Assembly: GCA_045627085.1 (NCBI GenBank)
Contig: JAZQNB010000023.1
Span: 14,591-78,590 of the forward strand
Source of the DNA: Lachnospiraceae bacterium
Lineage (GTDB): Bacteria > Bacillota > Clostridia > Lachnospirales > Lachnospiraceae
Length of the DNA: 64,000 nucleotides
Direction: 5' to 3'
Shown here: positions 1 to 64,000 of the stretch, one piece after another
How the letters are laid out: each line of letters starts with the position of its first letter
Position numbering within the stretch: position 1 is the stretch's first letter
The notes under the pieces: model-generated
The model's input: the letters and a program-made list of their open reading frames with translations, nothing else
Told to the model about the DNA's origin: nothing
The model's database searches: none
Position numbers and translations under genes: made by a program

Positions 1-1326
1 CACCCGTCTGTGCTGTTTGAGTATGTAAAGGTTATAAATGAGAAAAAAGCCGACTATATATATTGTGATGAAGCAACCTTTAAATCCGGGAACATTGACC
101 ATATGATAACGCTTCATTTTAAACCGGATTATGCCCCGGATAATCTTCGCGCCAATAACTATATCTGCCATTTCAGTGTATTCAAGCGGGAATTATTGGA
201 CGGAAGCGAGCTGTTTCGAACAAAGTTTGACGGCAGCCAGGATCATGATATGATTCTTCGCCTTACGGACAGAGCTAAAACCATAGTACATGTTCCAAAG
301 CTTTTATACTATTGGAGAAGTCATGCAGGAAGCGTAGCAAGTGATATCTCGGCAAAACCTTATGCCGTAAATGCGGCAAAAGGGGCAGTGGCAGAACACC
401 TTAGAAATCACGGCTTTGAAAACTTTAATATTACAAGTACCAAGGCCTTTGCAGCTATTTTTAAAATCAGATATGAGATAAAGGAACATCCTTTTGTATC
501 CATTATCATACCCAATAAAGATCATAAGGATGATTTAAAAAGATGTATTGATTCGATTTTGGAAAAATCCACCTACGACAATTTTGAAATTGTAATTGTG
601 GAAAACAATTCCGAAACAGAAGAAATACGTGAGTACTATCGTGAAATCGAGAAAAATGAACGTATTAGCGTGGTTATGTATGAAGGCGGTTTCAATTATT
701 CCAAAATAAATAATTTTGGTGTAATGCATGCAAAAGGAGACTATGTTCTTCTGCTGAACAATGATACCGAAGTAATTACGGTCAACTGGATAGAGGAAAT
801 GCTGATGTATGCTCAAAGACAGGATGTGGCATGCGTCGGGGCAAAGCTTTACTACCAAAACCGTACAATACAGCATGCCGGTGTGGTATTGGGACTCGGA
901 GCACACAGAACGGCAGGACATTCCCACCACAAAGAGTCATATCAAAATCTCGGATATATGGGTCGACTTTGCTACGCACAGGATGTATCTGCAGTAACAG
1001 GTGCGTGCCTGATGGTTAAAAAAAGTGTATATAATGAGGTCGGCGGATTGGATGAAAGCTTTGAGATATCTCTGAATGATGTTGATTTTTGCTTAAAATG
1101 CAGACAGGCGGGATACCTGAATGTATTTACCCCGTTTGCAGAGCTGTTTCATTATGAATCCATATCGAGAGGCTTGGACGATTCGGGAGAAAAGGCAGAA
1201 AGATACAACAGAGAATCCGATGCATTTAAAAGTAAGTGGAAGGATGTGCTTGAAGCCGGCGACCCGTATTACAATCCTAATTTCACTTTGGACAGAAGTG
1301 ACTTTTCCTTAAAGGTAATCTTTTAA
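1..1326 (+). CDS. Glycosyltransferase family 2, two-domain; 5' end runs off the window
   Basis: Frame 1 is open from base 1 (ORF track starts at 10). The second half has a GT-A/GT2 signature 'VSIIIPNKDHKDDLKRCIDSIL..FEIVIVENNS..LLLNNDTE'. The first half looks like the C-terminal part of another GT domain. Confidence 0.8.
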   Translation, partial: HPSVLFEYVKVINEKKADYIYCDEATFKSGNIDHMITLHFKPDYAPDNLRANNYICHFSVFKRELLDGSELFRTKFDGSQDHDMILRLTDRAKTIVHVPKLLYYWRSHAGSVASDISAKPYAVNAAKGAVAEHLRNHGFENFNITSTKAFAAIFKIRYEIKEHPFVSIIIPNKDHKDDLKRCIDSILEKSTYDNFEIVIVENNSETEEIREYYREIEKNERISVVMYEGGFNYSKINNFGVMHAKGDYVLLLNNDTEVITVNWIEEMLMYAQRQDVACVGAKLYYQNRTIQHAGVVLGLGAHRTAGHSHHKESYQNLGYMGRLCYAQDVSAVTGACLMVKKSVYNEVGGLDESFEISLNDVDFCLKCRQAGYLNVFTPFAELFHYESISRGLDDSGEKAERYNRESDAFKSKWKDVLEAGDPYYNPNFTLDRSDFSLKVIF

Positions 1327-1389
1327 AAATTTTTAATGTATGCTACAATTAGTGCTTGATAAAAAGTTATTTACATTTGGAGGATTAAC

Positions 1390-3111
1390 ATGAATTATAG
1401 GGAACAGTTTGAGTTTTGGACTTCAAGCGATTATTTTGATGCCGACACTAAAAATGAGTTGCTGGCTATCAGAAATGATGAAGCGGAAGTAGAGGACAGA
1501 TTTTACAGAGAGTTGGAGTTTGGTACCGGAGGACTTCGCGGAGTAATAGGTGCAGGCACCAACAGAATGAATATCTACACGGTTGCCAAGGCTACACAGG
1601 GATTGGCTAACTTCATTTTAAAACAGGGCACACAGGACAAAGGTGTGGCTGTTTCACACGATAACAGACGTATGTCTCGCGAATTTGCAACAGCAACAGC
1701 ACTGTGCTTTGCAGCAAACGGAATCAAAGCATATTTATTTGATTCACTTCGCCCTACACCGGAATTGTCTTTCGCAGTCAGAGAGCTTCACTGCACTGCC
1801 GGTGTAATGATTACAGCCAGCCATAATCCGCCTGAGTACAACGGATATAAAGTATATTGGGAGGATGGTGCACAGATTACAGCTCCCAAGGATACACAGA
1901 TAATTGAAGAAGTTAAAGCCATCAACGATTATGGCACTGTTAAGACTGTTACCATGGAAGAGGCTAAGGCAAAAGGCCTTCTTGAAATTGTCGGAGCAGA
2001 ATTAGATGACAAATATATGGCTGCACTTAAAAAGCAGGCAATTCATCCCGAAATCATTGAGGAAATGAGCTCGGATATTAAGATAGTTTATACTCCCTTC
2101 TGCGGAGCAGGAAACAAACCTGTTCAGAGAATTTTAAAAGAGCTTGGCTTTAAAAATGTTTATGTCGTTCCAGAGGAAGAGAATCCTGATCCTGATTTTG
2201 CGGGAATACCTTATCCCAATCCGGAGGATAAAAGAGCATTTGCGCGTGCACTTAAGCTGGCTAAGGAAAAGAATGCAGATATCATTCTTGCTACCGATCC
2301 CGATTCCGACCGTTTAGGCGTATTCGCAAAGGATACATCAACCGGAGAGTATGTTTCATTTACGGGAAACATGTCCGGTATGCTTATTGCTGAATACATT
2401 TTAAGAGAAAGAACGGCTACAGGTACAATGCCTGTAAATCCCGCACTGGTTACTACCATAGTAACTACCAATATGACAAAGGCTATCACCAAGGCCTACA
2501 ACGTTAAGCTTATAGAGGTTCTTACAGGCTTTAAGTACATAGGCGAACAGATTAAGTTCTTTGAAAACTCAGGTTCAAACAGTTATGTGTTTGGTTTGGA
2601 GGAGTCTTACGGATGCCTGGCAGGAACTCATGCCCGTGATAAGGATGCGGTTGTTGCCGTAATGTGTCTGTGTGAAGTTGCATCCTATTGCAAGAAACAT
2701 AATATGACTCTTTGGGACATGATGCTTGAAACCTATGAGAAATATGGTTATTATATGGAATCTCAATATACTATTACCCTTAAGGGTATCGAAGGCTCCA
2801 AGCAGATTGCTGCAATAATGGATAAGCTCCGCACCAATCCTCCTACAAGCTTTGGTGACAGGAAGGTTCTTAAATTCAGAGATTATAAGAACGATGTTGT
2901 TTTGGATATGGCAACCGGCGAAAAGACCAAAACCGGTCTCCCTTCATCAAATGTTTTGTATTTCGATCTCCCTGATGATTATTGGTGTTGTGCAAGACCT
3001 TCAGGTACTGAGCCCAAGCTCAAATTCTATATGGGAGTAAAGGGAAAGTCCTTAGAGGATGCCGAAAAAGAACTTAATGCTCTTACCGAAAATTTAAAGG
3101 CATTAATTTAA
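1390..3111 (+). CDS. pgcA: Alpha-phosphoglucomutase (PgcA-type, alpha-D-phosphohexomutase superfamily)
   Basis: 573 aa. Phosphoserine loop 'TASHNPPEYNGYKVY', metal loop 'ATDPDSDRLGV', sugar loop 'GLEESYG', phosphate loop 'RPSGTEPKLKFY'. End-to-end resemblance to B. subtilis PgcA as I recall it. RBS GGAGGA lies upstream. Confidence 0.9.
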   Translation: MNYREQFEFWTSSDYFDADTKNELLAIRNDEAEVEDRFYRELEFGTGGLRGVIGAGTNRMNIYTVAKATQGLANFILKQGTQDKGVAVSHDNRRMSREFATATALCFAANGIKAYLFDSLRPTPELSFAVRELHCTAGVMITASHNPPEYNGYKVYWEDGAQITAPKDTQIIEEVKAINDYGTVKTVTMEEAKAKGLLEIVGAELDDKYMAALKKQAIHPEIIEEMSSDIKIVYTPFCGAGNKPVQRILKELGFKNVYVVPEEENPDPDFAGIPYPNPEDKRAFARALKLAKEKNADIILATDPDSDRLGVFAKDTSTGEYVSFTGNMSGMLIAEYILRERTATGTMPVNPALVTTIVTTNMTKAITKAYNVKLIEVLTGFKYIGEQIKFFENSGSNSYVFGLEESYGCLAGTHARDKDAVVAVMCLCEVASYCKKHNMTLWDMMLETYEKYGYYMESQYTITLKGIEGSKQIAAIMDKLRTNPPTSFGDRKVLKFRDYKNDVVLDMATGEKTKTGLPSSNVLYFDLPDDYWCCARPSGTEPKLKFYMGVKGKSLEDAEKELNALTENLKALI

Positions 3112-3139
3112 TTACCTTTTCAAAGGTTTGGAGATTTTT

Positions 3140-4426
3140 ATGGGATTAAGTATATCTTCAAATATAAGAAAAACAATATATTATCTCAAACGCAACGGCC
3201 TAAAGGATACAGTAAATGCCGTGCGTGAAAGACTATCGTTTAATACGGAAAAATATGCATACAAAGCTCCTTTAAACAAGGAGCTTTTTGTGCAGGAGCA
3301 AAATGCGGATAAGTACAAAATCACCTTCAGCATTTTGGTACCCGCATATAATACTCCGACAAGGTATCTGACTGAATTGATTGACAGTGTATTGGCACAG
3401 AGCTATGGAAAATTTGAACTGATTATAGCTGATGCCGGTGATTCGTCATCAGTCAAAGACGTGGTTGAGCAATACAGGGATGAACGTATTATATACAGGA
3501 AATTGGAGCAAAATCGCGGCATTTCGGAAAATACCAATGAGGCGTTAAAGCTGGCAACAGGTGATTATATATGCCTTCTTGACCACGATGATTTACTTAC
3601 CGCCGATGCTTTATACGAGGTCGTTTCAAACATTAAAGAAGACACCCTGATGCTTTATACGGATGAAGACAAATGCAACAGCGAGGGCGACTGCTTTTAT
3701 GAGCCCAATTACAAAATGGACTTTGACCCGGAGCTGATACTCTCCAATAACTATATTTGCCATCTGTTGGTGCTTGAAGCGGGACTGTTTAAGAAACTGG
3801 GCTTGCGCAAAGAGTATGATGGAGCACAGGATTATGATCTTGTTTTACGTGCCGTAACTGAAATAAAGGATTACGACAGGATAAAGCATATAGCTAAAGT
3901 CCTTTATCATTGGCGCTGTCATGAGTCGTCGACTGCGGCTAATCCCATGAGCAAAATGTACGCTTATGATGCCGGTCGCCGAGCACTTGACGACTATCTG
4001 ATTTGTAACGGGATTCATGCAAAAGCCGTTAATTTGAAGCACCTGGGCTTCTATGCAATTGAATATTCGGGCGATGAGTTTGATGACAGACCGAAGGTCG
4101 CTGCCTTTGGAGGCCGGGTGATATGTAAAGGCCGAGTGGTGGGCGGCTGCATAAATAAGGATAAAACTGTCCGCTATAAGGGTATGCGCGAAGGATATAC
4201 AGGATATCTTCACAGGGCTGTTCTGTCTCAAAGAGCATATGCGTTGGATATAAGATGTATTAAGCTTAATCCAAAGTATGAATATCTTTTAGCTTCACTG
4301 AAACTTAACACTGATGAAAACACGGATTATATTGACCTTAGTGTAAAGCTGGCAGAGAAAATATATGAAATTGAGCCTGATGCAAAGCTCGTATATTTGC
4401 CCGGACAGATGGAAACACATATTTAG
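3140..4426 (+). CDS. Glycosyltransferase family 2
   Basis: 'FSILVPAYNTPTRYLTELIDSVLAQSY..FELIIADAGD..ICLLDHDD' GT2 motifs. The ORF opens at TTG 3128, but ATG 3140 sits 6 nt after a GGAG. Confidence 0.8.
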   Translation: MGLSISSNIRKTIYYLKRNGLKDTVNAVRERLSFNTEKYAYKAPLNKELFVQEQNADKYKITFSILVPAYNTPTRYLTELIDSVLAQSYGKFELIIADAGDSSSVKDVVEQYRDERIIYRKLEQNRGISENTNEALKLATGDYICLLDHDDLLTADALYEVVSNIKEDTLMLYTDEDKCNSEGDCFYEPNYKMDFDPELILSNNYICHLLVLEAGLFKKLGLRKEYDGAQDYDLVLRAVTEIKDYDRIKHIAKVLYHWRCHESSTAANPMSKMYAYDAGRRALDDYLICNGIHAKAVNLKHLGFYAIEYSGDEFDDRPKVAAFGGRVICKGRVVGGCINKDKTVRYKGMREGYTGYLHRAVLSQRAYALDIRCIKLNPKYEYLLASLKLNTDENTDYIDLSVKLAEKIYEIEPDAKLVYLPGQMETHI

Positions 4427-4457
4427 GATAATAAGCGGGAAAGGAGAAAATGCGCTA

Positions 4458-5435
4458 TTGATACAGGTTTCGGTAATAGTATTGAATTATAACGGAAAAG
4501 CTTTCCTGCCGGAATGCATTTCTTCTGTCCTTAATCAGAAAGCCGGCACACCCTCATACGAGCTGATAGTTGTAGACAACGGTTCCAATGACGGAAGCGT
4601 GGAATATCTGAACGATATAAAGCAACCCGTAAAAAAAGTACTGCTTTCTCATAATACCGGTTTCTGTGGCGGAGTTAACGCCGGAATTTCCGAATCGGAA
4701 GCAGAGTACGTAATATTATTAAATAATGATACAAAGGTCGCTGAGGATTTCATTTTATGCCTTTATAATGCGATGCAAAGACACAAAAAGGCCTTTAGCA
4801 TAAACGCCCAAATGCTGATGTGGGATAATCCGGAGCTGCTAGACGATGCAGGAGATTTGTATAATCTTGCGGGCTGGTCTTTTGCAAGGGGGAAAGGAAG
4901 GAAAGCATCCCGTTATAACAAGCCCTGCACACTTTTTTCATCCTGCGCGGGAGCGGCAATATACAACAGACGGATTCTGTGTGAAATCGGGTTGTTTGAT
5001 GAGGCACACTTCGCATATTATGAGGATTTGGATGTGGGATACAGAGCAATGATTAACGGGTATCGAAGCTACTATGAACCTACGGCGAAGGTGATTCACT
5101 ATGGTTCGGCTTCTTCGGGAAGCCGTTATAATTCCTTTAAAGCCGAGCTTACCGCAGCCAACAGCGTATATGTACCCTTTAAAAACATGCCGATTCTGCA
5201 ATATCTGATAAATATGCCCTTTCTCATTTTGGGCGCATTGACAAAGCTTTTGTTCTATACGCTAAAGGGCATGGGCAAGCCTTATTTAAGAGGCCTGATA
5301 AAAGGCATTAAAAAGTCCTTTTCAAAACAGGGATTTGCAAGGAAGGTCCCATACCGTTTTAAGAATACAGCAAATTACCTGCTGATTGAAGCAGAAATGA
5401 TAATCAATCTTTTCAGGTTTATCACTAAAATCTAA
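4458..5435 (+). CDS. Glycosyltransferase family 2
   Basis: 'VSVIVLNYNGKAFLPECISSVLNQ..ELIVVDNGSNDGS..ILLNNDT' GT2 motifs. The ORF is open from ATG 4365, which overlaps the upstream gene by 62 nt. I prefer in-frame TTG 4458, about 11 nt after AGGAG. Start is uncertain. Confidence 0.75.
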   Translation: MIQVSVIVLNYNGKAFLPECISSVLNQKAGTPSYELIVVDNGSNDGSVEYLNDIKQPVKKVLLSHNTGFCGGVNAGISESEAEYVILLNNDTKVAEDFILCLYNAMQRHKKAFSINAQMLMWDNPELLDDAGDLYNLAGWSFARGKGRKASRYNKPCTLFSSCAGAAIYNRRILCEIGLFDEAHFAYYEDLDVGYRAMINGYRSYYEPTAKVIHYGSASSGSRYNSFKAELTAANSVYVPFKNMPILQYLINMPFLILGALTKLLFYTLKGMGKPYLRGLIKGIKKSFSKQGFARKVPYRFKNTANYLLIEAEMIINLFRFITKI

Positions 5436-5482
5436 AGAGTATATTTAATTATTAAGAAATCTTAAGAATTAAATATACTCTT
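5435..5482 (+). terminator. Long perfect hairpin after the GT gene: 16-bp perfect arms, extendable to ~26 bp with 1 mismatch; no U-tail
   Basis: aagagtatatttaatt (5435-5450) pairs perfectly with aattaaatatactctt (5467-5482). The inner loop also pairs (ttaag/cttaa). The hairpin starts at the last base of the stop codon. Confidence 0.5.
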
Positions 5483-5556
5483 CTTAATGTAAATTCGCCC
5501 AGCGTTATGTAAAATCATAATAGTATGTTGTGCCGAAATGGAGCGTGGAGGCCGAA

Positions 5557-6963
5557 ATGATAAAAGACAATCAAAAGCTTTTGAACCGGCTCCTGGTTTT
5601 GATAGATGCGTGTATTATTGCAGCATCGCTGGTTCTGTCTTTTTTTATAAAATTTTATATTATTGAAAAAGGGCCGGGAATCGGAGTTTTGCCGCTTAAT
5701 GAGTATGTAAGACTTTTGCCCTTTATTGTACCGGGTTATCTGCTGATTTATTATTATTGTGATGCGTATTCTCCCAAAAGAACTGCTCATGGTAAAACAG
5801 AATCTGTTTCCATAATAAAAGCCAATACTATCGGAATGATGGGACTGATAATAGTCATGTTCCTTGTTATCAAGGAGATAAACTATTCCAGATGGGTAAT
5901 GGTTCTGTTTTATCTCACTAACAACTTCCTCTGTATAGCATTTAGATTTGTTCTTCGCCGAACTCTCAGACATTTTAGAAGAATGGGCTACAATTTAAAG
6001 CATATCCTACTGGTGGGTTATTCGAGAGCGGCAGAGGAATACATTAAGAGAATTATCGATAATCCTCAATGGGGATATTCGATTTGCGGTATTTTGGATA
6101 ATCATGTTCCTGCGGGAACGACTTTTAAGAACGTTAAGGTTCTGGGCAGCCTTGGAAATCTGGAGATAATACTTCCAGAAAACAAGCTTGATGAGATTGC
6201 AATTACGCTATCATTGCAGGATTACGATTATCTGGAGGAGGTGGTGAGCGTATGTGAAAAATACGGTGTTCACACCAAGTTTATTCCGGATTACAACAGT
6301 GTTATTCCCAGCAAACCCTATACTGAGGATTTAATGGGGCTTCCCGTAATCAACATTCGTCATGTTCCGCTTATCAGCGGAGGAAATGTGCTTGTAAAAA
6401 GGCTGTTTGATATATTCTTTTCAATATTTGCGATAATAGTGGCGAGCCCGGTTATGATTGTAACGGCAATCGCCGTAAAGCTATCAAGTCCCGGTCCGGT
6501 TTTGTTTAAACAGGAGAGGGTCGGACTTCATAATAAGTCTTTTGACATGTATAAATTCAGAAGTATGCGTGTACAAAATACGGAAGAGGAGAAAAAGGGC
6601 TGGACAACAAAGGATGACCCCAGGGTAACGAAGGTTGGCAAATTTATCAGGCGAACAAGCATTGATGAACTTCCACAGTTGTTCAATATACTAAAGGGCG
6701 ACATGAGCATAGTCGGCCCACGGCCTGAAAGACCTCAATACGTACAGAAATTTATGGAAGAAATTCCCAGATACATGGTTAAGCATCAGGTTCGTCCGGG
6801 ACTTACCGGATGGGCGCAGGTTAACGGGTTGCGTGGAGATACTTCCATCAAAAAAAGAATTGAATACGATATTTTTTATATAGAGAATTGGACATTCTCG
6901 TTTGACATTAAAATAATATTTATGACTTTTTTTACCGGTTTTATAAATAAAAATGCCTATTAG
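5557..6963 (+). CDS. Polyprenyl-phosphate sugar-phosphate transferase (WbaP/EpsL-type priming enzyme, bacterial sugar transferase family)
   Basis: N-terminal TM segments. C-terminal 'KRLFDIFFSIFAIIV..PGPVLFKQERVG..FDMYKFRSM..DELPQLFNILKGDMSIVGPRPE' is the Bac_transf signature. The ORF opens at GTG 5530; ATG 5557 follows GGAGG by 6 nt. Confidence 0.85.
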   Translation: MIKDNQKLLNRLLVLIDACIIAASLVLSFFIKFYIIEKGPGIGVLPLNEYVRLLPFIVPGYLLIYYYCDAYSPKRTAHGKTESVSIIKANTIGMMGLIIVMFLVIKEINYSRWVMVLFYLTNNFLCIAFRFVLRRTLRHFRRMGYNLKHILLVGYSRAAEEYIKRIIDNPQWGYSICGILDNHVPAGTTFKNVKVLGSLGNLEIILPENKLDEIAITLSLQDYDYLEEVVSVCEKYGVHTKFIPDYNSVIPSKPYTEDLMGLPVINIRHVPLISGGNVLVKRLFDIFFSIFAIIVASPVMIVTAIAVKLSSPGPVLFKQERVGLHNKSFDMYKFRSMRVQNTEEEKKGWTTKDDPRVTKVGKFIRRTSIDELPQLFNILKGDMSIVGPRPERPQYVQKFMEEIPRYMVKHQVRPGLTGWAQVNGLRGDTSIKKRIEYDIFYIENWTFSFDIKIIFMTFFTGFINKNAY

Positions 6964-6977
6964 TAAGGAGAAGGAAA

Positions 6978-8102
6978 ATGCCTACAGGAAATCAAAATCT
7001 TTCAAGAGAACAAAGAGCGGCAGCAGAAAAACGCAAGGCCGCCAAAAAAAGAAAAAGAGCAATAGTGCTTGGAATCGAAATTTTGCTGATATTGGGGATG
7101 GTGTTTGCAATTTTAAAAATAATTGACAAAACTAATGATTCTGAAAGCGGACCGCTTATTGCCATCAAAGAGGAAGAGATTAACGTAGAGCTGTCCAATG
7201 ATGATTTGCAGGTCGATGTTGAAAAGAAAGAGGGTTATGTGAACATTGCCTTGTTTGGACTTGATGCAAGAAATAAAAAGCAGCTGTTAAGCGGAAGCCG
7301 TTCGGATGCAACCATGGTTGCCAGCATCAATACAGCTACCGGCGACATAAAGCTTATCAGTGTTTATCGTGATACTTTCCTTAATATCGGAAGCAACCAA
7401 TATATAAAATGCAATCATGCTTATTCCTATGGCGGAGCCGAGCAGGCTGTTTCCATGCTTGAGAGAAATCTTGATATTCAGATAGATAATTTCGTAACGG
7501 TAGGTTATCAGGGACTCCGAAAAGTAATCGACGGACTTGGCGGCGTATACATTGATGTAGACAGTGAAGAGTTAAAGCATATTAACAACTATCAGATAGA
7601 TATTGCCAAAGCACTTGGTCAGGAGAACAAATATAACCCTGTAACCGATACGGGTTATCAGCTTCTTGACGGTATTCAGGCTTCTGCTTATTGCCGTATC
7701 AGATATACAAAGGGTGATGATTTTAAGCGTACCGAAAGACAGCGGGAAGTAATTCAGGCAATTGAAGAGCAGGCAAAGAAGACAAGCGTAACCACACTTT
7801 TGTCTATCTTTGATGAAGCGGTTGATGATATCTACACCGATATTAAAGTAGCTGATATTACTGAGCTTATAAAGAACATCGCCAACTATCAGATAGTAGA
7901 GACAGAAGGCTTCCCCAATGAGAAGACAGTAGCCACAATCGGTTCTAAGGGAAGCTCCGTTATCCCTATGGACTTAAAGTCAAATGTAGTATGGCTTCAC
8001 AACTGGTTATACGGCGAAGACGGATATTCTGTTCCGGAACGTATTGAAGAATACAGCGATGCAATAAAACGCGAAACATCGGAGTATATTAGTAATCAAT
8101 GA
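6978..8102 (+). CDS. LytR-CpsA-Psr (LCP) family cell-wall glycopolymer ligase
   Basis: Lys-rich cytoplasmic N-terminus, one TM segment, then 'NIALFGLDAR..RSDATMVASIN..ISVYRDTF' as in the LCP domain. RBS AAGGAGAAGG. Confidence 0.85.
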   Translation: MPTGNQNLSREQRAAAEKRKAAKKRKRAIVLGIEILLILGMVFAILKIIDKTNDSESGPLIAIKEEEINVELSNDDLQVDVEKKEGYVNIALFGLDARNKKQLLSGSRSDATMVASINTATGDIKLISVYRDTFLNIGSNQYIKCNHAYSYGGAEQAVSMLERNLDIQIDNFVTVGYQGLRKVIDGLGGVYIDVDSEELKHINNYQIDIAKALGQENKYNPVTDTGYQLLDGIQASAYCRIRYTKGDDFKRTERQREVIQAIEEQAKKTSVTTLLSIFDEAVDDIYTDIKVADITELIKNIANYQIVETEGFPNEKTVATIGSKGSSVIPMDLKSNVVWLHNWLYGEDGYSVPERIEEYSDAIKRETSEYISNQ

Positions 8103-9019
8103 AATTAGACGTTATAATTCCAACATACAGACCTGATGAAGAGTTTATCTCGTTAATCAGGTCACTGTATGCTCAGAAACTTAAACCGGATAATATTTAT
8201 GTGCTGAATACGGAAGAAGCATTATTTAAGGAATTTGATGAAAAATATTCATTTACATCAGAATTTCCGTTGGTGAACGTTACACATTTAAGCAAGGAGC
8301 AGTTTGACCATGCCGGAACCAGAAGACGTGGCGTGGAGATGTCAAATGCTGACATATTTGTAATGATGACGCAGGATGCCGTTCCGGCTGATGAGTATGT
8401 TCTTGAGCATTTGGCCGGTGAGATAGAGAAAGGTGCCTGTACCGCTTTTGCAAGGCAGTTACCCAAGAAGGAGTGCGAAATTACCGAAGAATTTATCAGA
8501 AATTTCAATTATCCGGGCGAGTCCTATATAAGAAGCAGAAAAGACATAAAAACCAAGGGAATCAAGGCGTTTTTCCTTTCGGATGTCTGCGCCGCATACG
8601 ACCGTGCTACATATGATGAATTGGGCGGATTTGTGGAGAGAGCGCTTTTTAACGAGGATATGCTTTATGCTGCACGCGCAGTTAATGAAGGCAAAACAAT
8701 TGCTTATTGTGCCGAAGCTATGGTATATCATTCACATAATTATTCAGGGAAAGAGCAATTCCACAGGAATTTTGACAACGGAGTATCCCAGGCGCAAAAC
8801 AAATGGCTTTTTGAAGGAATAAGCAGTGAAAAAGAGGGCGTAAAGCTGGTTAAACAGACCATGCAATTTTTGATTAAACAAAAGAAAGCATATCTTATTC
8901 CTGTATTTATTCACAAATGTATTTGCAGATATGCAGGGTTCTTCTTGGGGAAAAGATATAAAAGACTTCCCAAATTTTTAGTTTTGAAATGTACGACCAA
9001 TAAAGCTTACTTTATGTAA
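8099..9019 (+). CDS. Glycosyltransferase (GT2/rhamnosyltransferase-like)
   Basis: 'DVIIPTYRPDEEFISLIRSLYAQ..' N-terminal GT-A motif and 'MMTQDAVP' (DxD-like). Its start overlaps the stop of the LCP gene (ATGA). Confidence 0.75.
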   Translation: MKLDVIIPTYRPDEEFISLIRSLYAQKLKPDNIYVLNTEEALFKEFDEKYSFTSEFPLVNVTHLSKEQFDHAGTRRRGVEMSNADIFVMMTQDAVPADEYVLEHLAGEIEKGACTAFARQLPKKECEITEEFIRNFNYPGESYIRSRKDIKTKGIKAFFLSDVCAAYDRATYDELGGFVERALFNEDMLYAARAVNEGKTIAYCAEAMVYHSHNYSGKEQFHRNFDNGVSQAQNKWLFEGISSEKEGVKLVKQTMQFLIKQKKAYLIPVFIHKCICRYAGFFLGKRYKRLPKFLVLKCTTNKAYFM

Positions 9020-9032
9020 GCTTTATTTTTTT
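8999..9032 (+). terminator. Rho-independent terminator overlapping the stop codon
   Basis: aataaagctta / taagctttatt form an 11-bp stem with a 7-nt loop, followed by a T7 run. Confidence 0.6.
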
Positions 9033-9138
9033 CATAAATTCTTGTATAATAAAACACATTTTTATCACAATTATTATGTATGCTCATTAATATAAAAAGA
9101 AAAATAATTGACTTTAATATAAGAAAGGTCGTGTTAAT

Positions 9139-10473
9139 ATGTATGAAAGTGATATTTATTCCGTGAATAACGAAAGCAGTACATCGCAGGGAGTGTATTC
9201 GGGTTATTCCCAACCACAATACACCGGTGCACCTGCACCTGAAACCAAGGTAAAGAAAGAGCATCCGCTGCTAAAGAAAATTGCCGTGGCTGCTCTGACC
9301 GGTGTTTTGTTTGGAGCATGCGCCGGAGGAACATTATATGGGCTTTATGCGGCAGGTATTATAGACTTCACAAAAGAAGTTGAAGTTCCGGTTACAAAGG
9401 AGCTTACCGGACCGGAGATCAGAAGGGCTCTTGAACAGGAAGGCTATACATTTGCACCCGGCAAAAACAACATTGAACTGATTCAGTCAAGCGTGTCGGA
9501 TGTCGTTTCAGACGTTATGCCTGCAATGGTATCCATAGTAAACAACTATACCGTAGTATCGAGCTGGTTCGGTCAAAGATTTTCACAGGAAGCATCTTCG
9601 AGCGGCTCCGGTATTATATTATCCTTAGATGATGACGAGCTTTTGATAGCTACAAATTATCATGTTATCAATCAGGCAGAGGAACTGATAGTAACCTTTA
9701 CTGATGATACTGAGGCAAATGCAAAGGTAAAGGGCGTTGATTCCGGAATGGACTTGGCTGTCATAGCCGTAAACGTTTCCGATTTGTCAAAGGAAACGTT
9801 AAATGCCATTTCCATTGCAAAGATAGGAAATTCAGATTCTCTTCGACTTGGAGAGGACGTAATTGCAGTCGGCAATGCTTTGGGATACGGGCAGAGCGTA
9901 ACAAATGGAATAGTTTCAGCTCTTAACAGAGAAATCGAGCTTGAGGACGGTTCGACCGGAACCTTTATTCAGACCAATGCTGCCATCAACCCCGGAAATT
10001 CAGGCGGAGCACTTCTGAACATGAAAGGCGAAGTGGTTGGTATTAATTCAAACAAAATAGGCGGGACAACAGTTGAAGGCATGGGCTTTGCAATTCCTAT
10101 TTCATCTGCCAGCCCTATATTGTCAGAGCTTCTTGAAAGAGAAACACGTGACAAGGTAGCTGATGAAGATCGTGGATATCTTGGAATTGCCGTTAATGAT
10201 ATTTCCGAAAGCGCTGCTTCCATGTACGGAATGCCTGTGGGCGTTTACATCAGCGAGGTCTATGAAGATATGTCAGCTGACAAAGCGGGATTGCTAAAGG
10301 GAGATATCATTACAAAATTTGACGGAAGTTCAATTACAACCTATGACGATTTAATTCAAATGCTCAGCTTTTATTCTATAGGTGATGAAGCAACTGTTAC
10401 TTATCAGAGAATGGAAAACGGAGAATATGTGGAACACACGACACAGGTGGTTCTCGGCAAAAAAGTAGGGTAA
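9139..10473 (+). CDS. htrA: HtrA/DegP-family serine protease (S1C) with N-terminal membrane anchor and C-terminal PDZ domain
   Basis: Triad contexts 'NYHVI', 'DLAVI', 'GNSGGAL'. PDZ-like 'GVYISEV..DKAGLLKGDIITKFDG'. One TM segment, 'IAVAALTGVLFGACAGG'. Confidence 0.9.
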   Translation: MYESDIYSVNNESSTSQGVYSGYSQPQYTGAPAPETKVKKEHPLLKKIAVAALTGVLFGACAGGTLYGLYAAGIIDFTKEVEVPVTKELTGPEIRRALEQEGYTFAPGKNNIELIQSSVSDVVSDVMPAMVSIVNNYTVVSSWFGQRFSQEASSSGSGIILSLDDDELLIATNYHVINQAEELIVTFTDDTEANAKVKGVDSGMDLAVIAVNVSDLSKETLNAISIAKIGNSDSLRLGEDVIAVGNALGYGQSVTNGIVSALNREIELEDGSTGTFIQTNAAINPGNSGGALLNMKGEVVGINSNKIGGTTVEGMGFAIPISSASPILSELLERETRDKVADEDRGYLGIAVNDISESAASMYGMPVGVYISEVYEDMSADKAGLLKGDIITKFDGSSITTYDDLIQMLSFYSIGDEATVTYQRMENGEYVEHTTQVVLGKKVG

Positions 10474-10476
10474 TAG

Positions 10477-10518
10477 ACAGTCCGAATCTGCTTAGCGGGT
10501 TCGGACTGTTACTTTTTA
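10477..10518 (+). terminator. Rho-independent terminator after htrA
   Basis: acagtccgaa / ttcggactgt form a 10-bp stem, followed by tacttttta. Confidence 0.6.
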
Positions 10519-10598
10519 TAAAAACTTTACTTGTATATTTTGTCGGTGATAATTAAAATATGAGTTAGTAGAACAGTATAATATTTAAGGATAAAAAT

Positions 10599-12161
10599 AT
10601 GAGTGAAGAAATCAAAGATGATGAATTAAGAGAATACGAAGATGTCTGTATAATATGTCACAGACCTGAGAGCAAAGCAGGCAAAATGGTTCATTTACCT
10701 ATGATGAATGCAAGCGTTTGCGTTGACTGTATGCAGAAAACCTTAGATGCTGTGGAAACCTATGGAGACAGCGGTATATTTGGAGGAGCTCTGCCTCCGT
10801 TTTTAAGCAATCTTGCAGGAATACAGCCACCGGAAAACTCTGATTTTGAGAAAGCTTCAAAGGACAATAATCCGGATGCAGCCGATGAAAACACGGATGA
10901 CGACAGTGAAGAGAAAAAAGATGAAACCAAAAGCGCTTCAGTGAAAATTCCTCTTTCCGGTTTTCCGAACATAAGATTTGTCAATATGGCAGACTTTATG
11001 GGCGAAGGTATTCCGGGAAGACAGAAGATCAAGAAGAAAAAGCCCGGTGAAGCATCAAAACCGGTCATTGATATCAACAATATTCCTGCTCCTCATAAAA
11101 TCAAGGCTGAGCTTGACGAATATGTAATAGGTCAGGATTTTGCCAAAAAAGTGATTTCGGTTGCAGTTTATAACCATTATAAACGTGTTGCAACAGGAAC
11201 AATGGACGAGATAGAGATTGAAAAGTCTAATATTCTTTTAATTGGACCGACAGGATGCGGAAAAACATATCTGGTTAAAACGCTTGCAAAGCTTTTGGAT
11301 GTTCCGCTTTCAATAGCAGATGCCACGTCGTTGACCGAGGCCGGGTATATCGGTGATGATATTGAGAGCGTGATTTCTAAATTATTAGCGGCAGCGGACA
11401 ATGATGTCGAGAAGGCTGAATCAGGTATCGTTTTTATAGATGAGATAGACAAGATTGCCAAGAAAAAGAACACTACTTCGCGGGATGTCAGTGGCGAATC
11501 TGTTCAACAGGGAATGCTAAAGCTTCTTGAAGGTGCAGAAGTAGAGGTTCCCGTTGGAGCTAATTCCAAAAACGCAATGGTTCCCCTTGCAACGGTTAAT
11601 ACCCGAAATATTCTCTTTATATGTGGTGGTGCATTCCCTGAACTTGAGGAGATTATCAAGGAACGTTTGAATAAGACATCAGGAATAGGCTTTAACAGTG
11701 AATTAAAGGATAAATACGACAAAGAGAAAAATATACTCTCCAAGGTTAAGGTTGAGGATATCAGGAAATTTGGCATGATACCTGAGTTTATCGGACGTTT
11801 GCCCATCATATGTCCTATGCATGGTCTTACTAAAGAAATGATGGTAGACATACTCAAAGAACCCAAGAATGCAATCCTTAAGCAGTATCAGAAGCTTCTC
11901 TGCCTTGATGAAGTCAAGCTTGAATTTACGGATGAGGCTTTGGCGGTAATTGCTGAGAAGGCAATCGAAAGAGATACAGGAGCCCGTGCACTCAGGTCTA
12001 TTATCGAGGAGTTTATGCTTGACATTATGTATGAGATTCCAAAGGATTCTTCAATCGGAACGGTTACCATTACCAAAGACTATATTGAGGGAAAAGGTGC
12101 ACCTCAGATTGAGCTTAGGAGTATCGTACTGGCTGTTCAAAATAGGGAAGAGCAACAGTAG
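10599..12161 (+). CDS. clpX: ClpX-type AAA+ unfoldase with a ~100-aa acidic/lysine-rich insertion after the zinc-binding domain
   Basis: CxxC..CxxC zinc module 'CIICHRP..CVDCMQK'. Walker A 'GPTGCGKT', pore loop 'GYIG', Walker B 'IVFIDEIDK', ClpP-docking 'GIGF'. 520 aa versus ~420 for typical ClpX. Confidence 0.9.
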   Translation: MSEEIKDDELREYEDVCIICHRPESKAGKMVHLPMMNASVCVDCMQKTLDAVETYGDSGIFGGALPPFLSNLAGIQPPENSDFEKASKDNNPDAADENTDDDSEEKKDETKSASVKIPLSGFPNIRFVNMADFMGEGIPGRQKIKKKKPGEASKPVIDINNIPAPHKIKAELDEYVIGQDFAKKVISVAVYNHYKRVATGTMDEIEIEKSNILLIGPTGCGKTYLVKTLAKLLDVPLSIADATSLTEAGYIGDDIESVISKLLAAADNDVEKAESGIVFIDEIDKIAKKKNTTSRDVSGESVQQGMLKLLEGAEVEVPVGANSKNAMVPLATVNTRNILFICGGAFPELEEIIKERLNKTSGIGFNSELKDKYDKEKNILSKVKVEDIRKFGMIPEFIGRLPIICPMHGLTKEMMVDILKEPKNAILKQYQKLLCLDEVKLEFTDEALAVIAEKAIERDTGARALRSIIEEFMLDIMYEIPKDSSIGTVTITKDYIEGKGAPQIELRSIVLAVQNREEQQ

Positions 12162-12214
12162 GGTGAAAAAATGACACCGTTTTCAGATAAAAAAACAGAC
12201 CAAAAATAAAAGAA

Positions 12215-12245
12215 AAGGTATTGTATCGTACAATACCTTTTTTTA
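12215..12245 (+). terminator. Rho-independent terminator after clpX
   Basis: aaggtattgta / tacaatacctt form an 11-bp stem with a 3-nt loop, followed by a T-run. Confidence 0.7.
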
Positions 12246-12330
12246 TAATGATAAATCGGTAGAGATATTTTACACAATTTCTGCCTGCATCCCAAAGCTT
12301 GCAGGCTGTGGAAAGGGCATTAGTATTAAA

Positions 12331-13419
12331 ATGAAAAGAAATATTAAGCTTATTATTATGTCGGCAGCTTTGCTGTCAATTTTGACAGGCTGTAATAAGG
12401 AAGAAGCACCTGATTTGGATGCCGTTATTGTCAAGGAAGATGAAGAAGCTGCTTACAGTGTTTGCACTCCGGCGTATGATTCTGTTATTCATAATGCAAA
12501 GCTCACCGCCAAATATGAAGCTACACAGACGGAAAATCTTTCTTTCCCCATGAGCAACAGGCTTATCACAGATGTCTATGTTAAAACTGATGACTTTGTG
12601 GAAAAAGGACAGCTGATAGCTGAGGTGGAAATGGGAGATATAGAGGACAGAATTGATGAGGAAGAATTCAATTTATCCCATTTAGAGCTTGAATTGAAAC
12701 AGATACATGAAAATCTGGATTTTGATTTGGAGAGTGCAAGAATTCGATATGAAGCCTATTCCGGCAAAACAGATGAAGACCAAAAGGCTTATAAGAAAGA
12801 AATACAGAATATCAATGACAGATATGCAAAGCAGATTCGTGACATGGAGGACCGCATATCCATTCGCAGGCAAAAGGTTGGACAGATTAATAAGGAATTG
12901 GAGGAAGGAAGAATTTATTCCGATATTTCCGGTCAGGTTATTTATCTTGATGGAAAGCAGAAGGGCAATTATTCTGTGGAAAATCAATTGATAGCTAAGG
13001 TTTCTGATATGTCCTCCAGTTTCTTTATGATAGACGGAACTGAATTCTCGGATTATTTCAAGGAAAATGAACCGATAACGTTCAGCTATAAGGATTCAGG
13101 AAAAAGCTATGAAGGAATCGGCTATCCCAAGCAAAAGGATTCATGGGAAGAGCTGGGCAAAATATATATACTTCCCGAAACAGACAGAAACATTAACAGC
13201 GGAGCAACTGCCACAATATATGTTGAACTCGGAAGGAAGGACAATGTTTTATGCATTCCCAATGATGCAATACATACTTCTGACAGCGGACCGTTTGTGT
13301 ATTTAGATGTAGACGGCATGCTGGAAATGAGATACATAAAGCTTGGACTTGAAGGCGATGAGAAAACGGAAATTTTGGAAGGCCTTTCAGAAAATGACAT
13401 AATAGCAATTAAAAAATGA
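12331..13419 (+). CDS. HlyD/MacA-like membrane-fusion (periplasmic adaptor) lipoprotein, paralog 1
   Basis: Lipobox 'LSILTGC'. Lipoyl-like hairpin 'VKTDDFVEKGQLIAEVE', long E/K/L-rich coiled-coil, beta-barrel tail '..VYLDVDGMLEMRYIKLGLEGDEKTEILEGLSENDIIA'. Confidence 0.75.
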   Translation: MKRNIKLIIMSAALLSILTGCNKEEAPDLDAVIVKEDEEAAYSVCTPAYDSVIHNAKLTAKYEATQTENLSFPMSNRLITDVYVKTDDFVEKGQLIAEVEMGDIEDRIDEEEFNLSHLELELKQIHENLDFDLESARIRYEAYSGKTDEDQKAYKKEIQNINDRYAKQIRDMEDRISIRRQKVGQINKELEEGRIYSDISGQVIYLDGKQKGNYSVENQLIAKVSDMSSSFFMIDGTEFSDYFKENEPITFSYKDSGKSYEGIGYPKQKDSWEELGKIYILPETDRNINSGATATIYVELGRKDNVLCIPNDAIHTSDSGPFVYLDVDGMLEMRYIKLGLEGDEKTEILEGLSENDIIAIKK

Positions 13420-14561
13420 GGACAGACATGAAAAAACATAATGCGTTTTTCATTCTTTTGATGGCAGGTATACTGGTAATGTCCGGTTGCGCGGGAAAGA
13501 ATGATATAGAGAAAACAATAATAGAACTGAAGGAATCGGATTTCGACCGCCCACAGACAGTTACAGTCGAAAAAGGAGATATTCAAACCTACCGTACCTA
13601 TCAATCATCCATTGGACCAAAGATTGAGCAATTGAAGTTTAAATACGAAGGATGCTTTGACAATTTCACCGTGGATATAGGAGAAGAGGTTAAAGAAGGT
13701 CAGATTTTGGCCTCGGCGGACACGAAAGCCCTGCGCGATTCCATTCAGAACAAGAAAAAAGAAATTGAAAATCTTAAGTCTGAATACGAGTTTAACGTAA
13801 AGGAAATCAATTTAGACAAACAAATGGCTCAACTCGAATTGGATACCTGCAGAAAAAGGCTGGATACCGAAACACTTTCAAGCTCGGATTATTCAGATAT
13901 TTGCTATGAAGCAGGAGAGTATGATGAACAGATTAAAAGGCTTGATCTTGATTTAAAGCAGCTCAAAGAAACCTTTGATTTGGAAAACAATCATGCCAAT
14001 GAACAATTGCGAAAGCTTAATTTAGAGCTTGAAGGAAGCGAAATAGTATCCCCGTATGATGGAGTAGTGGTTGCTCTTTATGATTCTCAGCACGGCGACT
14101 ATATCGACAAAAACAAATATTATGTAGCGGTTGCCGATGTGAATACATATTATGCGCGTTGCATATCCGAAGGAATCAGCCTGATTAAAAACAGCATCAG
14201 AATGGAATTATGGCAGTCAGGCAAAGTATATGAGGCAAAATATATTCCAAGACCTGACAGCTATTATCAGGAAATGCGCAATTCCAATGAACAGCAATAT
14301 GATGAATTTGAGATAAATAACGAAAATAATGAATTGTCCTTTGGCGATGTGGGCTATATCAGGTATATTTTGAACGAGCACACAGACGCAATATATATTC
14401 CGATAAACTGTCTTTATACGACAAACGGAGAAATGTATGTCTATAAAGACGAAGGCGGCAATAGAATAAAAACATTGGTAAAGACTGATTTGCGAAATGA
14501 TTTATACGTAGAAATAACCGATGGTCTTAAGGAGGGAGATGTGATTTATGTCCAGGATTAA
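13416..14561 (+). CDS. HlyD/MacA-like membrane-fusion lipoprotein, paralog 2
   Basis: Lipobox 'LVMSGC', 'VDIGEEVKEGQILASAD', a coiled-coil, and tail 'VYKDEGGNRIKTLVKTDLRNDLYVEITDGLKEGDVIYV'. ATGA overlap with the upstream stop; ATG 13428 is an alternative start. Confidence 0.75.
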   Translation: MRTDMKKHNAFFILLMAGILVMSGCAGKNDIEKTIIELKESDFDRPQTVTVEKGDIQTYRTYQSSIGPKIEQLKFKYEGCFDNFTVDIGEEVKEGQILASADTKALRDSIQNKKKEIENLKSEYEFNVKEINLDKQMAQLELDTCRKRLDTETLSSSDYSDICYEAGEYDEQIKRLDLDLKQLKETFDLENNHANEQLRKLNLELEGSEIVSPYDGVVVALYDSQHGDYIDKNKYYVAVADVNTYYARCISEGISLIKNSIRMELWQSGKVYEAKYIPRPDSYYQEMRNSNEQQYDEFEINNENNELSFGDVGYIRYILNEHTDAIYIPINCLYTTNGEMYVYKDEGGNRIKTLVKTDLRNDLYVEITDGLKEGDVIYVQD

Positions 14562-15723
14562 TATTAAGAAATCAATTTCTCTTTTAGTGTTGCCGACTGC
14601 TATGAGTCTGATGCTTACAGGCTGCACACTTCCGTCTTTTCTTGTTACCGATACAGGAAGCAGCAAGCAGAACAAGACGGTGAAGGAAGACTATTTATAC
14701 ACAAAAGCTCTTTCCGATGACAATTCTTCCAAAAATGAATATAAGATATTAAAGCTTGAGAAAAGCACATTTGAAAGAGAGGCACAAAGACAGACCTTAC
14801 AAAGAAAGTATTATGCACCGGTTGTGAGCTTTGACCTCGAAGGACATGAAGCCAAATTCGGTGATTATGTCGCAGATTTCGGAGATTATGTTGAAGTGGG
14901 AGATACCATAGCTACCTTCCATACCAATGTGGATGAAGTCGGAATAAACGAAGCAAAGCTTCGCCTTGAAAGATTAAAGGAAGATTATGCCGATGCCTGT
15001 GTTAAGCACGAGGAAGAGGTTGAGAAATTTAACGACGAGCATGCATATGACTGTTATGAATATCAGATTGCAAAGGCAAAGATTTTGAAGGAACAGATGG
15101 ATTTACGTTGGGAAAGAACGGTAAATTCATATGAAAATCAGATAAGCGAGGCACAGAAAAACTATAACGAGATTAGCAAAGTAGGAAGTATATACGAATT
15201 AAAGACCAAGATTGCCGGAAGAGTATATATGACAAAGGGATTAAAACCCGGAGAAAAAGTAAAATACGGTGATTACGTCTGCAACATAATAGATTCCGAG
15301 GATGTGTTTTCAAATACTGATGTTGAACAACAGTTTTTCGGTTATGGAATGCAGGTTACCATGAAATATAATGATAACGAGGTTCCCGCAACCGTAGTTA
15401 CGGGCGGTGTCGCAGGACTTTATGGCAATCTTGATCCGACTAAAGCAGTATTTAAGCTGGATATAACGGCAACCCCTGATGTGGCTGATTTTTACTGGGA
15501 CGGACGTTCTTCCATGACCTTAAACGGTAATACGGTATCCATTCCGAATGTTATTAAGGTGCCCGAAGAGGCAGTAACAAAGGATGAGAATGACTGTTAT
15601 GTTACCGTTATGCGTGAGGATGGAAGCTTCGTAAAGACCAAGTTTATCCCGGGCGGCTCCAATCAGTTTGATTACTGGGTATTGGAAGGCTTGGAAGAAG
15701 GAATGACCATTGTATATAAGTAG
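14548..15723 (+). CDS. HlyD/MacA-like membrane-fusion lipoprotein, paralog 3
   Basis: Lipobox 'LMLTGC', 'VEVGDTIATFHT', a coiled-coil, and tail 'VTVMREDGSFVKTKFIPGGSNQFDYWVLEGLEEGMTIVY'. Overlaps the upstream gene by 14 nt. RBS GGAGGGAG. Confidence 0.7.
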   Translation: MSRINIKKSISLLVLPTAMSLMLTGCTLPSFLVTDTGSSKQNKTVKEDYLYTKALSDDNSSKNEYKILKLEKSTFEREAQRQTLQRKYYAPVVSFDLEGHEAKFGDYVADFGDYVEVGDTIATFHTNVDEVGINEAKLRLERLKEDYADACVKHEEEVEKFNDEHAYDCYEYQIAKAKILKEQMDLRWERTVNSYENQISEAQKNYNEISKVGSIYELKTKIAGRVYMTKGLKPGEKVKYGDYVCNIIDSEDVFSNTDVEQQFFGYGMQVTMKYNDNEVPATVVTGGVAGLYGNLDPTKAVFKLDITATPDVADFYWDGRSSMTLNGNTVSIPNVIKVPEEAVTKDENDCYVTVMREDGSFVKTKFIPGGSNQFDYWVLEGLEEGMTIVYK

Positions 15724-15740
15724 AAAGGCAAAATAAAGCT

Positions 15741-18539
15741 ATGTTTTCTTTAATGTTACATAAATTATTGCATAAAAAATGGATGGTTCTGTGTCTGCTC
15801 TTAGGAAATATTCTTCTTATAGCTGTTGCTGCATGCTATCCGATGTATCGTGTTTCCTCATTCCAGAGAATGCTTACCGATGAATTTGATGCATCCTACG
15901 AGGAAACGGGAAAATGGCCGACGACAACAACAGTGACATATATGACTTTGTTTGGCGGAGCCAAAATCGGATTTGGAAATATGGAAATTGCAGCGGACGA
16001 GTCCACCGAGGATATGGGATATTCGGTAATTGACAGAATAGTAAAATACCGTCTTTCCACCCAAAAGACACTGGCTACCATCATAAGGGACGAAAAGGAT
16101 GAAAAAAGAATTACCCTGGGCGCTGCATCTGATTTTGAGAATCACATTGAAGTAATCTTCGGACGACTTCCGAGTGCCGGGTTAGATGCGGACGGCTGCA
16201 TAGAGACAATTGTTTCTGATGAGGCCATGATTGCGCAGGATATTCTTATTGGCGATGAATACATATATCAGAATGTAAAGCTTGCGGATGACACACCTCT
16301 TAAGCTTAAGATTGTCGGCATATTTAAAGCTCAGGATATAGATGATTTATATTGGAATCCTGTTAAAGATTATCTGAAGGAAGAAGTATTTACCACAGAA
16401 GACAATTTTAAAGAGTTCTTCTGGGGAGAAGACAAGGAAAATAAATTTTCCATGAGTGCATCATGGACTTACATATGGGATTACAAGAAGCTTGATATTT
16501 CCGAAGTCAGTTCGCTTATATATAAAATGGCAAGAACCGATAAGGATACTCTGTTAGGAAACAGAATTAAGTTTGCTGAGTCACAGAAAATACTGGAGGA
16601 TTATTCTCAAAAAGCAAAAAGGATTGAAGCAACATTGCTTATTTTGCAAGTACCCGTGCTCATATTGTTATGTGCATTTCTGTATATGATTGCAGGGCAA
16701 ATGCTTCAGATGGAGAGAAATGAAATCTCACTTATGCGTTCAAGAGGAGCATCAAAGAAACAGGTGATTCGTCTGTATTTTATGCAAAGTACGTTCTTAA
16801 GCGTCTGTTCTTTGGTTCCCGGAATTCCTTTGGCTACAGTATTTTGCAAATTATTGGGTTCAGCCACGGCATTTTTAGAGTTTGCGGCTACCAGAAATTT
16901 ACCTATAAAATTTACCGGCGACATAATTTTGTATGCCGGCGGCGCTGTGATATTATCTGTAATTATGACAACCATTCCTGTTATTTCATACAGCAGGGAT
17001 TCGATTGTAAATGTAAAACAGGGAAAATCCAGAGAAAAGAAATCATTGTGGAAACGCATATATTTGGATTTTATCCTTATAGCTATATCCCTTTACGGCT
17101 ATTACAGCTTTAGCCGTTCGCAGGACAGAATGATATTGGATGTTCTCACAGGAGAGTCCCTTGACCCCCTCCTGTATATAAGCTTTTCACTCTTTATATT
17201 GGGAATGGGACTCTTTTGTGCAAGAATACAGCCGCTGTTACTGAAATTGATATTTAAGATTTCAAAGAAGCGATTGAAACCGTCAACTTATGCTTCCCTT
17301 CTCGGGAGCATAAGAACAGGCGGCAAACAGGAATTTATCATATTATTTATGATAATGACTGTGTCCATAGGTATTTCGGACACAATGATAGCCAGAACCA
17401 TTGTAACCAACGCTGTTAACAATACAAAGCATATAATCGGAACAGATATTGTTGTCAAGGAAAAATGGGGTGACAATAAAGCCATGCTTTCCCGTGATGC
17501 CTCTCTTGCACTTGCATATTACGAACCTGATTATGGCAAATTTTCTACTATAGATGGTGTTACTGAAGTAACGCAGGTACTCAAGGATACAAAGGCTAAG
17601 GTCTCCTCCAAGAAGCTGACGGTTACATTACTCGGTATCAGACCGGCCGGGTATTACAAAGTAACGGATATGAAAGAGGGACTGTTACCATATGATTATT
17701 CCGATTATCTGAATGTAATGTCGACGGACTCGCAGGCAGTGTTACTTTCCGAGAATTTTATGACCAAAATGGGTTATAAGCTGGGTGATGTTATTTCCTA
17801 TGAGAATTCGGACGGAAACGGCGCTGTCGGATATGTATACGGTTTCTTTAATTATTGGCCTACCTACAGGACTGAGACATATTCGTTAAACGAGGATGGT
17901 TCAGTCGATACTTCAGATGATTACATGATAGTTGCGAATCTGACATATTTGCAGAAAAAATGGGGAGTAACTCCTTATGAAGTATGGATGAAGGCTGAAG
18001 ACGGAGGAAAGGGCTTCTACAGTTGGCTTGACAATCAACCGGGTATGAAGCTGACCAAGCTTTTAAATATGAGTGAAAAAGAAGAAGAGATTGTGGAGGA
18101 TACAATGTTCCAGGGAACGAATGGAATCCTTTCGATGAGCTTTATTGTTATTTTACTCTTGTGTGTTGTCGGTTACTTGATTTACTGGATTATGTCCATT
18201 CGCTCACGAGAACTGTTATTTGGTGTTTTACGTGCAATGGGAATGAAAAAAACCGAAGTAAACTGGCTGCTTATAGTTGAACAGCTTTGCTCAGGATTTT
18301 ATGCAATTGTAGCAGGAGGATTTATCGGAATCCTGTCTTCAAAAATGTTTGTGCCAATGATTCAGCAGGCATATGCGGCAAGTGAACAGGTTTTGCCACT
18401 TGAACTTATCACAAAAGCAGGAGATATGATTCAGCTATTCGCCGTCATTATCGGTGTATTGGCATTATGCCTGATAGTACTTGGCCGAATTGTATCAAAG
18501 ATGAATATTTCAAATGCACTTAAGCTGGGGGAGGACTGA
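15741..18539 (+). CDS. ABC transporter permease with two FtsX/MacB-type domains and large extracytoplasmic domains
   Basis: 932 aa. Two FtsX-like modules: '..MERNEISLMRSRGASKKQVIRLYFMQS..' and '..IRSRELLFGVLRAMGMKKTEVNWLLIVEQ..', each preceded by a long soluble region. Confidence 0.85.
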   Translation: MFSLMLHKLLHKKWMVLCLLLGNILLIAVAACYPMYRVSSFQRMLTDEFDASYEETGKWPTTTTVTYMTLFGGAKIGFGNMEIAADESTEDMGYSVIDRIVKYRLSTQKTLATIIRDEKDEKRITLGAASDFENHIEVIFGRLPSAGLDADGCIETIVSDEAMIAQDILIGDEYIYQNVKLADDTPLKLKIVGIFKAQDIDDLYWNPVKDYLKEEVFTTEDNFKEFFWGEDKENKFSMSASWTYIWDYKKLDISEVSSLIYKMARTDKDTLLGNRIKFAESQKILEDYSQKAKRIEATLLILQVPVLILLCAFLYMIAGQMLQMERNEISLMRSRGASKKQVIRLYFMQSTFLSVCSLVPGIPLATVFCKLLGSATAFLEFAATRNLPIKFTGDIILYAGGAVILSVIMTTIPVISYSRDSIVNVKQGKSREKKSLWKRIYLDFILIAISLYGYYSFSRSQDRMILDVLTGESLDPLLYISFSLFILGMGLFCARIQPLLLKLIFKISKKRLKPSTYASLLGSIRTGGKQEFIILFMIMTVSIGISDTMIARTIVTNAVNNTKHIIGTDIVVKEKWGDNKAMLSRDASLALAYYEPDYGKFSTIDGVTEVTQVLKDTKAKVSSKKLTVTLLGIRPAGYYKVTDMKEGLLPYDYSDYLNVMSTDSQAVLLSENFMTKMGYKLGDVISYENSDGNGAVGYVYGFFNYWPTYRTETYSLNEDGSVDTSDDYMIVANLTYLQKKWGVTPYEVWMKAEDGGKGFYSWLDNQPGMKLTKLLNMSEKEEEIVEDTMFQGTNGILSMSFIVILLLCVVGYLIYWIMSIRSRELLFGVLRAMGMKKTEVNWLLIVEQLCSGFYAIVAGGFIGILSSKMFVPMIQQAYAASEQVLPLELITKAGDMIQLFAVIIGVLALCLIVLGRIVSKMNISNALKLGED

Positions 18540-18541
18540 TT

Positions 18542-19222
18542 ATGGGTGAGATTATTTTACAGACAAATGAATTGGTTCGTTCCTTCCCGGTTGCCGGCGA
18601 AAAACCTTTTAGAGCAGTTGACCGTGTGTCAATCGCGGTTCCAAAAGGCAGCCTATGCATTTTGAAAGGACGTTCAGGCTCCGGAAAAACCACACTTATC
18701 AATATGCTTGGAGCACTGGATTATCCGACATCCGGGAGCATTTTGTTTGAGGGTAACGATATTACCAAATGGAGCGAGAACAAGCGGGAGTCGCTCCGCC
18801 GTGAGAAAATAGGATTTGTGTTCCAGTCCGTTTCTCTGATACCTATGATGACTGCTTATGAAAATGTTGAATTTGCACTTAGAATGGCAGGAAATGTGAA
18901 GGACAAAAATAAACGTGTAGAGGAATGCTTAAAGATGGTCGGTCTTGGCGGGCGTATGCACCATATGCCACAGGAGATGAGTGGCGGTGAACAGCAAAGA
19001 GTTGCCATAGCGCGTGCAGTTGCACATCACCCCTCAGTGATTTTTGCCGATGAACCGACTGCCGAGCTTGATTCACATACAGCATTAAGTGTTATGAACT
19101 TGTTCAAGGAAATGGTAGAAAAAGAAAATGTTACTATTATTATGACCACTCATGATACCTCCCTTATGGGCGCGGGTGATGTGGTTTATGAGTTGGAAGA
19201 CGGAAAGCTGGTGACAGGATGA
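18542..19222 (+). CDS. ABC transporter ATP-binding protein (MacB/LolD-type NBD)
   Basis: Walker A 'GRSGSGKTT', signature 'MSGGEQQRVAIARA', Walker B 'VIFADEPT', H-loop 'TTHD'. Confidence 0.9.
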   Translation: MGEIILQTNELVRSFPVAGEKPFRAVDRVSIAVPKGSLCILKGRSGSGKTTLINMLGALDYPTSGSILFEGNDITKWSENKRESLRREKIGFVFQSVSLIPMMTAYENVEFALRMAGNVKDKNKRVEECLKMVGLGGRMHHMPQEMSGGEQQRVAIARAVAHHPSVIFADEPTAELDSHTALSVMNLFKEMVEKENVTIIMTTHDTSLMGAGDVVYELEDGKLVTG

Positions 19223-20133
19223 GCAATGTAGAATTAACAGAAGAAAAGTCACCGATTATACTGGCTGACAATCTTGTAAAGATATATAAAACGAAAGACA
19301 TTGAGGTCGTAGCATTGCAGGGCTTGGACCTTTCGGTAAATCAGGGAGAAATGATGGCAATTATCGGTTCCTCAGGTAGCGGAAAATCCACATTCCTCAA
19401 TATGATTGGTGGTCTGGACAGACCTTCTGCCGGCAAACTTTATGTAGACGGAAGAAACCTATTCTCAATGACAGATAAAGAACTGGTGGATTACAAGCGT
19501 AATACGGTAGGTTTTGTATGGCAGAACAACGGACGAAATCTTTTGCCCTACCTGTCCTCACTGGAGAACATTATGATGCCGATGGAGCTTACTGATGCCA
19601 AAGAGAAAAAGGAACGTGCGCTTATGCTTCTGGACATGGTAGGCCTTTCGCATAAGAAAAACTCCCGTATGCAGGAAATGAGTGGAGGAGAACAACAAAG
19701 AATCGCAATTGCAATTGCACTTGCCAATTCACCTAAGGTCCTTTTGGCCGACGAACCGACAGGCTCGGTTGATTCCAAAACAGCCAATTACATTTTTGAT
19801 GTATTTAAAAGATTCAATGAAGAATTAGGCATAACAATAGTGATCGTAACACATGATGTTACTCTTTCCAAAAAAGTTTCCCGTGTTGCGGCCATTCGTG
19901 ATGGTAAAATTTCAAGTGAGCGAATTCTAAAGGAAGATTATGCAGAACGTTTAAAGAATGCGGACCAGATTGTCGATTGGCATGAAGAAGAATCGCAGGA
20001 TGAATTTGCAATTCTTGACCGCGCAGGGCGAATTCAGTTACCTCATGAAGCCCTTGAATCTCTGGGGCTTAACGACAACAAAGTGCGTGTTGTAATTCAA
20101 GACGGAAAAGTTTATTTAGAAAAACCGGAATAA
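19219..20133 (+). CDS. ABC transporter ATP-binding protein with ~80-aa C-terminal extension resembling a SpoVT/AbrB swapped-hairpin domain
   Basis: Walker A 'GSSGSGKST', signature 'MSGGEQQRIAIAIA', Walker B 'VLLADEPT'. Tail 'LDRAGRIQLPHEALESLGLNDNKVRVVIQDGKVYLEKPE'. ATGA overlap with the upstream gene. Confidence 0.9.
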   Translation: MSNVELTEEKSPIILADNLVKIYKTKDIEVVALQGLDLSVNQGEMMAIIGSSGSGKSTFLNMIGGLDRPSAGKLYVDGRNLFSMTDKELVDYKRNTVGFVWQNNGRNLLPYLSSLENIMMPMELTDAKEKKERALMLLDMVGLSHKKNSRMQEMSGGEQQRIAIAIALANSPKVLLADEPTGSVDSKTANYIFDVFKRFNEELGITIVIVTHDVTLSKKVSRVAAIRDGKISSERILKEDYAERLKNADQIVDWHEEESQDEFAILDRAGRIQLPHEALESLGLNDNKVRVVIQDGKVYLEKPE

Positions 20134-20170
20134 ATACATCCCATTGCGGGTATGCTTCCAGGAACCTATA

Positions 20171-20209
20171 AAAGATACGTCTGCCAAAAGTGAGCAGACG
20201 TATCTTTTT
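20171..20209. terminator. Bidirectional terminator between convergent genes
   Basis: aaagatacgtctgc / gcagacgtatcttt form a 14-bp perfect stem with a 9-nt loop, flanked by A-rich and T-rich runs. Confidence 0.65.
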
Positions 20210-20214
20210 AAAAC

Positions 20215-21327
20215 CTACATGGTGCGCATGACATCCAGTATTGTGTTTAACAGACTCAGTTCTTCATTATCTGTATCCTGTGTAATTTCCCATATCATGA
20301 TGCCACCGGCATTTTCCATTGCCCAGTCAGTTTTTTCCTTCATCAGATTTATTCCATTGTAGTATACGGTTTTGCCGTTAATGACGGTTTCATCTTTGTA
20401 TGCATTTTCAGGATCCGCGTTAATGATATCTGCATAGCTTGCCCAGTTTGGTCTCTCATAGAAGGGAACTCCGAGGTTAACCTTTGATTTATCCATACCA
20501 CGTTCCATGGTCCAGTAATTAACGCTGTCTACTGCAAAGGACATGGGAGAATGACCGGCTCCCTCATCCCCGTCATAGGCCATTACATTTACCCAGTCAA
20601 GCTTGGCAAGGGTTTCATCTGAGAAGCCGTTTCCGGTTCCCGAGGCTACAGCTGCGGTAAGGGGCATATTTTTAACTGATAATGCAGTATACAGATAATT
20701 GACCAACATATCATATTGGCTGCGGGTGCTTGGACGCGGATATTCCCAATCCAGGTCCACACCGTCAAAATTATATTTTTGAACAACCTGCAGGATGGAA
20801 TTCGCGAGCTTGTGGCAACCTTCTTCGGTTGCAGTTGCTTTTGCAAAGGTATCCTCCAGAGGAATGTTTTCATAGCTCCAGCCACCTACGGACAGCATGA
20901 CCATTACATGATTTTCGTGTGCAAGCTTTATTATTTTCTCAACGTAATCGTCATTGAAATTCGGACGTATGTTTCCTTCTTTGTCAGGTATTGCAAAGGC
21001 ATAGTTTATGTGAGTGTATTTCCCGATATGAACCTTGTCGACTACGCTAATATCATACCAATCGGGCAAATAGCCGATAAGTTTAAAGTCCGAGTCATTT
21101 TTGAGGCCTTCATCTAATGGTGTCGGGTCATCCCATACAAAATCTTCAATGGGTTCAGACGCCGGTTCCACATCTTCGGTTTCTTTGCTTTTGGCCCAAT
21201 CGGGAACCTTTACGGCCTCTTCTTTAATTTCTTTTCTGCAACCTCCTAAAACCATGGATAATCCACAAAGGAGTATACTGATTACAAATGTTTTCTTCAC
21301 TGTCTTATTTCCTTTCTCTTTTGTCAA
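20215..21327 (-). CDS. Glycoside hydrolase family 18 lipoprotein (chitinase or endo-beta-N-acetylglucosaminidase-like)
   Basis: Signal peptide and lipobox 'MVLGGC'. GH18 catalytic motif 'FDGVDLDWEYP' (DxxDxDxE). Confidence 0.85.
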   Translation of the reverse strand: MTKEKGNKTVKKTFVISILLCGLSMVLGGCRKEIKEEAVKVPDWAKSKETEDVEPASEPIEDFVWDDPTPLDEGLKNDSDFKLIGYLPDWYDISVVDKVHIGKYTHINYAFAIPDKEGNIRPNFNDDYVEKIIKLAHENHVMVMLSVGGWSYENIPLEDTFAKATATEEGCHKLANSILQVVQKYNFDGVDLDWEYPRPSTRSQYDMLVNYLYTALSVKNMPLTAAVASGTGNGFSDETLAKLDWVNVMAYDGDEGAGHSPMSFAVDSVNYWTMERGMDKSKVNLGVPFYERPNWASYADIINADPENAYKDETVINGKTVYYNGINLMKEKTDWAMENAGGIMIWEITQDTDNEELSLLNTILDVMRTM

Positions 21328-21531
21328 TCCCTATGTACTTGATTCTATCATATGATTTTTGATAAACCATTGCTAATTTTGTTAATTTCGTGCAGTTTAT
21401 TTACTAAAAAAATAACACCACGGTATAAAAAAGATTCATTTCTTTTACGGCCGTATTTATCTATTATAATAGTGGCAAAATATATTGGGTGTAAAAGATA
21501 CTCGAAATTACAGATTGGAGAAAAGCTTGAT

Positions 21532-24258
21532 ATGAAAAATCTTACATTTCTTGATAACAACGGAACCTTTGAACTGAAAAAGGCGCAGGAATACAGTTAT
21601 CTGTATTTCCCGATTGCAAGCGGAACAGGACTAAAGAGCTGTGTTACGCCTGAGCTTGCGGGAGATGCCAAAACGGACCAAAATCATTTCCTTTTACAGC
21701 CTGTCAGTTCGCAGGAGCTTCATAACAATAAATCAACCAGAAATTTCTGGATTCGTTTTGAAAGCGGGAAATATTTTTCGGCTACCGGCGTATCTGCTTT
21801 ACAGCAGGCTGAAAAATTCAGCAAAAAAAGTGAGGATATTACGGTAACTGCCGGCCTTATGTGGCAGAAAATCAGCCGTGAAAATAAAAAGTACAAAATG
21901 AGAACAGAGGTGTTAACCTTCGTGCCTGAAGGTACGGAATGTGAGGTAATGATGGTTACTCTCACCAATACTTCGGATAACGATGTTACCTTTACTCCGA
22001 TTGCAGCTGTTCCGATTTATGGCAGAAGTGCTGATAATTTACGTGACCACCGCCATGTATCAAGCCTTTTACACAGGGTTGTCTGCACGGAAGACGGGGT
22101 TTGTGTTCAGCCGGTGTTATCCTTTGATGAAAGGGGCCATAGGAGAAGCTTTACGGCATATTTTGTGGCAGGAGCGGATGAAAACGGAGCAAAACCGGAA
22201 GGCTTTTATCCCGTTGTGGATGAATATATAGGTGAAGGCGGCTCCTACGAAGTGCCCGAAGCCGTAGCAAGGTTAACAAAGGCGGAGGAAGCCGGCTTTG
22301 AAAATGAGGGCTATGAGGCTGTAGGTGGAATTCGTTTTGCCGAAAAGACTTTAAAAACCGGTGAATCTGCAACTTACATTGTGCTGATAGGCATAAAAGA
22401 AAGCGAAACGGAAACAGCTAAGCTTTCTTGCTATGCTCAGACAATAATGTCCGAGGCGTTGTCTAAGCTGGGAACAGCTAAAAAGGTTGAAGCCGAATTT
22501 GAAAGAACGAAGAAATATTGGACATCGGAAAACAATATTGCTTTCCATACAAAGGATGCAAATTTTGACAATTACATGAAATGGATTAGTTTCCAACCCA
22601 TTATAAGACGTATTTACGGGTGCTCCTTCCTGCCCCATCATGATTACGGAAAAGGCGGAAGAGGATGGAGAGATTTGTGGCAGGATCAGCTGGCACTGCT
22701 TATGATGAATCCGACGCAGGTGGGAGAAATGCTTTTAAATAATTATTGCGGTGTACGTATGGACGGCTCAAATGCCACTATCATCGGTTCCAAACCCGGG
22801 GAGTTCGTTGCAGACCGAAACAATATTGTGCGTGTATGGATGGACCATGGTCTTTGGCCTTATATGACCACCGAGCTTTATGTTCATCAGACGGGAGATT
22901 ATAAGCTTCTCTTCAAACCTGCGGTATATTTTAAGGACAAGCAGGCCGGAAGAGGCACTTTGACTGATAAAGCCTTTGATGAAAAACAGGGCACAAAGCA
23001 GCTTACACCTGACGGAAAAGTGTACGAAGGAACAGTTTTGGAACATATTTTGGTTCAAAATCTGACTGCATTTTACGAAGTGGGCGAGCATAATCATATG
23101 CGACTTCGCGGCGCTGACTGGAATGATGCACTTGACATGGCACCGGACAGGGGAGAAAGTGTGGCATTTACGGCCGCATATGCGGGAAATCTGGAGGATT
23201 TATCCGTATTGCTTAATTATCTGGCAGATAATAAGGACGTAAGTGAAATTACCTTGCTTAAGGAAATTATGCCCCTTCTTTCGGATAAGAGAGCTCTTTA
23301 TGACGATATTGATGCAAAAACCAAGCTTTTAAAGGAATATATGGAGTCGGTTGAACATTTTGTATCGGGAGAGCAGGTATCCGTTTCTACAAAGGATTTG
23401 GCGAAAGGACTTCATAATAAAGCAAAATGGCTGAAGGATCATTTGAGAAAGACAGAGTGGCTTGAGGAAGGCTGGTTTAATTCCTATTACGACAACAACG
23501 CCGGAAGGGTTGAAGGAACAAAGGAAGACGGCAGCATTAGAATGATGCTTACAGGACAGGTCTTTTCCATTATGGGAGGAACTGCAACCGATTCTCAGAT
23601 TCGTTCGATTACCTCAAATGCAGACAAATATCTGTATGACAAAAAGCGTGGAGGATATGCGCTCAATACCAATTTCAGGGAGTTAAAGACAGACCTTGGA
23701 CGAATGTTTGGATTTGGCTATGGCCAGAAGGAGAACGGAGCCGTTTTCTCACATATGACGACCATGTATGGAAATGCCTTGTACAAAAGAGGGTTTGCTT
23801 CTAAAGGCTATAAAGCACTCGATACTCTGTACAGGCAGGCAGCTAATATGAAAAAATCCGATATATATCCCGGAATCCCGGAATACTTCGACGACAAAGG
23901 CCGTGGAATGTATCATTATCTGACCGGAGCCGCAAGCTGGTATCTGTTAACAGCACTTACTCAGATGTTTGGTATAAAAGGTGAGTATGGTGATCTGGTA
24001 TTGGAACCGAAGCTGATGGCAAACCAGTTCGATGAAAACGGGTTGGCTTCTGCAAGCAGTCTGTTCGCCGGAAGAATGTGTAAGGTTGAATACAGAAATC
24101 TGTCAGGAAAGGATTACGGACATTATTCAGTCGCTGAATGTTTTCTCGACAATAAACCCTGTGGGGAAATTACAAACGGTCGTGTACTGATTTTGCGTAG
24201 TGTGATAGAAAGCCTTGATACTTCGAAACTTCATACAATTTCTGTTGTTTTAAAATAA
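21532..24258 (+). CDS. Divergent GH94-clan glycoside phosphorylase-like protein (~908 aa)
   Basis: 'RLRGADWNDALDM' parallels the catalytic 'RADWNDCLNL' of the canonical GH94 enzyme at 33494. Size and (alpha/alpha)6-type C-terminal half are consistent. The ORF is open from 21352, but ATG 21532 ('MKNLTFLDNNG') follows a GGAG and the upstream 60 codons look non-coding. Confidence 0.7.
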   Translation: MKNLTFLDNNGTFELKKAQEYSYLYFPIASGTGLKSCVTPELAGDAKTDQNHFLLQPVSSQELHNNKSTRNFWIRFESGKYFSATGVSALQQAEKFSKKSEDITVTAGLMWQKISRENKKYKMRTEVLTFVPEGTECEVMMVTLTNTSDNDVTFTPIAAVPIYGRSADNLRDHRHVSSLLHRVVCTEDGVCVQPVLSFDERGHRRSFTAYFVAGADENGAKPEGFYPVVDEYIGEGGSYEVPEAVARLTKAEEAGFENEGYEAVGGIRFAEKTLKTGESATYIVLIGIKESETETAKLSCYAQTIMSEALSKLGTAKKVEAEFERTKKYWTSENNIAFHTKDANFDNYMKWISFQPIIRRIYGCSFLPHHDYGKGGRGWRDLWQDQLALLMMNPTQVGEMLLNNYCGVRMDGSNATIIGSKPGEFVADRNNIVRVWMDHGLWPYMTTELYVHQTGDYKLLFKPAVYFKDKQAGRGTLTDKAFDEKQGTKQLTPDGKVYEGTVLEHILVQNLTAFYEVGEHNHMRLRGADWNDALDMAPDRGESVAFTAAYAGNLEDLSVLLNYLADNKDVSEITLLKEIMPLLSDKRALYDDIDAKTKLLKEYMESVEHFVSGEQVSVSTKDLAKGLHNKAKWLKDHLRKTEWLEEGWFNSYYDNNAGRVEGTKEDGSIRMMLTGQVFSIMGGTATDSQIRSITSNADKYLYDKKRGGYALNTNFRELKTDLGRMFGFGYGQKENGAVFSHMTTMYGNALYKRGFASKGYKALDTLYRQAANMKKSDIYPGIPEYFDDKGRGMYHYLTGAASWYLLTALTQMFGIKGEYGDLVLEPKLMANQFDENGLASASSLFAGRMCKVEYRNLSGKDYGHYSVAECFLDNKPCGEITNGRVLILRSVIESLDTSKLHTISVVLK

Positions 24259-24402
24259 TGTACAACAAAAGTGCTTCTTTTACTGATTTTATAGTTGGAA
24301 TGACGTAAAGGAAGCACTTTTTATGTCTAAAATATTGCCGGTTTGACGAAAAAAACTGCCGGAAAATAAAAAAAAGACACCAATTTCAAAAAACATAACG
24401 TT

Positions 24403-24416
24403 ACAAACCGTTTACA
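24403..24416 (-). promoter_or_regulatory. Candidate cre (CcpA) site upstream of the SBP gene
   Basis: The minus-strand sequence TGTAAACGGTTTGT matches the cre consensus TGWAANCGNTNWCA at 12/14 positions. A TATAAT lies 8 nt downstream at 24424-24429. Confidence 0.3.
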
Positions 24417-24475
24417 GCATATTTATAATTTGAATTACAAGGGTGGCCACCTAATTATATAAGGAGGATTTCATT

Positions 24476-25978
24476 ATGAAAATGAAAAAAGTTTTAGCAC
24501 TTGTTCTTGCCGGACTTATGACACTTTCTCTTGCAGCTTGCGGTAATGATACACCTGCTCCTGCAGCTAAAGATGACAGCGCATCGGCAGTGACAGATGC
24601 AGGCGCATCAGATGAAGCTGCTCCTGCAGAGGAAACAAAGGACCTCAGCGGTCACCTTACAATCTGGTCATGGACAAATGACCTTGCAGTTAAGAGCTTT
24701 GAATTCATGAAAAAGTATCCCAATGTAGAAGTTGAGCATGTTAAATTTGAAACAGCTGATTACACTACAAAGGTTGATGCAGCATTATCAGGCGGCGATG
24801 ATTCAATCGATATCATTTGCGGTGAGCCTCAGATGCTTGAAGCATTCTGGGATGCAGGATATTTTGCAGACCTCAATGCACTTGGATTTTCTGATGACGA
24901 CGCAGCTAACATCTATGACTTCGTTCTTGAAGTTGGTCAGGATGATGACGGTGTTCAGAGAGCAGTCGGATATCAGACAACAGCAGCAGCTTTCCATTAC
25001 AGAAGAAGCCTTGCAAAGGCTATCTGGGGAACAGATGATCCCGATGAAATCGGAAAGAAATTCTCTTCATACGCTAACATCATTAAAGCCGGTGAAGAAG
25101 CTAAAGCAGCAGGATATTCAATCTTCGCTTCTGACTCAGAACTTAACTATTTCACAGGTCAGATTGCTTGGGTTAAAGATAACAAACTTCAGATTTCTGA
25201 TACAAGACTTGAGTACATGGATCTTGTAAAAGAGCTTTACAAGGGCGGTTATACAGCATACGCTGCAACATGGACAGCTCCTTGGAATCAGGCTATGGCA
25301 GGTCCTATCGATATCCTTACAGAAGATGTAATGTGGGGTGACTGGGGCACAGACGAAAATGGTGAGACAAACCTTAACGTTTGGGATACAGAGAACTACA
25401 ATGCTCACGTAGCTAACTACTCAGCAGGTAAGACAGAGTGTGTTGCATTTGGTCTTCCCGCTTGGGGCGCTCTTACAATCGGTTCTCACGTAACACCTGA
25501 AGATACATACGGTGACTGGGCACTTTGTGCAGGTCCTGAGTATGGTGCAGGCGGCGGTACTTGGATTGGTGTTTCTTCACTTTCCAAGAATCAGGAACTT
25601 GCTCTTGAGTTCATCAAATTCGCTACATGTGATGTTGATCACGCTATGTGGTGGTGTACAGAGAACTCACAGACTCTTTGCCCTAACGAGCTTAACGATG
25701 GTTATTCAGCAGGCGACTGTGTATCTAACATCAAAGCAGTTGAGCAGCTTTCAGATTACGAGTCAGAGCTTTACGGCGGACAGAAGGTTTACCAGTTCTG
25801 GGCTACACAGGCTCCCGGAATCGATTACTCTGTAGTAACACCTTATGATACAGAAATCGGAAATGCTTTCGGTAACTCTGTAAGCGAATACAAGAAAGAT
25901 AACTATACAAAGGATGAGGCTATAGCTGCATTTAAGGAAGCTGTAAAGGCTGCTATACCCGAACTTGAAGTAGAATAA
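24476..25978 (+). CDS. ABC transporter extracellular solute-binding lipoprotein (family 1, carbohydrate)
   Basis: Lipobox 'LSLAAC', Ala/Asp/Pro-rich linker, ~450-aa SBP body. RBS AAGGAGG. Followed by two MalF/MalG-type permeases. Confidence 0.85.
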   Translation: MKMKKVLALVLAGLMTLSLAACGNDTPAPAAKDDSASAVTDAGASDEAAPAEETKDLSGHLTIWSWTNDLAVKSFEFMKKYPNVEVEHVKFETADYTTKVDAALSGGDDSIDIICGEPQMLEAFWDAGYFADLNALGFSDDDAANIYDFVLEVGQDDDGVQRAVGYQTTAAAFHYRRSLAKAIWGTDDPDEIGKKFSSYANIIKAGEEAKAAGYSIFASDSELNYFTGQIAWVKDNKLQISDTRLEYMDLVKELYKGGYTAYAATWTAPWNQAMAGPIDILTEDVMWGDWGTDENGETNLNVWDTENYNAHVANYSAGKTECVAFGLPAWGALTIGSHVTPEDTYGDWALCAGPEYGAGGGTWIGVSSLSKNQELALEFIKFATCDVDHAMWWCTENSQTLCPNELNDGYSAGDCVSNIKAVEQLSDYESELYGGQKVYQFWATQAPGIDYSVVTPYDTEIGNAFGNSVSEYKKDNYTKDEAIAAFKEAVKAAIPELEVE

Positions 25979-26009
25979 TCTATAAAGATATAAAGAGCAA
26001 TCTATTTTA

Positions 26010-26040
26010 CGAAGTGGAGGGCGAATAACCCTTCACTTCG
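26010..26040 (+). terminator. Intercistronic hairpin (partial terminator or mRNA stabiliser) between SBP and permease genes
   Basis: cgaagtggaggg / cccttcacttcg form a 12-bp stem with one G-U pair and a 7-nt loop. The U-tail is weak (atttgtg). Confidence 0.4.
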
Positions 26041-26112
26041 ATTTGTGTCAGAAAACGGTACAAAATACCGCACAGACACGTATAAAATATCACCACCAAT
26101 GGGGGTAAATAA

Positions 26113-27072
26113 ATGGCACAGACACAGAATACTACAAGAAAGAAAAAAAGAGATTACAACAAAGCCGGATATTACATGGTAGCACCTTTTGTTATAATTT
26201 TTATTATTTTCTCCATTTATCCGGTACTGAGAACTCTCGAGATCAGCTTTACGGATTTTAAGGGTGTAGGTCGACTCTCTACCTGGGGAGAAGACGGACA
26301 TCTTATATGGAGAGTAAGCTTTGTTGGCTTCAAAAACTACATACGCGCCATAAAAGATAAGTTTTTCTGGAAAGCACTTGGAAACACACTGAAAATATGG
26401 GTTCCAAATATTGTTCTTCAATTGGGACTGGCATTCCTATTAACAATAGTATTTTCGGATGTTAAATACAGAATAAAGGGCCTGCCTTTTTTCAGAGCTG
26501 TTTATTATATTCCCAATATTTTGTCCATTACGACTGTAGCTTTTATGTTCCAGACACTTTTGGATTACCATTACGGTTCGGTTAACTGGGGACTGTTTAA
26601 TATGGGATTGCAAAAGCTGATTCACGACTGGTGCGGGGAGGCTTCAACGGCGCCTTATATAGTGTCAATCATATCGGCCTGGCAATGGTTTGGTAACTCG
26701 TTTATCATGCTGATGGCCGGTGTTCAGGGTATTAACCGTGACTACTATGAAGCCGCTGCCATTGATGGAGCAGGAAGATGGACATTATTTGGCAAGATTA
26801 CACTGCCGCTTTTAAAGCCTGTTATGTTGTATGTATCCATTACATCCTTTATTGGTGGTTTGCAGATGTTCGACCTTCCATTCCTTATGTATACCTACAG
26901 TGGCAACCCGAACGGAAGTACACAGACAATGATTATGTATATGTACAAATTCGGCTTCGTCGCAGGTACAAAACAGGTTGGTTATGCCGGAGCAATTGCT
27001 TATGTTATATTCCTTCTGATTTTGATAGTTTCCATAGTACAGTTCAAACTGATGAATCCAAAGGAGGATTAG
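26113..27072 (+). CDS. Carbohydrate ABC transporter permease (MalF/UgpA-like)
   Basis: Six predicted TM segments. EAA-type loop 'YYEAAAIDGAGRWTLFGKITLPLLKP'. Confidence 0.9.
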   Translation: MAQTQNTTRKKKRDYNKAGYYMVAPFVIIFIIFSIYPVLRTLEISFTDFKGVGRLSTWGEDGHLIWRVSFVGFKNYIRAIKDKFFWKALGNTLKIWVPNIVLQLGLAFLLTIVFSDVKYRIKGLPFFRAVYYIPNILSITTVAFMFQTLLDYHYGSVNWGLFNMGLQKLIHDWCGEASTAPYIVSIISAWQWFGNSFIMLMAGVQGINRDYYEAAAIDGAGRWTLFGKITLPLLKPVMLYVSITSFIGGLQMFDLPFLMYTYSGNPNGSTQTMIMYMYKFGFVAGTKQVGYAGAIAYVIFLLILIVSIVQFKLMNPKED

Positions 27073-27075
27073 GCA

Positions 27076-27918
27076 ATGAAATATGCAAAAGTAAAGAAGA
27101 TCATAGTTTATACAATTATATATATAGCGCTTGTTGTATTGGCAATTACATGTCTTATTCCTTTGTGGTTAACTGTGGTTAACTCAACCAGATCGGGCAA
27201 AGAGGTTATGATGGGGTTCTCATGGCTGCCCGGCAATAGCCTTGCGGAAAACTGGGCAGTGCTTGCAAGCCAGCCGTTAAGTGTTTGGCGAGGATATTGG
27301 AACAGCTTGATTATCGCAGTTCCGTGCACATTGCTTAGCTCATATTTTTCAGCATTAACAGGCTTTGCATTAGCAGTATATAAATTCAAGGGAAGAAATG
27401 TTATTTTTTACACCATAGTAATATTTATGATGATTCCCGGACAGCTTGGCTTAATCGGTTTCTACAATTTATGTGCAATGCTTCACATTACGAACACGTA
27501 TATACCGCTTATTTTGCCGGCCATAGCTTCAACCGGAACGGTATTCTTCCTAAGACAGTACGTTCTGTCGGTTTTGCCCCTTTCACTTTTGGAAGCCGGC
27601 CGAATTGACGGAGCAAAGGAAATATACATGTTCCACAAGATTGTAATTCCTATTATGATGCCCGGTATCGCAACCATGGCAATCGGAGCCTTCATTGGAA
27701 GCTGGAATTCATATCTGGTTCCCATGCTTATATTGAATGACCAGAAGAAATACCCGCTTCCGTACATGGTAAAGGTTTTGTCAAATGAGATTGTAAATAC
27801 GAACTATGGAGCAAGGTACCTGCTGTTTTCAATGTCACTTATCCCGGTCATCATAGTATTTTGCTTCTTCTCCAGATATATTATCAGCTCTATTTCAGCG
27901 GGCTCAGTTAAAGAGTAA
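27076..27918 (+). CDS. Carbohydrate ABC transporter permease (MalG/UgpE-like)
   Basis: EAA-type loop 'LLEAGRIDGAKEIYMFHKIVIPIMMP'. RBS AAGGAGG. Confidence 0.9.
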   Translation: MKYAKVKKIIVYTIIYIALVVLAITCLIPLWLTVVNSTRSGKEVMMGFSWLPGNSLAENWAVLASQPLSVWRGYWNSLIIAVPCTLLSSYFSALTGFALAVYKFKGRNVIFYTIVIFMMIPGQLGLIGFYNLCAMLHITNTYIPLILPAIASTGTVFFLRQYVLSVLPLSLLEAGRIDGAKEIYMFHKIVIPIMMPGIATMAIGAFIGSWNSYLVPMLILNDQKKYPLPYMVKVLSNEIVNTNYGARYLLFSMSLIPVIIVFCFFSRYIISSISAGSVKE

Positions 27919-28107
27919 CAGAAACACGATGAAGCATATATGCGCCCCACTCAGAGTAAACACAAACTAAAAATATACTTAAAGCCATGATTATCTCCTT
28001 CTTCAGGCAGATAAACATGGCTTTTCGTTGTATTCTTTGAAAACTTGAAAAGGATGGCAAAATGTACAATATTTTGATAAAATGTACTATATGGGTATGG
28101 GAACAAT

Positions 28108-29949
28108 ATGAAAATACAAACACACAGTAAGACAAACAGAATAAAGCACGGCATGAAGTTAAATCGGAAATTTTCATTGGTAATGCTTTTGCTGGTTTTG
28201 GTTCCAACAGTGATATTTATAGCATTTATCTATGGAAGCATGGTGAAAAACACCATTGAGGAGAATACCGCCACGTTTAATTATTATGTAAACAGAAGCT
28301 ATGATGAGATACTCAAAAAGGTTGAAATTGTCAATGCAGCCAGAGACTATGCGCTTACGGATTCAAACCTCTTAGGATTAATAAAGTTTGCGTATAATGA
28401 TATAGAGTATTTTGATTCTTCCGTGTCACATTTCTATACTGAAAACATGGTTTCGTTACAGCGAATGGTTGAATCAAATCCCGATATTTACAAACTGAGG
28501 GTATATTTTAACAGTCAGACAATTACCGAAATGGAGCCGATTGTTTATAACCATGACACGCTGACCATACTGCCGTGGTACAAGGAAAAAAACGAAGATT
28601 TTTGGACCTTTAATTATATTGATACTAATACAAAGTCAACCCTGCTCAATGCATCACAACGAAATGTGGCACATATTACGCCTTTAATCAAAGAGGGTAT
28701 TGTGGTCGGATACATGGAGGTTGCTACTACCATGAATACCATGTTCCCCGACATATATTCCACAGATGACAAAATGGTACTGTTTTTTAAGGCAAATGAC
28801 GGACATTATTACTGCTCCGATCAAAACAGATATTTTGTCAAAAAACTGAGGACCTTTCTTGAAGAGGATGAAAACTGGAACTGGTTTGAAGACAAGGCTC
28901 CCTTTACTCCGGACTATGAAGATGAAGTGCTGGTGACCACGAAATACATACCGGAACTGGACGGAAGTATTGTCGGTGTTTACAAAATGGAGGAGGCGCT
29001 TGGACGACTTAAGGCAAATCGTAACATGTATCTGATGGTGATGCTGATAATTGCAGTGATTCTGGCATGGTCCATAAACTATATTGTGTATGGATTGCTC
29101 AGACAGTTTTACACTATTCTTAAATCCATCAGAGAGGTTCAGAAAGGAAATTTGGATGTCAGAATTGAAGGTCTGAAGAACGATGAAGTAGGAGAGCTTG
29201 GCGAACAGATTAACAAAATGCTAGACAGAATCACCCTGCTTTTACAGGAAAATGTGACCAGAGAGCGACTTGCGAAAAATTCCGAGATCAGGGTGTTACA
29301 GAATCAGATTAATGCACATTTTATTTATAATGTACTTGAATCCATCAAAATGATGGCAGAGATAGATGAAAAATACGATATTTCAGATGCTGTCACTTCA
29401 CTCGGAAGACTGCTTCGCTACAGCATGCATTGGACCAGTGCAACCGTCACCGTAGAGGAAGAACTGGAATATGTTAAAAACTATCTTGCCCTGATTAATC
29501 TAAGATTTGATTATGAGATATATCTTTCACTGAATATAAAGGATATTGTGTTAAAGCAGGAGATTCCCAAAATGAGTCTTCAACCCATAGTGGAGAATGC
29601 AATATATCATGGAATTGAGCAGATAGCTGAGGATACCAATATCTATGTAAAGGGAAAGGTTGAAAACAGGAAGGTATTTATAGAAATAACAGATGCCGGA
29701 AAAGGAATGAGCGAAGAGCAGATAGCTGAGCTCATGAAAAAAATAAATGGCGAGTTAAACGCTGATGAGATTGAAAGAAAAAACATTTCGCGCGAGGGCG
29801 GCGGAAACGGAATAGGCCTAAAGAACGTTCAGGACAGAATCCACATGAACTTTGGTGAAGAATACGGACTTACCATTAATTCTAAACCAGGACTGTATAC
29901 GAAGGTAGAAATATGCGTTCCACAGACTTATTTTGAAAGTAATGATTAA
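28108..29949 (+). CDS. Sensor histidine kinase, YesM/LytS-type (two TM segments, extracellular sensor domain, HAMP, His_kinase, HATPase)
   Basis: 'QINAHFIYNVLESIK' H-box of the PF06580-type kinases. HAMP-like 'IREVQKGNLDVRIE', ATPase 'GNGIGLKNV'. ATG 28153 is an alternative start. Confidence 0.85.
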   Translation: MKIQTHSKTNRIKHGMKLNRKFSLVMLLLVLVPTVIFIAFIYGSMVKNTIEENTATFNYYVNRSYDEILKKVEIVNAARDYALTDSNLLGLIKFAYNDIEYFDSSVSHFYTENMVSLQRMVESNPDIYKLRVYFNSQTITEMEPIVYNHDTLTILPWYKEKNEDFWTFNYIDTNTKSTLLNASQRNVAHITPLIKEGIVVGYMEVATTMNTMFPDIYSTDDKMVLFFKANDGHYYCSDQNRYFVKKLRTFLEEDENWNWFEDKAPFTPDYEDEVLVTTKYIPELDGSIVGVYKMEEALGRLKANRNMYLMVMLIIAVILAWSINYIVYGLLRQFYTILKSIREVQKGNLDVRIEGLKNDEVGELGEQINKMLDRITLLLQENVTRERLAKNSEIRVLQNQINAHFIYNVLESIKMMAEIDEKYDISDAVTSLGRLLRYSMHWTSATVTVEEELEYVKNYLALINLRFDYEIYLSLNIKDIVLKQEIPKMSLQPIVENAIYHGIEQIAEDTNIYVKGKVENRKVFIEITDAGKGMSEEQIAELMKKINGELNADEIERKNISREGGGNGIGLKNVQDRIHMNFGEEYGLTINSKPGLYTKVEICVPQTYFESND

Positions 29950-29963
29950 AGGAAGGCTTTACT

Positions 29964-31415
29964 ATGCATACGTTGTTGATTGTTGAAGATGAAAAAATGA
30001 TACGTCAGGGAATCAAAGCCATGATTCAGAGAAGCGGCGTTGAAATTGATACCATTTTGGAATGTGGAAACGGTGAAATGGCTCTTGATATTCTTAAAAG
30101 TCAGGAAGTAGATGTAATGTTTACAGACATTCGAATGCCCAAGATGGATGGTATTACGCTTGTAAAGGAAATGCAAAAGCTTCCGCACAAACCCTTAACC
30201 GTGGCTGTAAGCGGATATGATGAGTTTTCTTATGCTGTGGAAATGCTTAGAGCGGGGGTCAGGGAGTACATTTTAAAACCTGTCGACAGGGAAAAAATTA
30301 AAAGTGTTTTGCAGTCCCTGGACAGTGAATTAAATCAAAAAGCGGAAAAGAGTGAAAACACTAAAACCATTGGTTGCCAGCAGATAAAGCACCTGCTCTA
30401 CGATGACAATGTCAGCGATTCAGAAATGGCGGCTATTATCAGTGAATATGGGGACACGTTTTTCTCAGACGGATATTATGTGGTATGTCTTGATAACAGA
30501 AACGGAGAGATGTCTGCTGATGAGGAACATGTATATGTCAACAATTTAGATGATTTTGAAGCCTATGTATTAAAGGCCGATGTACTCAATAAATATAAGC
30601 TACAGGAATGGCGCACCAGATATATCGGTATCAGTAGACTTCACAAGGATTTTATAGAAATAAAAGATGCATATAAAGAGGCAAGGATTGCGAGAATTGA
30701 AGCCTTCTGGCAGGAAAAATACAAAATAGACTTTGATGAGCTAAGCTATTATGTCAAATTTCAGGAAAAGCTATCCTCTGACCCAATGAGCTCATATCTT
30801 CAGATGCTTGGCACCGACAAGGCTGAGACTGCCCTAAAGAATATCAGAAGCATATTCTGGAATGCCAGAAGAGATAAAGAACATTTTCATCTTGATGAGC
30901 AGCTTGATGAATTCATGACATCACTTGGAGAAATATATGAAGCGGTGGTCAAAACCGAAACCGACAGCTTAGAGCGATTTAAGCATCTGTATGCCTTCAA
31001 GAATATCGCCATGTATGAAATAGAATTTATGGGATGGCTCGATAGCTTTGTAAATTCCTTAAATCATCAATTCGACGATTATAAGAACAAGCAGAAAATC
31101 CAACAGGCTGTTATGTATGTTCGTGAGAATTTTGATAAGGATTTGAACATGGCGGTGGTTTCAAATCATATTTCCATGAACTATTCTCTGTTTTCGTATG
31201 CTTTCAAGCAATATACGGGGACCAATTTCGTGGCGTATCTAAAGGATATACGTATGGAAAAGGCGAAGGAGCTGCTTGAGAATACGGATATGAGGATAAT
31301 AGAAATCAGTCAGAAGGTCGGCTATGAAAACGAAAAGCATTTTATGAAAATATTTAAAACTTCATTCGGCGTAAGCCCTACGGAGTATAGAAAGAATATG
31401 TCATTTAAAGCCTGA
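29964..31415 (+). CDS. Response regulator with AraC-type HTH output (YesN-like)
   Basis: REC 'LLIVEDEKMIRQG..DVMFTDIRMPKMDG'. C-terminal AraC HTH '..FKQYTGTNFVAYLKDIRMEKAKELL..'. Confidence 0.9.
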   Translation: MHTLLIVEDEKMIRQGIKAMIQRSGVEIDTILECGNGEMALDILKSQEVDVMFTDIRMPKMDGITLVKEMQKLPHKPLTVAVSGYDEFSYAVEMLRAGVREYILKPVDREKIKSVLQSLDSELNQKAEKSENTKTIGCQQIKHLLYDDNVSDSEMAAIISEYGDTFFSDGYYVVCLDNRNGEMSADEEHVYVNNLDDFEAYVLKADVLNKYKLQEWRTRYIGISRLHKDFIEIKDAYKEARIARIEAFWQEKYKIDFDELSYYVKFQEKLSSDPMSSYLQMLGTDKAETALKNIRSIFWNARRDKEHFHLDEQLDEFMTSLGEIYEAVVKTETDSLERFKHLYAFKNIAMYEIEFMGWLDSFVNSLNHQFDDYKNKQKIQQAVMYVRENFDKDLNMAVVSNHISMNYSLFSYAFKQYTGTNFVAYLKDIRMEKAKELLENTDMRIIEISQKVGYENEKHFMKIFKTSFGVSPTEYRKNMSFKA

Positions 31416-31462
31416 ATGTGATAAAATATTAGCAGGTATTGGGGAGACGAAAGGCGTTTGTT

Positions 31463-33382
31463 ATGTCAAGGGTACACAGAATAGCAGTGTTTATTTCTCA
31501 TATTTATGGTGATTATCAGCGCGATGTTTGCCAGGGTATTATTGATAAGGCCACGGAATACGGTTATCACGTTGATATATTCGCTTCAAACGACGAAGTT
31601 GTATTGGGCAAATATTCTACAGGTGAGTTTTCAATCCTAAAGATACCCAATAAGGAGATATACGACGGAGCGTTAGTCAGCTCCGGCACGTATCTGGTAA
31701 GTGAACTGGGTCGAAAGATAGTTGACGAGCTTAAAACCTGGAACTGTCCGGTTATAGATATCAATTCCATAGAGACACCTTTTCCACAGGTACGTTTGGA
31801 CAATAATGAAGCTATTGTAGATATAATTAAGCATTTAGCCATGGAGCATCATTTTGACCGAATCTGCTATCTTGGAAATTCAGTGGAGGAATATATCTCA
31901 AATATCCGACTTAATTTCTACAAAAAAGCCATGATAGAGCTTGATTTTAAGGACAAAATATTATTTACCGAGTCCGATTATTCAGATGAAGGAATACGAG
32001 ATGCACTTGATAAGCTGTTGATTTATGATCCACAGGCTATAGTATGCTACAATGACCGTATGGCCTACACTGTTATGAGCGAGATGGCCTCGAAGGGAAT
32101 CAATATTCCAAAGCGTGTGGCCGTAACGGGCGTAGATAATCTGGAGTACGGACAGAACATATCTCCCGCACTTACAACTATTACGTTCCCCGCCTATGAA
32201 ATGGGAGAAGAGGCTTTTATGTATCTTCTCGAAAAGCTCGATGATATTAAGAGCGACAGGACACCGATGGTTAAGGCAATACCTAAATTTGGAAATTCCT
32301 GCGGCTGTAACAATGCGGAAAGCATTCCGCCCATATTGTTTAGCAACAAGCAGAGAAAGCACATAGAAGCGCTTGAAAGGATATGCCTTACCAATATGAG
32401 AATGTCCTCTTCGCTTCAGGGACTTACCGATATTGATGAAGGAGTTGAGGTTCTTTCCAAGTTTTTGGGGAATATTCAAAAGGAACAGGGAATTGAAGGA
32501 CTTCGTGAATGCTATATGTGCCTTTATTCCGGATGGGACAGGATATCCTCACAGGTTAAGAGACTTACTCAGACAGAGGAAGAGCTTGATAACGACAAAA
32601 TTGTACTTAAGTTGGCCATAAAGGATAATGTGAGACTGCCGGAATGTATTTTTTCACGCACTGACGCATTGCCTGAATTTATACGGAAAAACGGAAGCAG
32701 TGTGTATGTGTTTACACCTTTGTTCTTTGGCGAAAAGTCATACGGGTATTTGTGTCAGGCATATGAAAAAAACAGGATATCTTATCCGTTCCCGTTTGTG
32801 ACATGGCTTCAGAACGTTAATGCCATGCTTCAATCCGTTCGAAATAATCGAAACATGCAGCTGATGCTTAATCGTTTGGAGGATATTTACAGCCATGATT
32901 CCCTGACCGGACTTCTTAATCTGCAGCGGTTTACGATGAATATACCCGGATTCTTAGACCGGGCAAGGGAAAGGGGCCTGTTAGTTACGGCCTTAGTGCT
33001 TGACCTTGACCATTTAAAGAAAATCAATGACGAATTCGGGCATGCGGAAGGAAACTTTGCCATTCAGGTACTTGGACAGGCTATCAGCCAGGTGTTGTCC
33101 GATGATTTGCAGGCATGCAGGTTTGGCGGAGATGAATTCTATATGATGGCGGCAGGACTTTCCGAAGAAGAATCCCTAAATGTGATTCGAAGAATTCAGA
33201 AATATTTGGAGAATTATAACAACACTTCGGGACAGCCTTTTAAGGTCAGTGTTTCAGGCGGATATGCAATATGTGAAACCTATGATGAAGAAGACTTTAA
33301 CGATACATTTAAGAAGGCTGACAAGAGCATGTATTTGAACAAACGTTTAAAACGTGAGCAGACAATAAATGACAAAATCTGA
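31463..33382 (+). CDS. Cytoplasmic LacI/RbsB-type sugar-binding domain (no HTH) fused to a GGDEF diguanylate cyclase domain
   Basis: N-terminus 'RIAVFISHIYGDYQRDVCQGIIDKATEYGY..AIVCYNDRMAYTVM..PKRVAVTGVDN' is Peripla_BP-like. C-terminus 'DSLTGLLN..LDLDHLKKINDEFGHAEGN..RFGGDEFYMM' is an intact GGDEF. No TM segment or signal peptide. The ORF opens at TTG 31439; ATG 31463 is preferred. Confidence 0.8.
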   Translation: MSRVHRIAVFISHIYGDYQRDVCQGIIDKATEYGYHVDIFASNDEVVLGKYSTGEFSILKIPNKEIYDGALVSSGTYLVSELGRKIVDELKTWNCPVIDINSIETPFPQVRLDNNEAIVDIIKHLAMEHHFDRICYLGNSVEEYISNIRLNFYKKAMIELDFKDKILFTESDYSDEGIRDALDKLLIYDPQAIVCYNDRMAYTVMSEMASKGINIPKRVAVTGVDNLEYGQNISPALTTITFPAYEMGEEAFMYLLEKLDDIKSDRTPMVKAIPKFGNSCGCNNAESIPPILFSNKQRKHIEALERICLTNMRMSSSLQGLTDIDEGVEVLSKFLGNIQKEQGIEGLRECYMCLYSGWDRISSQVKRLTQTEEELDNDKIVLKLAIKDNVRLPECIFSRTDALPEFIRKNGSSVYVFTPLFFGEKSYGYLCQAYEKNRISYPFPFVTWLQNVNAMLQSVRNNRNMQLMLNRLEDIYSHDSLTGLLNLQRFTMNIPGFLDRARERGLLVTALVLDLDHLKKINDEFGHAEGNFAIQVLGQAISQVLSDDLQACRFGGDEFYMMAAGLSEEESLNVIRRIQKYLENYNNTSGQPFKVSVSGGYAICETYDEEDFNDTFKKADKSMYLNKRLKREQTINDKI

Positions 33383-33493
33383 CATACATTACACTTATTA
33401 ACGAATCGGATATTTGGTAAAATCAAGCTGTATGAGCATGACATATGCACATACAGCTTTTTGTTTACTATAAAAGAAATGGGGGCAATAAAG

Positions 33494-35887
33494 GTGCAAT
33501 ACGGACATTTTGATAATGAAAAAAGAGAATATGTTATAGACAGAGTGGATATACCCACCTCCTGGACCAACTATCTTGGAGTAGAGAATACCTGTGTGGT
33601 TATCAATCATACGGCAGGCGGGTATATGTTTTATAAAACCCCCGAATATCACCGTGTGACAAGATTTCGTGCCAATTCGGTTCCTATGGACAGGCCCGGA
33701 CATTACGTATATATAAGAGATAACGATACCGCTGACTACTTCTCAATATCCTGGCAACCTGTAGGCAAGCCTTTGGACAGGGCAAAGTATACATGCAGAC
33801 ATGGAATGAGCTATACAGTATACGAGTGTGAATACGACGGACTTAAATGCTCACAAAAGATGTCTGTACCTCTTTCAGACGATGTTGAGCTTTGGGATGT
33901 AAGGGTAAGGAATAATGGCACGAAGGAAAGAAATCTTGGTATTTTTTCTTATGCAGAGCTTTCCTTCCACCATGTAATGATTGACAATCAGAATTTCCAA
34001 ATGAGCATGTACTGTGCCGGCTCTTCCTATGAGGATGGCATAATTGAAGAAGATTTGTTTTATGAGCAATTTGGCTTTCAGTATTTTGCATCCAGCTTTG
34101 AACCCGACAGCTTTGACTGCTTAAGGGATAAATTCATCGGTTCGTATCATACCGAAGACAACCCAATTGCTGTGGAAAACGGCAGATGCTCGGGTTCATA
34201 CGAGCTTGGCAACAACCATTGTGCGTCCCTTCATAAAAGCTTTATCTTAAAGCCGGGCGAAGAGGTAAGATTTATCTTTATGCTTGGCGAGGGAAATCGT
34301 GATAAAGGCCGAATAGCAAAAGCGAAGTATTCGAATTTTGAACAGGTTGATGCCTGCTATGAAGCGCTTGCCAAATTCTGGCAGGATAAATTTGATAAAT
34401 TACAGATTAATACACCTAATGAGGGCATGAATACATTGATAAATACTTGGACCTTGTATCAATCGGAAATCAATGTAATGTTTTCCAGATTTGCTTCGTT
34501 TATCGAGGTAGGTGGACGAGTCGGACTGGGGTATAGGGATACTGCACAGGATGCGATGACTGTACCACATTCCAATCCCGAAAAATGCAGGCTTCGAATT
34601 GTTCAATTACTCAAAGGTCTTACAAGCTTTGGATACGGACTTCATTTGTTCCAGCCGGAATGGTTTGAACCTGACGAATCCGTCAAACCCTTCAAATCAC
34701 CGACTGTTATTCCTGAGCCTGACAAGGATTCCATGATTCATGGAATTAAAGATGCATGCTCTGACGATGCCCTGTGGTTGATTCCTACCATTGTTGAATA
34801 CATAAAAGAAACAGGAGAGTTTTCCTTTGCAGATTTGCCGGTGACATATGCCGATAAGGGTGAGGATACCGTTTATGACCATATGAAAACCATTCTTGAT
34901 TTTTCTACGAAGCAGGTCGGAGCAACCGGAATATGCAAGGGACTTCGTGCTGACTGGAATGACTGTTTAAATCTTGGCGGAGGAGAGAGTGCGCTTGTTT
35001 CTTTCCTTCACTACTTCGCACTGGTTAATTTTATTGAACTGGCTTCCTACTTGGGACGTGAAGCTGATGTTATCAGGTACAGTGCAGTACGTGACCGTGT
35101 TAAAGAGGTATGCGATAAAGAGCTATGGGATGGCGAGTGGTACATCAGAGGAATTACCAAAAACGGCAAAAAGATAGGAACTCAAAAGGACAAGGAAGGA
35201 AAGGTTCATTTGGAATCTAATTCCTGGGCTGTTTTATCAGGTGCCGCAGATTATGAAAAAGGCATTAAGGCGATGGACAGCGTTGATAAATATCTGTATA
35301 CGCCATATGGAATTATGCTGAATGCACCCTCCTATACAAAGCCTGATGATGATATTGGATTTGTGACCAGAGTATATCCGGGACTTAAGGAAAACGGTTC
35401 TGTTTTCTCACATCCGAATCCTTGGGCATGGGCAGCGGAATGTAAATTAGGTCGCGGTGACCGGGCAATGAAATTTTATAATGCACTCTGCCCGTATTAT
35501 CAGAATGACAAAATAGAAATTCGTGAAGCTGAGCCTTATTCATACTGTCAGTTTATTATGGGAAAGGACCACACAGCTTTCGGCCGTGCGCGTCATCCGT
35601 TTATGACGGGCTCCGGCGGGTGGTCATATTTTGCAGCCACCCGATACATGCTGGGAATCAGACCTGAGTTTAATACACTTACAATTGACCCCTGTGTACC
35701 TGCAGATTGGAATGAATTCAGCGCAGTGCGTGAATGGAGAGGTGCTAAGTATAATATAACCGTAATTAATCCAGACAAAGTAATGAAGGGTGTTAAGGAA
35801 ATCTTTGTTGATGATATCAGGGTTAAAGAGATACCTGCTTATCCTGCAGGAGAATCGCACAACATCAGGGTTGTAATGGGAAAATAG
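33494..35887 (+). CDS. GH94 disaccharide phosphorylase (cellobiose / N,N'-diacetylchitobiose phosphorylase type)
   Basis: N-terminus 'VQYGHFDNEKREYVIDRVDIPTSWTNYLG' matches the canonical 'M(K/R)(F/Y)G.FDD..REYVI..P.TP.PW.NYLG' start of cellobiose phosphorylases. Catalytic 'GLRADWNDCLNLGG'. ~800 aa. GTG 33494 follows GGGGG; ATG 33479 or 33461 are alternatives. Confidence 0.85.
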   Translation: MQYGHFDNEKREYVIDRVDIPTSWTNYLGVENTCVVINHTAGGYMFYKTPEYHRVTRFRANSVPMDRPGHYVYIRDNDTADYFSISWQPVGKPLDRAKYTCRHGMSYTVYECEYDGLKCSQKMSVPLSDDVELWDVRVRNNGTKERNLGIFSYAELSFHHVMIDNQNFQMSMYCAGSSYEDGIIEEDLFYEQFGFQYFASSFEPDSFDCLRDKFIGSYHTEDNPIAVENGRCSGSYELGNNHCASLHKSFILKPGEEVRFIFMLGEGNRDKGRIAKAKYSNFEQVDACYEALAKFWQDKFDKLQINTPNEGMNTLINTWTLYQSEINVMFSRFASFIEVGGRVGLGYRDTAQDAMTVPHSNPEKCRLRIVQLLKGLTSFGYGLHLFQPEWFEPDESVKPFKSPTVIPEPDKDSMIHGIKDACSDDALWLIPTIVEYIKETGEFSFADLPVTYADKGEDTVYDHMKTILDFSTKQVGATGICKGLRADWNDCLNLGGGESALVSFLHYFALVNFIELASYLGREADVIRYSAVRDRVKEVCDKELWDGEWYIRGITKNGKKIGTQKDKEGKVHLESNSWAVLSGAADYEKGIKAMDSVDKYLYTPYGIMLNAPSYTKPDDDIGFVTRVYPGLKENGSVFSHPNPWAWAAECKLGRGDRAMKFYNALCPYYQNDKIEIREAEPYSYCQFIMGKDHTAFGRARHPFMTGSGGWSYFAATRYMLGIRPEFNTLTIDPCVPADWNEFSAVREWRGAKYNITVINPDKVMKGVKEIFVDDIRVKEIPAYPAGESHNIRVVMGK

Positions 35888-35917
35888 CATAAATAATATA
35901 TGGAAAGGACAAATAAT

Positions 35918-37333
35918 ATGGTAAAATTCGGTACCGGCGGCTGGAGAGCCGTCATAGGCGATGATTTTACAAAAGCTAATATTCAGCTATTGGCGAAGGC
36001 CCTTGCCGATAAGATGATATCCGAGGGCGTAACAAAACAAATAGTAATAGGTTATGATAAACGATACCTTTCAAAGGAAGCAATGCAGTGGGCAGCACAA
36101 ACGCTTGCATTCAATGGGATAAAATGTTATCTGGTGAATAAATCTGCACCGACACCTTTGGTAATGTATTACACCATGGTTCATGAATTCGATTATGGCA
36201 TGATGATTACTGCCAGCCATAATCCGGCTCTTTATAACGGAATTAAGGTGTTTACTAAGGGCGGACGCGATGCGGATGAAAAACAGACGGCTGATTTGGA
36301 GAAATTCATTGCAAGGCTTGACACCAAAGACGTGAGAGAACTTGAATATGAGGATGCATTGGATAAAGGACTTATCGAAGAGATTTATCCTTTGAACGAT
36401 TATATCGATGCAATTTTGAATGCGGTGGACACCAAGGCTATAAGAAATGCAAATCTGCGTGTAGCAATAGACCCCATGTATGGCGTAAGCGAAACCTCCT
36501 TAAAGACAATTCTTTTGACAACAAGATGTGATGTTTATACCATTCATGACAGACACGATACATTGTTTGGAGGAAAGCTTCCGGCCCCCAATGCTACCAC
36601 ACTTAGGGCTTTGCAGAATTGTGTACTTGATAACGGCTGTGATATCGGACTTGCCACAGACGGCGATGCCGACAGAATCGGTGTAATTGATGATACGGGA
36701 CGTTTCCTTCATCCGAATGATATTTTGGTGCTGCTATATTACTATCTCGTCAGGTTTAAAGGCTGGCACGGACCTGTTGTCAGAAACCTTACAACAACAC
36801 ATATGCTCGATAAGGTAGCGGAAAAATTCGGTGAGAAATGTTATGAGGTACCTGTGGGCTTTAAATGGGTTTCCTCAAAGATGACAGAAACAAATGCCAT
36901 TATAGGTGGTGAATCCTCAGGAGGCTTGACCGTAAAGGGCCATATCAACGGAAAAGACGGAGTATATGCGGCAGCATTACTTGTTGAAATGATAGCCGTG
37001 ACCGGCAAAAAGATTTCTGAGATATATAAGGATATTGAAAATGAATGTGGTTCCATATTTATGGAGGAAAGAGATTATCGTTTTACTTATGAAAAGAAAG
37101 CAGCAATTAATAAAGCTTTGATGGAAGAGAAGAAGACCCCATCACTTCCCTTCGAAATTGACCATATTTCTTATATGGACGGATGCAAGATTTATTTTGC
37201 AAACGGTGGTTGGATAAGCGCCAGATTTTCAGGTACTGAACCATTGCTGCGTATTTTCTGCGAGATGCCCGAGCCAAAGGATGCTACTCTAGCAAGCGAT
37301 ATTTTTGAGACATTCCTTGAACTGAAACAATAA
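35918..37333 (+). CDS. Phosphohexomutase (PGM/PMM family; possibly acts on the sugar-1-P released by the GH94 enzyme)
   Basis: 'TASHNPALYNGIKV', 'ATDGDADRIGVID', 'GGESSGG', 'RFSGTEPLLRIF'. The ORF opens at ATG 35900; ATG 35918 is better spaced from GGAAAGGA. Confidence 0.85.
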   Translation: MVKFGTGGWRAVIGDDFTKANIQLLAKALADKMISEGVTKQIVIGYDKRYLSKEAMQWAAQTLAFNGIKCYLVNKSAPTPLVMYYTMVHEFDYGMMITASHNPALYNGIKVFTKGGRDADEKQTADLEKFIARLDTKDVRELEYEDALDKGLIEEIYPLNDYIDAILNAVDTKAIRNANLRVAIDPMYGVSETSLKTILLTTRCDVYTIHDRHDTLFGGKLPAPNATTLRALQNCVLDNGCDIGLATDGDADRIGVIDDTGRFLHPNDILVLLYYYLVRFKGWHGPVVRNLTTTHMLDKVAEKFGEKCYEVPVGFKWVSSKMTETNAIIGGESSGGLTVKGHINGKDGVYAAALLVEMIAVTGKKISEIYKDIENECGSIFMEERDYRFTYEKKAAINKALMEEKKTPSLPFEIDHISYMDGCKIYFANGGWISARFSGTEPLLRIFCEMPEPKDATLASDIFETFLELKQ

Positions 37334-37379
37334 CTATACTTTTTATAATATGATTGTTTTATAAAAAAGTATAAATTAG

Positions 37380-37420
37380 GGCTCTGAAGTGGTAAAATTA
37401 CTTCAGAGCCTTCGTTTGTT
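37380..37420 (+). terminator. Rho-independent terminator after the mutase gene
   Basis: ggctctgaagt / acttcagagcc form an 11-bp perfect stem with a 9-nt loop, followed by ttcgtttgtt. A second AT-rich hairpin lies just upstream (37335-37375). Confidence 0.65.
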
Positions 37421-37440
37421 ATGATGGGGAGTCCTTTTCG

Positions 37441-39231
37441 ATGAAACGACACAAATTAGCGGAACTAAAGAAAAAGAAAAATTCATTGACCTACAGCATG
37501 TTTCTGACTTTGGGAGCAGGGTGGCTGCTTCCGCTTTTGATTATTACCTTTATACTTATCTATGTGGTGACCGGCATTTTAAATAATCAATTGCGCAAAA
37601 CCATTGTGGAATCAATGGAAAATGCTGTTGAAATATGTGATATGAAGCTGGAGGAGATTTGGAATTCCTCCAAAAAAGCTACATATAACAATACAATTGC
37701 GGACAGCTACAATGAATATTGCGAGGGACTTGATTCACTGAAGCTGTACAATGATGTGACCAATTATCTTAATCAGGAATACAGATATGATGCCAGCATG
37801 TTGTCGACCATGGTATTTTTCATGGGTGATTTGTCGACCGTGTATTATTCGTACAATACATATTCAAATAAAAATCAGGGAAATGACGGATTTCAGAGAG
37901 TAAATTATTTCAAGTTCTTCACCATGGATTATGTTTTGGAGGCTTCAAAGGACCTGGATACCGGAGTGGAACTTGTATGGCATAACAATCACCTGTATAT
38001 GATACGTAATCTTGTGAATGAAATGTTTGAGCCTTTCGGAATGATAGTCGTTGAACTTGACCCCGATTTTACATTTTCAAGTTTGAAAAGTGTGTGGGGG
38101 GCAAATGATTATCAGCTGTATGTGGAAGGCGAGCCGGTATTTATAAGTGATAATTTTGATGACAGTCTCTTAGCCGGGCGAAAATCAAACGAATGCAGTT
38201 ACTTCCAGAAAGGCAGAAAATACTATGCTACCATGTCTGCTCCCTTCGGAAATCAAACAGTGATATATGCGGTTAATATCAGTAGGGAAAGCCTGATTTC
38301 CGAGATGAAGATGTTACGATATATTCTTATTTTGATGGCTTTGTTTGTAGTGCCATTGGCTTTTGTCATTTTTTACTTCTTTAACAGAAAGGTTACGATT
38401 CCCATTAACGAGCTGGTAAAGGGAGCTACGGAGATAACATCGGGAAATTACGGATATGAAACCGGAGTTGATTCCGGAAGCAATGAATTTACATATTTGC
38501 AGCAAAGCTTTAATTCCATGTCAAAGGAATTGAAGTATCAGTTTGATACTATATATAAAGAAGAGATTGAGCTGCGCGATGCCAATATCATGGCATTACA
38601 GTCGCAAATCAACCCCCATTTTTTGAACAATACTCTTGAGATAATTAACTGGGAAGCCAGAATGAATGGAAATGAATCCGTAAGTGCCATGATTGAGGCA
38701 CTCGGAACCATGCTATCCGCTACCATGAACAGAAAAAAGAGGAAATTTGTTCCCTTGTCTGAGGAGCTTTCGTATGTGGATGCCTATCTATATATTATAG
38801 GGCGGAGGTTTGGAGAACGCTTTGAGGTCTACAAGGAAATTAATGAGACTTTAATGGATATAGAGGTGCCCTTACTCATCATTCAGCCGATAGTGGAAAA
38901 TGCCGTAGAGCATGGCGTCGAGGCACATGGCTGCGGGATGGTTGCAATCTCCATTACATCGGATTGGGATAAAATGACTATCGATGTAATAAACGACGGA
39001 GTGTTATCAAATGAAGACAAAGAGAAAATCGACTTTTTGCTAAATGCCGAAAGCGAAATGGAAAATGAAAGGCATATTAGCTTAGGAATTCGAAACGTAA
39101 ATCGAAGGATTAAAATTATATACGGAGACGACTGCGGACTTACCATTACCAGTAATAAGAATAATGAAACAGTCAGTAGGATAGTTGTCAGAATGCAGCA
39201 CGAGCCTTTAGAAGAAAAGGCTAATATTTAA
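37441..39231 (+). CDS. Sensor histidine kinase, YesM-type
   Basis: Two TM segments flank a ~270-aa extracellular domain. HAMP, then H-box 'QINPHFLNNTLEII', then an HATPase domain. Confidence 0.85.
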   Translation: MKRHKLAELKKKKNSLTYSMFLTLGAGWLLPLLIITFILIYVVTGILNNQLRKTIVESMENAVEICDMKLEEIWNSSKKATYNNTIADSYNEYCEGLDSLKLYNDVTNYLNQEYRYDASMLSTMVFFMGDLSTVYYSYNTYSNKNQGNDGFQRVNYFKFFTMDYVLEASKDLDTGVELVWHNNHLYMIRNLVNEMFEPFGMIVVELDPDFTFSSLKSVWGANDYQLYVEGEPVFISDNFDDSLLAGRKSNECSYFQKGRKYYATMSAPFGNQTVIYAVNISRESLISEMKMLRYILILMALFVVPLAFVIFYFFNRKVTIPINELVKGATEITSGNYGYETGVDSGSNEFTYLQQSFNSMSKELKYQFDTIYKEEIELRDANIMALQSQINPHFLNNTLEIINWEARMNGNESVSAMIEALGTMLSATMNRKKRKFVPLSEELSYVDAYLYIIGRRFGERFEVYKEINETLMDIEVPLLIIQPIVENAVEHGVEAHGCGMVAISITSDWDKMTIDVINDGVLSNEDKEKIDFLLNAESEMENERHISLGIRNVNRRIKIIYGDDCGLTITSNKNNETVSRIVVRMQHEPLEEKANI

Positions 39232-39252
39232 CTTTTTGTATCAGGGGTTTAT

Positions 39253-40602
39253 ATGGGCAAAGTATTTAAAGCAATATTGATTGCATCGCTGGTTTCCATC
39301 GCGGTGATTATAATGGTAGTGATGGGAGCCGCCGTCAGGGAAATTCAAAGCGATAAAAACGAGGTTATTGAATCTGATACGGTTACATTAAATGTTGTCA
39401 CCACCTTTGCGGGTGGAGACGGTAATGCCGTGAATTATGTGAATACCTATAGGAAGTGGGAGAGCATTACAGGCAATACCGTTGCGGACATGTCTGCTCA
39501 GTCGGATGAAACATTTAAATCCAAGATAATCAGAGACTTTTTAACAGGCTCTGAACCGGATGTACTTTTTTTCTTTACCGGCGTAGATGCGAACAATTTC
39601 ATAAAAGCAGGTAAGGTTGTCTCTTTGGAAGAAATAACGAGAGAATATCCGGACTATGCCGACAATATTGATCTTGAAAAAGTTCCGACATCACTGGTTG
39701 ACGGTAAAATATATGCGATTCCCGTAACAGGATATTGGGAGGCAATGTATGTCAACCTTGAAGTGCTGAATGCAGCCGGAATAGATATGCCGGATGAAAA
39801 CTATACCTGGGACAAATTCCTAAGTGACTGCACTAAAATTAAGCGGGCCGGATATACGCCGATTGCGGCGTCTCTTGGAAGTATTCCACATTATTGGTGG
39901 GAGTATTGTATCTTTAATAATACCGGCGTGGAAGACCATTTGACTATTCCCGATTCAGTCGATGACGAAATCGGAAAAGAATGGGTGGAGGGTATCAGAA
40001 ATCTTAAGAGCTTATATGATTTGGGATATTTTCCGGCCAATACCAATTCTGCCACAGACGATGAAACCTTCCAATTGTTTATGGATGGTAAGGCAGCCTT
40101 CCTTTTGGATGGAAGCTGGAAGCTTGGCACTATTGCACAGGAATGTAAATCTGCCAAAGCCCTTGAAAAGTTTTCCGTAACTTTTTTTCCGGCCACGGAC
40201 AAGCGTAAGGCCACGGATTTAATAGGCGGAATGAGTATGGGTTATTATATTACCAAAAAAGCCTGGGATGATCCGGACAAGCGCAAAGTAGCCGTGTCAT
40301 TTGTGGAATACATGACATCAACGGAGGTGATATCCATATTTGCACAGCATACTTCGAATGTGCTTAAGGATTTTGAAGTTGATGAAGAGAATGCTGATTA
40401 CAATTCTTTGCAGATAAAGGCTTTTGAAATGCTTAACAAGGTTACCTCATTGACGCCTGCGGTTCAGGATACGTTTCAGGGTGAATGCAGAGAGACAACC
40501 TTTGACAGAATGCCTGATATAGTTAAAGGACGATTCCTTATAACCAATGCGGTTGAACAGGGGTTGCGCAAATATAAATACCAAAATGCTCAAAATAAAT
40601 GA
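39253..40602 (+). CDS. Membrane-anchored family-1 solute-binding protein encoded between HK and RR (probable sensor co-receptor)
   Basis: N-terminal uncleaved TM segment 'AILIASLVSIAVIIMVVMGAAV' with no lipobox. SBP body of ~400 aa. No adjacent permeases. Confidence 0.8.
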   Translation: MGKVFKAILIASLVSIAVIIMVVMGAAVREIQSDKNEVIESDTVTLNVVTTFAGGDGNAVNYVNTYRKWESITGNTVADMSAQSDETFKSKIIRDFLTGSEPDVLFFFTGVDANNFIKAGKVVSLEEITREYPDYADNIDLEKVPTSLVDGKIYAIPVTGYWEAMYVNLEVLNAAGIDMPDENYTWDKFLSDCTKIKRAGYTPIAASLGSIPHYWWEYCIFNNTGVEDHLTIPDSVDDEIGKEWVEGIRNLKSLYDLGYFPANTNSATDDETFQLFMDGKAAFLLDGSWKLGTIAQECKSAKALEKFSVTFFPATDKRKATDLIGGMSMGYYITKKAWDDPDKRKVAVSFVEYMTSTEVISIFAQHTSNVLKDFEVDEENADYNSLQIKAFEMLNKVTSLTPAVQDTFQGECRETTFDRMPDIVKGRFLITNAVEQGLRKYKYQNAQNK

Positions 40603-40621
40603 GAGAAAGGCTGTGAAATCC

Positions 40622-41383
40622 ATGATAAAAGTGATGATAATTGATGATGAACCTATTATAGTGGAAGGCTTGACTCGCAGTATTAATTGGGAAGAAAAGG
40701 GCTGCGAGGTAGTTGCATCCGCAGATAATGGGATAGAAGGGATTGAGAAAATCGCCAAATATCGCCCGGATATTATTTTCTCTGATATTAGAATGCCCAA
40801 CATGGATGGGCTTACTATGATAGCCTCAATCAAGTCCATGTATCCGGAAACGGAAGTATCGATACTTACAGGCTTCCAGGATTTTGAATATGCCAGAAAG
40901 GCAATCACCCTTGGGGTTACCAGATTCCTGGTAAAGCCCTCCAAGATGGAAGAACTCAACGAGGCGGTTAACGTCATGGTGAGCAATGTGCGGGCCAAAA
41001 GAAATGCCGAACAGAATGAAAGCTTGGAAGAGGATGATGGATTAAAGGTTGAATCTGAAGCCTCCAGCTTTTTGGTTAACAATGCCATCAGGTATATGGA
41101 AGAGCATTATACGGAGAAATTAAAGCTTCAGGATGTGGCTGACAGCGTATATGTAAGCCAGTGGCATTTATCCAAGCTTCTTAATAAGTATAAAGAGCAG
41201 AGCTTTTCCGATTTGCTTAACAGTATTCGAATAGATAAGGCAAAGGAATTATTAAAGAATCCTGCGCTTAGAATTGGAGATGTTGCAGAAATGGTAGGCT
41301 TCCTTGATATGGCACATTTTTCACGTGTGTTTAAGCGCCAAACCGGTCTTTCAGCCAATGAATATAGAAATAAAATTAAGTAA
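40622..41383 (+). CDS. Response regulator with AraC-type HTH output (YesN-like)
   Basis: REC 'VMIIDDEPIIVEGL..DIIFSDIRMPNMDG'. HTH '..WHLSKLLNKYKEQSFSDLLNSIRIDKAKELL..'. The ORF is open from 40547, overlapping the SBP gene; ATG 40622 is preferred. Confidence 0.85.
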   Translation: MIKVMIIDDEPIIVEGLTRSINWEEKGCEVVASADNGIEGIEKIAKYRPDIIFSDIRMPNMDGLTMIASIKSMYPETEVSILTGFQDFEYARKAITLGVTRFLVKPSKMEELNEAVNVMVSNVRAKRNAEQNESLEEDDGLKVESEASSFLVNNAIRYMEEHYTEKLKLQDVADSVYVSQWHLSKLLNKYKEQSFSDLLNSIRIDKAKELLKNPALRIGDVAEMVGFLDMAHFSRVFKRQTGLSANEYRNKIK

Positions 41384-41581
41384 TGATGATTTTTTTTGCT
41401 TAATTTTAAAAAGTTTTGTAGACTTTCTTAAGATTCAAAAAAAATCTTGTAATTTTTTTTTCGAGTTGTTAAACTCATTTTTGGAAAGTTTTTAGGTAGT
41501 TAATTTATGCCTGAGTGCTTTACTACTATACTTTTTATGTGAATTGAGAACTGAGGTTTTTAATTACGGAATGGAGAAAAA

Positions 41582-42322
41582 ATGAAATTTATTTTAGCTG
41601 ATGATTATCAGAAAATGAGCCGCCAGGCTGCAAAGCTCATCGCTACACAGGTCATTGTAAAACCTGACTGCGTACTCGGTCTTGCAACAGGCTCAACACC
41701 TATCGGAACCTATGACCAGCTTGTAGAGTGGTACAATAAGGGCGATCTTGATTTCTCTAAGGTAACAACAGTAAACCTTGATGAGTACAAGGGTCTTTCA
41801 GGGGACCATGACCAGTCATACCGTTACTTTATGAACACACATCTCTTTGATCGTGTAAACATTGACAAGAATCGTACTTTTGTTCCCAACGGTCTTTTAG
41901 CTGATTCAAATCAGGCATGTGATGAATATAACAAAACAATAGCTGATTGCGGAAGCGTAGATTTACAGCTCCTCGGACTCGGACCTAACGGTCACATCGG
42001 ATTTAACGAGCCCGGAACTGCATTTGAAACACTTACACACTGCGTTGACCTTACAGACAGCACAATTTCCGCAAACTCAAGATTCTTTGCTTCATATGAT
42101 GATGTTCCCAAGCAGGCATACACAATGGGAATCAAGACCATCATGATGGCTAAGAAGATAGTTCTTGTTGTAAACGGTGCAGGAAAGGCTCAGACAGTAA
42201 AGGATGCATTCTTTGGTCCTGTTTCTTCCAAGTGCCCTGCTTCTGTTTTACAGCTTCACAACGATTGTACAATCGTAGGAGATAAGGAAGCTTTCTCTCT
42301 TGTTCTTGATTACATTAAATAA
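41582..42322 (+). CDS. nagB: Glucosamine-6-phosphate deaminase
   Basis: 246 aa. 'LGLATGSTP', 'NLDEY', 'LLGLGPNGHIGFNEPG' are classic NagB motifs. Confidence 0.9.
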   Translation: MKFILADDYQKMSRQAAKLIATQVIVKPDCVLGLATGSTPIGTYDQLVEWYNKGDLDFSKVTTVNLDEYKGLSGDHDQSYRYFMNTHLFDRVNIDKNRTFVPNGLLADSNQACDEYNKTIADCGSVDLQLLGLGPNGHIGFNEPGTAFETLTHCVDLTDSTISANSRFFASYDDVPKQAYTMGIKTIMMAKKIVLVVNGAGKAQTVKDAFFGPVSSKCPASVLQLHNDCTIVGDKEAFSLVLDYIK

Positions 42323-42331
42323 TTACTTAAA

Positions 42332-42362
42332 GGGGAAAGATAAAATCTTTCCCCCTTTTTTT
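42332..42362 (+). terminator. Hairpin plus T-run after nagB (terminator or attenuator before nagA)
   Basis: aggggaaagat / atctttcccc form a 10-bp stem followed by a T7 run. Confidence 0.6.
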
Positions 42363-42409
42363 GTCCGTGCGCAATGTTGCGCATGTCGCATATAAGTGAG
42401 GGATAGAAA

Positions 42410-43561
42410 ATGATTATTAAAAATGGATTTGTTTTTACTAAGGAATGTAAATTTGAAGAATTGTCTGTCGTAACGGATGGCGACAGAATTACGGATATAA
42501 ATATAGAATCGAATGGCGTTAATGTATTCGATGCTTCTGACTCGCTGGTCCTCCCCGGCTTGACCGATATTCATTTTCATGGCTGTGACGGTCATGATTT
42601 TTGCGACGGTTCGTTTGAAGCTATAGATGCAATAGCTGCTTTCGAGATAAAGCAGGGCGTAACGAGCATATGCCCTGCTACCATGACTATTTCAGCAGAC
42701 AGGCTTGATAATATATGTAAATGTGCGGCCGAATATGATAAGAAGCAGAAGGCAGGAAAAATTGATTCGTGCCGTTCCGAACTGGTCGGAATTCATATGG
42801 AAGGACCTTTTATCAACGTGAACAAAAAGGGTGCACAAAACGCAGAATTTATTCAGACTGCGGATGCAGGCAAAATCCGCAGATGGGTAGATTACTCAAA
42901 CGGACTCGTTAAGATAATGTCAATTGCTCCGGACACGGAAAACGCCATTGAAATCATTAAAGAATGCAGCGATATCGTGCGATTTTCGATAGGTCACACG
43001 GAAAGCGATTACGATACAGCCATAAAGGCCTTTGAAGCAGGTGCTGACCACTGCACGCATCTGTATAATGCAATGCCACCCTTTACACACAGAGCTCCCG
43101 GAGTAATCGGAGCCGCAGCAGACACTCCAAAGGCATATGCGGAGCTTATCTGTGACGGTATTCACATCGACCCTGCCGTAATTCGTTCTACCTTTAAACT
43201 GTTCGGAGATGACAGGATGGTGCTAATAAGTGACAGCATGGAAGCAACCGGCAAACCTGACGGCGTATATTCTCTCGGCGGGCAGGAGGTTCATGTAAAG
43301 GGTAACCTGGCAACACTTGCGGACGGAACGTTGGCCGGAAGTGCAACACCGTTATATCAATGTATGAAAAATGCAGTTTCATTTGGTATACCTTTAGAAA
43401 GTGCAATTAAAGCTGCTACAATAAATCCCTGTAAGGCAATTGGAATTGACGGGAATTATGGCACAATTGAGATTGGTAAAAAGGCACATTTTCTGATATT
43501 AAATAAAGCTGATTTGTCAATTAAAGCTGTTATCCTTGGAGATGATGTTTTCACGTTCTAG
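42410..43561 (+). CDS. nagA: N-acetylglucosamine-6-phosphate deacetylase
   Basis: 383 aa. Amidohydrolase 'PGLTDIHFHG', 'GIHMEGPF', 'HLYNAM', 'LISDSM' motifs typical of NagA. Confidence 0.9.
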   Translation: MIIKNGFVFTKECKFEELSVVTDGDRITDINIESNGVNVFDASDSLVLPGLTDIHFHGCDGHDFCDGSFEAIDAIAAFEIKQGVTSICPATMTISADRLDNICKCAAEYDKKQKAGKIDSCRSELVGIHMEGPFINVNKKGAQNAEFIQTADAGKIRRWVDYSNGLVKIMSIAPDTENAIEIIKECSDIVRFSIGHTESDYDTAIKAFEAGADHCTHLYNAMPPFTHRAPGVIGAAADTPKAYAELICDGIHIDPAVIRSTFKLFGDDRMVLISDSMEATGKPDGVYSLGGQEVHVKGNLATLADGTLAGSATPLYQCMKNAVSFGIPLESAIKAATINPCKAIGIDGNYGTIEIGKKAHFLILNKADLSIKAVILGDDVFTF

Positions 43562-43706
43562 TACTATTTTCCCTGTGAAGGTTTTGTCAATGTTTTGCGT
43601 TTAGTTTTGTAAACCTGTGACGCTTTGGCAAAAGTGCACAAAAATGCCGACGTAAAATCAACAAATTCACCAAACAAATTTGTGAAATGTGTATTTTTGT
43701 AGCATA

Positions 43707-43735
43707 TTGACATTATATCGCAGGGGGTGTATTAT
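43707..43735 (+). promoter_or_regulatory. SigA-type promoter: TTGACA, 17-nt spacer, TATTAT
   Basis: TTGACA at 43707-43712, a 17-nt spacer, TATTAT at 43730-43735. Lies ~190 nt upstream of the SBP gene at 43927. Confidence 0.5.
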
Positions 43736-43737
43736 TA

Positions 43738-43751
43738 GTTTAACGTTAAAC
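43738..43751. promoter_or_regulatory. Perfect 14-bp palindrome GTTTAACGTTAAAC; candidate LacI-family operator at the transcription start
   Basis: Perfect dyad with a central CG, 2 nt downstream of the -10 box. Related copies lie at 43871 and 53002. Confidence 0.5.
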
Positions 43752-43870
43752 GAATAAACCGAAGCACCACAAGACAGGTTTTACGTTTCCAAAGTGGAGA
43801 ATAAGCCTTGAATTGGGGGTAATTTTCAGAATTGAAGAAAATGTTTAATCAATTCTTAAGTGCGTATAAG

Positions 43871-43884
43871 GTTTAACGTTCAAC
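43871..43884. promoter_or_regulatory. Second candidate operator, GTTTAACGTTCAAC (one substitution from the perfect palindrome)
   Basis: Differs from the 43738 palindrome at 1 of 14 positions. Lies 133 bp downstream (centre to centre), inside the 5' leader of the SBP gene. Confidence 0.4.
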
Positions 43885-43926
43885 CAAACCAATCATTTTA
43901 TTTTAAAGAAGGGAGAGTTACTTATT

Positions 43927-45402
43927 ATGAAGAAGAAACTCATCAGCTTACTTCTCACAGCAGTTATGGCTACAGCATTACTTGCAGGTTGTGGCAAAGA
44001 AGCAGAGAAAGAAGCAGCTCCTGCAGCTGACGACAAAGCAGCTGTAACAGAAAGCAACGATGCAGAAGCAGAAGCTCCTGCAACAGAAGAACTTCCTGAG
44101 GTTACCATTACACTTGGTATTTATCCTGAGGACACTCTTGTAGACGATATTGCTGTATTTGACGGATATATCGCTACATATGAAGAGCAGCATCCCAATG
44201 TAACATGCGTTCCTGCATATTACAAATACGCTACCGATACATTTATGCCTATGGTAGAGTCCGGAAACTGCCCTACAATTTTTGAATCATGGTTCACAGA
44301 GCCCACAAAGCTTATCGCTCAGGGTGCTATCGCTGATATCACTGATGAACTTGAAGCTAAGGGTTGGTTAGACGCTATGAACCCTTCTATCAGAGATCTT
44401 CTTTCTGATGCTGACGGACGTGTTTACGGTGTTCCCCGTGACGGTTATGCACTTGGTCTTATGTGCAACGTTGAGCTCTTCGAGGCAGCAGGCCTTGTTG
44501 ATGCAGACGGATATCCTACACTTCCTGAGACATGGAACGACGTAGCTGAGATGGGTAAGAAGATTAAAGACGCTACAGGTTCTGCAGGTCTTTGCCTCCT
44601 TGCTGAGAACGAAGCAGGCGGCTGGCACTTCTCCAACATCGCTTGGGCATTTGGTGCAACCACACTTTGTAAAGACAACGGAGATGGCACATATACATCT
44701 AACCTTGCATCAGACGAAGCTATCAAAGCTATGGAATACGTTAAATCACTTAAATGGGATTACGACATCCTTACAGCAGATCCCCTTTCAGAGAACTGGG
44801 GAACAGGATTTACTCAGTTAGGTACAGGCAACGCTGCTATGTACATTGGTGCTAACGATGCAGTTGCTCAGCCTACACAGGTTAACGGCCTTGCACTTGA
44901 CAAATTCGCTATGACAGCTGTTCCTGCAGCTGATGGCGGTCAGTACTCACTCTATGGTGGTACTCCTTACTTCTTCTCAAAAGATGCTACACATGACGAA
45001 ATTATGGCAGCTCTTGACTTCCTTGAGGTTATGGGTAAAGCTCCCGTTGCTACTGAAGCTTCTGTAGCAGGTATGAGAGCAGGTGCTGAAGCTAACGCTA
45101 ACAATGGTGTTCCTGTAATTAAGGGATTCCCTTGCTGGATTAACCAGGATTACCTTGATGCTCAGGAAGAAGTAGTTAAAGAGTACTCAAACGTTGATCC
45201 TAAACTCTTCCAGTCATACTTTGATGCAGCAGGTTCTAAGGGACTTCACCTTGAGGAGCCTGGTGATACACAGGGTATGTACAGAGAACTTACAAAAGTT
45301 CTTCAGGCTGTACTTACAGACAAGAACGCAGATGTTGCAGCTTTAATGCAGCAGGCTAACGAAAACTATCAGACAATTCTCGATACAACATTCGGAGAAT
45401 AA
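43927..45402 (+). CDS. ABC transporter solute-binding lipoprotein (family 1, carbohydrate)
   Basis: Lipobox 'LLAGC', Ala/Glu-rich linker, SBP body. RBS GGGAGAG. Confidence 0.85.
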   Translation: MKKKLISLLLTAVMATALLAGCGKEAEKEAAPAADDKAAVTESNDAEAEAPATEELPEVTITLGIYPEDTLVDDIAVFDGYIATYEEQHPNVTCVPAYYKYATDTFMPMVESGNCPTIFESWFTEPTKLIAQGAIADITDELEAKGWLDAMNPSIRDLLSDADGRVYGVPRDGYALGLMCNVELFEAAGLVDADGYPTLPETWNDVAEMGKKIKDATGSAGLCLLAENEAGGWHFSNIAWAFGATTLCKDNGDGTYTSNLASDEAIKAMEYVKSLKWDYDILTADPLSENWGTGFTQLGTGNAAMYIGANDAVAQPTQVNGLALDKFAMTAVPAADGGQYSLYGGTPYFFSKDATHDEIMAALDFLEVMGKAPVATEASVAGMRAGAEANANNGVPVIKGFPCWINQDYLDAQEEVVKEYSNVDPKLFQSYFDAAGSKGLHLEEPGDTQGMYRELTKVLQAVLTDKNADVAALMQQANENYQTILDTTFGE

Positions 45403-45460
45403 TTAGTCTGACGCGGATTTATCCGCAAAGAAATCCTTCCTTATAAAATAACAAATTCAT

Positions 45461-45501
45461 ATCATACCGGGGACTCGAGAGTTCGGGCACTCCGGTATGA
45501 T
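45461..45501 (+). other. Intercistronic stem-loop between SBP and permease genes
   Basis: atcataccgg / ccggtatgat form a 10-bp perfect stem with a 21-nt loop. No U-tail. Confidence 0.35.
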
Positions 45502-45594
45502 TTATGAAGAGAAAGTTTTTGATATATCGTATGCGTTTTTACGAAACTGTTTTCATAGAAAAAAGGAAGACAATCATTAATTAGGAGGTGCAGA

Positions 45595-46488
45595 GTGAAA
45601 GCAGCAAAAAGACCTAAAGATAAATTTAAAAAGCGTGATTTAATAGGCTGGCTTGTTATGCTACCGAGCTTGGTACTGTTTACTTTTTTTGTATGGGAAC
45701 CGCTTGTAGAAAATATAAGACTGTCATTCTACAACACAAAAATGTATGAGACAGTAAGTTTTGCCGGATTTAAGAACTACGATCTTGTCCTACATGATGT
45801 CAACTTTATGGCAGCATTTAAGAATACATTTTCATATACGTTTTGGTCTTTGTTAATTGGATTTTTTGTTCCGATTATTATGGGTATTCTGATAACCGAA
45901 ACAGTACATTTGAAAGGCTTCTTCAGAATGTCCATATATTTTCCGAATATTATGCCTACCCTTGCTACTATTTGGATTTGGAGTTATTTCTTCCTCCCCG
46001 GACCGACAGGTGTTTTGAATATACTGCTCGGAAAGCTTGGAATCGAGCCTTCTGTTTGGCTCAATAATCCCAAATGGACAATTCCTCTCATCATCATTAC
46101 GATGACCTGGAAAGCGGCAGGTTCAACAGCACTTATATATATGGCAAATATCGCCAGTATAAGTCCTGACTTGTATGAAGCTGCAACAATAGACGGTGCT
46201 ACAATACTTCAAAGAGTATGGCATATAACATTCCCCAGCATTTTCGGAATTGCAAAGACCATGCTTATCTTACAGATTATTTCGGTGTTCCAGATACTGT
46301 ATGAGCCCATGATCTTCAAGGGAGGCGGACCTAACAACGCATCCATTTCCCTGATGATGCTGGTTTACAGATACGGATATAGTGATTATAACGTTGGCAA
46401 GGCATCTGCTTTATCGGTATTGGTATGCTTAATTCTTATTACGCTTAGCGGCATATACATGAAAGCCACTAAGACTAAAGAAGAATAG
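45595..46488 (+). CDS. Carbohydrate ABC transporter permease (MalF-like)
   Basis: GTG start 7 nt after AGGAGG. EAA loop 'LYEAATIDGATILQRVWHITFPSI'. Confidence 0.9.
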   Translation: MKAAKRPKDKFKKRDLIGWLVMLPSLVLFTFFVWEPLVENIRLSFYNTKMYETVSFAGFKNYDLVLHDVNFMAAFKNTFSYTFWSLLIGFFVPIIMGILITETVHLKGFFRMSIYFPNIMPTLATIWIWSYFFLPGPTGVLNILLGKLGIEPSVWLNNPKWTIPLIIITMTWKAAGSTALIYMANIASISPDLYEAATIDGATILQRVWHITFPSIFGIAKTMLILQIISVFQILYEPMIFKGGGPNNASISLMMLVYRYGYSDYNVGKASALSVLVCLILITLSGIYMKATKTKEE

Positions 46489-46501
46489 GAGGTAGGTGCG
46501 A

Positions 46502-47401
46502 ATGAACTTTTTTGATAAATACGAAGAAAAAAAAGACGGTGTTATTCGTGGATATGATGTGCGAAGCACTAAAGTAAAGATTTTAGCCATTGTAATCATG
46601 GTGCTTTGTATGCTTTTGGTACTTATCTCATTGTTCCCTGCAGTATGGGTTTTCCTTGCAAGCTTTAAAGATTTGAAGGAATTTACCAGAGAGGTTTCAA
46701 TATTCCCTAAGGAATTTGACTGGAGCAGGATGCTTGGAACATGGAAAGCATTTAAGTTCACTACATATTACAGAAATTCATTGTTTGCAATCCTTGGATG
46801 TTCGACCTGCGCAATTATTTTCAACGGACTTCTGGCATATGGATTTGCAGTACTTAAACCCAAGGGAAGCGGTGTGGCCTTAGCTTTGGTTATGTGGTCA
46901 CTCATGATTCCCGGAATTACAAGTATAGTTGCTTTATTTAGAAATATTAATCTCATTGGATTAAACAAGAGCTTTATTCCTTTGTGGCTGGCATTTGGTG
47001 CAAATGCATTCTGGGTTGTTCTTTTTAAAGAGTATTTTGAAGGCATCCCCAAGGAATTACTTGAAGCCGCAAAGCTTGACGGATGTGGCGTTTTACAGAT
47101 TTTCTCCAAAATTATGTTGCCTTTATCCAAACCTATTTTGATGGTAGTTGCAATATTCTCAGTAACTGCAGCATGGTCTGATTTCCTGCTTCCATATCTG
47201 GTTTTAAACGGAGCAAGATTTGCAGACGGAACAGAAAAGATTACTGTTATGGTTAAGCTGTTCTCCTTCAAGGATACCCCGACAGATGCAGTCAGTGTCC
47301 TTAGAGCAAGCTTCTTTGCAATCATACCGCCTACCATTATTTTTGCAATATTCCAGAAACAGATTACAGACGGTGCAGCAAGCGGAGCTGTAAAGGGGTA
47401 A
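46502..47401 (+). CDS. Carbohydrate ABC transporter permease (MalG-like)
   Basis: EAA loop 'LLEAAKLDGCGVLQIFSKIMLPLSKP'. The ORF opens at GTG 46496; ATG 46502 follows AGGAGGTAGG. Confidence 0.9.
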   Translation: MNFFDKYEEKKDGVIRGYDVRSTKVKILAIVIMVLCMLLVLISLFPAVWVFLASFKDLKEFTREVSIFPKEFDWSRMLGTWKAFKFTTYYRNSLFAILGCSTCAIIFNGLLAYGFAVLKPKGSGVALALVMWSLMIPGITSIVALFRNINLIGLNKSFIPLWLAFGANAFWVVLFKEYFEGIPKELLEAAKLDGCGVLQIFSKIMLPLSKPILMVVAIFSVTAAWSDFLLPYLVLNGARFADGTEKITVMVKLFSFKDTPTDAVSVLRASFFAIIPPTIIFAIFQKQITDGAASGAVKG

Positions 47402-47446
47402 ATTGGTCAACCGGTTTTATATATTAACAGAAAGGTAATAACTATC

Positions 47447-49714
47447 ATGGCAAAGGTAGCAGACAGTTATTTTAAAATTAATCCATGGAAAATAATTGAG
47501 GAAGGCTTTAACCCTGACTACAGCGAAGTCGCTGAGTCAGTGTTCTCCCTCGGAAATGAATATATGGGTGTTAGAGGATACCTTGAGGAAGGCTACAGTG
47601 GGAAAACACTTCTGGGCAGCTACTTTAACGGTGTTTATGAAAGAGAAAAAGCAAAGGCTCCCGGCTATAAGGGAATTGTTCAGGAAACAGAGTTTATGGT
47701 TAACTCTCTCGACTGGTTATATACGGTTATAGTTGCCGGAGACGAAAAGCTTGATCTTAAGAAGAGTAAAATTAAAGATTTTGTTCGTGAACTTGACTTA
47801 AGGACAGGCTTACTTACCAGAAGCTTTGTATGGGAAACACAAAAAGGAGACATTAAGCTGACCTTTGAAAGACTTATTTCCATGACCAGAAATGAGCAGG
47901 CTTCCCAGAGAATTACGGTCGAATCTGTTGATTTCTGTGGCAGCTTTAACGTTAAATCTGGACTGAATTTCGATACATTTCATGGTGGAAAAGAGAAATA
48001 TTGGAATTTCTCAGAGCTTAAATCCGATAAAGGAATACTTCATATCAAAGGAACAACCAAGAACACCGGAATGTGTGTTGAGAGCTTCGCAGCTTTGTCA
48101 GGTTGCCTTACCAAGAAGGCCGAAAGCGCAACAATAAAGGAAGACAATAAGGTATATACAGAGTATTTTTTAAGCCTTGAAAAAGGCGAGAAGGTATGCC
48201 TTGAGAAAAACGTTATTAATTTAACTCCGCTTTCCGATTTGACAGCACCACTTGTTTTCAAAACTCTTGAGGAAGTAAGCTTTGACAGCTTATATGAAGA
48301 GTGTAAAGAATACTGGGCAAATGTATGGTCCAAATCAGATATAGAGATTGATGGCGATGAGGAAAATCAACAGGGTATCAGATTCTGTATATTCCAGATG
48401 TTCCAGACATATCACGGAGCTGTTCGCGGAACCAATATCGGAGCTAAGGGACTTACAGGTGAGGCCTATAACGGAAATGCTTTCTGGGATACCGAGACTT
48501 ACTGCCTGCCTTTCTATCTGTTCCATGACAAGACAGCTGCAAAGAATCTTCTCTATTTCAGATATGCAACACTTGCTGAGGCCAGAAACAGAGCTGATGC
48601 ACTGGATTGTAAAGGAGCATTTTATCCAATCGCTACTATTTCCGGAAGAGAGTGCTGTTCTTTATGGCAGCACGCATCCTTACAGCTTCAGGCTTCTACG
48701 GCTGTAGCCTACGGAATATGGTTCTATGAGAAGATTACAAAGGATTATTCCTTTGCTGAAGAGTTTGGATTAGAAATGTTAATCGAGATTTGCCGTATGC
48801 TTGCAACTCGTGGAGACTACAATGCTGATCATACTAAATACGGTTATTATTGCGTAATGGGACCTGATGAGTTCCAGATGATGGTAAACAACAATTGCTA
48901 TACGAACCTTATGGGTAAGTTTACATTTGATTATACACTTGAAGTTATGGACAGAATGAAAGCTTCCAATGCTTCAAGACTTTCGGAGGTACTTAAGAAA
49001 GTAAATTACAGTGAGGATGAGGGAAAGGATTGGAGCGAGAAATCAGCTGCCATGCTTATTCCCTTCGATGAGGACAGAAAGCTTTTCGAACAGCATCAGG
49101 GCTATTTTGAACTTCCCGATGTTGACCCGGATAAGATTCCGGTAGAAGAATTCCCGCTGTATGCACACTGGTCCTACGACAGAATTTACAGAAACAACAT
49201 GATTAAACAGCCTGATGTACTTATGTTTTTACTCATGTTTAATTCTTCCTATTCGGAAGAAGTGCTTCGCGCAAATTATGATTACTATGAGCCTAAATGT
49301 ATTCACGAGAGTTCACTTTCACCTTCTGTTCATTCCATCTTGGCTGAACAGCTTGGCAAATTTGACGAAGCCTTTGATTTCTTTAAGTTTGCGACTAGAA
49401 TGGATCTCGACAATTACAACAGAAATTCAAACGAAGGTCTTCATACTACATCAATTGCGGCAGCATGGATGAATATCGTTTACGGCTTTGGCGGACTTCG
49501 TTCCGACACAGATGTACTTTCCTTCGCTCCTCAGATTCCGGAGCATTGGAATGGCTACAAGTTCCGTATAGTATGCAACGGCGATGTAATTTGTGTTGAG
49601 GTTGACAAAAAAGCTTCACGCTTCAAGACCTTAAGCGGAAAAGAGATGACAGTAAGGATTTATGGTGAAACCGCAGTGATTTCGGGACAGGAAAAGGAAT
49701 TCGCCATTAAATAA
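47447..49714 (+). CDS. GH65 alpha-glucoside phosphorylase (maltose/kojibiose/nigerose/trehalose phosphorylase family), copy 1
   Basis: 755 aa. 'GEAYNGNAFWDTE', general-acid region 'VMGPDEFQMMVNNNCYTN', 'YEPKCIHESSLS' as in GH65. Confidence 0.9.
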   Translation: MAKVADSYFKINPWKIIEEGFNPDYSEVAESVFSLGNEYMGVRGYLEEGYSGKTLLGSYFNGVYEREKAKAPGYKGIVQETEFMVNSLDWLYTVIVAGDEKLDLKKSKIKDFVRELDLRTGLLTRSFVWETQKGDIKLTFERLISMTRNEQASQRITVESVDFCGSFNVKSGLNFDTFHGGKEKYWNFSELKSDKGILHIKGTTKNTGMCVESFAALSGCLTKKAESATIKEDNKVYTEYFLSLEKGEKVCLEKNVINLTPLSDLTAPLVFKTLEEVSFDSLYEECKEYWANVWSKSDIEIDGDEENQQGIRFCIFQMFQTYHGAVRGTNIGAKGLTGEAYNGNAFWDTETYCLPFYLFHDKTAAKNLLYFRYATLAEARNRADALDCKGAFYPIATISGRECCSLWQHASLQLQASTAVAYGIWFYEKITKDYSFAEEFGLEMLIEICRMLATRGDYNADHTKYGYYCVMGPDEFQMMVNNNCYTNLMGKFTFDYTLEVMDRMKASNASRLSEVLKKVNYSEDEGKDWSEKSAAMLIPFDEDRKLFEQHQGYFELPDVDPDKIPVEEFPLYAHWSYDRIYRNNMIKQPDVLMFLLMFNSSYSEEVLRANYDYYEPKCIHESSLSPSVHSILAEQLGKFDEAFDFFKFATRMDLDNYNRNSNEGLHTTSIAAAWMNIVYGFGGLRSDTDVLSFAPQIPEHWNGYKFRIVCNGDVICVEVDKKASRFKTLSGKEMTVRIYGETAVISGQEKEFAIK

Positions 49715-49742
49715 CAATAAAACGAAAAGGGAGATGAGGGAT

Positions 49743-51935
49743 ATGCCGGACTTTATTATCGGAGAAAATGAATATGATGAAGAAAAAGCAGCTACTCTTG
49801 GTAACAGGTACCTGATCGGAAACGGATACATAGGAATCAGAGGTACCTTGGATGAGTATACCTCGGAACTGCTCCCTGCCATTAATCTGGCAGGTATATA
49901 TGACCGGGCCGGAGAGGGATGGAGAGAACCAATTAACCTTCCCAACGGTTGTTATACATACCTTAAGGTGGATGGCGAAATATATAAACTGCCGGACCGT
50001 CAGGCATCCGAACACCATGTAAAATTAAACTACAGATATGGTTTGTTCAGCAGACTGACAACCTGGCATACGGATAGAGGAAATATTTCTCTTATCGCGG
50101 AACGTTTTGCATCTATGGACAATGTTCATGTGATTGGCAATAAGTATACGGTAACAGCGGATTTTCATGCCGATGTAGAGCTTTTGACCGGTATAGACTG
50201 CGTAGTATGGGATTTAAACGGTCCTCATCTTGAAAGAGTGATAATGGAGGACAAGGGAGGAGACCTTTTGGTTCAGGCCTCAACTCATGAAGAAAAAAAA
50301 GCAATTGCCGTAGCAGAAACCGTTAAAGTTAGTTTCCCTGCGGAAGTAGGCCAGTTAATCAAAGGCGAAAAGATTTTACATAAGATTTCATTTGTAACAA
50401 AACCCGGCGAGGATTATACCGCACAGAAATGGGTAGTGATATATACATCAAACGATTGCCCTAATCCGGTTGGAAGTGCTATGGCCGGCTTAAATGAGTT
50501 GAAAGCTTCCTGCTATGAAGAACAGCTTGATGCACATAAATCAAAATGGGATGAGCTTTGGCTTCGTTCGGAGGTTACCATTGAAGGAGATGAAGAGGCT
50601 GACAGAGCATTGAATTATTCACTGTATCACCTTCATTCGATAGCACCAAGACATACAAAGAGCTTATCGATTCCCGCGAGAGGACTTTCAGGTCAGACAT
50701 ATAAGGGAGCAGTTTTCTGGGATACGGAAATGTTTATGCTTGATTTCTTTATGATGACAGATCCCGACACCGCGAGAACTCTGATGAGATACAGAATAGA
50801 CACCCTTGAAGGCGCATTGAAAAAAGCAAAGAGTTATGGCTTTGAAGGTGCATTTTATGCATGGGAAAGTCAGGAGGGCGGATATGATGCTTGCTCTGAT
50901 TATAACGTAACAGACGTATTCACCGGTCGTCCCATGAGGACCTTCTTCAAGGATAAACAGATGCACATCACTTCTGCTGTATGCTATGGAATTTGCAGAT
51001 ATGTAGACTGGACAGGCGATGAATCACTCTTAGATGAAAAAGGTGTAAAAACCATCATTGAATGTGCAAACTTCTACTACAGCCTGTTGCTTAAGTTTGC
51101 GAACAAAGACTATTATGAGCTTCATGACTGCATCGGACCCGATGAATATCATGAGAGAATAAACAATAATGCCTATACGAACCGTATGGCAAAATATACA
51201 TTTGAAAAAGCTGTGGAAGTAATTGAAAAAGCCATGAAAAACGGCACGCTTCCCGAGGGCTATGACGGCAAACGTCTTATGGCGAAATTTAACGATGCCG
51301 CATCAAATCTGTACATCCCCAAACCCTGTACAGATGAAAACGATAGTATCCATTCGGACGTAATCGAACAGTTTGACGGATACTTTAAATTAGAAGATGC
51401 AAGCTTATCAGAAGTTCGTGGAAGACTTCTCCACGAAAAAGAATATTGGGGTGGAGCATATGGCGTTGCAAGCCATACTCAGGTTATCAAGCAGGCGGAT
51501 GTAGTAACCATGCTTAATCTGTTCAGCGATGAATACGATGAAGAAATACTTCGAAAGAATTGGGAGTTCTATGAGCCCAGAACCGAGCATGGTTCTTCAC
51601 TGTCAGCTGGAATGTATTCAATGCTTGCCTGCAAAATTGGTGAGCCTGACAGAGCTTATCCTTTCTTTATCAAATCTGCTTCGGCAGATATTAAAGGTGG
51701 CGGAAAGGAATGGGCAGGACTTGTCTACATAGGCGGAACACATCCCGCAGCTGCCGGCGCTGCTTACATGACGGCAATAGAAGGCTTTGCCGGAGTGAGA
51801 ATTAAAAATGGCAAGCTTACCGTTAATCCCAGCCTTCCTAAGTCTATAAAAGGAATGCGCTTTAAGATTTTCCACATGGGAAAAGAATACGAGATTGAGA
51901 TTAAAGGCAATCTTGCACAGATTAATGAATGTTAA
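49743..51935 (+). CDS. GH65 alpha-glucoside phosphorylase, copy 2
   Basis: ~730 aa. 'GQTYKGAVFWDTE', 'CIGPDEYHERINNNAYTN', 'YEPRTEHGSSLS'. The ORF opens at ATG 49734; ATG 49743 is better spaced from AAGGGAG. Confidence 0.9.
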   Translation: MPDFIIGENEYDEEKAATLGNRYLIGNGYIGIRGTLDEYTSELLPAINLAGIYDRAGEGWREPINLPNGCYTYLKVDGEIYKLPDRQASEHHVKLNYRYGLFSRLTTWHTDRGNISLIAERFASMDNVHVIGNKYTVTADFHADVELLTGIDCVVWDLNGPHLERVIMEDKGGDLLVQASTHEEKKAIAVAETVKVSFPAEVGQLIKGEKILHKISFVTKPGEDYTAQKWVVIYTSNDCPNPVGSAMAGLNELKASCYEEQLDAHKSKWDELWLRSEVTIEGDEEADRALNYSLYHLHSIAPRHTKSLSIPARGLSGQTYKGAVFWDTEMFMLDFFMMTDPDTARTLMRYRIDTLEGALKKAKSYGFEGAFYAWESQEGGYDACSDYNVTDVFTGRPMRTFFKDKQMHITSAVCYGICRYVDWTGDESLLDEKGVKTIIECANFYYSLLLKFANKDYYELHDCIGPDEYHERINNNAYTNRMAKYTFEKAVEVIEKAMKNGTLPEGYDGKRLMAKFNDAASNLYIPKPCTDENDSIHSDVIEQFDGYFKLEDASLSEVRGRLLHEKEYWGGAYGVASHTQVIKQADVVTMLNLFSDEYDEEILRKNWEFYEPRTEHGSSLSAGMYSMLACKIGEPDRAYPFFIKSASADIKGGGKEWAGLVYIGGTHPAAAGAAYMTAIEGFAGVRIKNGKLTVNPSLPKSIKGMRFKIFHMGKEYEIEIKGNLAQINEC

Positions 51936-51955
51936 ATTCAAAAAACAAATATATA

Positions 51956-52966
51956 TTATAGCTGTTTGACACTTAAACGCTCCACCAATCTGGTGGAAAG
52001 AGTGATTTCGGTAGTATCCAGAGGCTTCCCGGATAATTGTTGGAGCATAAAGTCAACAGCGAGTCGTCCCTTTAAATTAAAGTCCTGGTGAATGGTTGTA
52101 AGAGGCGGGTCAACCAGTTGCGACAAAGTGATGTCATCGAAACCGACGATAGAAATATCCTCAGGTATTCTTTTACCCTTCTCTTTCAAAGCAGCCATTA
52201 TACCTGCGGCCATGATATCTGCGGAGACAACGAGACCTGTCATGTCAGGATGCTCAACTATGGATTTCACGCAGAGCTTACAGGAAGGAATATCCATTTC
52301 CTGCTGGAAAACCAGTCCTTTGTCAAAAGGAATTCCGGCATCCGCAAGGGCTGATTTATATCCCAGAAAACGTTCCTGCAAAACACCGCCGTCTTTGATG
52401 TTGGGCGATGCAAATCCGATTCTTTTATGGCCTTTGTCAATGAGATGTTTGGTTGCATTATAGCTTCCGTCAAAATCCTCCAAACCGACATTACAAAATC
52501 TGGGCGCATTGGCATAGGAGTCCAAAAGAACAACGGGAATGTTTAATCCGGAGAGGGAATCCAAAAATTTATCTTTGAAAATGCCTGTAAAGAACAGACC
52601 ATCCATATTCCAACGGGTTAGAAAGCGAACCAGTTCTTCAGCATTTTCAACAGTTCTAAGCATTAAGAAATAGCCATTTTCACGGAGCGTGGATTCGATG
52701 GCACCGATTACGGCAGAGTGAAAAGGATCTTCCATAAAGTTTGAATCATCTCGCGTAATTATATGGTTTACAAATCCAATCACCTTGGATGAACTGGAGA
52801 CCAGACTTCGCGCAGACATATTTGGAATATATCCAAGCTCCTTTATGGCATCGTTTATTTTCTGTATTGTTTCTGCAGATACACGTTTGTCTTTTCCGTG
52901 AATTACATTAGAAACTGTGGTGGCTGAAACGCCTGTAGCGTTTGCAATATCTCTGATGGTGACCAT
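51956..52966 (-). CDS. LacI-family transcriptional regulator
   Basis: N-terminal HTH 'VTIRDIANATGVSATTVSNVIHG' plus a Peripla_BP sugar-binding core. Convergent with the GH65 genes, with only a 20-bp gap. Confidence 0.9.
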   Translation of the reverse strand: MVTIRDIANATGVSATTVSNVIHGKDKRVSAETIQKINDAIKELGYIPNMSARSLVSSSSKVIGFVNHIITRDDSNFMEDPFHSAVIGAIESTLRENGYFLMLRTVENAEELVRFLTRWNMDGLFFTGIFKDKFLDSLSGLNIPVVLLDSYANAPRFCNVGLEDFDGSYNATKHLIDKGHKRIGFASPNIKDGGVLQERFLGYKSALADAGIPFDKGLVFQQEMDIPSCKLCVKSIVEHPDMTGLVVSADIMAAGIMAALKEKGKRIPEDISIVGFDDITLSQLVDPPLTTIHQDFNLKGRLAVDFMLQQLSGKPLDTTEITLSTRLVERLSVKQL

Positions 52967-53001
52967 GGCTTCTCCTTAGGGCTATTTTTTTTATACGATT
53001 C

Positions 53002-53015
53002 GTTTAACGTTTAAC
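53002..53015. promoter_or_regulatory. Third candidate operator, GTTTAACGTTTAAC, in the lacI/pgmB divergent intergenic region
   Basis: Shares GTTTAACGTT with the 43738 and 43871 sites. Lies 36 bp upstream of the LacI start and 105 bp upstream of pgmB. Confidence 0.4.
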
Positions 53016-53119
53016 TAAGTGTAATTATAAAGCAAATCAGGGGAAAAAAGCAATTGCAATTCCTGGTTTACATATAACTTTTTATTAATTTTAGCATATT
53101 AAGAATGGAGTAACAAGGA

Positions 53120-53770
53120 ATGATAAAAGGAATTATTTTTGATTTGGACGGAGTTTTGGTTTCAACCGACGAAATGCACTATCTTGCATGGAAAAAATTG
53201 GCAGATGACCTGGGAATAACAGGCTTTACCAAGGAAGATAATAAGCGTCAGCGTGGAGTAAGCCGTATGGCATCCCTTGAGGTAGTCCTTGAAAAATCTG
53301 ACAAAAAGTACACCGATGAGGAAAAATTAGAGCTGGCAGACAGAAAGAATAACTTCTATTTAGAGCTTTTAAAAACAATGGATGATTCTGCAGTATTAAA
53401 GGATGTTAAGCCCACACTTTCAGCTTTAAAGGAAAGAGGACTTATGCTTGCCCTCGGTTCTGCTTCAAAAAATGCACCTGCAATTATTGAGAAAACAGGA
53501 ATAGCACCTTATATGGATAAGGTGAGCTGTGGCCTTGATACTCAGAAATCAAAGCCCGATCCTGAAGTATTTTTGATTGCTGCAAAGAAGCTGGGACTTG
53601 ATCCTTCGGAATGTGTTGTGGTTGAGGATTCTCAGGCAGGAATAGATGCGGCAAAGGCAGGCGGATTTACATCCCTGGCAGTAGGTCCTTTTCATGATTC
53701 TATGGGAGCTGACTTTAATGCACCGCTTCTTTGTGAAGTAAACAATTGGGACGAAATCATCAACAGATGA
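53120..53770 (+). CDS. pgmB: Beta-phosphoglucomutase (HAD superfamily)
   Basis: 'IIFDLDGVLVSTDE' (DxDG nucleophile motif), 'GVSRMASLE', 'LGSASKNA', 'SKPDPEVFL', 'VVVEDSQAGIDAAKAGG'. Close resemblance to L. lactis beta-PGM as I recall it. Confidence 0.9.
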   Translation: MIKGIIFDLDGVLVSTDEMHYLAWKKLADDLGITGFTKEDNKRQRGVSRMASLEVVLEKSDKKYTDEEKLELADRKNNFYLELLKTMDDSAVLKDVKPTLSALKERGLMLALGSASKNAPAIIEKTGIAPYMDKVSCGLDTQKSKPDPEVFLIAAKKLGLDPSECVVVEDSQAGIDAAKAGGFTSLAVGPFHDSMGADFNAPLLCEVNNWDEIINR

Positions 53771-53822
53771 TTCAGCTATAAACAGACAAACTATATAATG
53801 TAAGAAAGAGGAGGAAATACTA

Positions 53823-55382
53823 TTGAAAAAGGTGGCAATTGGTTTGCAGTATGTACTCATGCTTGCTCTGATAGCAGCGGCAGTTTTAGCCGTTCCGGTT
53901 ATCAGGGAAAACAAAATTAAAGCGCAGGAGGCCTTAAAGCTTTCGAATGCGAAGGTTGTGCTCTATGACGGCCCCAAGACACTTAGAGATGCAACGGAGG
54001 AGGATTTAAAAAATACGGCGGAAAATAATCGTGATTTTTCGCTCCTTCATTGTACGGACACAATCGTTACGGTAAACGGTGAGGAGGCCTATGTGTATGA
54101 TACAAATGTCAATCATACCAGAAGCTGGGTTTCAAGCTACTATCCTCCACAGAGCAGAACTCCCATAACCTATTTTGATTTTGAGGGAACTGTGGAAATA
54201 TGTGTAACGGTACCCAATATTGATATTGAAACCGTAAAGATCAGTCCCTTATCATATGGAATTGAACCGGTGGTGGATGCAGATGCTCACACGGTTACCT
54301 TTAGGATTGACAATCCGGACAATTATACGCTTCAGTTTAACGCTTCTCCGGAACGTGCTCTTCATATTTTTGCTTTCCCTCTTGAAACAGAGGAAGAGCT
54401 TGCTGTCAGGAATGACCCTGCAACAATAGTGATTGAGCCCGGTGAGTGGAATATAGAAAATGTTTCTCTTTCAAGCGGGCAGACTCTTTATATCAGTGGC
54501 GGTGCGGTTGTACACGGAACGGTTTGTGCAAACTTTGCAAGTAAGATAACGGTAATGGGCCATGGTATTTTGGACGGCTCTAAAATAGAAGGCTGGAAGG
54601 GAACTACAGCTTACATTCCTTTGAAGTTTGACCACTGTTCAGAAGTTACACTAAAAGATATCATTGTCACCAACCCTAATGCATGGGTTGTACAGCAATA
54701 CGATTCCAAGGACGGAATAATTGACGGACTTAAGATTATTTCATCTCGTCCTAACGGCGACGGAATTTCCATGCAGTCAGCACAGAACTATGAGGTGAAG
54801 AATTGTTTTGTACGAAGCTGGGATGATTCACTTGTTGTTAAAAATTATGATACAAATTCAGAAAATCTTTATTTCCATGATATTCAGATATGGACTGATT
54901 TGGCTCAGTCAATGGAAATAGGGTTTGAAACCAACAAAGGTAAGAAGAATGATTCTTATATAAAGGATATCATCTTTGAAAATATAACCGTGTTGAATAA
55001 TTATCATAAGCCTGTTATCTCAGTTCACAATGCGGATGATGCCGCTCTTTCGGATATTCTTTTCAAGGATATAACGGTAGAACATGAGGAAATAGGCAGT
55101 GGGGATTCCAATTTGAAGTTCCTTATAGATATAGCTGTAGTAGAAAACTCTCAGTGGTCTTCTACATCTACAAGGGGAACCATTTCAAATGTTACTTTGG
55201 AAAATGTTAATTTTATCGAAGGTACGGAAAATGTATCACGAATCAGAGGCTTTGATACGACACATATGACTACTGACATTCATTTCAAGAATCTTACAAT
55301 GTTTGGAAAACAGATTCTTTCAGCTGAAGATGCAGGAATTAAAGTGGATGAGAACACAACATCAAATATCACTTTTGAGTAG
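53823..55382 (+). CDS. Membrane-anchored right-handed beta-helix glycosidase (GH28/GH49-like fold)
   Basis: TTG start 9 nt after AGGAGG. N-terminal TM or signal segment. 'RPNGDGISMQSAQNYEVKNCFVRSWDDSLVVKNY' resembles the NxDG..(G/W)DD motifs of parallel beta-helix glycosidases. Family assignment is tentative. Confidence 0.6.
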   Translation: MKKVAIGLQYVLMLALIAAAVLAVPVIRENKIKAQEALKLSNAKVVLYDGPKTLRDATEEDLKNTAENNRDFSLLHCTDTIVTVNGEEAYVYDTNVNHTRSWVSSYYPPQSRTPITYFDFEGTVEICVTVPNIDIETVKISPLSYGIEPVVDADAHTVTFRIDNPDNYTLQFNASPERALHIFAFPLETEEELAVRNDPATIVIEPGEWNIENVSLSSGQTLYISGGAVVHGTVCANFASKITVMGHGILDGSKIEGWKGTTAYIPLKFDHCSEVTLKDIIVTNPNAWVVQQYDSKDGIIDGLKIISSRPNGDGISMQSAQNYEVKNCFVRSWDDSLVVKNYDTNSENLYFHDIQIWTDLAQSMEIGFETNKGKKNDSYIKDIIFENITVLNNYHKPVISVHNADDAALSDILFKDITVEHEEIGSGDSNLKFLIDIAVVENSQWSSTSTRGTISNVTLENVNFIEGTENVSRIRGFDTTHMTTDIHFKNLTMFGKQILSAEDAGIKVDENTTSNITFE

Positions 55383-55393
55383 GAGGGGTAAAA

Positions 55394-56038
55394 ATGAAAA
55401 ATGTAAGAATAATACTGTTAATAGTTTTTGCCCTTGCGGCAGCAGGAATCTGGGGCTATGCGATTTCTTCAAAGCCCGCAGATGAAAACAGCGATTCCAA
55501 GGGTGATATTACCCTTGTAGCTACAACAGAACAGACTGAAATTGAGACCCCTTCATATTTTGTTGTGGAGGAATATGATCCGATTATTCCCGACGGAACC
55601 AATATTGCGGATTTGTCCAGATTTGATGCTTCCGGATACAATGACGTTTATCTTCCGGGTAAGGCAAAGGACGGAAAAACTGCCGGGGCTTCTTATTGGG
55701 AGGCTGCAGCAGATTCCTATCCTAATACGCTTACGGCCATTTTCCAGGAAAGCTTTAACGTTCATGCCGTTAAGCTCATGCTTTGTCCTCTGCCAATATG
55801 GGGAACCAGAATTCAGACCTTCTCAATTGAAGTATCTGAAGATGGCGAGAATTTTAAAGAAATCGTAGCCTCAGAGGACTATACCTTTGATCCTAAGACT
55901 GATAATGAGGTTGTTGTTGAGTTTGATGAAGTCAATATGAAATCTATCAGGCTTATTTTCACCCAAAATACCGGCGCAGTAGGGGCGCAGGTTGCAGAGT
56001 GGGAAATTTATTCCAACGATGACATTGCGTCGGAGTAA
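55394..56038 (+). CDS. Membrane-anchored discoidin (F5/8 type C, CBM32-like) domain protein
   Basis: N-terminal TM segment. C-terminus '..FNVHAVKLML..IQTFSIEVSEDGENFKEIV..MKSIRLIFTQNTGAVGAQVAEWEIYS' as in discoidin domains. Confidence 0.7.
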   Translation: MKNVRIILLIVFALAAAGIWGYAISSKPADENSDSKGDITLVATTEQTEIETPSYFVVEEYDPIIPDGTNIADLSRFDASGYNDVYLPGKAKDGKTAGASYWEAAADSYPNTLTAIFQESFNVHAVKLMLCPLPIWGTRIQTFSIEVSEDGENFKEIVASEDYTFDPKTDNEVVVEFDEVNMKSIRLIFTQNTGAVGAQVAEWEIYSNDDIASE

Positions 56039-56051
56039 ATAACTAATTGAC

Positions 56052-56087
56052 AAAAAACAACCTAAGAATTCCTTAGGTTGTTTTTTT
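56052..56087 (+). terminator. Strong rho-independent terminator closing the pgmB-glycosidase-discoidin unit
   Basis: caacctaag / cttaggttg stem, extended by A6/T7 arms, with a 5-nt loop and a T7 run. Confidence 0.7.
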
Positions 56088-56138
56088 ATATCCATTTTTG
56101 GGTTTCGCCGCCCATAAAACAATAAGAAAAGGAGAAAA

Positions 56139-56396
56139 ATGAGAATACTGGGAAAAAAGAGAGTCGAAGTATTAACTTCCATTGAAGCGTACGCTGCGTG
56201 CAGCCCTTCAACAGGCTGTGATTCAGATGTATTGTGTGCATGCGCCTGTCGTGAAAACAAAAAGAATGGCGGATATACCGTACGAAATGTATCGCTGCAG
56301 ACGACTAACTGCAAGATTGAGAATTCCGCTTACTGGTCAAATTATATCAAGAAAAACGGAAATTACAGTCCCTATAATTATAGTTGCAAAAGATAG
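56139..56396 (+). CDS. RiPP precursor peptide, Cys-rich, paralog 1 (85 aa)
   Basis: MRILGKKRVEVLTSIEAYAACSPSTGCDSDVLCACACRENKKNGGYTVRNVSLQTTNCKIENSAYWSNYIKKNGNYSPYNYSCKR. RBS AAGGAG. Has 7 Cys. Lies upstream of the rSAM/SPASM gene. Confidence 0.75.
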   Translation: MRILGKKRVEVLTSIEAYAACSPSTGCDSDVLCACACRENKKNGGYTVRNVSLQTTNCKIENSAYWSNYIKKNGNYSPYNYSCKR

Positions 56397-56427
56397 CGTT
56401 TGCTAAAACAAAGAAGAGGAGAAATAT

Positions 56428-56673
56428 ATGAAAAGAATAGGAAAGAAAAGAGAAACAGTATTAAGCTCTATTGAAGCTTATGCATCCTGCAGCCCTTCAA
56501 CAGGCTGTGATTCAGACTTTCTGTGTAAATGTAATTGTTCACATGGAGGAACAAGTGCGAGCATGGCACCTCCGCAGTCATCAAACTGCAAGATGGAGAA
56601 TTCCGCTTACTGGTCAAATTATATCAAAAATAACGGTAATTACAGCCCTTATAATTATGGTTGCAAGAGATAA
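56428..56673 (+). CDS. RiPP precursor peptide, Cys-rich, paralog 2 (81 aa)
   Basis: MKRIGKKRETVLSSIEAYASCSPSTGCDSDFLCKCNCSHGGTSASMAPPQSSNCKMENSAYWSNYIKNNGNYSPYNYGCKR. RBS AGAGGAG. Has 7 Cys at the same positions. Confidence 0.8.
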   Translation: MKRIGKKRETVLSSIEAYASCSPSTGCDSDFLCKCNCSHGGTSASMAPPQSSNCKMENSAYWSNYIKNNGNYSPYNYGCKR

Positions 56674-56699
56674 ATTGAGGTTGGTAAAAGGAATTTAGG

Positions 56700-56951
56700 A
56701 TGAAGCATTTAGGTAAAAAAAGACAGGCCATATTACAGTCAATTGAAGCTTATGCTACATGCAGTCCTTCAACAGGCTGTGACTCAGACTTCTTATGTAA
56801 GTGTAATTGTATTCATCATCAATCCAGCGCAAGTATGGCTCCTCCGCAAACAACTAATTGCAGAATGGAGGATTCAGCATATTGGGCAGATTATATTAAG
56901 CATAATGGTAATTATGCACCATATAACTATGCTTGCGTAAGAGGACATTAA
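56700..56951 (+). CDS. RiPP precursor peptide, Cys-rich, paralog 3 (83 aa)
   Basis: MKHLGKKRQAILQSIEAYATCSPSTGCDSDFLCKCNCIHHQSSASMAPPQTTNCRMEDSAYWADYIKHNGNYAPYNYACVRGH. Has 7 Cys at the same positions. Confidence 0.8.
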   Translation: MKHLGKKRQAILQSIEAYATCSPSTGCDSDFLCKCNCIHHQSSASMAPPQTTNCRMEDSAYWADYIKHNGNYAPYNYACVRGH

Positions 56952-56975
56952 AAAATTGTTTTTGGGCGGCGATTT

Positions 56976-56999
56976 ATCCGAGGCGGTAATTGCTCGGAT
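56976..56999 (+). terminator. Small hairpin between the precursor genes and the maturase gene (possible partial terminator or processing site)
   Basis: atccgag / ctcggat form a 7-bp stem with a 10-nt loop. There is no clear U-tail, so this is weak. Confidence 0.3.
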
Positions 57000-57023
57000 T
57001 ATTAAAAAGAAAAGGAGACAGTT

Positions 57024-58463
57024 ATGGAATGTAACAAACCAAATATTCACTTGTTCAGAACTTTGGGGGGATTCTATTTTTACGATGTAAACACATCAGG
57101 AATAGTAAGGGTAAATGAAAGCATTTATAATCTGTTAAAAGAAAACAGGGAGCCGGACAATGAAGAGGATGCAAAGAAGCTTGATATCCTTAAGAAGAAT
57201 GGTTTTTTGCTGGACAGATATCCGGATGAAATAAAACATCCGCAGACAGATTATATTGAAGATATATTAAATGACAGTATTGAAATGATAACATTGCAGG
57301 TTACGCAACAGTGCAATTTCAGATGTGAGTACTGCCCATATACTTTGGGAAAAGGGGACAGAAAACATTCAAATAAGAGGATGGATTTTGAAACTGCTAA
57401 AAGCGGAATTGATTTCTTCCTTTCACACTCGGGTAATGTTGATACTCCTGTTATCGGCTTTTATGGTGGAGAGCCTTTGCTGGAATTTAATATGATAAAA
57501 GACATCATAGAATATGCAGAGAAAAAAGCCGGAGGGAAACATCTGGGATTTACGTTTACAACAAACGGAAGCATGCTTACCGATGATAAAATCGAATATT
57601 TTATAGAGCATCAGGTAGTTGTAATGATAAGTCTGGACGGTCCTAAGGAGATTCAGGACAAAAACAGAAAGCTGGCCGGAAGCGGACAGGGTTCTTTTGA
57701 AAAAGTAATGGAAAACGTAATGCATCTGTATGAGAAATACCCGGATTATGTGAAGACGAACATTCAGTTTAATTCAGTAATAGATCCTGTAAACAATTTC
57801 GGATGCTTTAATGAATTCTTTATCAACGCAGAGGCCATTAACAATTCAAGCCTGTTAAAGACACAGGTATTGGAGAGCAAATACACTGACTATCATACTC
57901 AGGAAGCCAGAGAATTCTTTACGGCAAGAGAGGCTGAAATATGCAAGCTCTTCTTGTCAAAGCTTGGTAGATTTGATGAGGAAAAGGTTTCACCGCTTGT
58001 CAAACTCCAGTTTGATGAAATGATGGATAAATTCCATGGGAAAAGAAAACCGACGAACATGTTGCCGCTGGTTTCACATCCTTCAGGTCCGTGTGTTCCC
58101 GGAAGTGCAAGAATTTTCCTTAGCACAGACGGAGATTTCTTACCCTGTGAAAAGGTATCTGAAACATCCAAGGCTTTTGTAATCGGAAACATAGATACAG
58201 GTATTGACTTCGAAGCAGCAAAGAGGATGCTTAATATCAGTTCCATCATTGGAGAAACCTGTAAGAAATGTTGGGCATTTACCCAATGTGTATGCTGTGC
58301 TAACGGCTGTGAAGAGGGCGATGAGTTTTCACCCAAAAAGAAGCTTTCCGACTGTCAGTCAGTACGCGCTTTTATTGAAGAAGAAATGATCAATTATTGT
58401 ACACTTAAGGAGTTAGGCTGTGATTACACAGGCTACGGCTTTGACAATTATTTTGAAATATAG
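57024..58463 (+). CDS. Radical SAM / SPASM-domain peptide maturase with N-terminal RRE-like domain
   Basis: 'QQCNFRCEYCPY' (CxxxCxxC). 'GFYGGEPLL' (SAM-binding GGE). C-terminal auxiliary-cluster cysteines 'GPCVPGSARIFLSTDGDFLPCEK' (C..Gx4C) and 'CKKCWAFTQCVCCANGC'. The N-terminal ~85 aa 'GGFYFYDVNTSGIVRVNESIYNLLK' is typical of peptide-binding RRE modules of such maturases. Confidence 0.9.
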   Translation: MECNKPNIHLFRTLGGFYFYDVNTSGIVRVNESIYNLLKENREPDNEEDAKKLDILKKNGFLLDRYPDEIKHPQTDYIEDILNDSIEMITLQVTQQCNFRCEYCPYTLGKGDRKHSNKRMDFETAKSGIDFFLSHSGNVDTPVIGFYGGEPLLEFNMIKDIIEYAEKKAGGKHLGFTFTTNGSMLTDDKIEYFIEHQVVVMISLDGPKEIQDKNRKLAGSGQGSFEKVMENVMHLYEKYPDYVKTNIQFNSVIDPVNNFGCFNEFFINAEAINNSSLLKTQVLESKYTDYHTQEAREFFTAREAEICKLFLSKLGRFDEEKVSPLVKLQFDEMMDKFHGKRKPTNMLPLVSHPSGPCVPGSARIFLSTDGDFLPCEKVSETSKAFVIGNIDTGIDFEAAKRMLNISSIIGETCKKCWAFTQCVCCANGCEEGDEFSPKKKLSDCQSVRAFIEEEMINYCTLKELGCDYTGYGFDNYFEI

Positions 58464-58473
58464 GAGGCAGAGA

Positions 58474-59607
58474 ATGAGTTTATCGGGAAAAATTACGGTG
58501 TATCCTTACGACAGTGCGTTTACACCTATAGTAAGACACAAGACTTTACTTGGGGAACTTGAAATTGCTCATTTGGTTTCTCCTTTTTCCTTTGGTTATT
58601 GCGGAAAAGATGCAGGAGCTGCAGACCGCGGACCGGACACGGGATTGATTGTAGAGGAAGACTTTTCAGAGTGTATTAAGGACAGCGATTATGTACTGTT
58701 TGTACCTACTGAAGTAAAGTATGATTACGAGCAAATGATTGTTCCAAAGCTCGAGGAAGCTATAAATGCAGGCAAAAACATTATCATGTCGATTAAGCTT
58801 GCCAAAGAAAGATGTGATGAAATCAGCAGAAAATGTGAAGAAAAGAACACTTTATTCTATTACCTCAGATTAAAAGACTGGGAAAGTATTAAGCTTGATC
58901 CACCGGAATTATCTTCACACAGATTAAACAGAATAGATACACCCGTTGTATTTGTAATGGGAGACGGTGAAAGAACAGGAAAATTTGAGACACAGTTAGC
59001 ACTCAGAGAATTTTTCCTGAAAGAAGGCTACAAGGTAAGCCAGATAGGCTCCAGAGATTATTGCGAGTTGCTTGGATTCAGGTCTGCTCCGGGATTTCTT
59101 TTCGAGCCCAGGCTTGAAATGGAGAAAATCTTCCTATTCAATGAGTATGTAAAGAATATTGAGCTTTATGAAAAGCCGGATGTTATTATCATTGGTATTC
59201 CCGGTTCAATTATGGCATTAAACAAGAGTAATTCAACATATTGCGGAATTACGGCATTCGAGATATCAAATGCAATATCACCTGATGCGACAGTATTTTG
59301 CATGTACGATATCAGCTGGGATATTAAGTACTATGAGGAGCTTAAGCAGGTAATGAAGCATAAATTCGGATTTGAACCTGATGCTTTTGTAATGAGCAAC
59401 ACCAGGATAGACTGGATGGGTATGGCCGAGAAACGAAACAGAATGTATATTTTTACTCTTGCAGAAGAAAAAGTGAATGCACATAGAAATATGCTTCAGA
59501 TGCACGGAATAGAAGCGGTTAATATTCTGGATGCTACAGATGCACGGAAAATGTGTGAGACAGTAGAGGACAAACTTGCTTCATATGCCGATGTCGACAG
59601 CTTTTAG
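58474..59607 (+). CDS. Peptide-maturation partner protein of unknown function (two Rossmann-like halves; P-loop-like 'GDGERTGK')
   Basis: 377 aa. ATG 58474 lies 7 nt after AGGAGG; the ORF is open from 58420. I recognise no catalytic family. Tightly packed between the rSAM and ACP-like genes. Confidence 0.7.
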   Translation: MSLSGKITVYPYDSAFTPIVRHKTLLGELEIAHLVSPFSFGYCGKDAGAADRGPDTGLIVEEDFSECIKDSDYVLFVPTEVKYDYEQMIVPKLEEAINAGKNIIMSIKLAKERCDEISRKCEEKNTLFYYLRLKDWESIKLDPPELSSHRLNRIDTPVVFVMGDGERTGKFETQLALREFFLKEGYKVSQIGSRDYCELLGFRSAPGFLFEPRLEMEKIFLFNEYVKNIELYEKPDVIIIGIPGSIMALNKSNSTYCGITAFEISNAISPDATVFCMYDISWDIKYYEELKQVMKHKFGFEPDAFVMSNTRIDWMGMAEKRNRMYIFTLAEEKVNAHRNMLQMHGIEAVNILDATDARKMCETVEDKLASYADVDSF

Positions 59608-59620
59608 GAGGAAATGACAA

Positions 59621-59869
59621 ATGAGTGTTTACGAAAGATTACGAAAGGTTTTTTTACAGAGAACAGAACTGGATTTAGATAATGTTATCGACCCCTATAA
59701 CAACTTGTCATTACATGACCCATTGTTTAATTTTTCCGCTTCTGATATGCTGTATATATTCTTTGACGTGGAAAAAGAATTTGGTATTACAATACCTGAA
59801 GAAGCTATAGAGAAGAATGAAATCTTTACCATAAACGGGTTGATTAAAACAATTACGGAGCAAATGTAA
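59621..59869 (+). CDS. Acyl-carrier-protein-like small protein
   Basis: 82 aa. '..FNFSASDMLYIFFDVEKEFGITIPEEAIEK..' aligns with ACP helix II/III ('[27 protein letters not shown]'). The canonical D-S-L is replaced by S-A-S-D-M-L. Confidence 0.65.
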   Translation: MSVYERLRKVFLQRTELDLDNVIDPYNNLSLHDPLFNFSASDMLYIFFDVEKEFGITIPEEAIEKNEIFTINGLIKTITEQM

Positions 59870-61689
59870 TGAAGAAAATTCTTTCGAAAATGAGTGGAAT
59901 CGGAAAAAGCATAGAGTTTGGCATGAGAGTATCTTTGGAAGCCTCAAAGCATTTAATGGTACAAAGAGTGTTGTATCAGTTGCTTTTGGCTGCAATACCC
60001 TCCTGTACGGCGTACCTTACCAAGCTTTTACTCGACACTCTGTCCGAAAGCAGTAATATTAAGGCATTTCGCCCCGTCATACTGCTCCTTGCAGCTTATT
60101 TCGTATTAAGAGTGTTGCAGGAGGTGATTTCAAAACTGTCTGAAAGCACTTCCGCTCTTCATCAGGATAAAATCAGCAACATGATAGATGTGAAGCTTAT
60201 GAGTCAGAGCAACCGACTGGATATTTCCTATTTCGATTCGCCCGAATGCTACGATGAAGCATATAATGCCAGGATTGATTCCGGAGCACTTAGTGTAATG
60301 ACATGGAGCATTATTAGTATGCTGGGAAGCTTTCTCAGCTTTATTATTGCTCTGGTTGTCATGCTAAAATGCAATGTAATATTTACAATTGTTCTCATAG
60401 CACTCAGCATACCTTCTGTCATAGTAGAAAGAAATTATTCTCAGAAGATGTATAATTGGAGCAGAGAATGCGCACCGATTTTTAGGAAAATGGGTTATCT
60501 TTCATCGATTGCCACAGACAGAGGGTTTGCAAAAGACATCCGTATATTTGGAATATATGACTACATAAGGGAGAAACATCAGAATTTATGGGCTGCGTGG
60601 TACACAGAAAAGAAAGAGTGGACTCTTAAGAAGCTGTTAATAGTAACACTTATTTCGATTCTGCCGGAAATCGGCATCCTGGGCATTCTGATATATGTAT
60701 GCTATCAAATATGGCAGGGTAGCATGAGCATAGGAGATTTCACCTTTGTTTCCGGTATGACCTTCCAACTGATAGGGGCTGTTTGGACAATGATTTACGG
60801 TCTTGTTCAAATATATGAGAATAATTTAAAAATAACAAATTACTCCAAATTCCTTAGCAGAGAAGCCTTGGTTAAGAACGATGGAACCCTTGAACCGTCA
60901 GAACATCCCCAAATTGAATTTAAGGATGTTTCCTTCAGGTATCCGTCCACAGATAATTATGTGTTAAAAAATGTCAGTTTTAATATAAAGCCGGGAGAAA
61001 AGATAGCATTTGTAGGTGAAAACGGATCCGGAAAAACTACAATTGTGAAGCTGTTACTGCGACTTTATGATGTCACCGAAGGTGCTATTATGATTGACGG
61101 TGTCAACATAAAGGACATGGAGCTTAATAAATTACGCAGAATGTATTCAGTGATGTTCCAGGATTATAATCAATATGCCTTCTCCGTGGATGAAAACATC
61201 AGACTTTCAGATATTAATGATACGGATTATGAACAAAAGCTGAAGGAATCAAAAGAATATTTTGAAATTGATAAACTGTGCAAAAAGCATAACATTACGG
61301 GCGATACATATTTAACCAGACAATTTGAAGAAAACGGAGTTGAACTCTCCGGAGGTGAATGGCAAAAAATAGCTCTTGCGAGGGCATATTTTAAACGAGG
61401 CTCCATGCTGATACTCGATGAGCCCAATGCAGCGTTGGACCCCGCGGCCGAAGACAGAGTATTTAAAAGCATTACCTCGTTATATGCAGAAAACAGTGCC
61501 ATATTAATTTCACACAGATTATCAAATGTGATTATGGCAGACAGGATTTTTTATATAGAAAACGGGACTATTACAGAGTCAGGCAGTCATGATGAATTGT
61601 TAAAAAGCAAAGGCGGCTATGCCAGACTGTTCAATTTGCAGGCAGAGAAATACGTAAGGAGTTTAAATGAGAATTGCGATAATAGATGA
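59869..61689 (+). CDS. ABC exporter (fused TMD-NBD, type I exporter; no N-terminal C39 peptidase domain)
   Basis: 606 aa. Six-TM N-terminal half. Walker A 'GENGSGKTT', signature 'LSGGEWQKIALARA', Walker B 'MLILDEP'. Its start overlaps the ACP-like stop (TAATG). Confidence 0.9.
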   Translation: MKKILSKMSGIGKSIEFGMRVSLEASKHLMVQRVLYQLLLAAIPSCTAYLTKLLLDTLSESSNIKAFRPVILLLAAYFVLRVLQEVISKLSESTSALHQDKISNMIDVKLMSQSNRLDISYFDSPECYDEAYNARIDSGALSVMTWSIISMLGSFLSFIIALVVMLKCNVIFTIVLIALSIPSVIVERNYSQKMYNWSRECAPIFRKMGYLSSIATDRGFAKDIRIFGIYDYIREKHQNLWAAWYTEKKEWTLKKLLIVTLISILPEIGILGILIYVCYQIWQGSMSIGDFTFVSGMTFQLIGAVWTMIYGLVQIYENNLKITNYSKFLSREALVKNDGTLEPSEHPQIEFKDVSFRYPSTDNYVLKNVSFNIKPGEKIAFVGENGSGKTTIVKLLLRLYDVTEGAIMIDGVNIKDMELNKLRRMYSVMFQDYNQYAFSVDENIRLSDINDTDYEQKLKESKEYFEIDKLCKKHNITGDTYLTRQFEENGVELSGGEWQKIALARAYFKRGSMLILDEPNAALDPAAEDRVFKSITSLYAENSAILISHRLSNVIMADRIFYIENGTITESGSHDELLKSKGGYARLFNLQAEKYVRSLNENCDNR

Positions 61690-62293
61690 TGGTGTAAATC
61701 CCGAATACATTGCGAACAATGCAGTAGTTCTGTCGGTGAAAGTGGATGACGATCGACAAGTAGTTCAGACCGTTTACGACAGCGACAGACCGATTTCACA
61801 TGGAACGATATGTGCAATGATAATCGATAAATACTGCAGGGATGTTAATTTGGTCAGTATAAAGGTCCTGGATGAAAAGACCGACCGCGGAGAACTGTAC
61901 CGACTCATAAACGCAATTGACTGGTGTTCCCAAAATGATATTCAAATCATTAATTTGAGTTTGGGCTCAACATATCCAAAAGATTTTAAATTTATAAAAA
62001 AGGCAGTGAAACGAGCCATAAAGAATAATATTACCATTGTGGCGGCCACCGCAAATCGAAATGAAAAGGCATATCCTGCCTGCATGAAAAAAGTCATCGG
62101 CGTAAGAAAAAAGGAAGCTTTGCCATTTGAACAAACAGGCAGACAGTCCGGGATAGATGTAGAAGAACAATCAGTTCATCTTCTGAATTTGCCGGATGGT
62201 AATTCCTTTATGACACCGCCATCCAACAGCTTTGCCGCCGCATATGTTACGGCACTTACGGTAAATGAAAGCATTATAAATGGAAAAGCATAA
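61667..62293 (+). CDS. Minimal S8 (subtilisin-like) peptidase, cytoplasmic (no signal peptide), 208 aa
   Basis: Asp 'IAIIDDGV', His 'SHGTICA', oxyanion 'NLSLG', Ser context 'SNSFAAAYV' (compare GTSxAAPxV). Overlaps the ABC gene by 23 nt. RBS AAGGAG. Confidence 0.7.
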   Translation: MRIAIIDDGVNPEYIANNAVVLSVKVDDDRQVVQTVYDSDRPISHGTICAMIIDKYCRDVNLVSIKVLDEKTDRGELYRLINAIDWCSQNDIQIINLSLGSTYPKDFKFIKKAVKRAIKNNITIVAATANRNEKAYPACMKKVIGVRKKEALPFEQTGRQSGIDVEEQSVHLLNLPDGNSFMTPPSNSFAAAYVTALTVNESIINGKA

Positions 62294-62323
62294 CAGTGAA
62301 AATTGTTATGCTTTTCTTTTTTT
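62284..62323 (+). terminator. Rho-independent terminator closing the RiPP operon
   Basis: aaaagcataaca / tgttatgctttt stem with an 8-nt loop, followed by ttttcttttttt. The stop codon lies within the stem. Confidence 0.7.
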
Positions 62324-62357
62324 ATTTGGAGTGGTGAAGTCGGGTATTTTTCTGATG

Positions 62358-62393
62358 TTACCGGAATACAAGCTTTCACATCCATTCCGGTAA
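62358..62393 (+). other. Perfect 10-bp stem-loop in the intergenic region
   Basis: ttaccggaat / attccggtaa with a 16-nt loop and no U-tail. Function unknown. Confidence 0.3.
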
Positions 62394-62553
62394 TGTTTGG
62401 GCTGCATACTTTCTGTGAGTTATTTTATGCACAAAAATAAACAAAAACTAACATCACTGACAATTTAGTTAGTATAGTTAAACAACTATAATCAAAATTA
62501 AGTTAAATGAATTAATTGGTGTTTTATATAGAGAGTTTGACAGGAGAATACTA

Positions 62554-63507
62554 ATGGCAAAAGTTAAGAATAAATCAACAATGATAACTGCCGGAAGAAA
62601 AAAAACATTTTTATTGTCTACCATGGTATTACCGGGTGTAATCTGGTTGCTGCTGGTCAGATACCTTCCTATGTTTGGCATTGTAATTGCTTTTCAGGAT
62701 TATAAAATTTTTTATAAAAATCCCAGTGTTATTAATAACGTGTTACATAGTAAATTTGTGGGATTACATAATTTTGAGTTTCTGTTTAAAACATCAGATT
62801 CATGGATAATGGTCAGAAACACTTTACTTTATAATATAGTGTTTATTTTATTGGGATTAGTTATTTCGGTTACCTTCGCAATAATGATTAATGAGATTAC
62901 TTCCAAGTTTATGGCGAAGGCATATCAGACGATGATGTTTTTCCCATATTTTATGAGTTGGGTAGTCGCGTCATATTTCTTAAATGCTTTTTTGGATCCG
63001 ACAAATGGATTGATTCCTACATTGCAGGCCGGTGCCGGTAAAACACCTACTGATTTCTATAATACATTGGCACCGTGGCCGTTTTTACTGGTGTTGTGTA
63101 ATGTTTGGAAACAAACAGGATATTCGACAATACTTTATCTGGCAGCTATTACCGGTATCGATGCTTCACAATATGAGGCAGCTGCAATTGACGGAGCCAG
63201 CAAATGGCAACAGGTAAAGTACGTTACATTACCCCATTTAAAGCAAATGATTATCATTTTATTTATTATGAATGTTGGCAAGATATTCAATTCTGACTTT
63301 GGATTATTCTTTACAGTACCTAATCAGTCAGGAACCTTAATTCCTGTAACACAGACAATTGATACATATGTTTATCGTGGCTTAACTTCGATTTCATACG
63401 GTATGAATACTGCGGCCGGATTATTACAGAACATAGTCGGTTTTATTGTAATCATGATAGCTAATTCTATAGTAACAAAGATTGAACCGGAAAGTGCATT
63501 GTTCTGA
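62554..63507 (+). CDS. Carbohydrate ABC transporter permease (LplB/MalF-like)
   Basis: EAA loop 'QYEAAAIDGASKWQQVKYVTLPHLK'. Six TM segments. RBS CAGGAG. Confidence 0.85.
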   Translation: MAKVKNKSTMITAGRKKTFLLSTMVLPGVIWLLLVRYLPMFGIVIAFQDYKIFYKNPSVINNVLHSKFVGLHNFEFLFKTSDSWIMVRNTLLYNIVFILLGLVISVTFAIMINEITSKFMAKAYQTMMFFPYFMSWVVASYFLNAFLDPTNGLIPTLQAGAGKTPTDFYNTLAPWPFLLVLCNVWKQTGYSTILYLAAITGIDASQYEAAAIDGASKWQQVKYVTLPHLKQMIIILFIMNVGKIFNSDFGLFFTVPNQSGTLIPVTQTIDTYVYRGLTSISYGMNTAAGLLQNIVGFIVIMIANSIVTKIEPESALF

Positions 63508-63534
63508 CAGCTTAGTGGATGAAAGGAAAAACTT

Positions 63535-64000
63535 ATGACAGATGTTGTAATTGCTAAGAAAAAAAGATCTATAAACTCGGTTAGTATACCGACAGAGGTG
63601 TTAATAAACATAGTGATGATTGCGTTTTGTGCGCTTTGTATCGTCCCGTTTATATTAGTTGTTATTGTGTCATTTTCTTCGAGAGAAAGCATAAGAGAGA
63701 TAGGATATTCTTTTTTTCCCACGTCTCTTTCGGTGGAAGCTTATCAATATGCGATAAAGATGGGATATGCTCTATGGAGGGCGTACTTTAACAGCTTTGT
63801 CATTACCATATTAGGGACGTTTTTCAGCGTTTTGATATGCATGCTTTATTCATATGCTTTATTTAGAAGAGACTTTAAATATCGATCTTTTTTTACATTT
63901 TTTGCTTTTTTCACAACACTTTTTGGAGGAGGACTGGTTCCTACTTATGTAGTTTGTAAACAGCTTCTTGGTATGCAGGATAATTATTGGGCGGTGATAG
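63535..64000 (+). CDS. Carbohydrate ABC transporter permease (LplC/MalG-like); 3' end runs off the window
   Basis: Not in the ORF track because no stop is reached. Hand translation from ATG 63535 gives MTDVVIAKKKRSINSVSIPTEVLINIVMIAFCALCIVPFILVVIVSFSSRESIREIGYSFFPTSLSVEAYQYAIKMGYALWRAYFNSFVITILGTFFSVLICMLYSYALFRRDF.., open to the window end. RBS GAAAGGAAAA. Confidence 0.8.
   Translation, partial: MTDVVIAKKKRSINSVSIPTEVLINIVMIAFCALCIVPFILVVIVSFSSRESIREIGYSFFPTSLSVEAYQYAIKMGYALWRAYFNSFVITILGTFFSVLICMLYSYALFRRDFKYRSFFTFFAFFTTLFGGGLVPTYVVCKQLLGMQDNYWAVI

Follow-up and report, generated by a model that had tools for sequence, protein, structure and literature searches.

What do the eight co-directional genes at positions 56139 to 62293 of a 64,000-nucleotide stretch of Lachnospiraceae DNA (hereafter the window) produce, and do they form a system that had escaped description? 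The original prediction took them for a self-contained radical-SAM RiPP operon of a genome-context system defined in TIGRFAM/NCBIfam, and the HMM families agree: TIGR04065, TIGR04068 and TIGR04066 are matched above their curated cut-offs, and TIGR04069 is clearly homologous, just under its cut-off. Calling this the most likely undescribed system was an overstatement, since the CcpM/CLI_3235 system goes back, according to papers that cite the work, to an in silico definition by Haft and Basu in 2011 (cited in PMC7343975, PMC9062424), has thousands of members, and is covered by NCBIfam models in routine annotation use. The recurrent order of the core genes in related loci, together with a TIGR04066 partner family of about 2,500 clusters at 50% identity, likewise indicates that the locus adds a new member to a known kind that NCBI annotates, and is not an undescribed system. 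The belief that no biological activity had been reported is wrong at the family level: the SacP23 cluster of Paenibacillus polymyxa, which unites a CLI_3235 precursor with TIGR04068, TIGR04066, TIGR04069, S8 and ABC genes, yields on expression in B. subtilis an exported, heat-stable and protease-sensitive peptide that is active against Gram-positive bacteria; its N-terminus is blocked, its mass falls about 1 kDa short of the predicted one, and it elutes late, at 60-70% acetonitrile (PMC10731318).

The sequence shows the locus to be an intact, single-operon member of this system. All eight ORFs are intact and lie on the + strand, with intergenic gaps of 31, 26, 72, 10 and 13 nt followed by two overlaps of the translational-coupling type: a TAATG overlap between the genes for the ACP-like protein and the ABC exporter (59867-59871), and a 23-nt overlap between the exporter and S8 genes (61667-61689). 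Strong ribosome-binding sites were seen at all three genes inspected (partner, ACP-like and S8). The 5' boundary of the unit is the intrinsic terminator of the upstream gene (56052..56087, + strand), a 15-bp perfect stem followed by a T-run, whose folding energy of -17.5 kcal/mol (z -5.3) was equalled by 0 of 200 shuffles; the 3' boundary is an intrinsic terminator with a 16-bp stem and a T-run (62282..62317, + strand; -22.4 kcal/mol, z -6.9), which was also recovered by a pattern scan and in which the S8 stop codon is embedded. ORF coordinates and folding thus agree with where the genes, the two overlaps and the terminators on either side had been placed earlier. A pattern scan found no sigma-70 consensus promoter in the 51 nt that precede precursor 1, and there is no immunity gene within the operon. 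Of 80 related loci compared for synteny, all 80 carry the radical SAM gene, 75 an ACP-like gene, 74 precursors, 62 an ABC exporter and 45-47 S8; the CcpM homologue adjoins the partner in every one, the order precursor, radical SAM, partner, ACP-like is nearly universal, and any further gene family is found in 12 of the 80 at most.

The three precursors (85 aa, 56139-56396; 81 aa, 56428-56673; 83 aa, 56700-56951; all on the + strand) score 27.7, 31.7 and 29.0 bits against TIGR04065 (CLI_3235), for which the cut-off is 26 bits. Precursors 1 and 3 are 67% and 74% identical to precursor 2, the closest database relative of which (P0238) shows 61% identity over 98% of the length. Each consists of a basic 18-aa leader (MRILGKKRVEVLTSIEAY, MKRIGKKRETVLSSIEAY and MKHLGKKRQAILQSIEAY, respectively) ending in a near-invariant E-A-Y, and a core of 67, 63 or 65 aa with seven Cys; the leader is 18 aa long in 84 of 88 precursors, and E16, A17 and Y18 are each conserved at 90% or more. 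Such small ORFs had been expected to be kept beside homologous maturases, and Cys-rich ORFs with the same leader were found in 74 of the 80 loci. Family cores carry their Cys within the first third, often in CxC-type repeats, and end in a Cys-free tail (S 18%, N 11%, Y 9%, T 9%) that is poor in Asp/Glu (D 3.6%). The window cores, with five Cys clustered N-terminally and two distal ones, belong to a rare subtype (63-67 aa, 7 Cys), an observation that is new. Hairpin sactipeptides classically have Cys clustered at the N-terminus and a tail free of Cys, and the arrangement seen here is the donor/acceptor one of such peptides. The three paralogues retain all seven Cys and are nearly identical in their C-terminal 34 residues, which argues for purifying selection.

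The enzyme that follows (479 aa, 57024-58463, + strand; Pfam Radical_SAM) is the radical SAM/SPASM peptide maturase CcpM, matching TIGR04068 over its full length at 539.9 bits (E 5e-162; cut-off 500 bits). Two of the hallmarks attributed to it stand, namely the CxxxCxxC motif (C97/C101/C104) and seven SPASM-type Cys (C357, C375, C413, C416, C422, C425, C444), invariant in 79 of 79 homologues; the RRE-like N-terminus does not have direct HMM support, as HMM searches gave no match to a PqqD/RRE model or to the Pfam SPASM model, and is supported solely by the way the enzyme aligns over its full length with families of other peptide maturases. Among relatives of solved structure the best match is CteB (5wgg, E 3e-33), which forms thioethers. 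An anaerobic sulfatase maturase, the identity that had been named as a challenge to a peptide-modifying role, was rejected (91 bits against a cut-off of 349).

The partner (377 aa, 58474-59607, + strand) scores 360.6 bits against TIGR04066, a 'peptide maturation system protein' family with a cut-off of 200 bits. The mechanical ORF opens at GTG 58420; ATG 58474 is preferred because an AGGAGG ribosome-binding site lies 6 nt upstream and the family HMM begins there. The earlier description of a protein without a recognizable catalytic family is right by sequence and wrong by fold: the AF2 model (pLDDT 89.3, pTM 0.90) matches 2obn (E 4e-13), 2g0t and 7xrj in Foldseek, and the partner is predicted to have a two-domain DUF1611/DgcN-like fold with degenerate nucleotide-binding motifs, which is also new. 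Some 14 of its polar residues are invariant or nearly so, among them E166, K170, Q174, R178, Y186, K187, S189, Q190, C197, E198, H203 and D271. The next protein (82 aa, 59621-59869, + strand) is related to TIGR04069 (63.1 bits, E 2.6e-17; cut-off 70 bits), and its model matches E. coli ACP (1l0i) with a TM of 0.80 and an rmsd of 1.9 A. A further new finding is that its phosphopantetheine Ser is absent: the AcpP Ser36 column is Ala40 in the window protein, and of 79 relatives 48 have Pro there, 27 Ala (75 with one or the other) and 4 Ser, which argues that this ACP-fold protein is probably not an acyl carrier. Across the related loci, no phosphopantetheinyl transferase, acyl-ACP/acyl-CoA ligase, fatty-acid gene or other biosynthetic gene is conserved. 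Both results weaken the claim that the partner and the ACP-like protein point to more chemistry than a plain sactipeptide would need.

The ABC exporter (606 aa, 59869-61689, + strand; Pfam ABC_tran, ABC_membrane) fuses transmembrane and ATPase domains and, as foreseen, is without a C39 domain: a Pfam search gave no Peptidase_C39 match, and its alignments to NCBIfam models of peptidase-containing bacteriocin exporters begin at profile position ~145-153, past the peptidase domain. The last gene (61667-62293, + strand), preceded by an AAGGAG ribosome-binding site, encodes a minimal cytoplasmic subtilisin-like protein of 208 aa (Pfam Peptidase_S8) that is the predicted leader peptidase; its best NCBIfam match is QhpE (96.9 bits, below the cut-off of 165). 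It begins directly at the catalytic Asp strand (MRIAIIDDG), so that neither a signal peptide nor a prodomain can precede it. His45 aligns with residue 63 (chain numbering) of subtilisin BPN', in the SHGT motif of the catalytic His, and the motifs ATAN and SNSFAA served to assign Asn130 and Ser188. Only two homologues (L034 and L063) are of similar length, and in both D7/H45/N130/S188 are identical. An S8 homologue occurs in 45 related loci; in 43 of these the protein is 380-570 aa long (569, 544 and 511 aa in the closest relatives, L001, L002 and L003), and its C-terminal extension is a fused paralogue of the partner (hhalign 97.1%, E 7.5e-11; also E 1.2e-10), a new observation which suggests that the partner docks the peptidase. 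The window S8 does not have this near-universal domain, so leader removal might be impaired or different here. The partner's conserved polar residues are lost in the fused paralogue, which indicates that selection on them is specific to the free partner.

Taken as a whole, the locus is, in our judgment, fairly probably explained best by leader-guided thioether cross-linking, cleavage after EAY, and ABC export. Three paralogous precursors would be made, each with its basic leader and Cys-rich core, and the leader would dock on CcpM, which, through a 5'-deoxyadenosyl radical and auxiliary Fe-S clusters, would link Cys sulfurs to acceptor carbons in the Ser/Asn/Tyr/Thr/Ala/Gly-rich C-terminal half of the core; the putative outcome is a thioether-stapled hairpin, and the two extra Cys of the window subtype may give a double hairpin like that of ruminococcin C. 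The TIGR04066 protein and the Ser-less ACP-fold protein would act as obligate accessory subunits of the maturation complex, and not as a phosphopantetheine acyl-carrier system. The S8 peptidase would then cut the leader after Tyr18, a site suggested by the invariance of the motif and by the fact that subtilisins prefer aromatic residues at P1, and the C39-less transporter would export the product, probably, by analogy with SacP23, a heat-stable bacteriocin against Gram-positive bacteria. We infer that the links are thioethers, at which carbon they form (C-alpha versus C-beta/gamma) and which residues they connect, because the open-access literature searched contained no solved product structure or cross-link chemistry for any CcpM system, in line with the original prediction. 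Several observations also count against the pathway: the missing sigma-70 consensus, RRE match and S8 domain; the partner's invariant K170, C197, E198 and H203, which resemble an active or ligand site and not a passive scaffold; and the blocked N-terminus and ~1 kDa deficit of SacP23, which hint at further, unexplained processing (PMC10731318).

The least unlikely alternative, though a doubtful one, keeps the same pathway and makes CcpM a ranthipeptide- or QhpD-type enzyme that joins Cys-S to C-beta or C-gamma instead of forming a C-alpha sactionine. CteB, the best solved homologue, is the thermocellin maturase; PapB (164.7 bits) and QhpD (159.9 bits) match the maturase substantially; and, with QhpE the best family of S8, the trio of radical SAM enzyme, small S8 and ABC protein mirrors QhpD/QhpE/QhpF, which in the qhp operon serve quinohemoprotein amine dehydrogenase maturation. 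However, the top characterized families after CcpM are of the sactisynthase type (RumMC 212.7 bits, lachnocin maturase 210.4 bits), the tails are poor in the Asp/Glu acceptors preferred by PapB and QhpD, and the Cys layout is that of a sactipeptide hairpin. We think it unlikely that, in the spirit of the original prediction, a second and new chemistry comes from the partner and the ACP-like protein and makes the product a new RiPP class in place of a plain thioether peptide; the DgcN-like protein might, for example, cap the N-terminus or transfer an acyl group, or a Cys/His/Glu site might trim the C-terminal tail. The partner does match DUF1611 proteins over its whole fold, the N-acetyltransferase DgcN among them (7xrj, E 7.7e-11), its many invariant polar residues (E166 to D271) are under selection specifically in the free protein, and it accompanies CcpM in all 80 loci; but its Walker A is without GK[ST], an invariant Gly stands where Walker B has its Asp, Pfam DUF1611_C matches below threshold (20.9 against 25 bits), and the phosphopantetheine Ser and the genes that would serve it are missing. 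Blocked N-termini, moreover, are common among ordinary sactipeptides. That of SacP23, like its late elution and unexplained mass, is nevertheless a point in favor of a second chemistry (PMC10731318).

That this copy is decaying or no longer makes a product seems quite improbable. Such decay would fit an S8 shorter than those of nearly all relatives, the closest included, a stop codon inside the terminator, the promoter scan, and eight proteins that are all singleton clusters at 90%, seen once in public data; yet the reading frames, ribosome-binding sites, coupling-type overlaps and conserved precursor paralogues all speak for an intact unit, the S8 catalytic residues are kept, QhpE-type peptidases work at about 219 aa (the profile length), and about 30 of the related loci lack any S8 gene in the vicinity. 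More improbable still is a role of the products as Cys-rich metal-binding or signaling peptides instead of antibiotics, for which one could cite the seven Cys per core, the CxC-type repeats of the family, the missing immunity gene and the 3-5 loci of CcpM type held by several genomes. Against it, SacP23, the only tested member, is antibacterial (PMC10731318), self-protection can come from the ABC exporter, and a radical SAM/SPASM enzyme with a leader peptidase and an exporter is the standard bacteriocin set.

The eight-gene operon at 56139-62293 (plus strand) belongs, as a new and divergent representative, to the CcpM/CLI_3235 system, a RiPP family already catalogued and annotated by NCBI, and has rare long-core precursors and an unusually minimal peptidase. 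The radical SAM/SPASM maturase scores 539.9 bits against the CcpM equivalog model TIGR04068 (cut-off 500, E 5.1e-162), residues 8-467 aligning with profile positions 2-462 of 462; the three precursors, with 27.7, 31.7 and 29.0 bits, all pass the cut-off of 26 for the CLI_3235 model TIGR04065, and the partner protein reaches 360.6 bits against TIGR04066 (cut-off 200). The original prediction had named these three families correctly. It had also named an ACP-related family; the ACP-like protein is a clear relative of TIGR04069 (E 2.6e-17 over 76 of 77 profile positions) but, at 63.1 bits, narrowly misses the curated cut-off of 70; the gene occupies the same operon position as its homologues in 75 of the 80 related loci described below and the protein aligns with those homologues, and it is a divergent TIGR04069 relative rather than a non-member. 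An anaerobic sulfatase maturase, the identity that had been named in advance as speaking against the operon reading, is ruled out for the radical SAM enzyme by a score of 91.2 bits against TIGR03942 (cut-off 349), so this check does not refute the operon reading. The claim that this was the most likely undescribed system in the window, with an unknown partner and an ACP-like protein, was set too high: the system is already catalogued, and the locus is one unstudied case of it rather than a system of a new kind.

The observed layout—eight co-directional ORFs with two overlaps, bracketed by terminators—is real. Precursors 1, 2 and 3 (56139-56396, 56428-56673 and 56700-56951) are followed by the genes for CcpM (57024-58463, 479 aa), the partner (from ATG 58474, 377 aa), the ACP-like protein (59621-59869, 82 aa), the ABC exporter (59869-61689, 606 aa) and the S8 peptidase (61667-62293, 208 aa), all on the plus strand. 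Successive genes are spaced by 31, 26, 72, 10 and 13 nt, and the final two junctions overlap, as TAATG between the ACP-like and ABC genes and by 23 nt between the ABC and S8 genes. The 10-nt spacing between the CcpM and partner genes depends on the choice of start codon: a mechanical ORF beginning at GTG 58420, which overlaps the 3' end of the maturase gene by 44 nt, was rejected in favor of ATG 58474, almost certainly the true start because it has an AGGAGG site, coincides with the beginning of the family HMM and yields a 377-aa product that the public protein collection also contains.

Strong terminators lie on both sides of the operon: the 5' hairpin (56052-56087) folds with -17.5 kcal/mol (z -5.3) and the 3' hairpin (62282-62317), which contains the S8 stop codon, with -22.4 kcal/mol (z -6.9), and for neither did any of 200 shuffles fold as well. 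Only 51 nt (56088-56138) separate the upstream terminator from the ATG of precursor 1, and no sigma-70-type promoter was found in that interval; a perfect TTGACA is located at 56047-56052, directly ahead of the terminator stem, and lacks a matching -10 box. A small hairpin (AUCCGAG...CUCGGAU, 56976-57000) without a T-run lies inside the 72-nt gap between precursor 3 and the maturase gene; it could tune the precursor-to-enzyme ratio, but is not significant against shuffles (z -1.4). Carbohydrate-utilization genes are found on both sides (47447-56038 and 62554-63507), comprising upstream two GH65 glycoside phosphorylases, a LacI-family regulator (minus strand), a HAD hydrolase, a GH28-like protein and an F5/8 type C domain protein, and downstream a sugar ABC permease. 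The GC content of the operon (0.37-0.40) is barely different from that of its flanks and gives no signal of horizontal transfer.

A search with a profile of the partner family yielded 122 genomic relatives, and 80 loci were kept for comparison. A CcpM homologue is present in all 80, an ACP-related ORF in 75, precursors with the same leader in 74 (86 ORFs), an ABC exporter in 62 and an S8 peptidase in 45-47. The order precursor, maturase, partner, ACP-like protein (and S8 peptidase) is nearly universal, with the ABC gene on either side; the exact order of the window is seen in five loci. No further conserved gene family occurs in more than 12 of the 80 loci, and the window is therefore complete as regards the canonical set. 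In a comparison of the partner profile with 1.84 billion representative proteins, a threshold of E<=1e-3 gave 2,494 matched clusters (roughly 2,500, defined at 50% identity) and one of E<=1e-30 gave 1,088, which makes the system a large one. The hosts belong mostly to the Clostridia (Ruminiclostridium, Clostridium, Herbinix, Lachnospiraceae, Vallitalea), among them gut, rumen, soil and cellulolytic kinds, and to Paenibacillus, with Halodesulfovibrio and a Caulobacteraceae MAG as outliers. All eight proteins of the operon are singletons at 90% identity in an exact-match look-up, and the closest homologues, from Herbinix and Lachnospiraceae MAGs, are about 50-54% identical. The window shares with other CcpM/CLI_3235 loci the four signature families, the ABC exporter and S8 peptidase, the core gene order and the leader motif, and differs from them in its three precursors, its 63-67 aa cores with two extra Cys, and a 208-aa S8 peptidase without a fused paralogue.

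The leader is 18 aa long in 84 of 88 precursors and follows the consensus M-K-K-L-G-K-K-x5-E-T-I-E-A-Y, in which conservation reaches 90% or more at each of E16, A17 and Y18. Cores in the family have a median length of 42 aa, with 4-7 Cys in the first third and a Cys-free tail rich in Ser, Asn, Tyr, Thr, Ala and Gly. The cores in the window are the longest in the set, and combine five clustered Cys (C-SPSTG-C-DSDxL-C-x-C-x-C) with two further distal Cys in a conserved C-terminal module (..NC-K-x-EN-SAYW..NGNYSPYNY-x-C.., of the general pattern NC-x-x-EN...YW...NG..SPY..C). Among the loci compared and the matches listed, this long-core subtype is otherwise found only in three loci (L001-L003) and in one database protein (P0238, 61% identity). 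The cores of precursors 1 and 2 diverge strongly in their middle stretch but are nearly identical over the last ~34 residues, which argues that the tail is functional. Most loci have a single precursor gene, in contrast to the three in tandem here. A precursor profile search of a large protein database gave at least 24 matches, and the P. polymyxa precursor is not among the matches listed. A Pfam model for the CLI_3235-type precursors seems to exist already, as the window's precursors and the database proteins P0236-P0256 carry the precomputed tag PF27803.1; a local Pfam-A copy that does not include PF27803.1 gave no precursor match.

In CcpM, the CxxxCxxC motif (C97-NFR-C101-EY-C104) is invariant in 79 of 79 homologues, and the protein matches Pfam Radical_SAM with 66.6 bits. 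The seven SPASM cysteines, of the pattern that holds two auxiliary [4Fe-4S] clusters, C357-x17-C375 (G-x4-C), C413-x2-C416-x5-C422-x2-C425 and C444, are all present in the same 79 of 79, and C261 is nearly invariant (77/79). The Pfam SPASM HMM has no match in CcpM, including when the C-terminus is scanned alone; the region aligns with the SPASM regions of CteB and anSME. CteB is also the best solved relative (E 3e-33, with the radical SAM core and SPASM region aligned), followed by anSME. The N-terminal ~85 aa are conserved in the family and are covered when the whole protein is aligned with the maturase models of RumMC, lachnocin, nif11 and the ScfB-related type; Pfam PqqD/RRE gives no match at E<=10, also when the N-terminus is scanned by itself. 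After CcpM itself, the family scores are 212.7 bits for RumMC (the second-best match, far from the cut-off of 720), 210.4 for the lachnocin maturase, 179.2 for the nif11 maturase, 164.7 for PapB, 159.9 for QhpD and 143.8 for the SCIFF maturase. RumMC, PapB, QhpD and the SCIFF maturase are characterized, thioether-forming enzymes.

By sequence, the partner-family profile matches solved structures at chance level only (best E 0.17). An AlphaFold2 model (pLDDT 89.3, pTM 0.90), as compared by Foldseek, finds 2obn (E 4e-13, TM 0.62), 2g0t (E 2.9e-12) and 7xrj (E 7.7e-11) over the full length; taken separately, the N-domain resembles DapB and the C-domain dethiobiotin synthetase, ArsA and SRP-type P-loop folds. 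As modeled, the partner is a two-domain protein of the DUF1611/DgcN fold, with a Rossmann-like N-domain and a P-loop-like C-domain as in DUF1611 (2obn, 2g0t) and the D-glutamate N-acetyltransferase DgcN (7xrj), at TM 0.54-0.62. It differs from these proteins in sequence (11-14% identity) and in an entirely different genomic context, and its match to Pfam PF07755 (DUF1611_C), 39 residues in the P-loop region, scores 20.9 bits and lies under the gathering threshold of 25. The P-loop also departs from theirs: the partner has the motif G-x-x-E-R-T-x-K-F with an invariant Lys170, without a conserved Gly before the Lys and without Ser/Thr after it. Hydrolysis of NTP appears unlikely, as there is no GK[S/T] and the Walker-B-like PDVIIIGIPGG has an invariant Gly at the expected Asp position. 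About 14 polar residues, including C197, E198 and H203, are invariant or nearly so, which argues for a specific site in the protein.

The ACP-like protein is predicted to have the four-helix ACP fold: its single-sequence AlphaFold2 model (pLDDT 82.4) superimposes on E. coli butyryl-ACP (1l0i) with TM 0.80 and rmsd 1.9 A, and the top 35 Foldseek matches are acyl- or D-alanyl-carrier proteins. It is acidic, as is AcpP of E. coli, and differs from it at the beginning of helix II, where Ala stands in place of the phosphopantetheine Ser. Profile alignment to AcpP (hhalign, 92.9% probability) places Ser36 opposite Ala40, with which the modeled helix II begins. In 79 family sequences (the window and 78 homologues) this column contains Pro 48 times, Ala 27 times and Ser 4 times, and neither adjacent column has a conserved Ser; a conserved Arg-Asp pair follows the position (R in 60/79, D in 68/79). 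ACP equivalog models all score far below their cut-offs, and the related loci have no conserved neighboring gene for a phosphopantetheinyl transferase or for acyl activation. A true acyl-carrier system is rejected on the Ala40 of this protein and the Pro/Ala in 75 of 79 family members. With the phosphopantetheine Ser absent and no transferase or acyl-activating gene conserved, the likeliest role of the protein is that of a docking or adaptor subunit rather than of a carrier. Its net charge is -8 (family median -5), the leaders have a median of +2, and binding of the leader by this protein is a speculative suggestion.

The S8 peptidase matches Pfam Peptidase_S8 with 50.6 bits (threshold 21.8) and has neither signal peptide nor prodomain. 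It carries the Asp/His/Ser triad and the oxyanion Asn of subtilases as Asp7, His45 (SHGT), Asn130 (ATAN) and Ser188 (SNSFAA), the last two assigned from motifs; His45 aligns with residue 63 (chain numbering) of subtilisin BPN', in the catalytic-His SHGT motif. All four are identical in the aligned homologues of similar length, of which there are only two (L034 and L063). The best family match is QhpE (NF049966), at 96.9 bits and under the equivalog cut-off of 165. QhpE is the small subtilisin-like leader peptidase of the qhp operon, which acts with the radical SAM enzyme QhpD and the ABC exporter QhpF in maturing the gamma subunit of quinohemoprotein amine dehydrogenase. The operon is similar to qhp in that an ABC exporter and a small cytoplasmic S8 peptidase (~210-220 aa) accompany a radical SAM/SPASM enzyme, all directed at a Cys-containing peptide. 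It differs in having no dehydrogenase subunits and no QhpG, in a product that is a free peptide and not an enzyme subunit, and in scores below the equivalog cut-offs, that for QhpD being 453; the peptidase is QhpE-like in size and layout, not an equivalog. No C39 domain is present in the exporter: it aligns with the bacteriocin cleavage/export models TIGR01193 and TIGR03796 from profile positions 153 and 145 onward, and there is no Peptidase_C39 Pfam match.

In 43 of the 45 related loci with an S8 peptidase, the enzyme is 380-570 aa long (for example L003:12233-13768, L001:5883-7592 and L008:1992-3638). The long form ends in a C-terminal extension that is paralogous to the partner (hhalign 97.1%, E 7.5e-11, 244 columns) and degenerate, the partner's conserved polar residues having been lost. 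This fusion, of which we met no description in the literature consulted, is Rosetta-stone evidence for a physical association of the peptidase with the partner. The partner-like domain is absent from the 208-aa peptidase of the window and the 205-aa peptidase of L063. A separate copy of the lost domain elsewhere in the window was considered and rejected: a profile of the extension finds the partner gene alone (E 1.2e-10), so the window's peptidase has simply lost the domain.

The CcpM/CLI_3235 system was defined in silico by Haft and Basu in 2011, as cited in PMC7343975 and PMC9062424, and CcpM is listed as 'previously annotated', apart from the 'known' enzymes (PMC9062424). A five-gene version, without a precursor, was noted in Roseburia intestinalis in 2015 (PMC4573289). 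The one experimental study found among open-access papers and bioRxiv preprints concerns SacP23 of Paenibacillus polymyxa #23, whose whole cluster was expressed in B. subtilis; the peptide is heat-stable, protease-sensitive and active against S. aureus (including MRSA), B. cereus and VRE, and has an m/z of 3404 against a predicted 4455 and a blocked N-terminus, with no structure reported (PMC10731318). In the same literature, to mid-2026, neither a product structure nor the chemistry of the cross-links nor a function of the accessory proteins turned up for any CcpM system. Assignment of m/z 3404 by way of the P. thiaminolyticus precursor at locus L064 was set aside, as several fragments fit within 30 Da and L064 is not SacP23. 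The system is large and routinely annotated, with one member active against MRSA.

From these parts, we infer that CcpM would bind the leader and form multiple Cys-to-carbon thioethers, most likely sactionine-type hairpin staples and in the window possibly a double hairpin; the partner and ACP-like subunits would assist as a complex, the S8 peptidase would cut after EAY, and the ABC transporter would export a product that is probably a bacteriocin. The sactipeptide systems (ruminococcin C/RumMC, subtilosin A/AlbA, thurincin H/ThnB) also use a radical SAM/SPASM enzyme, theirs with an N-terminal peptide-binding region that CcpM may share, and hairpin sactipeptides have the core layout proposed here, Cys donors toward the N-terminus and acceptors toward the C-terminus. 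The C-alpha thioether is a feature of sactipeptides and for CcpM only a putative one, and beta or gamma linkages, a sub-variant of the same model, are possible, if not the reading we would choose. Of the ranthipeptide maturases, CteB (thermocellin) is the best solved relative and PapB (freyrasin) is among the families matched; both fall below family cut-offs, the window's precursors have no similarity to theirs, and the tails are poor in Asp/Glu acceptors. Sactipeptide clusters differ, too, in lacking TIGR04066 or ACP-fold partners and in that the leader is usually removed by other peptidases. These two proteins, and the kept polar residues of the partner, are what an additional chemistry performed by the pair would explain; the missing carrier Ser and the degraded P-loop speak against it, and we consider such chemistry somewhat unlikely.

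A more specific proposal, which we hold to be unlikely, is that the TIGR04066 protein and its Ser-less ACP-fold companion catalyze or direct a phosphopantetheine-independent modification, making the CcpM products a structurally new RiPP class; candidate modifications would be a DgcN-like N-terminal capping, or tail processing at the invariant Cys197/Glu198/His203/Lys170 site, and the 7-Cys long-core subtype of the window would, if this were true, be a double-stapled variant of that class. Decay of the locus, to which the shortened peptidase might point, is improbable for an operon with eight intact ORFs, retained S8 catalytic residues and near-identical precursor tails, and a non-antibiotic role for the products is more improbable still, given the activity of SacP23. 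The thioether-stapled bacteriocin remains our preferred reading, and the operon, being intact, compact and provided with three substrates, is a convenient test case. To a specialist the locus would be no surprise, and it is a good experimental entry point to the CcpM products and to the roles of TIGR04066 and TIGR04069; the analysis sharpens the picture in that the 'ACP' cannot simply be taken for a carrier, a DUF1611/DgcN fold is predicted for the partner, and the peptidase is normally tethered to a partner paralogue.

Outside Bacillota, the full system occurs on the Halodesulfovibrio aestuarii chromosome (L065) and in the Caulobacteraceae MAG (L080), with maturase, partner, ACP-like protein and long S8 peptidase, and with a precursor in L065; this suggests horizontal spread or, for the MAG, contamination. 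Several CcpM loci can share one genome, three to five of them in the cases observed, as seen for L004, L007, L014, L052 and L056 (MAG OH_HFB_289) and in Ruminiclostridium cellobioparum DSM 1351 (L053, L068 and L073), and up to four tandem precursors are found per locus (L033 and L074).

Follow-up and report, generated by a model that had tools for sequence, protein, structure and literature searches.

The window, a stretch of 64,000 nucleotides, carries three tandem open reading frames that almost certainly encode paralogous precursor peptides of the CLI_3235/CcpM system. The locus is not a new kind of system. It belongs to a known class that was reportedly defined bioinformatically by Haft and Basu in 2011, is said to have been catalogued ever since, and occurs in clostridia, Lachnospiraceae and Paenibacillus. 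Judged from the aligned peptides, the window holds a rare Lachnospiraceae-type variant of this class with a long tail and two extra conserved cysteines. We propose that a radical SAM maturase would tie an N-terminal ladder of cysteines to this tail by thioethers, and that the tail would stay in the product. Membership in the CLI_3235/CcpM system together with this ladder-to-tail scheme is our best explanation, and one that we lean towards slightly; the thioether topology with a retained tail, taken by itself, we consider about evenly balanced.

A CLI_3235/CcpM operon with three precursor genes

The three precursor genes lie on the forward strand and encode peptides of 85 aa (copy 1; 56139..56396), 81 aa (copy 2; 56428..56673) and 83 aa (copy 3; 56700..56951). 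Each ORF is preceded by a Shine-Dalgarno-like sequence, which at copy 1 reads AGGAG. All three peptides passed the curated cut-off (26 bits) of TIGR04065, the CLI_3235 bacteriocin precursor family, with 27.7, 31.7 and 29.0 bits for copies 1 to 3; the match to the model spans residues 1-37 only. Copy 2 is identical to the database protein P0001, which itself has a precomputed PF27803 match. Since 3/3 peptides score above the TIGR04065 cut-off and their blocks recur in other organisms, the ORF trio is not a product of chance. An initial annotation of this DNA had described three tandem ORFs with a conserved N-terminal block, a conserved C-terminal block and seven invariant cysteines, and alignment with MAFFT reproduced this residue for residue: 47 columns are invariant among the three copies, seven of them cysteines (five in the N-terminal block and two in the C-terminal block). 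The family match and the operon also support the proposal of RiPP precursors on which the adjacent radical SAM enzyme acts.

The operon runs in the order precursors, CcpM, TIGR04066 protein, ACP-related protein, ABC exporter and S8 protease, flanked by two putative terminators. The first, a hairpin with a T-run that was read from the sequence (56056..56089, forward strand; aacctaag-aatt-cttaggtt-gttttttt), follows an upstream F5/8-type-C gene and probably terminates it; its stem has two G-C pairs, under the minimum of three set in the terminator scan, and it was therefore not listed by that scan. If the F5/8-type-C gene ends at this hairpin, the precursor operon would start afresh at about 56100. 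The second, an intrinsic terminator-like hairpin of 16 pairs with a T-run (62282..62317, forward strand), closes the operon. Rfam gave no match at gathering score across the whole 64-kb window, and a candidate attenuator between copy 3 and ccpM found no support (fold z -1.3).

CcpM, the radical SAM/SPASM maturase (479 aa; 57024..58463, forward strand), matches Pfam Radical_SAM and scores 539.9 bits against TIGR04068 (cut-off 500). It is encoded by the single radical SAM gene of the operon and carries the CX3CX2C motif (residues 97-104) together with SPASM Cys motifs (357-375 and 413-429); the ~85 N-terminal residues ahead of the radical SAM core presumably bind the leader. Among solved structures, CteB is nearest (5WGG, E 3e-33). 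The next-best maturase families are all Cys-thioether formers, namely RumMC, lachnocin, PapB, QhpD and the SCIFF maturase (143-213 bits), and the scores lie below the cut-offs for the RumMC equivalog (212.7 bits vs 720), PapB (164.7 vs 340), QhpD (159.9 vs 453) and the SCIFF maturase (143.8 vs 425).

Downstream of ccpM is the gene for the TIGR04066 peptide maturation system protein (377 aa; 58474..59607, forward strand; 360.6 bits, cut-off 200), for which the ATG at 58474 is the true start and which is identical to the 377-aa database protein P0032. AF2 modelling (pLDDT 92.4) predicts a DUF1611/DgcN-like two-domain fold. The top Foldseek matches are 2OBN, 7XRJ and 2G0T (TM ~0.6, E 1e-11 to 1e-12), and the Pfam DUF1611 score is 20.9, under the threshold of 25. 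DgcN (PDB entry 7XRJ) we take to be an N-acetyltransferase with the DUF1611 fold. The next gene encodes an ACP-related small protein (82 aa; 59621..59869, forward strand) whose best match is TIGR04069 (63.1 bits, cut-off 70); it is syntenic, and orthologs are present in all loci of the clade described below. Alignment with E. coli AcpP found no conserved Ser at the phosphopantetheine position (AcpP Ser36) of this ACP-like protein, which weakens the idea that the TIGR04066 protein transfers an acyl group from acyl-ACP. The literature searched assigns no role to this pair.

The ABC exporter (606 aa; 59869..61689, forward strand; Pfam ABC_tran and ABC_membrane) is a fused TMD-NBD protein without an N-terminal C39 domain, as had been claimed: profiles of C39-bearing transporters align to it only from about position 145. 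The last gene encodes a compact S8 subtilisin-like protease (208 aa; 61667..62293, forward strand; Pfam Peptidase_S8) with the triad D7/H45/S188, which is likely the leader peptidase. It is QhpE-like (96.9 bits, under the cut-off of 165), and its alignment with an ortholog of 524 aa covers residues 1-202 of that ortholog. Its relatives measure 381-563 aa, and the window's protease is the catalytic domain alone, without their C-terminal extension of ~180-350 aa. A likeness of this extra domain to TIGR04066 was weakly suggested (hhalign E 0.0017, probability 15%). With TIGR04065, TIGR04068 and TIGR04066 above their cut-offs, and the ACP-like, ABC and S8 genes in order, the locus is thus assigned to the CLI_3235/CcpM system.

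Peptide architecture across copies, clade and family

From N- to C-terminus, copy 2 consists of a leader (aa 1-19; 56428-56484), a Cys ladder (aa 20-37; 56485-56538), a linker plus SASMAPPQ (aa 38-50; 56539-56577) and a tail (aa 51-81; 56578-56670), all on the forward strand, and copy 3 has the same architecture. In the window's copies the leader comprises 18-19 residues with the motif M-x3-GKKR-x6-IEAY(A), and alignment confirmed that it does not end in the GG/GA motif whose absence had been noted. The ladder holds five cysteines spaced C-x5-C-x5-C-x-C-x-C, and is followed by a variable linker of ~5 residues and then by the conserved SASMAPPQ(S/T)(S/T). The conserved tail is rich in Asn, Tyr and Trp and has an invariant N-C-x2-E-N motif, an NG..SPY motif and a Cys that lies 2-6 residues before the end, giving a core of 61-66 aa. 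The seven cysteines are odd in number, and a disulfide-only or paired-link-only scheme does not close. AF2 of copy 2 from a 6-sequence alignment predicted some helix and yielded no confident autonomous fold (pLDDT 42, pTM 0.29); it is uninformative on topology and lends a hairpin no support. An unstructured precursor is what would be expected of a peptide that is modified later.

Copy 1 alone departs from this plan, in that its leader (residues 1-18/19) and five-Cys ladder are joined to the conserved two-Cys tail by a replaced centre, RENKKNGGYTVRNVSLQ, with four extra residues. The hypervariable centre of the initial annotation proved mainly to be this peculiarity of copy 1. Copies 2 and 3 are identical at 9 of the 15 central residues that it had delimited; only the linker varies (mean pairwise identity 0.22 in a 10-sequence alignment), and the SASMAPPQ segment is conserved (identity 0.70 once copy 1 is left out; for copies 2 and 3 alone it is 1.00). 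Because copies 2 and 3 retain what appears to be the ancestral centre, we regard copy 1, which is 69% and 62% identical to the other two, as the derived copy.

Copies 1 and 2 have two exact runs in common, one of 29 nt (TGCAGCCCTTCAACAGGCTGTGATTCAGA) and one of 32 nt (GAGAATTCCGCTTACTGGTCAAATTATATCAA), which had been reported and read as recent duplication or gene conversion. The conversion-like runs stand, together with the lowest pS of any pair (0.45-0.69, vs 0.66-0.86 for pairs with copy 3), but the copies overall are not recent duplicates, since their synonymous sites are close to saturation. Copy 3, which had been called older, does show the greatest synonymous divergence, although it keeps the ancestral centre together with copy 2 and it is copy 1 that is derived. 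The per-segment divergence check suggested at the outset was run, and between copies 1 and 2 it found the tail to be the most constrained segment (pN 0.06 vs pS 0.45; leader pN 0.18). The dN/dS of copy 1 against the others is 0.38-0.57, a rough estimate with synonymous sites near saturation. It gives no support to positive selection on the centre, and purifying selection appears to act on all three copies.

The C-terminal block, on whose conservation outside this genome the initial claim had been staked, is conserved in relatives, so that the claim was not refuted. Together with all seven cysteines it is kept in 10 sequences that come from 7 distinct gene clusters, and besides the cysteines E57, N53, Q50, G70, P74 and Y75 are invariant in these sequences. 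The same operon is found in 7/7 of the clusters. CcpM identity is 58-71% within this clade and 36-45% outside it, and the enzyme clade thus matches the precursor clade. An exhaustive sequence search at the 50%-cluster level found no tail block beyond the window's clade.

Across ~45 family members the conserved part is the leader, M[KR]KLGKK-x8-EAY, which has a fixed length of 18 residues to EAY/EAF in 31/31 parsed members, and in a diverse alignment it is the leader and the Cys positions that hold the invariant columns. The family layout is a leader, a Cys ladder and an S/N/Y-rich tail, the tails differing between lineages and being conserved within them. The atypical leader/core logic proposed at the outset is therefore not borne out: family-wide, leader residues 1-18 are conserved and everything after them varies from lineage to lineage. 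The peptides looked atypical mostly because only close paralogs had been compared, and this impression largely dissolves once distant relatives are included. The N-terminal block is likewise no single unit, being the leader fused with the first part of the core. Taken together, these results partly support the earlier interpretation, whose suggestion of a bipartite peptide, or of the entire ~60-aa region as the product, is still the best reading.

The tail appears to behave as core and not as a recognition tag, because it differs between lineages, is conserved within them and is the most constrained segment between copies 1 and 2. Among 27 non-redundant groups, ladder span correlates with tail length (Spearman 0.78, p 1.6e-6). 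The groups were set by hand; automatic core clustering at 45% identity lumped nearly everything. The slope (about 1.5-1.9) exceeds what a plain hairpin predicts, and the scaling could reflect overall peptide size. The number of ladder cysteines shows no correlation with tail length in the family (rho 0.23). The tail of the window's clade is ~8 residues over the family trend (z 1.6). Tails are Cys-free in 25/27 groups, and a Cys in the tail seems almost confined to the window's clade.

Proposed maturation and its alternatives

In the ladder-to-tail scheme, the N-terminal part of CcpM would bind the leader and the radical SAM/SPASM core would join Cys thiols to carbon atoms of downstream acceptor residues by thioethers. 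This would tie ladder and tail together in a fold resembling a nested hairpin, whose turn would be the variable linker, an arrangement under which both "ends" of the core would be constrained and the middle freer. The entire 61-66-residue core would be the substrate and, barring trimming, the product. The two tail cysteines might form a small Cys54-Glu57-type ring and a C-terminal link, or else a disulfide. The compact S8 protease would cut the leader off near EAY|A, the C39-less ABC transporter would export the product, and the TIGR04066 protein (DUF1611/DgcN-like) with its Ser-less ACP-like partner may carry out one further step. Three copies would yield three product variants, with the turn region rebuilt in copy 1. 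The formation of thioethers, the attacked carbon and the arrangement of the rings are all inferred here, since the literature searched describes no CcpM-system product with mapped cross-links.

A bolder version, which we regard as doubtful, sees in the tail a further module with cross-links of its own, for example a Cys54-Glu57 ring and a C-terminal Cys79 link, on top of the ladder-to-tail scaffold, which would make these the first bipartite CcpM products. The proportionality of ladder and tail would then express a general donor-strand/acceptor-strand architecture, possibly with extra DUF1611-type tailoring. If true, this architecture would be general for a widespread clostridial RiPP class of unsolved chemistry.

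Unlikely in our judgement is a peptide of two independent modules, in which ladder and tail would each be cross-linked locally, for instance through small rings of the ranthionine type (Cys-x2-Asp/Glu) or in a double hairpin like that of ruminococcin C, with a passive linker and no ladder-to-tail bonds. The clade offers an invariant C54-x2-E57-N58 and, in 9/10 sequences, C27-D28, and PapB does form short Cys-Asp/Glu rings (PMC9413430). The two hairpins of RumC form independently, and RumMC is the second-best family for the window's maturase; the S8 protease resembles QhpE, and the maturase matches include QhpD, an enzyme that forms Cys-Asp/Glu thioethers. The scores for PapB, QhpD and RumMC are, however, far under their cut-offs, and D30 of the CDSD motif is lost in 3/10 clade members. 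Local rings also leave the family-wide coupling of tail and ladder unexplained: in the wider family most ladders are CxCxC runs that lack acidic partners, and the tails are without Cys.

Less probable still is a leader-plus-follower precursor, in which the conserved C-terminal tail would serve for recognition or solubility and then be removed, leaving the short Cys ladder as the mature product. The product of SacP23, a family member described below, is ~1 kDa lighter than leader removal alone predicts, and the extra domain that the S8 protease has in most loci could serve a second processing event. The SacP23 mass fits N-terminal trimming equally well, however, and the window's protease is without the extra domain. 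A recognition segment should moreover be conserved family-wide like the leader; tails instead differ between lineages, and in the clade the tail has two invariant cysteines and is the most constrained segment.

It is very improbable that the aromatic and Asn-rich tail is the site of another radical chemistry, such as aromatic-to-C-beta cyclophanes at W-x-N and Y-x-K type motifs, with the cysteines in another role. The tail does have the triplets W-S-N, Y-I-K and Y-N-Y, enrichment in Y (9%) and N (12%) is seen in the tails of the family, and the cyclophane-forming radical SAM families YhhB and FxsB are among the weak maturase matches. Their scores of 81 and 58 bits are far below cut-offs and compare with 143-213 bits for the thioether formers; W62 is substituted in the clade member P0006, and there is one radical SAM gene only. 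Hardly credible, finally, are unmodified small secreted disulfide-rich proteins or non-functional duplicate ORFs: an even-plus-one Cys count and some AF2-predicted helix are set against precursors that have no signal peptide-like hydrophobic N-terminus, match a curated family (TIGR04065), are strictly co-located with the CcpM operon in 7/7 clade clusters and the wider family, and show purifying selection in all three copies.

Comparison with known systems

The window locus shares with the CLI_3235/CcpM system the length and motif of the leader, a Cys-rich block straight after EAY, and gene content and order, and its precursor, maturase and TIGR04066 protein all score above the cut-offs. The clusters described from Roseburia and Paenibacillus also include a subtilase and an ABC exporter (PMC4573289, PMC10731318), and both are present in the window operon, the subtilase with only 208 aa. 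The locus differs in its longer core (61-66 aa), in a tail with two invariant cysteines and strongly conserved sequence, in the sparse C-x5-C-x5-C-x-C-x-C ladder where the system has a CxCxCxC run, in its three tandem copies and in an S8 protease reduced to the catalytic domain. It thereby provides a compact test bed, with one scaffold, two variants with a conserved turn, one rebuilt variant and a minimal protease. The family rules, namely that the leader has a fixed length of 18 residues, that tails lengthen in proportion to ladder span and that Cys-containing tails are almost restricted to one clade, lead to specific, cheap experiments.

For ruminococcin C, a Lachnospiraceae genome has several paralogous precursor genes in tandem. 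Sactipeptides are marked by thioethers that join a Cys sulfur to an alpha-carbon. In those of type I, N-terminal Cys donors and C-terminal acceptors make a nested hairpin, and the hairpin of ruminococcin C is a double one (PMC8172795). The window peptides resemble them in having a radical SAM/SPASM maturase, cysteines toward the N-terminus and candidate acceptors downstream, and RumMC is the second-best family for the maturase. The ladder-then-tail layout and the scaling (Spearman 0.78) fit the nested hairpin, with Cys count uncorrelated and AF2 uninformative. Unlike the window locus, these systems are without TIGR04066 or ACP-like partners and have another leader, and the window's maturase is not a member of RumMC.

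The ranthipeptides (freyrasin/PapB and thermocellin/CteB) and the QhpC/QhpD/QhpE system likewise have thioether-forming SPASM maturases; CteB is the nearest structure, and the small subtilisin is QhpE-like. The link from Cys to Asp or Glu that PapB makes (PMC9413430) is a candidate role for the invariant C-x2-E of the window peptides. All scores against these families are nevertheless under the curated cut-offs, and the precursor family in the window is TIGR04065. Double-glycine-leader bacteriocins differ in both leader end and exporter, the window having neither GG/GA nor C39.

SacP23 is the only CLI_3235 family member with experimental data. Expression of the whole cluster of Paenibacillus polymyxa #23 gave an active, heat-stable product of 3404 Da with an N-terminus blocked to Edman degradation, an antimicrobial active against MRSA (PMC10731318). 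In mass mapping, many fragments fit 3404 Da with 0-7 cross-links, N- and C-terminal trimming being indistinguishable; the mass shows that a member of this family can lose part of its tail or of its N-terminus. Like the window peptides, SacP23 is a CLI_3235 precursor; its leader of 18 residues ends in EAF and is followed by a Cys ladder and a tail rich in S/N/G, and its cluster has TIGR04068, TIGR04066, TIGR04069, ABC and subtilase genes. It differs from them in its length of 60 aa, its contiguous 7-Cys ladder, its Cys-free 28-aa tail and its single copy.

Three precursors and a complete CcpM operon

Three tandem precursor ORFs lie on the plus strand at 56139-56396, 56428-56673 and 56700-56951 (copies 1-3; 85, 81 and 83 aa), with Shine-Dalgarno-like sequences (AGGAG, GAGGAG and AAGGA, respectively) upstream of their starts, and a hairpin with a T-run read from the sequence at ~56056-56089 ends the preceding gene. 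Alignment of the copies yielded 47 invariant columns, an N-terminal block (GKKR..L.SIEAYA.CSPSTGCDSD.LC.C.C) with five cysteines and a C-terminal block (NC..E.SAYW..YIK.NGNY.PYNY.C) with two; copies 1 and 2 have exact common runs of 29 nt and 32 nt. Both blocks, the seven cysteines and the two runs reproduce what the initial annotation had described at 56139-56951. All three copies matched the NCBIfam model TIGR04065 ('CLI_3235 family bacteriocin precursor') at 27.7-31.7 bits, above the curated cut-off of 26, the match spanning residues 1-37 only. An AF2 model of the precursor peptide had a pLDDT of 42, too low to be informative.

Directly downstream and in the same direction lies a complete operon for CcpM, a TIGR04066 protein, an ACP-related protein, an ABC exporter and an S8 protease, closed by a strong terminator-like hairpin (62282-62317). 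The rSAM/SPASM maturase CcpM (TIGR04068, 539.9 bits, cut-off 500) contains a CX3CX2C motif (residues 97-104) and two SPASM motifs (357-375 and 413-429). The 'peptide maturation system protein' TIGR04066 scored 360.6 bits (cut-off 200), and the ACP-related protein (59621-59869) matched TIGR04069 at 63.1 bits, slightly below the cut-off of 70. The 72-nt spacer from copy 3 to ccpM had no significant structure (z -1.3), and across the whole window (1-64000) no Rfam match attained the gathering score. Clusters with this gene set are known from Roseburia intestinalis (PMC4573289) and Paenibacillus polymyxa (PMC10731318), so the system is of a known kind; judged by these profile matches, the locus belongs to the CLI_3235/CcpM system.

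Leader and core across the family

Family members were gathered in three ways: from CcpM loci in reference genomes, by protein search and by a metagenome scan with a leader pattern. The leader runs exactly 18 residues to EAY/EAF (M[KR]KLGKK-x8-EAY) in 31 of 31 parsed sequences, the spacing in the metagenome members being imposed by the pattern used to find them. A diverse alignment kept M1, G5, K6, E16, A17, Y18 and three cysteines as invariant or near-invariant columns. EAY is followed by a cysteine ladder of 8-21 residues and then by a 17-52-residue tail in which S (18%), N (12%), Y (9%), A, T and G are abundant and whose sequence varies from lineage to lineage. Because the leader is fixed and conserved and the tail depends on the lineage, the pattern at family scale, as these alignments present it, is ordinary RiPP logic, in which the leader is conserved and the core varies. 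The 'atypical leader/core logic' initially proposed was thus mostly an artefact of viewing paralogs alone; the supposed N-terminal block is, on this comparison, the leader together with the opening stretch of the core, which looked like one block because only three close paralogs had been compared.

Tail length grows with ladder span across 27 non-redundant groups (Spearman 0.78, p 1.6e-6; slope ~1.5), from which P0013, a protein with a differently arranged ladder split by the parser, was excluded. The correlation was 0.77 after removal of the window's clade (the relatives sharing its seven-cysteine precursor type). Two caveats apply: tail length showed no correlation with cysteine count (rho 0.23), and the slope is >1. 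Tails were free of cysteine in 25 of the 27 groups; a conserved pair of tail cysteines occurred only in the window's clade, and the second exception, P0024, has a single cysteine near its end. In one subgroup (P0014, P0019, P0020 and P0025) the ladder and the extreme C-terminus (...(S/N)NYSK) are conserved and the mid-tail is variable; conservation at both ends appears to recur within lineages of the family.

The clade, its C-terminal block and the history of the copies

An exhaustive HMMER scan with the tail block over 1.84 billion cluster representatives returned only this clade and one divergent peptide. When these matches and the TIGR04066 orthologs were traced to contigs, they gave 10 distinct peptides in 7 distinct gene clusters; the C-terminal block on which the initial reading leaned is therefore conserved outside this genome. 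All seven clusters, a Lachnospiraceae MAG and a Herbinix MAG among them, carry the same operon. The seven cysteines are retained in 10/10 sequences, the second being shifted by one position in two of them, and P23, T25, Q50, N53, C54, E57, G70, P74, Y75 and C79 (copy 2 numbering) are invariant, with N58 and W62 nearly so. Identities of 58-71% within the clade versus 36-45% to other family loci for CcpM, and of 49-54% versus 37-41% for TIGR04066, indicate that the enzymes form a clade matching that of the precursors. By sequence comparison, then, this clade is distinct and rare, and is traced to seven gene clusters.

Mean pairwise identity in the 10-sequence alignment was 0.65 for the leader, 0.65 for the ladder, 0.22 for the 5-residue linker after C37, 0.60 for the SASMAPPQ segment (0.70 without copy 1 and 1.00 between copies 2 and 3) and 0.54 for the tail, which begins at residue 51. 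The centre initially called hypervariable thus shrinks to the linker, and only in copy 1 has the centre been replaced, by a version four residues longer. Synonymous sites among the copies are near saturation (pS 0.45-0.86), so they are not recent duplicates. Nonsynonymous divergence (pN) reaches 0.25-0.53 in the centre, against low values of 0.02-0.17 in the ladder and tail, and nothing points to a dN/dS >1. Copies 1 and 2 show the lowest pS in ladder and tail, where runs of 10-13 codons have identical third positions, a pattern compatible with patchy gene conversion, or with a later duplication after which the centre of copy 1 was replaced. Of the two origins first suggested for this pair, conversion accords with these runs, and a recent duplication is not supported overall, given the pS values. 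Features such as NGNY-SPYNY, in place of which relatives read NGK-SPY, are common to the three copies and absent from every relative, and the closest syntenic relative, L026, with the same GH65/GH28/F5-8C genes upstream, has a single precursor; the triplication therefore arose, or is homogenised, in the window's lineage.

In L026 (a metagenome contig, ENA ERZ15609894; positions 1-4357, compared with 49734-56396 of the window) GH65, GH28 and F5/8 type C genes likewise come first, and a single precursor and ccpM follow; the chromosomal position of the RiPP operon, in the midst of carbohydrate-use genes, is therefore conserved. Sugar-utilisation genes around the operon (43927-55382) comprise an ABC sugar-binding protein and two permeases, two GH65-like phosphorylases, a GH28 enzyme, a LacI-type regulator (minus strand) and a beta-phosphoglucomutase-like HAD protein; the GH28 and F5/8 type C assignments come from Pfam, the other names from reading of translations.

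Proposed maturation and comparison with known thioether systems

Membership, operon, segment structure and the pattern of conservation are shown by the sequences; the chemistry is inferred. The next-best families for CcpM all form Cys thioethers (RumMC, 213 bits; lachnocin, 210; PapB, 165; QhpD, 160; SCIFF maturase, 144), and the closest relative with a solved structure is CteB (5WGG), itself a thioether former. These scores all lie below their cut-offs, which rules out membership in the RumMC, PapB/SCIFF or Qhp families. The nested hairpin of type I sactipeptides has its Cys donors on the N-terminal side and its acceptors on the C-terminal side, and ruminococcin C adopts a double-hairpin structure (PMC8172795); the ladder-then-tail layout of the CcpM family fits the type I plan. 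No published cross-link map for any CcpM product was found in the literature searched. On the strength of this layout and of the coupling between tail length and ladder span, we propose that CcpM takes all of the post-leader peptide as its substrate and would tie ladder cysteines to tail residues, with the poorly conserved linker as the turn; such links would constrain both flanks of the core. A bipartite peptide, or a long Cys-rich region as the product, had been suggested at the outset, and this is the best-supported reading.

A recognition 'follower' is the less likely role for the tail, which behaves like core: it is lineage-specific although the enzymes are conserved, and within the clade it combines invariant cysteines with the strongest constraint of any segment (copy 1 against copy 2, pN 0.06). 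Within the invariant C54-x2-E57-N58, Cys and Glu may be joined in a short ring like those of PapB/QhpD, PapB being known to link Cys to Asp or Glu (PMC9413430), and C79 may provide a further link or a disulfide.

SacP23 is the sole experimentally studied member of the CLI_3235 family. Its active product has a mass of 3404 Da versus 4.46 kDa predicted, and its N-terminus is blocked (PMC10731318); some trimming therefore occurs, at a site that the mass alone does not locate. As the initial annotation had remarked, the leaders of copies 1-3 have no GG motif and the 606-aa exporter has no C39 domain, and by analogy the S8 protease would remove the leader and the ABC transporter export the product. 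This protease (61667-62293, 208 aa) consists of the catalytic domain, its D7/H45/S188 triad intact, whereas in every related locus read it has 381-563 aa and continues into an extra C-terminal domain without a Pfam match. A tblastn search of the window found no trace of this extra domain, and the terminator-like hairpin overlaps the stop codon. The extra domain from one related locus (L024:8480-9449) weakly resembles the central TIGR04066 profile (hhalign E 0.0017, probability only 15%), with a motif, PIIKVIDDG...GY...KPDIIIF, similar to TPVIFVxG...GYKVSQ...PDVIIIG; a domain duplication within the system is a possible, unproven explanation.

ORF calling starts the TIGR04066 gene at GTG 58420, overlapping ccpM; the 377-aa database protein P0032 and the ortholog consensus M....K..VYPYD indicate ATG 58474 as the true start, and a GGAGG Shine-Dalgarno sequence precedes it. 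The high-confidence model of the protein (pLDDT 92.4, pTM 0.91) resembles over its whole length the DUF1611 proteins 2OBN and 2G0T and the N-acetyltransferase DgcN (7XRJ) (E 1e-11 to 1e-12, TM ~0.6), with no match to solved structures at the sequence level. The blocked N-terminus of SacP23 makes acyl transfer through the ACP-like neighbour a tempting idea, and a doubtful one, because in the clade's ACP-like proteins no Ser is conserved at the AcpP Ser36 position. Their phosphopantetheine position reads FSASD, FAAAD or FAARD (window and related loci L001, L018, L022, L024, L026 and L029), and they may not be true carrier proteins.

Compared with the CLI_3235/CcpM family at large, the locus has a sparse five-cysteine ladder, a longer and strongly conserved tail with two cysteines, triplicated precursors and a minimal protease.
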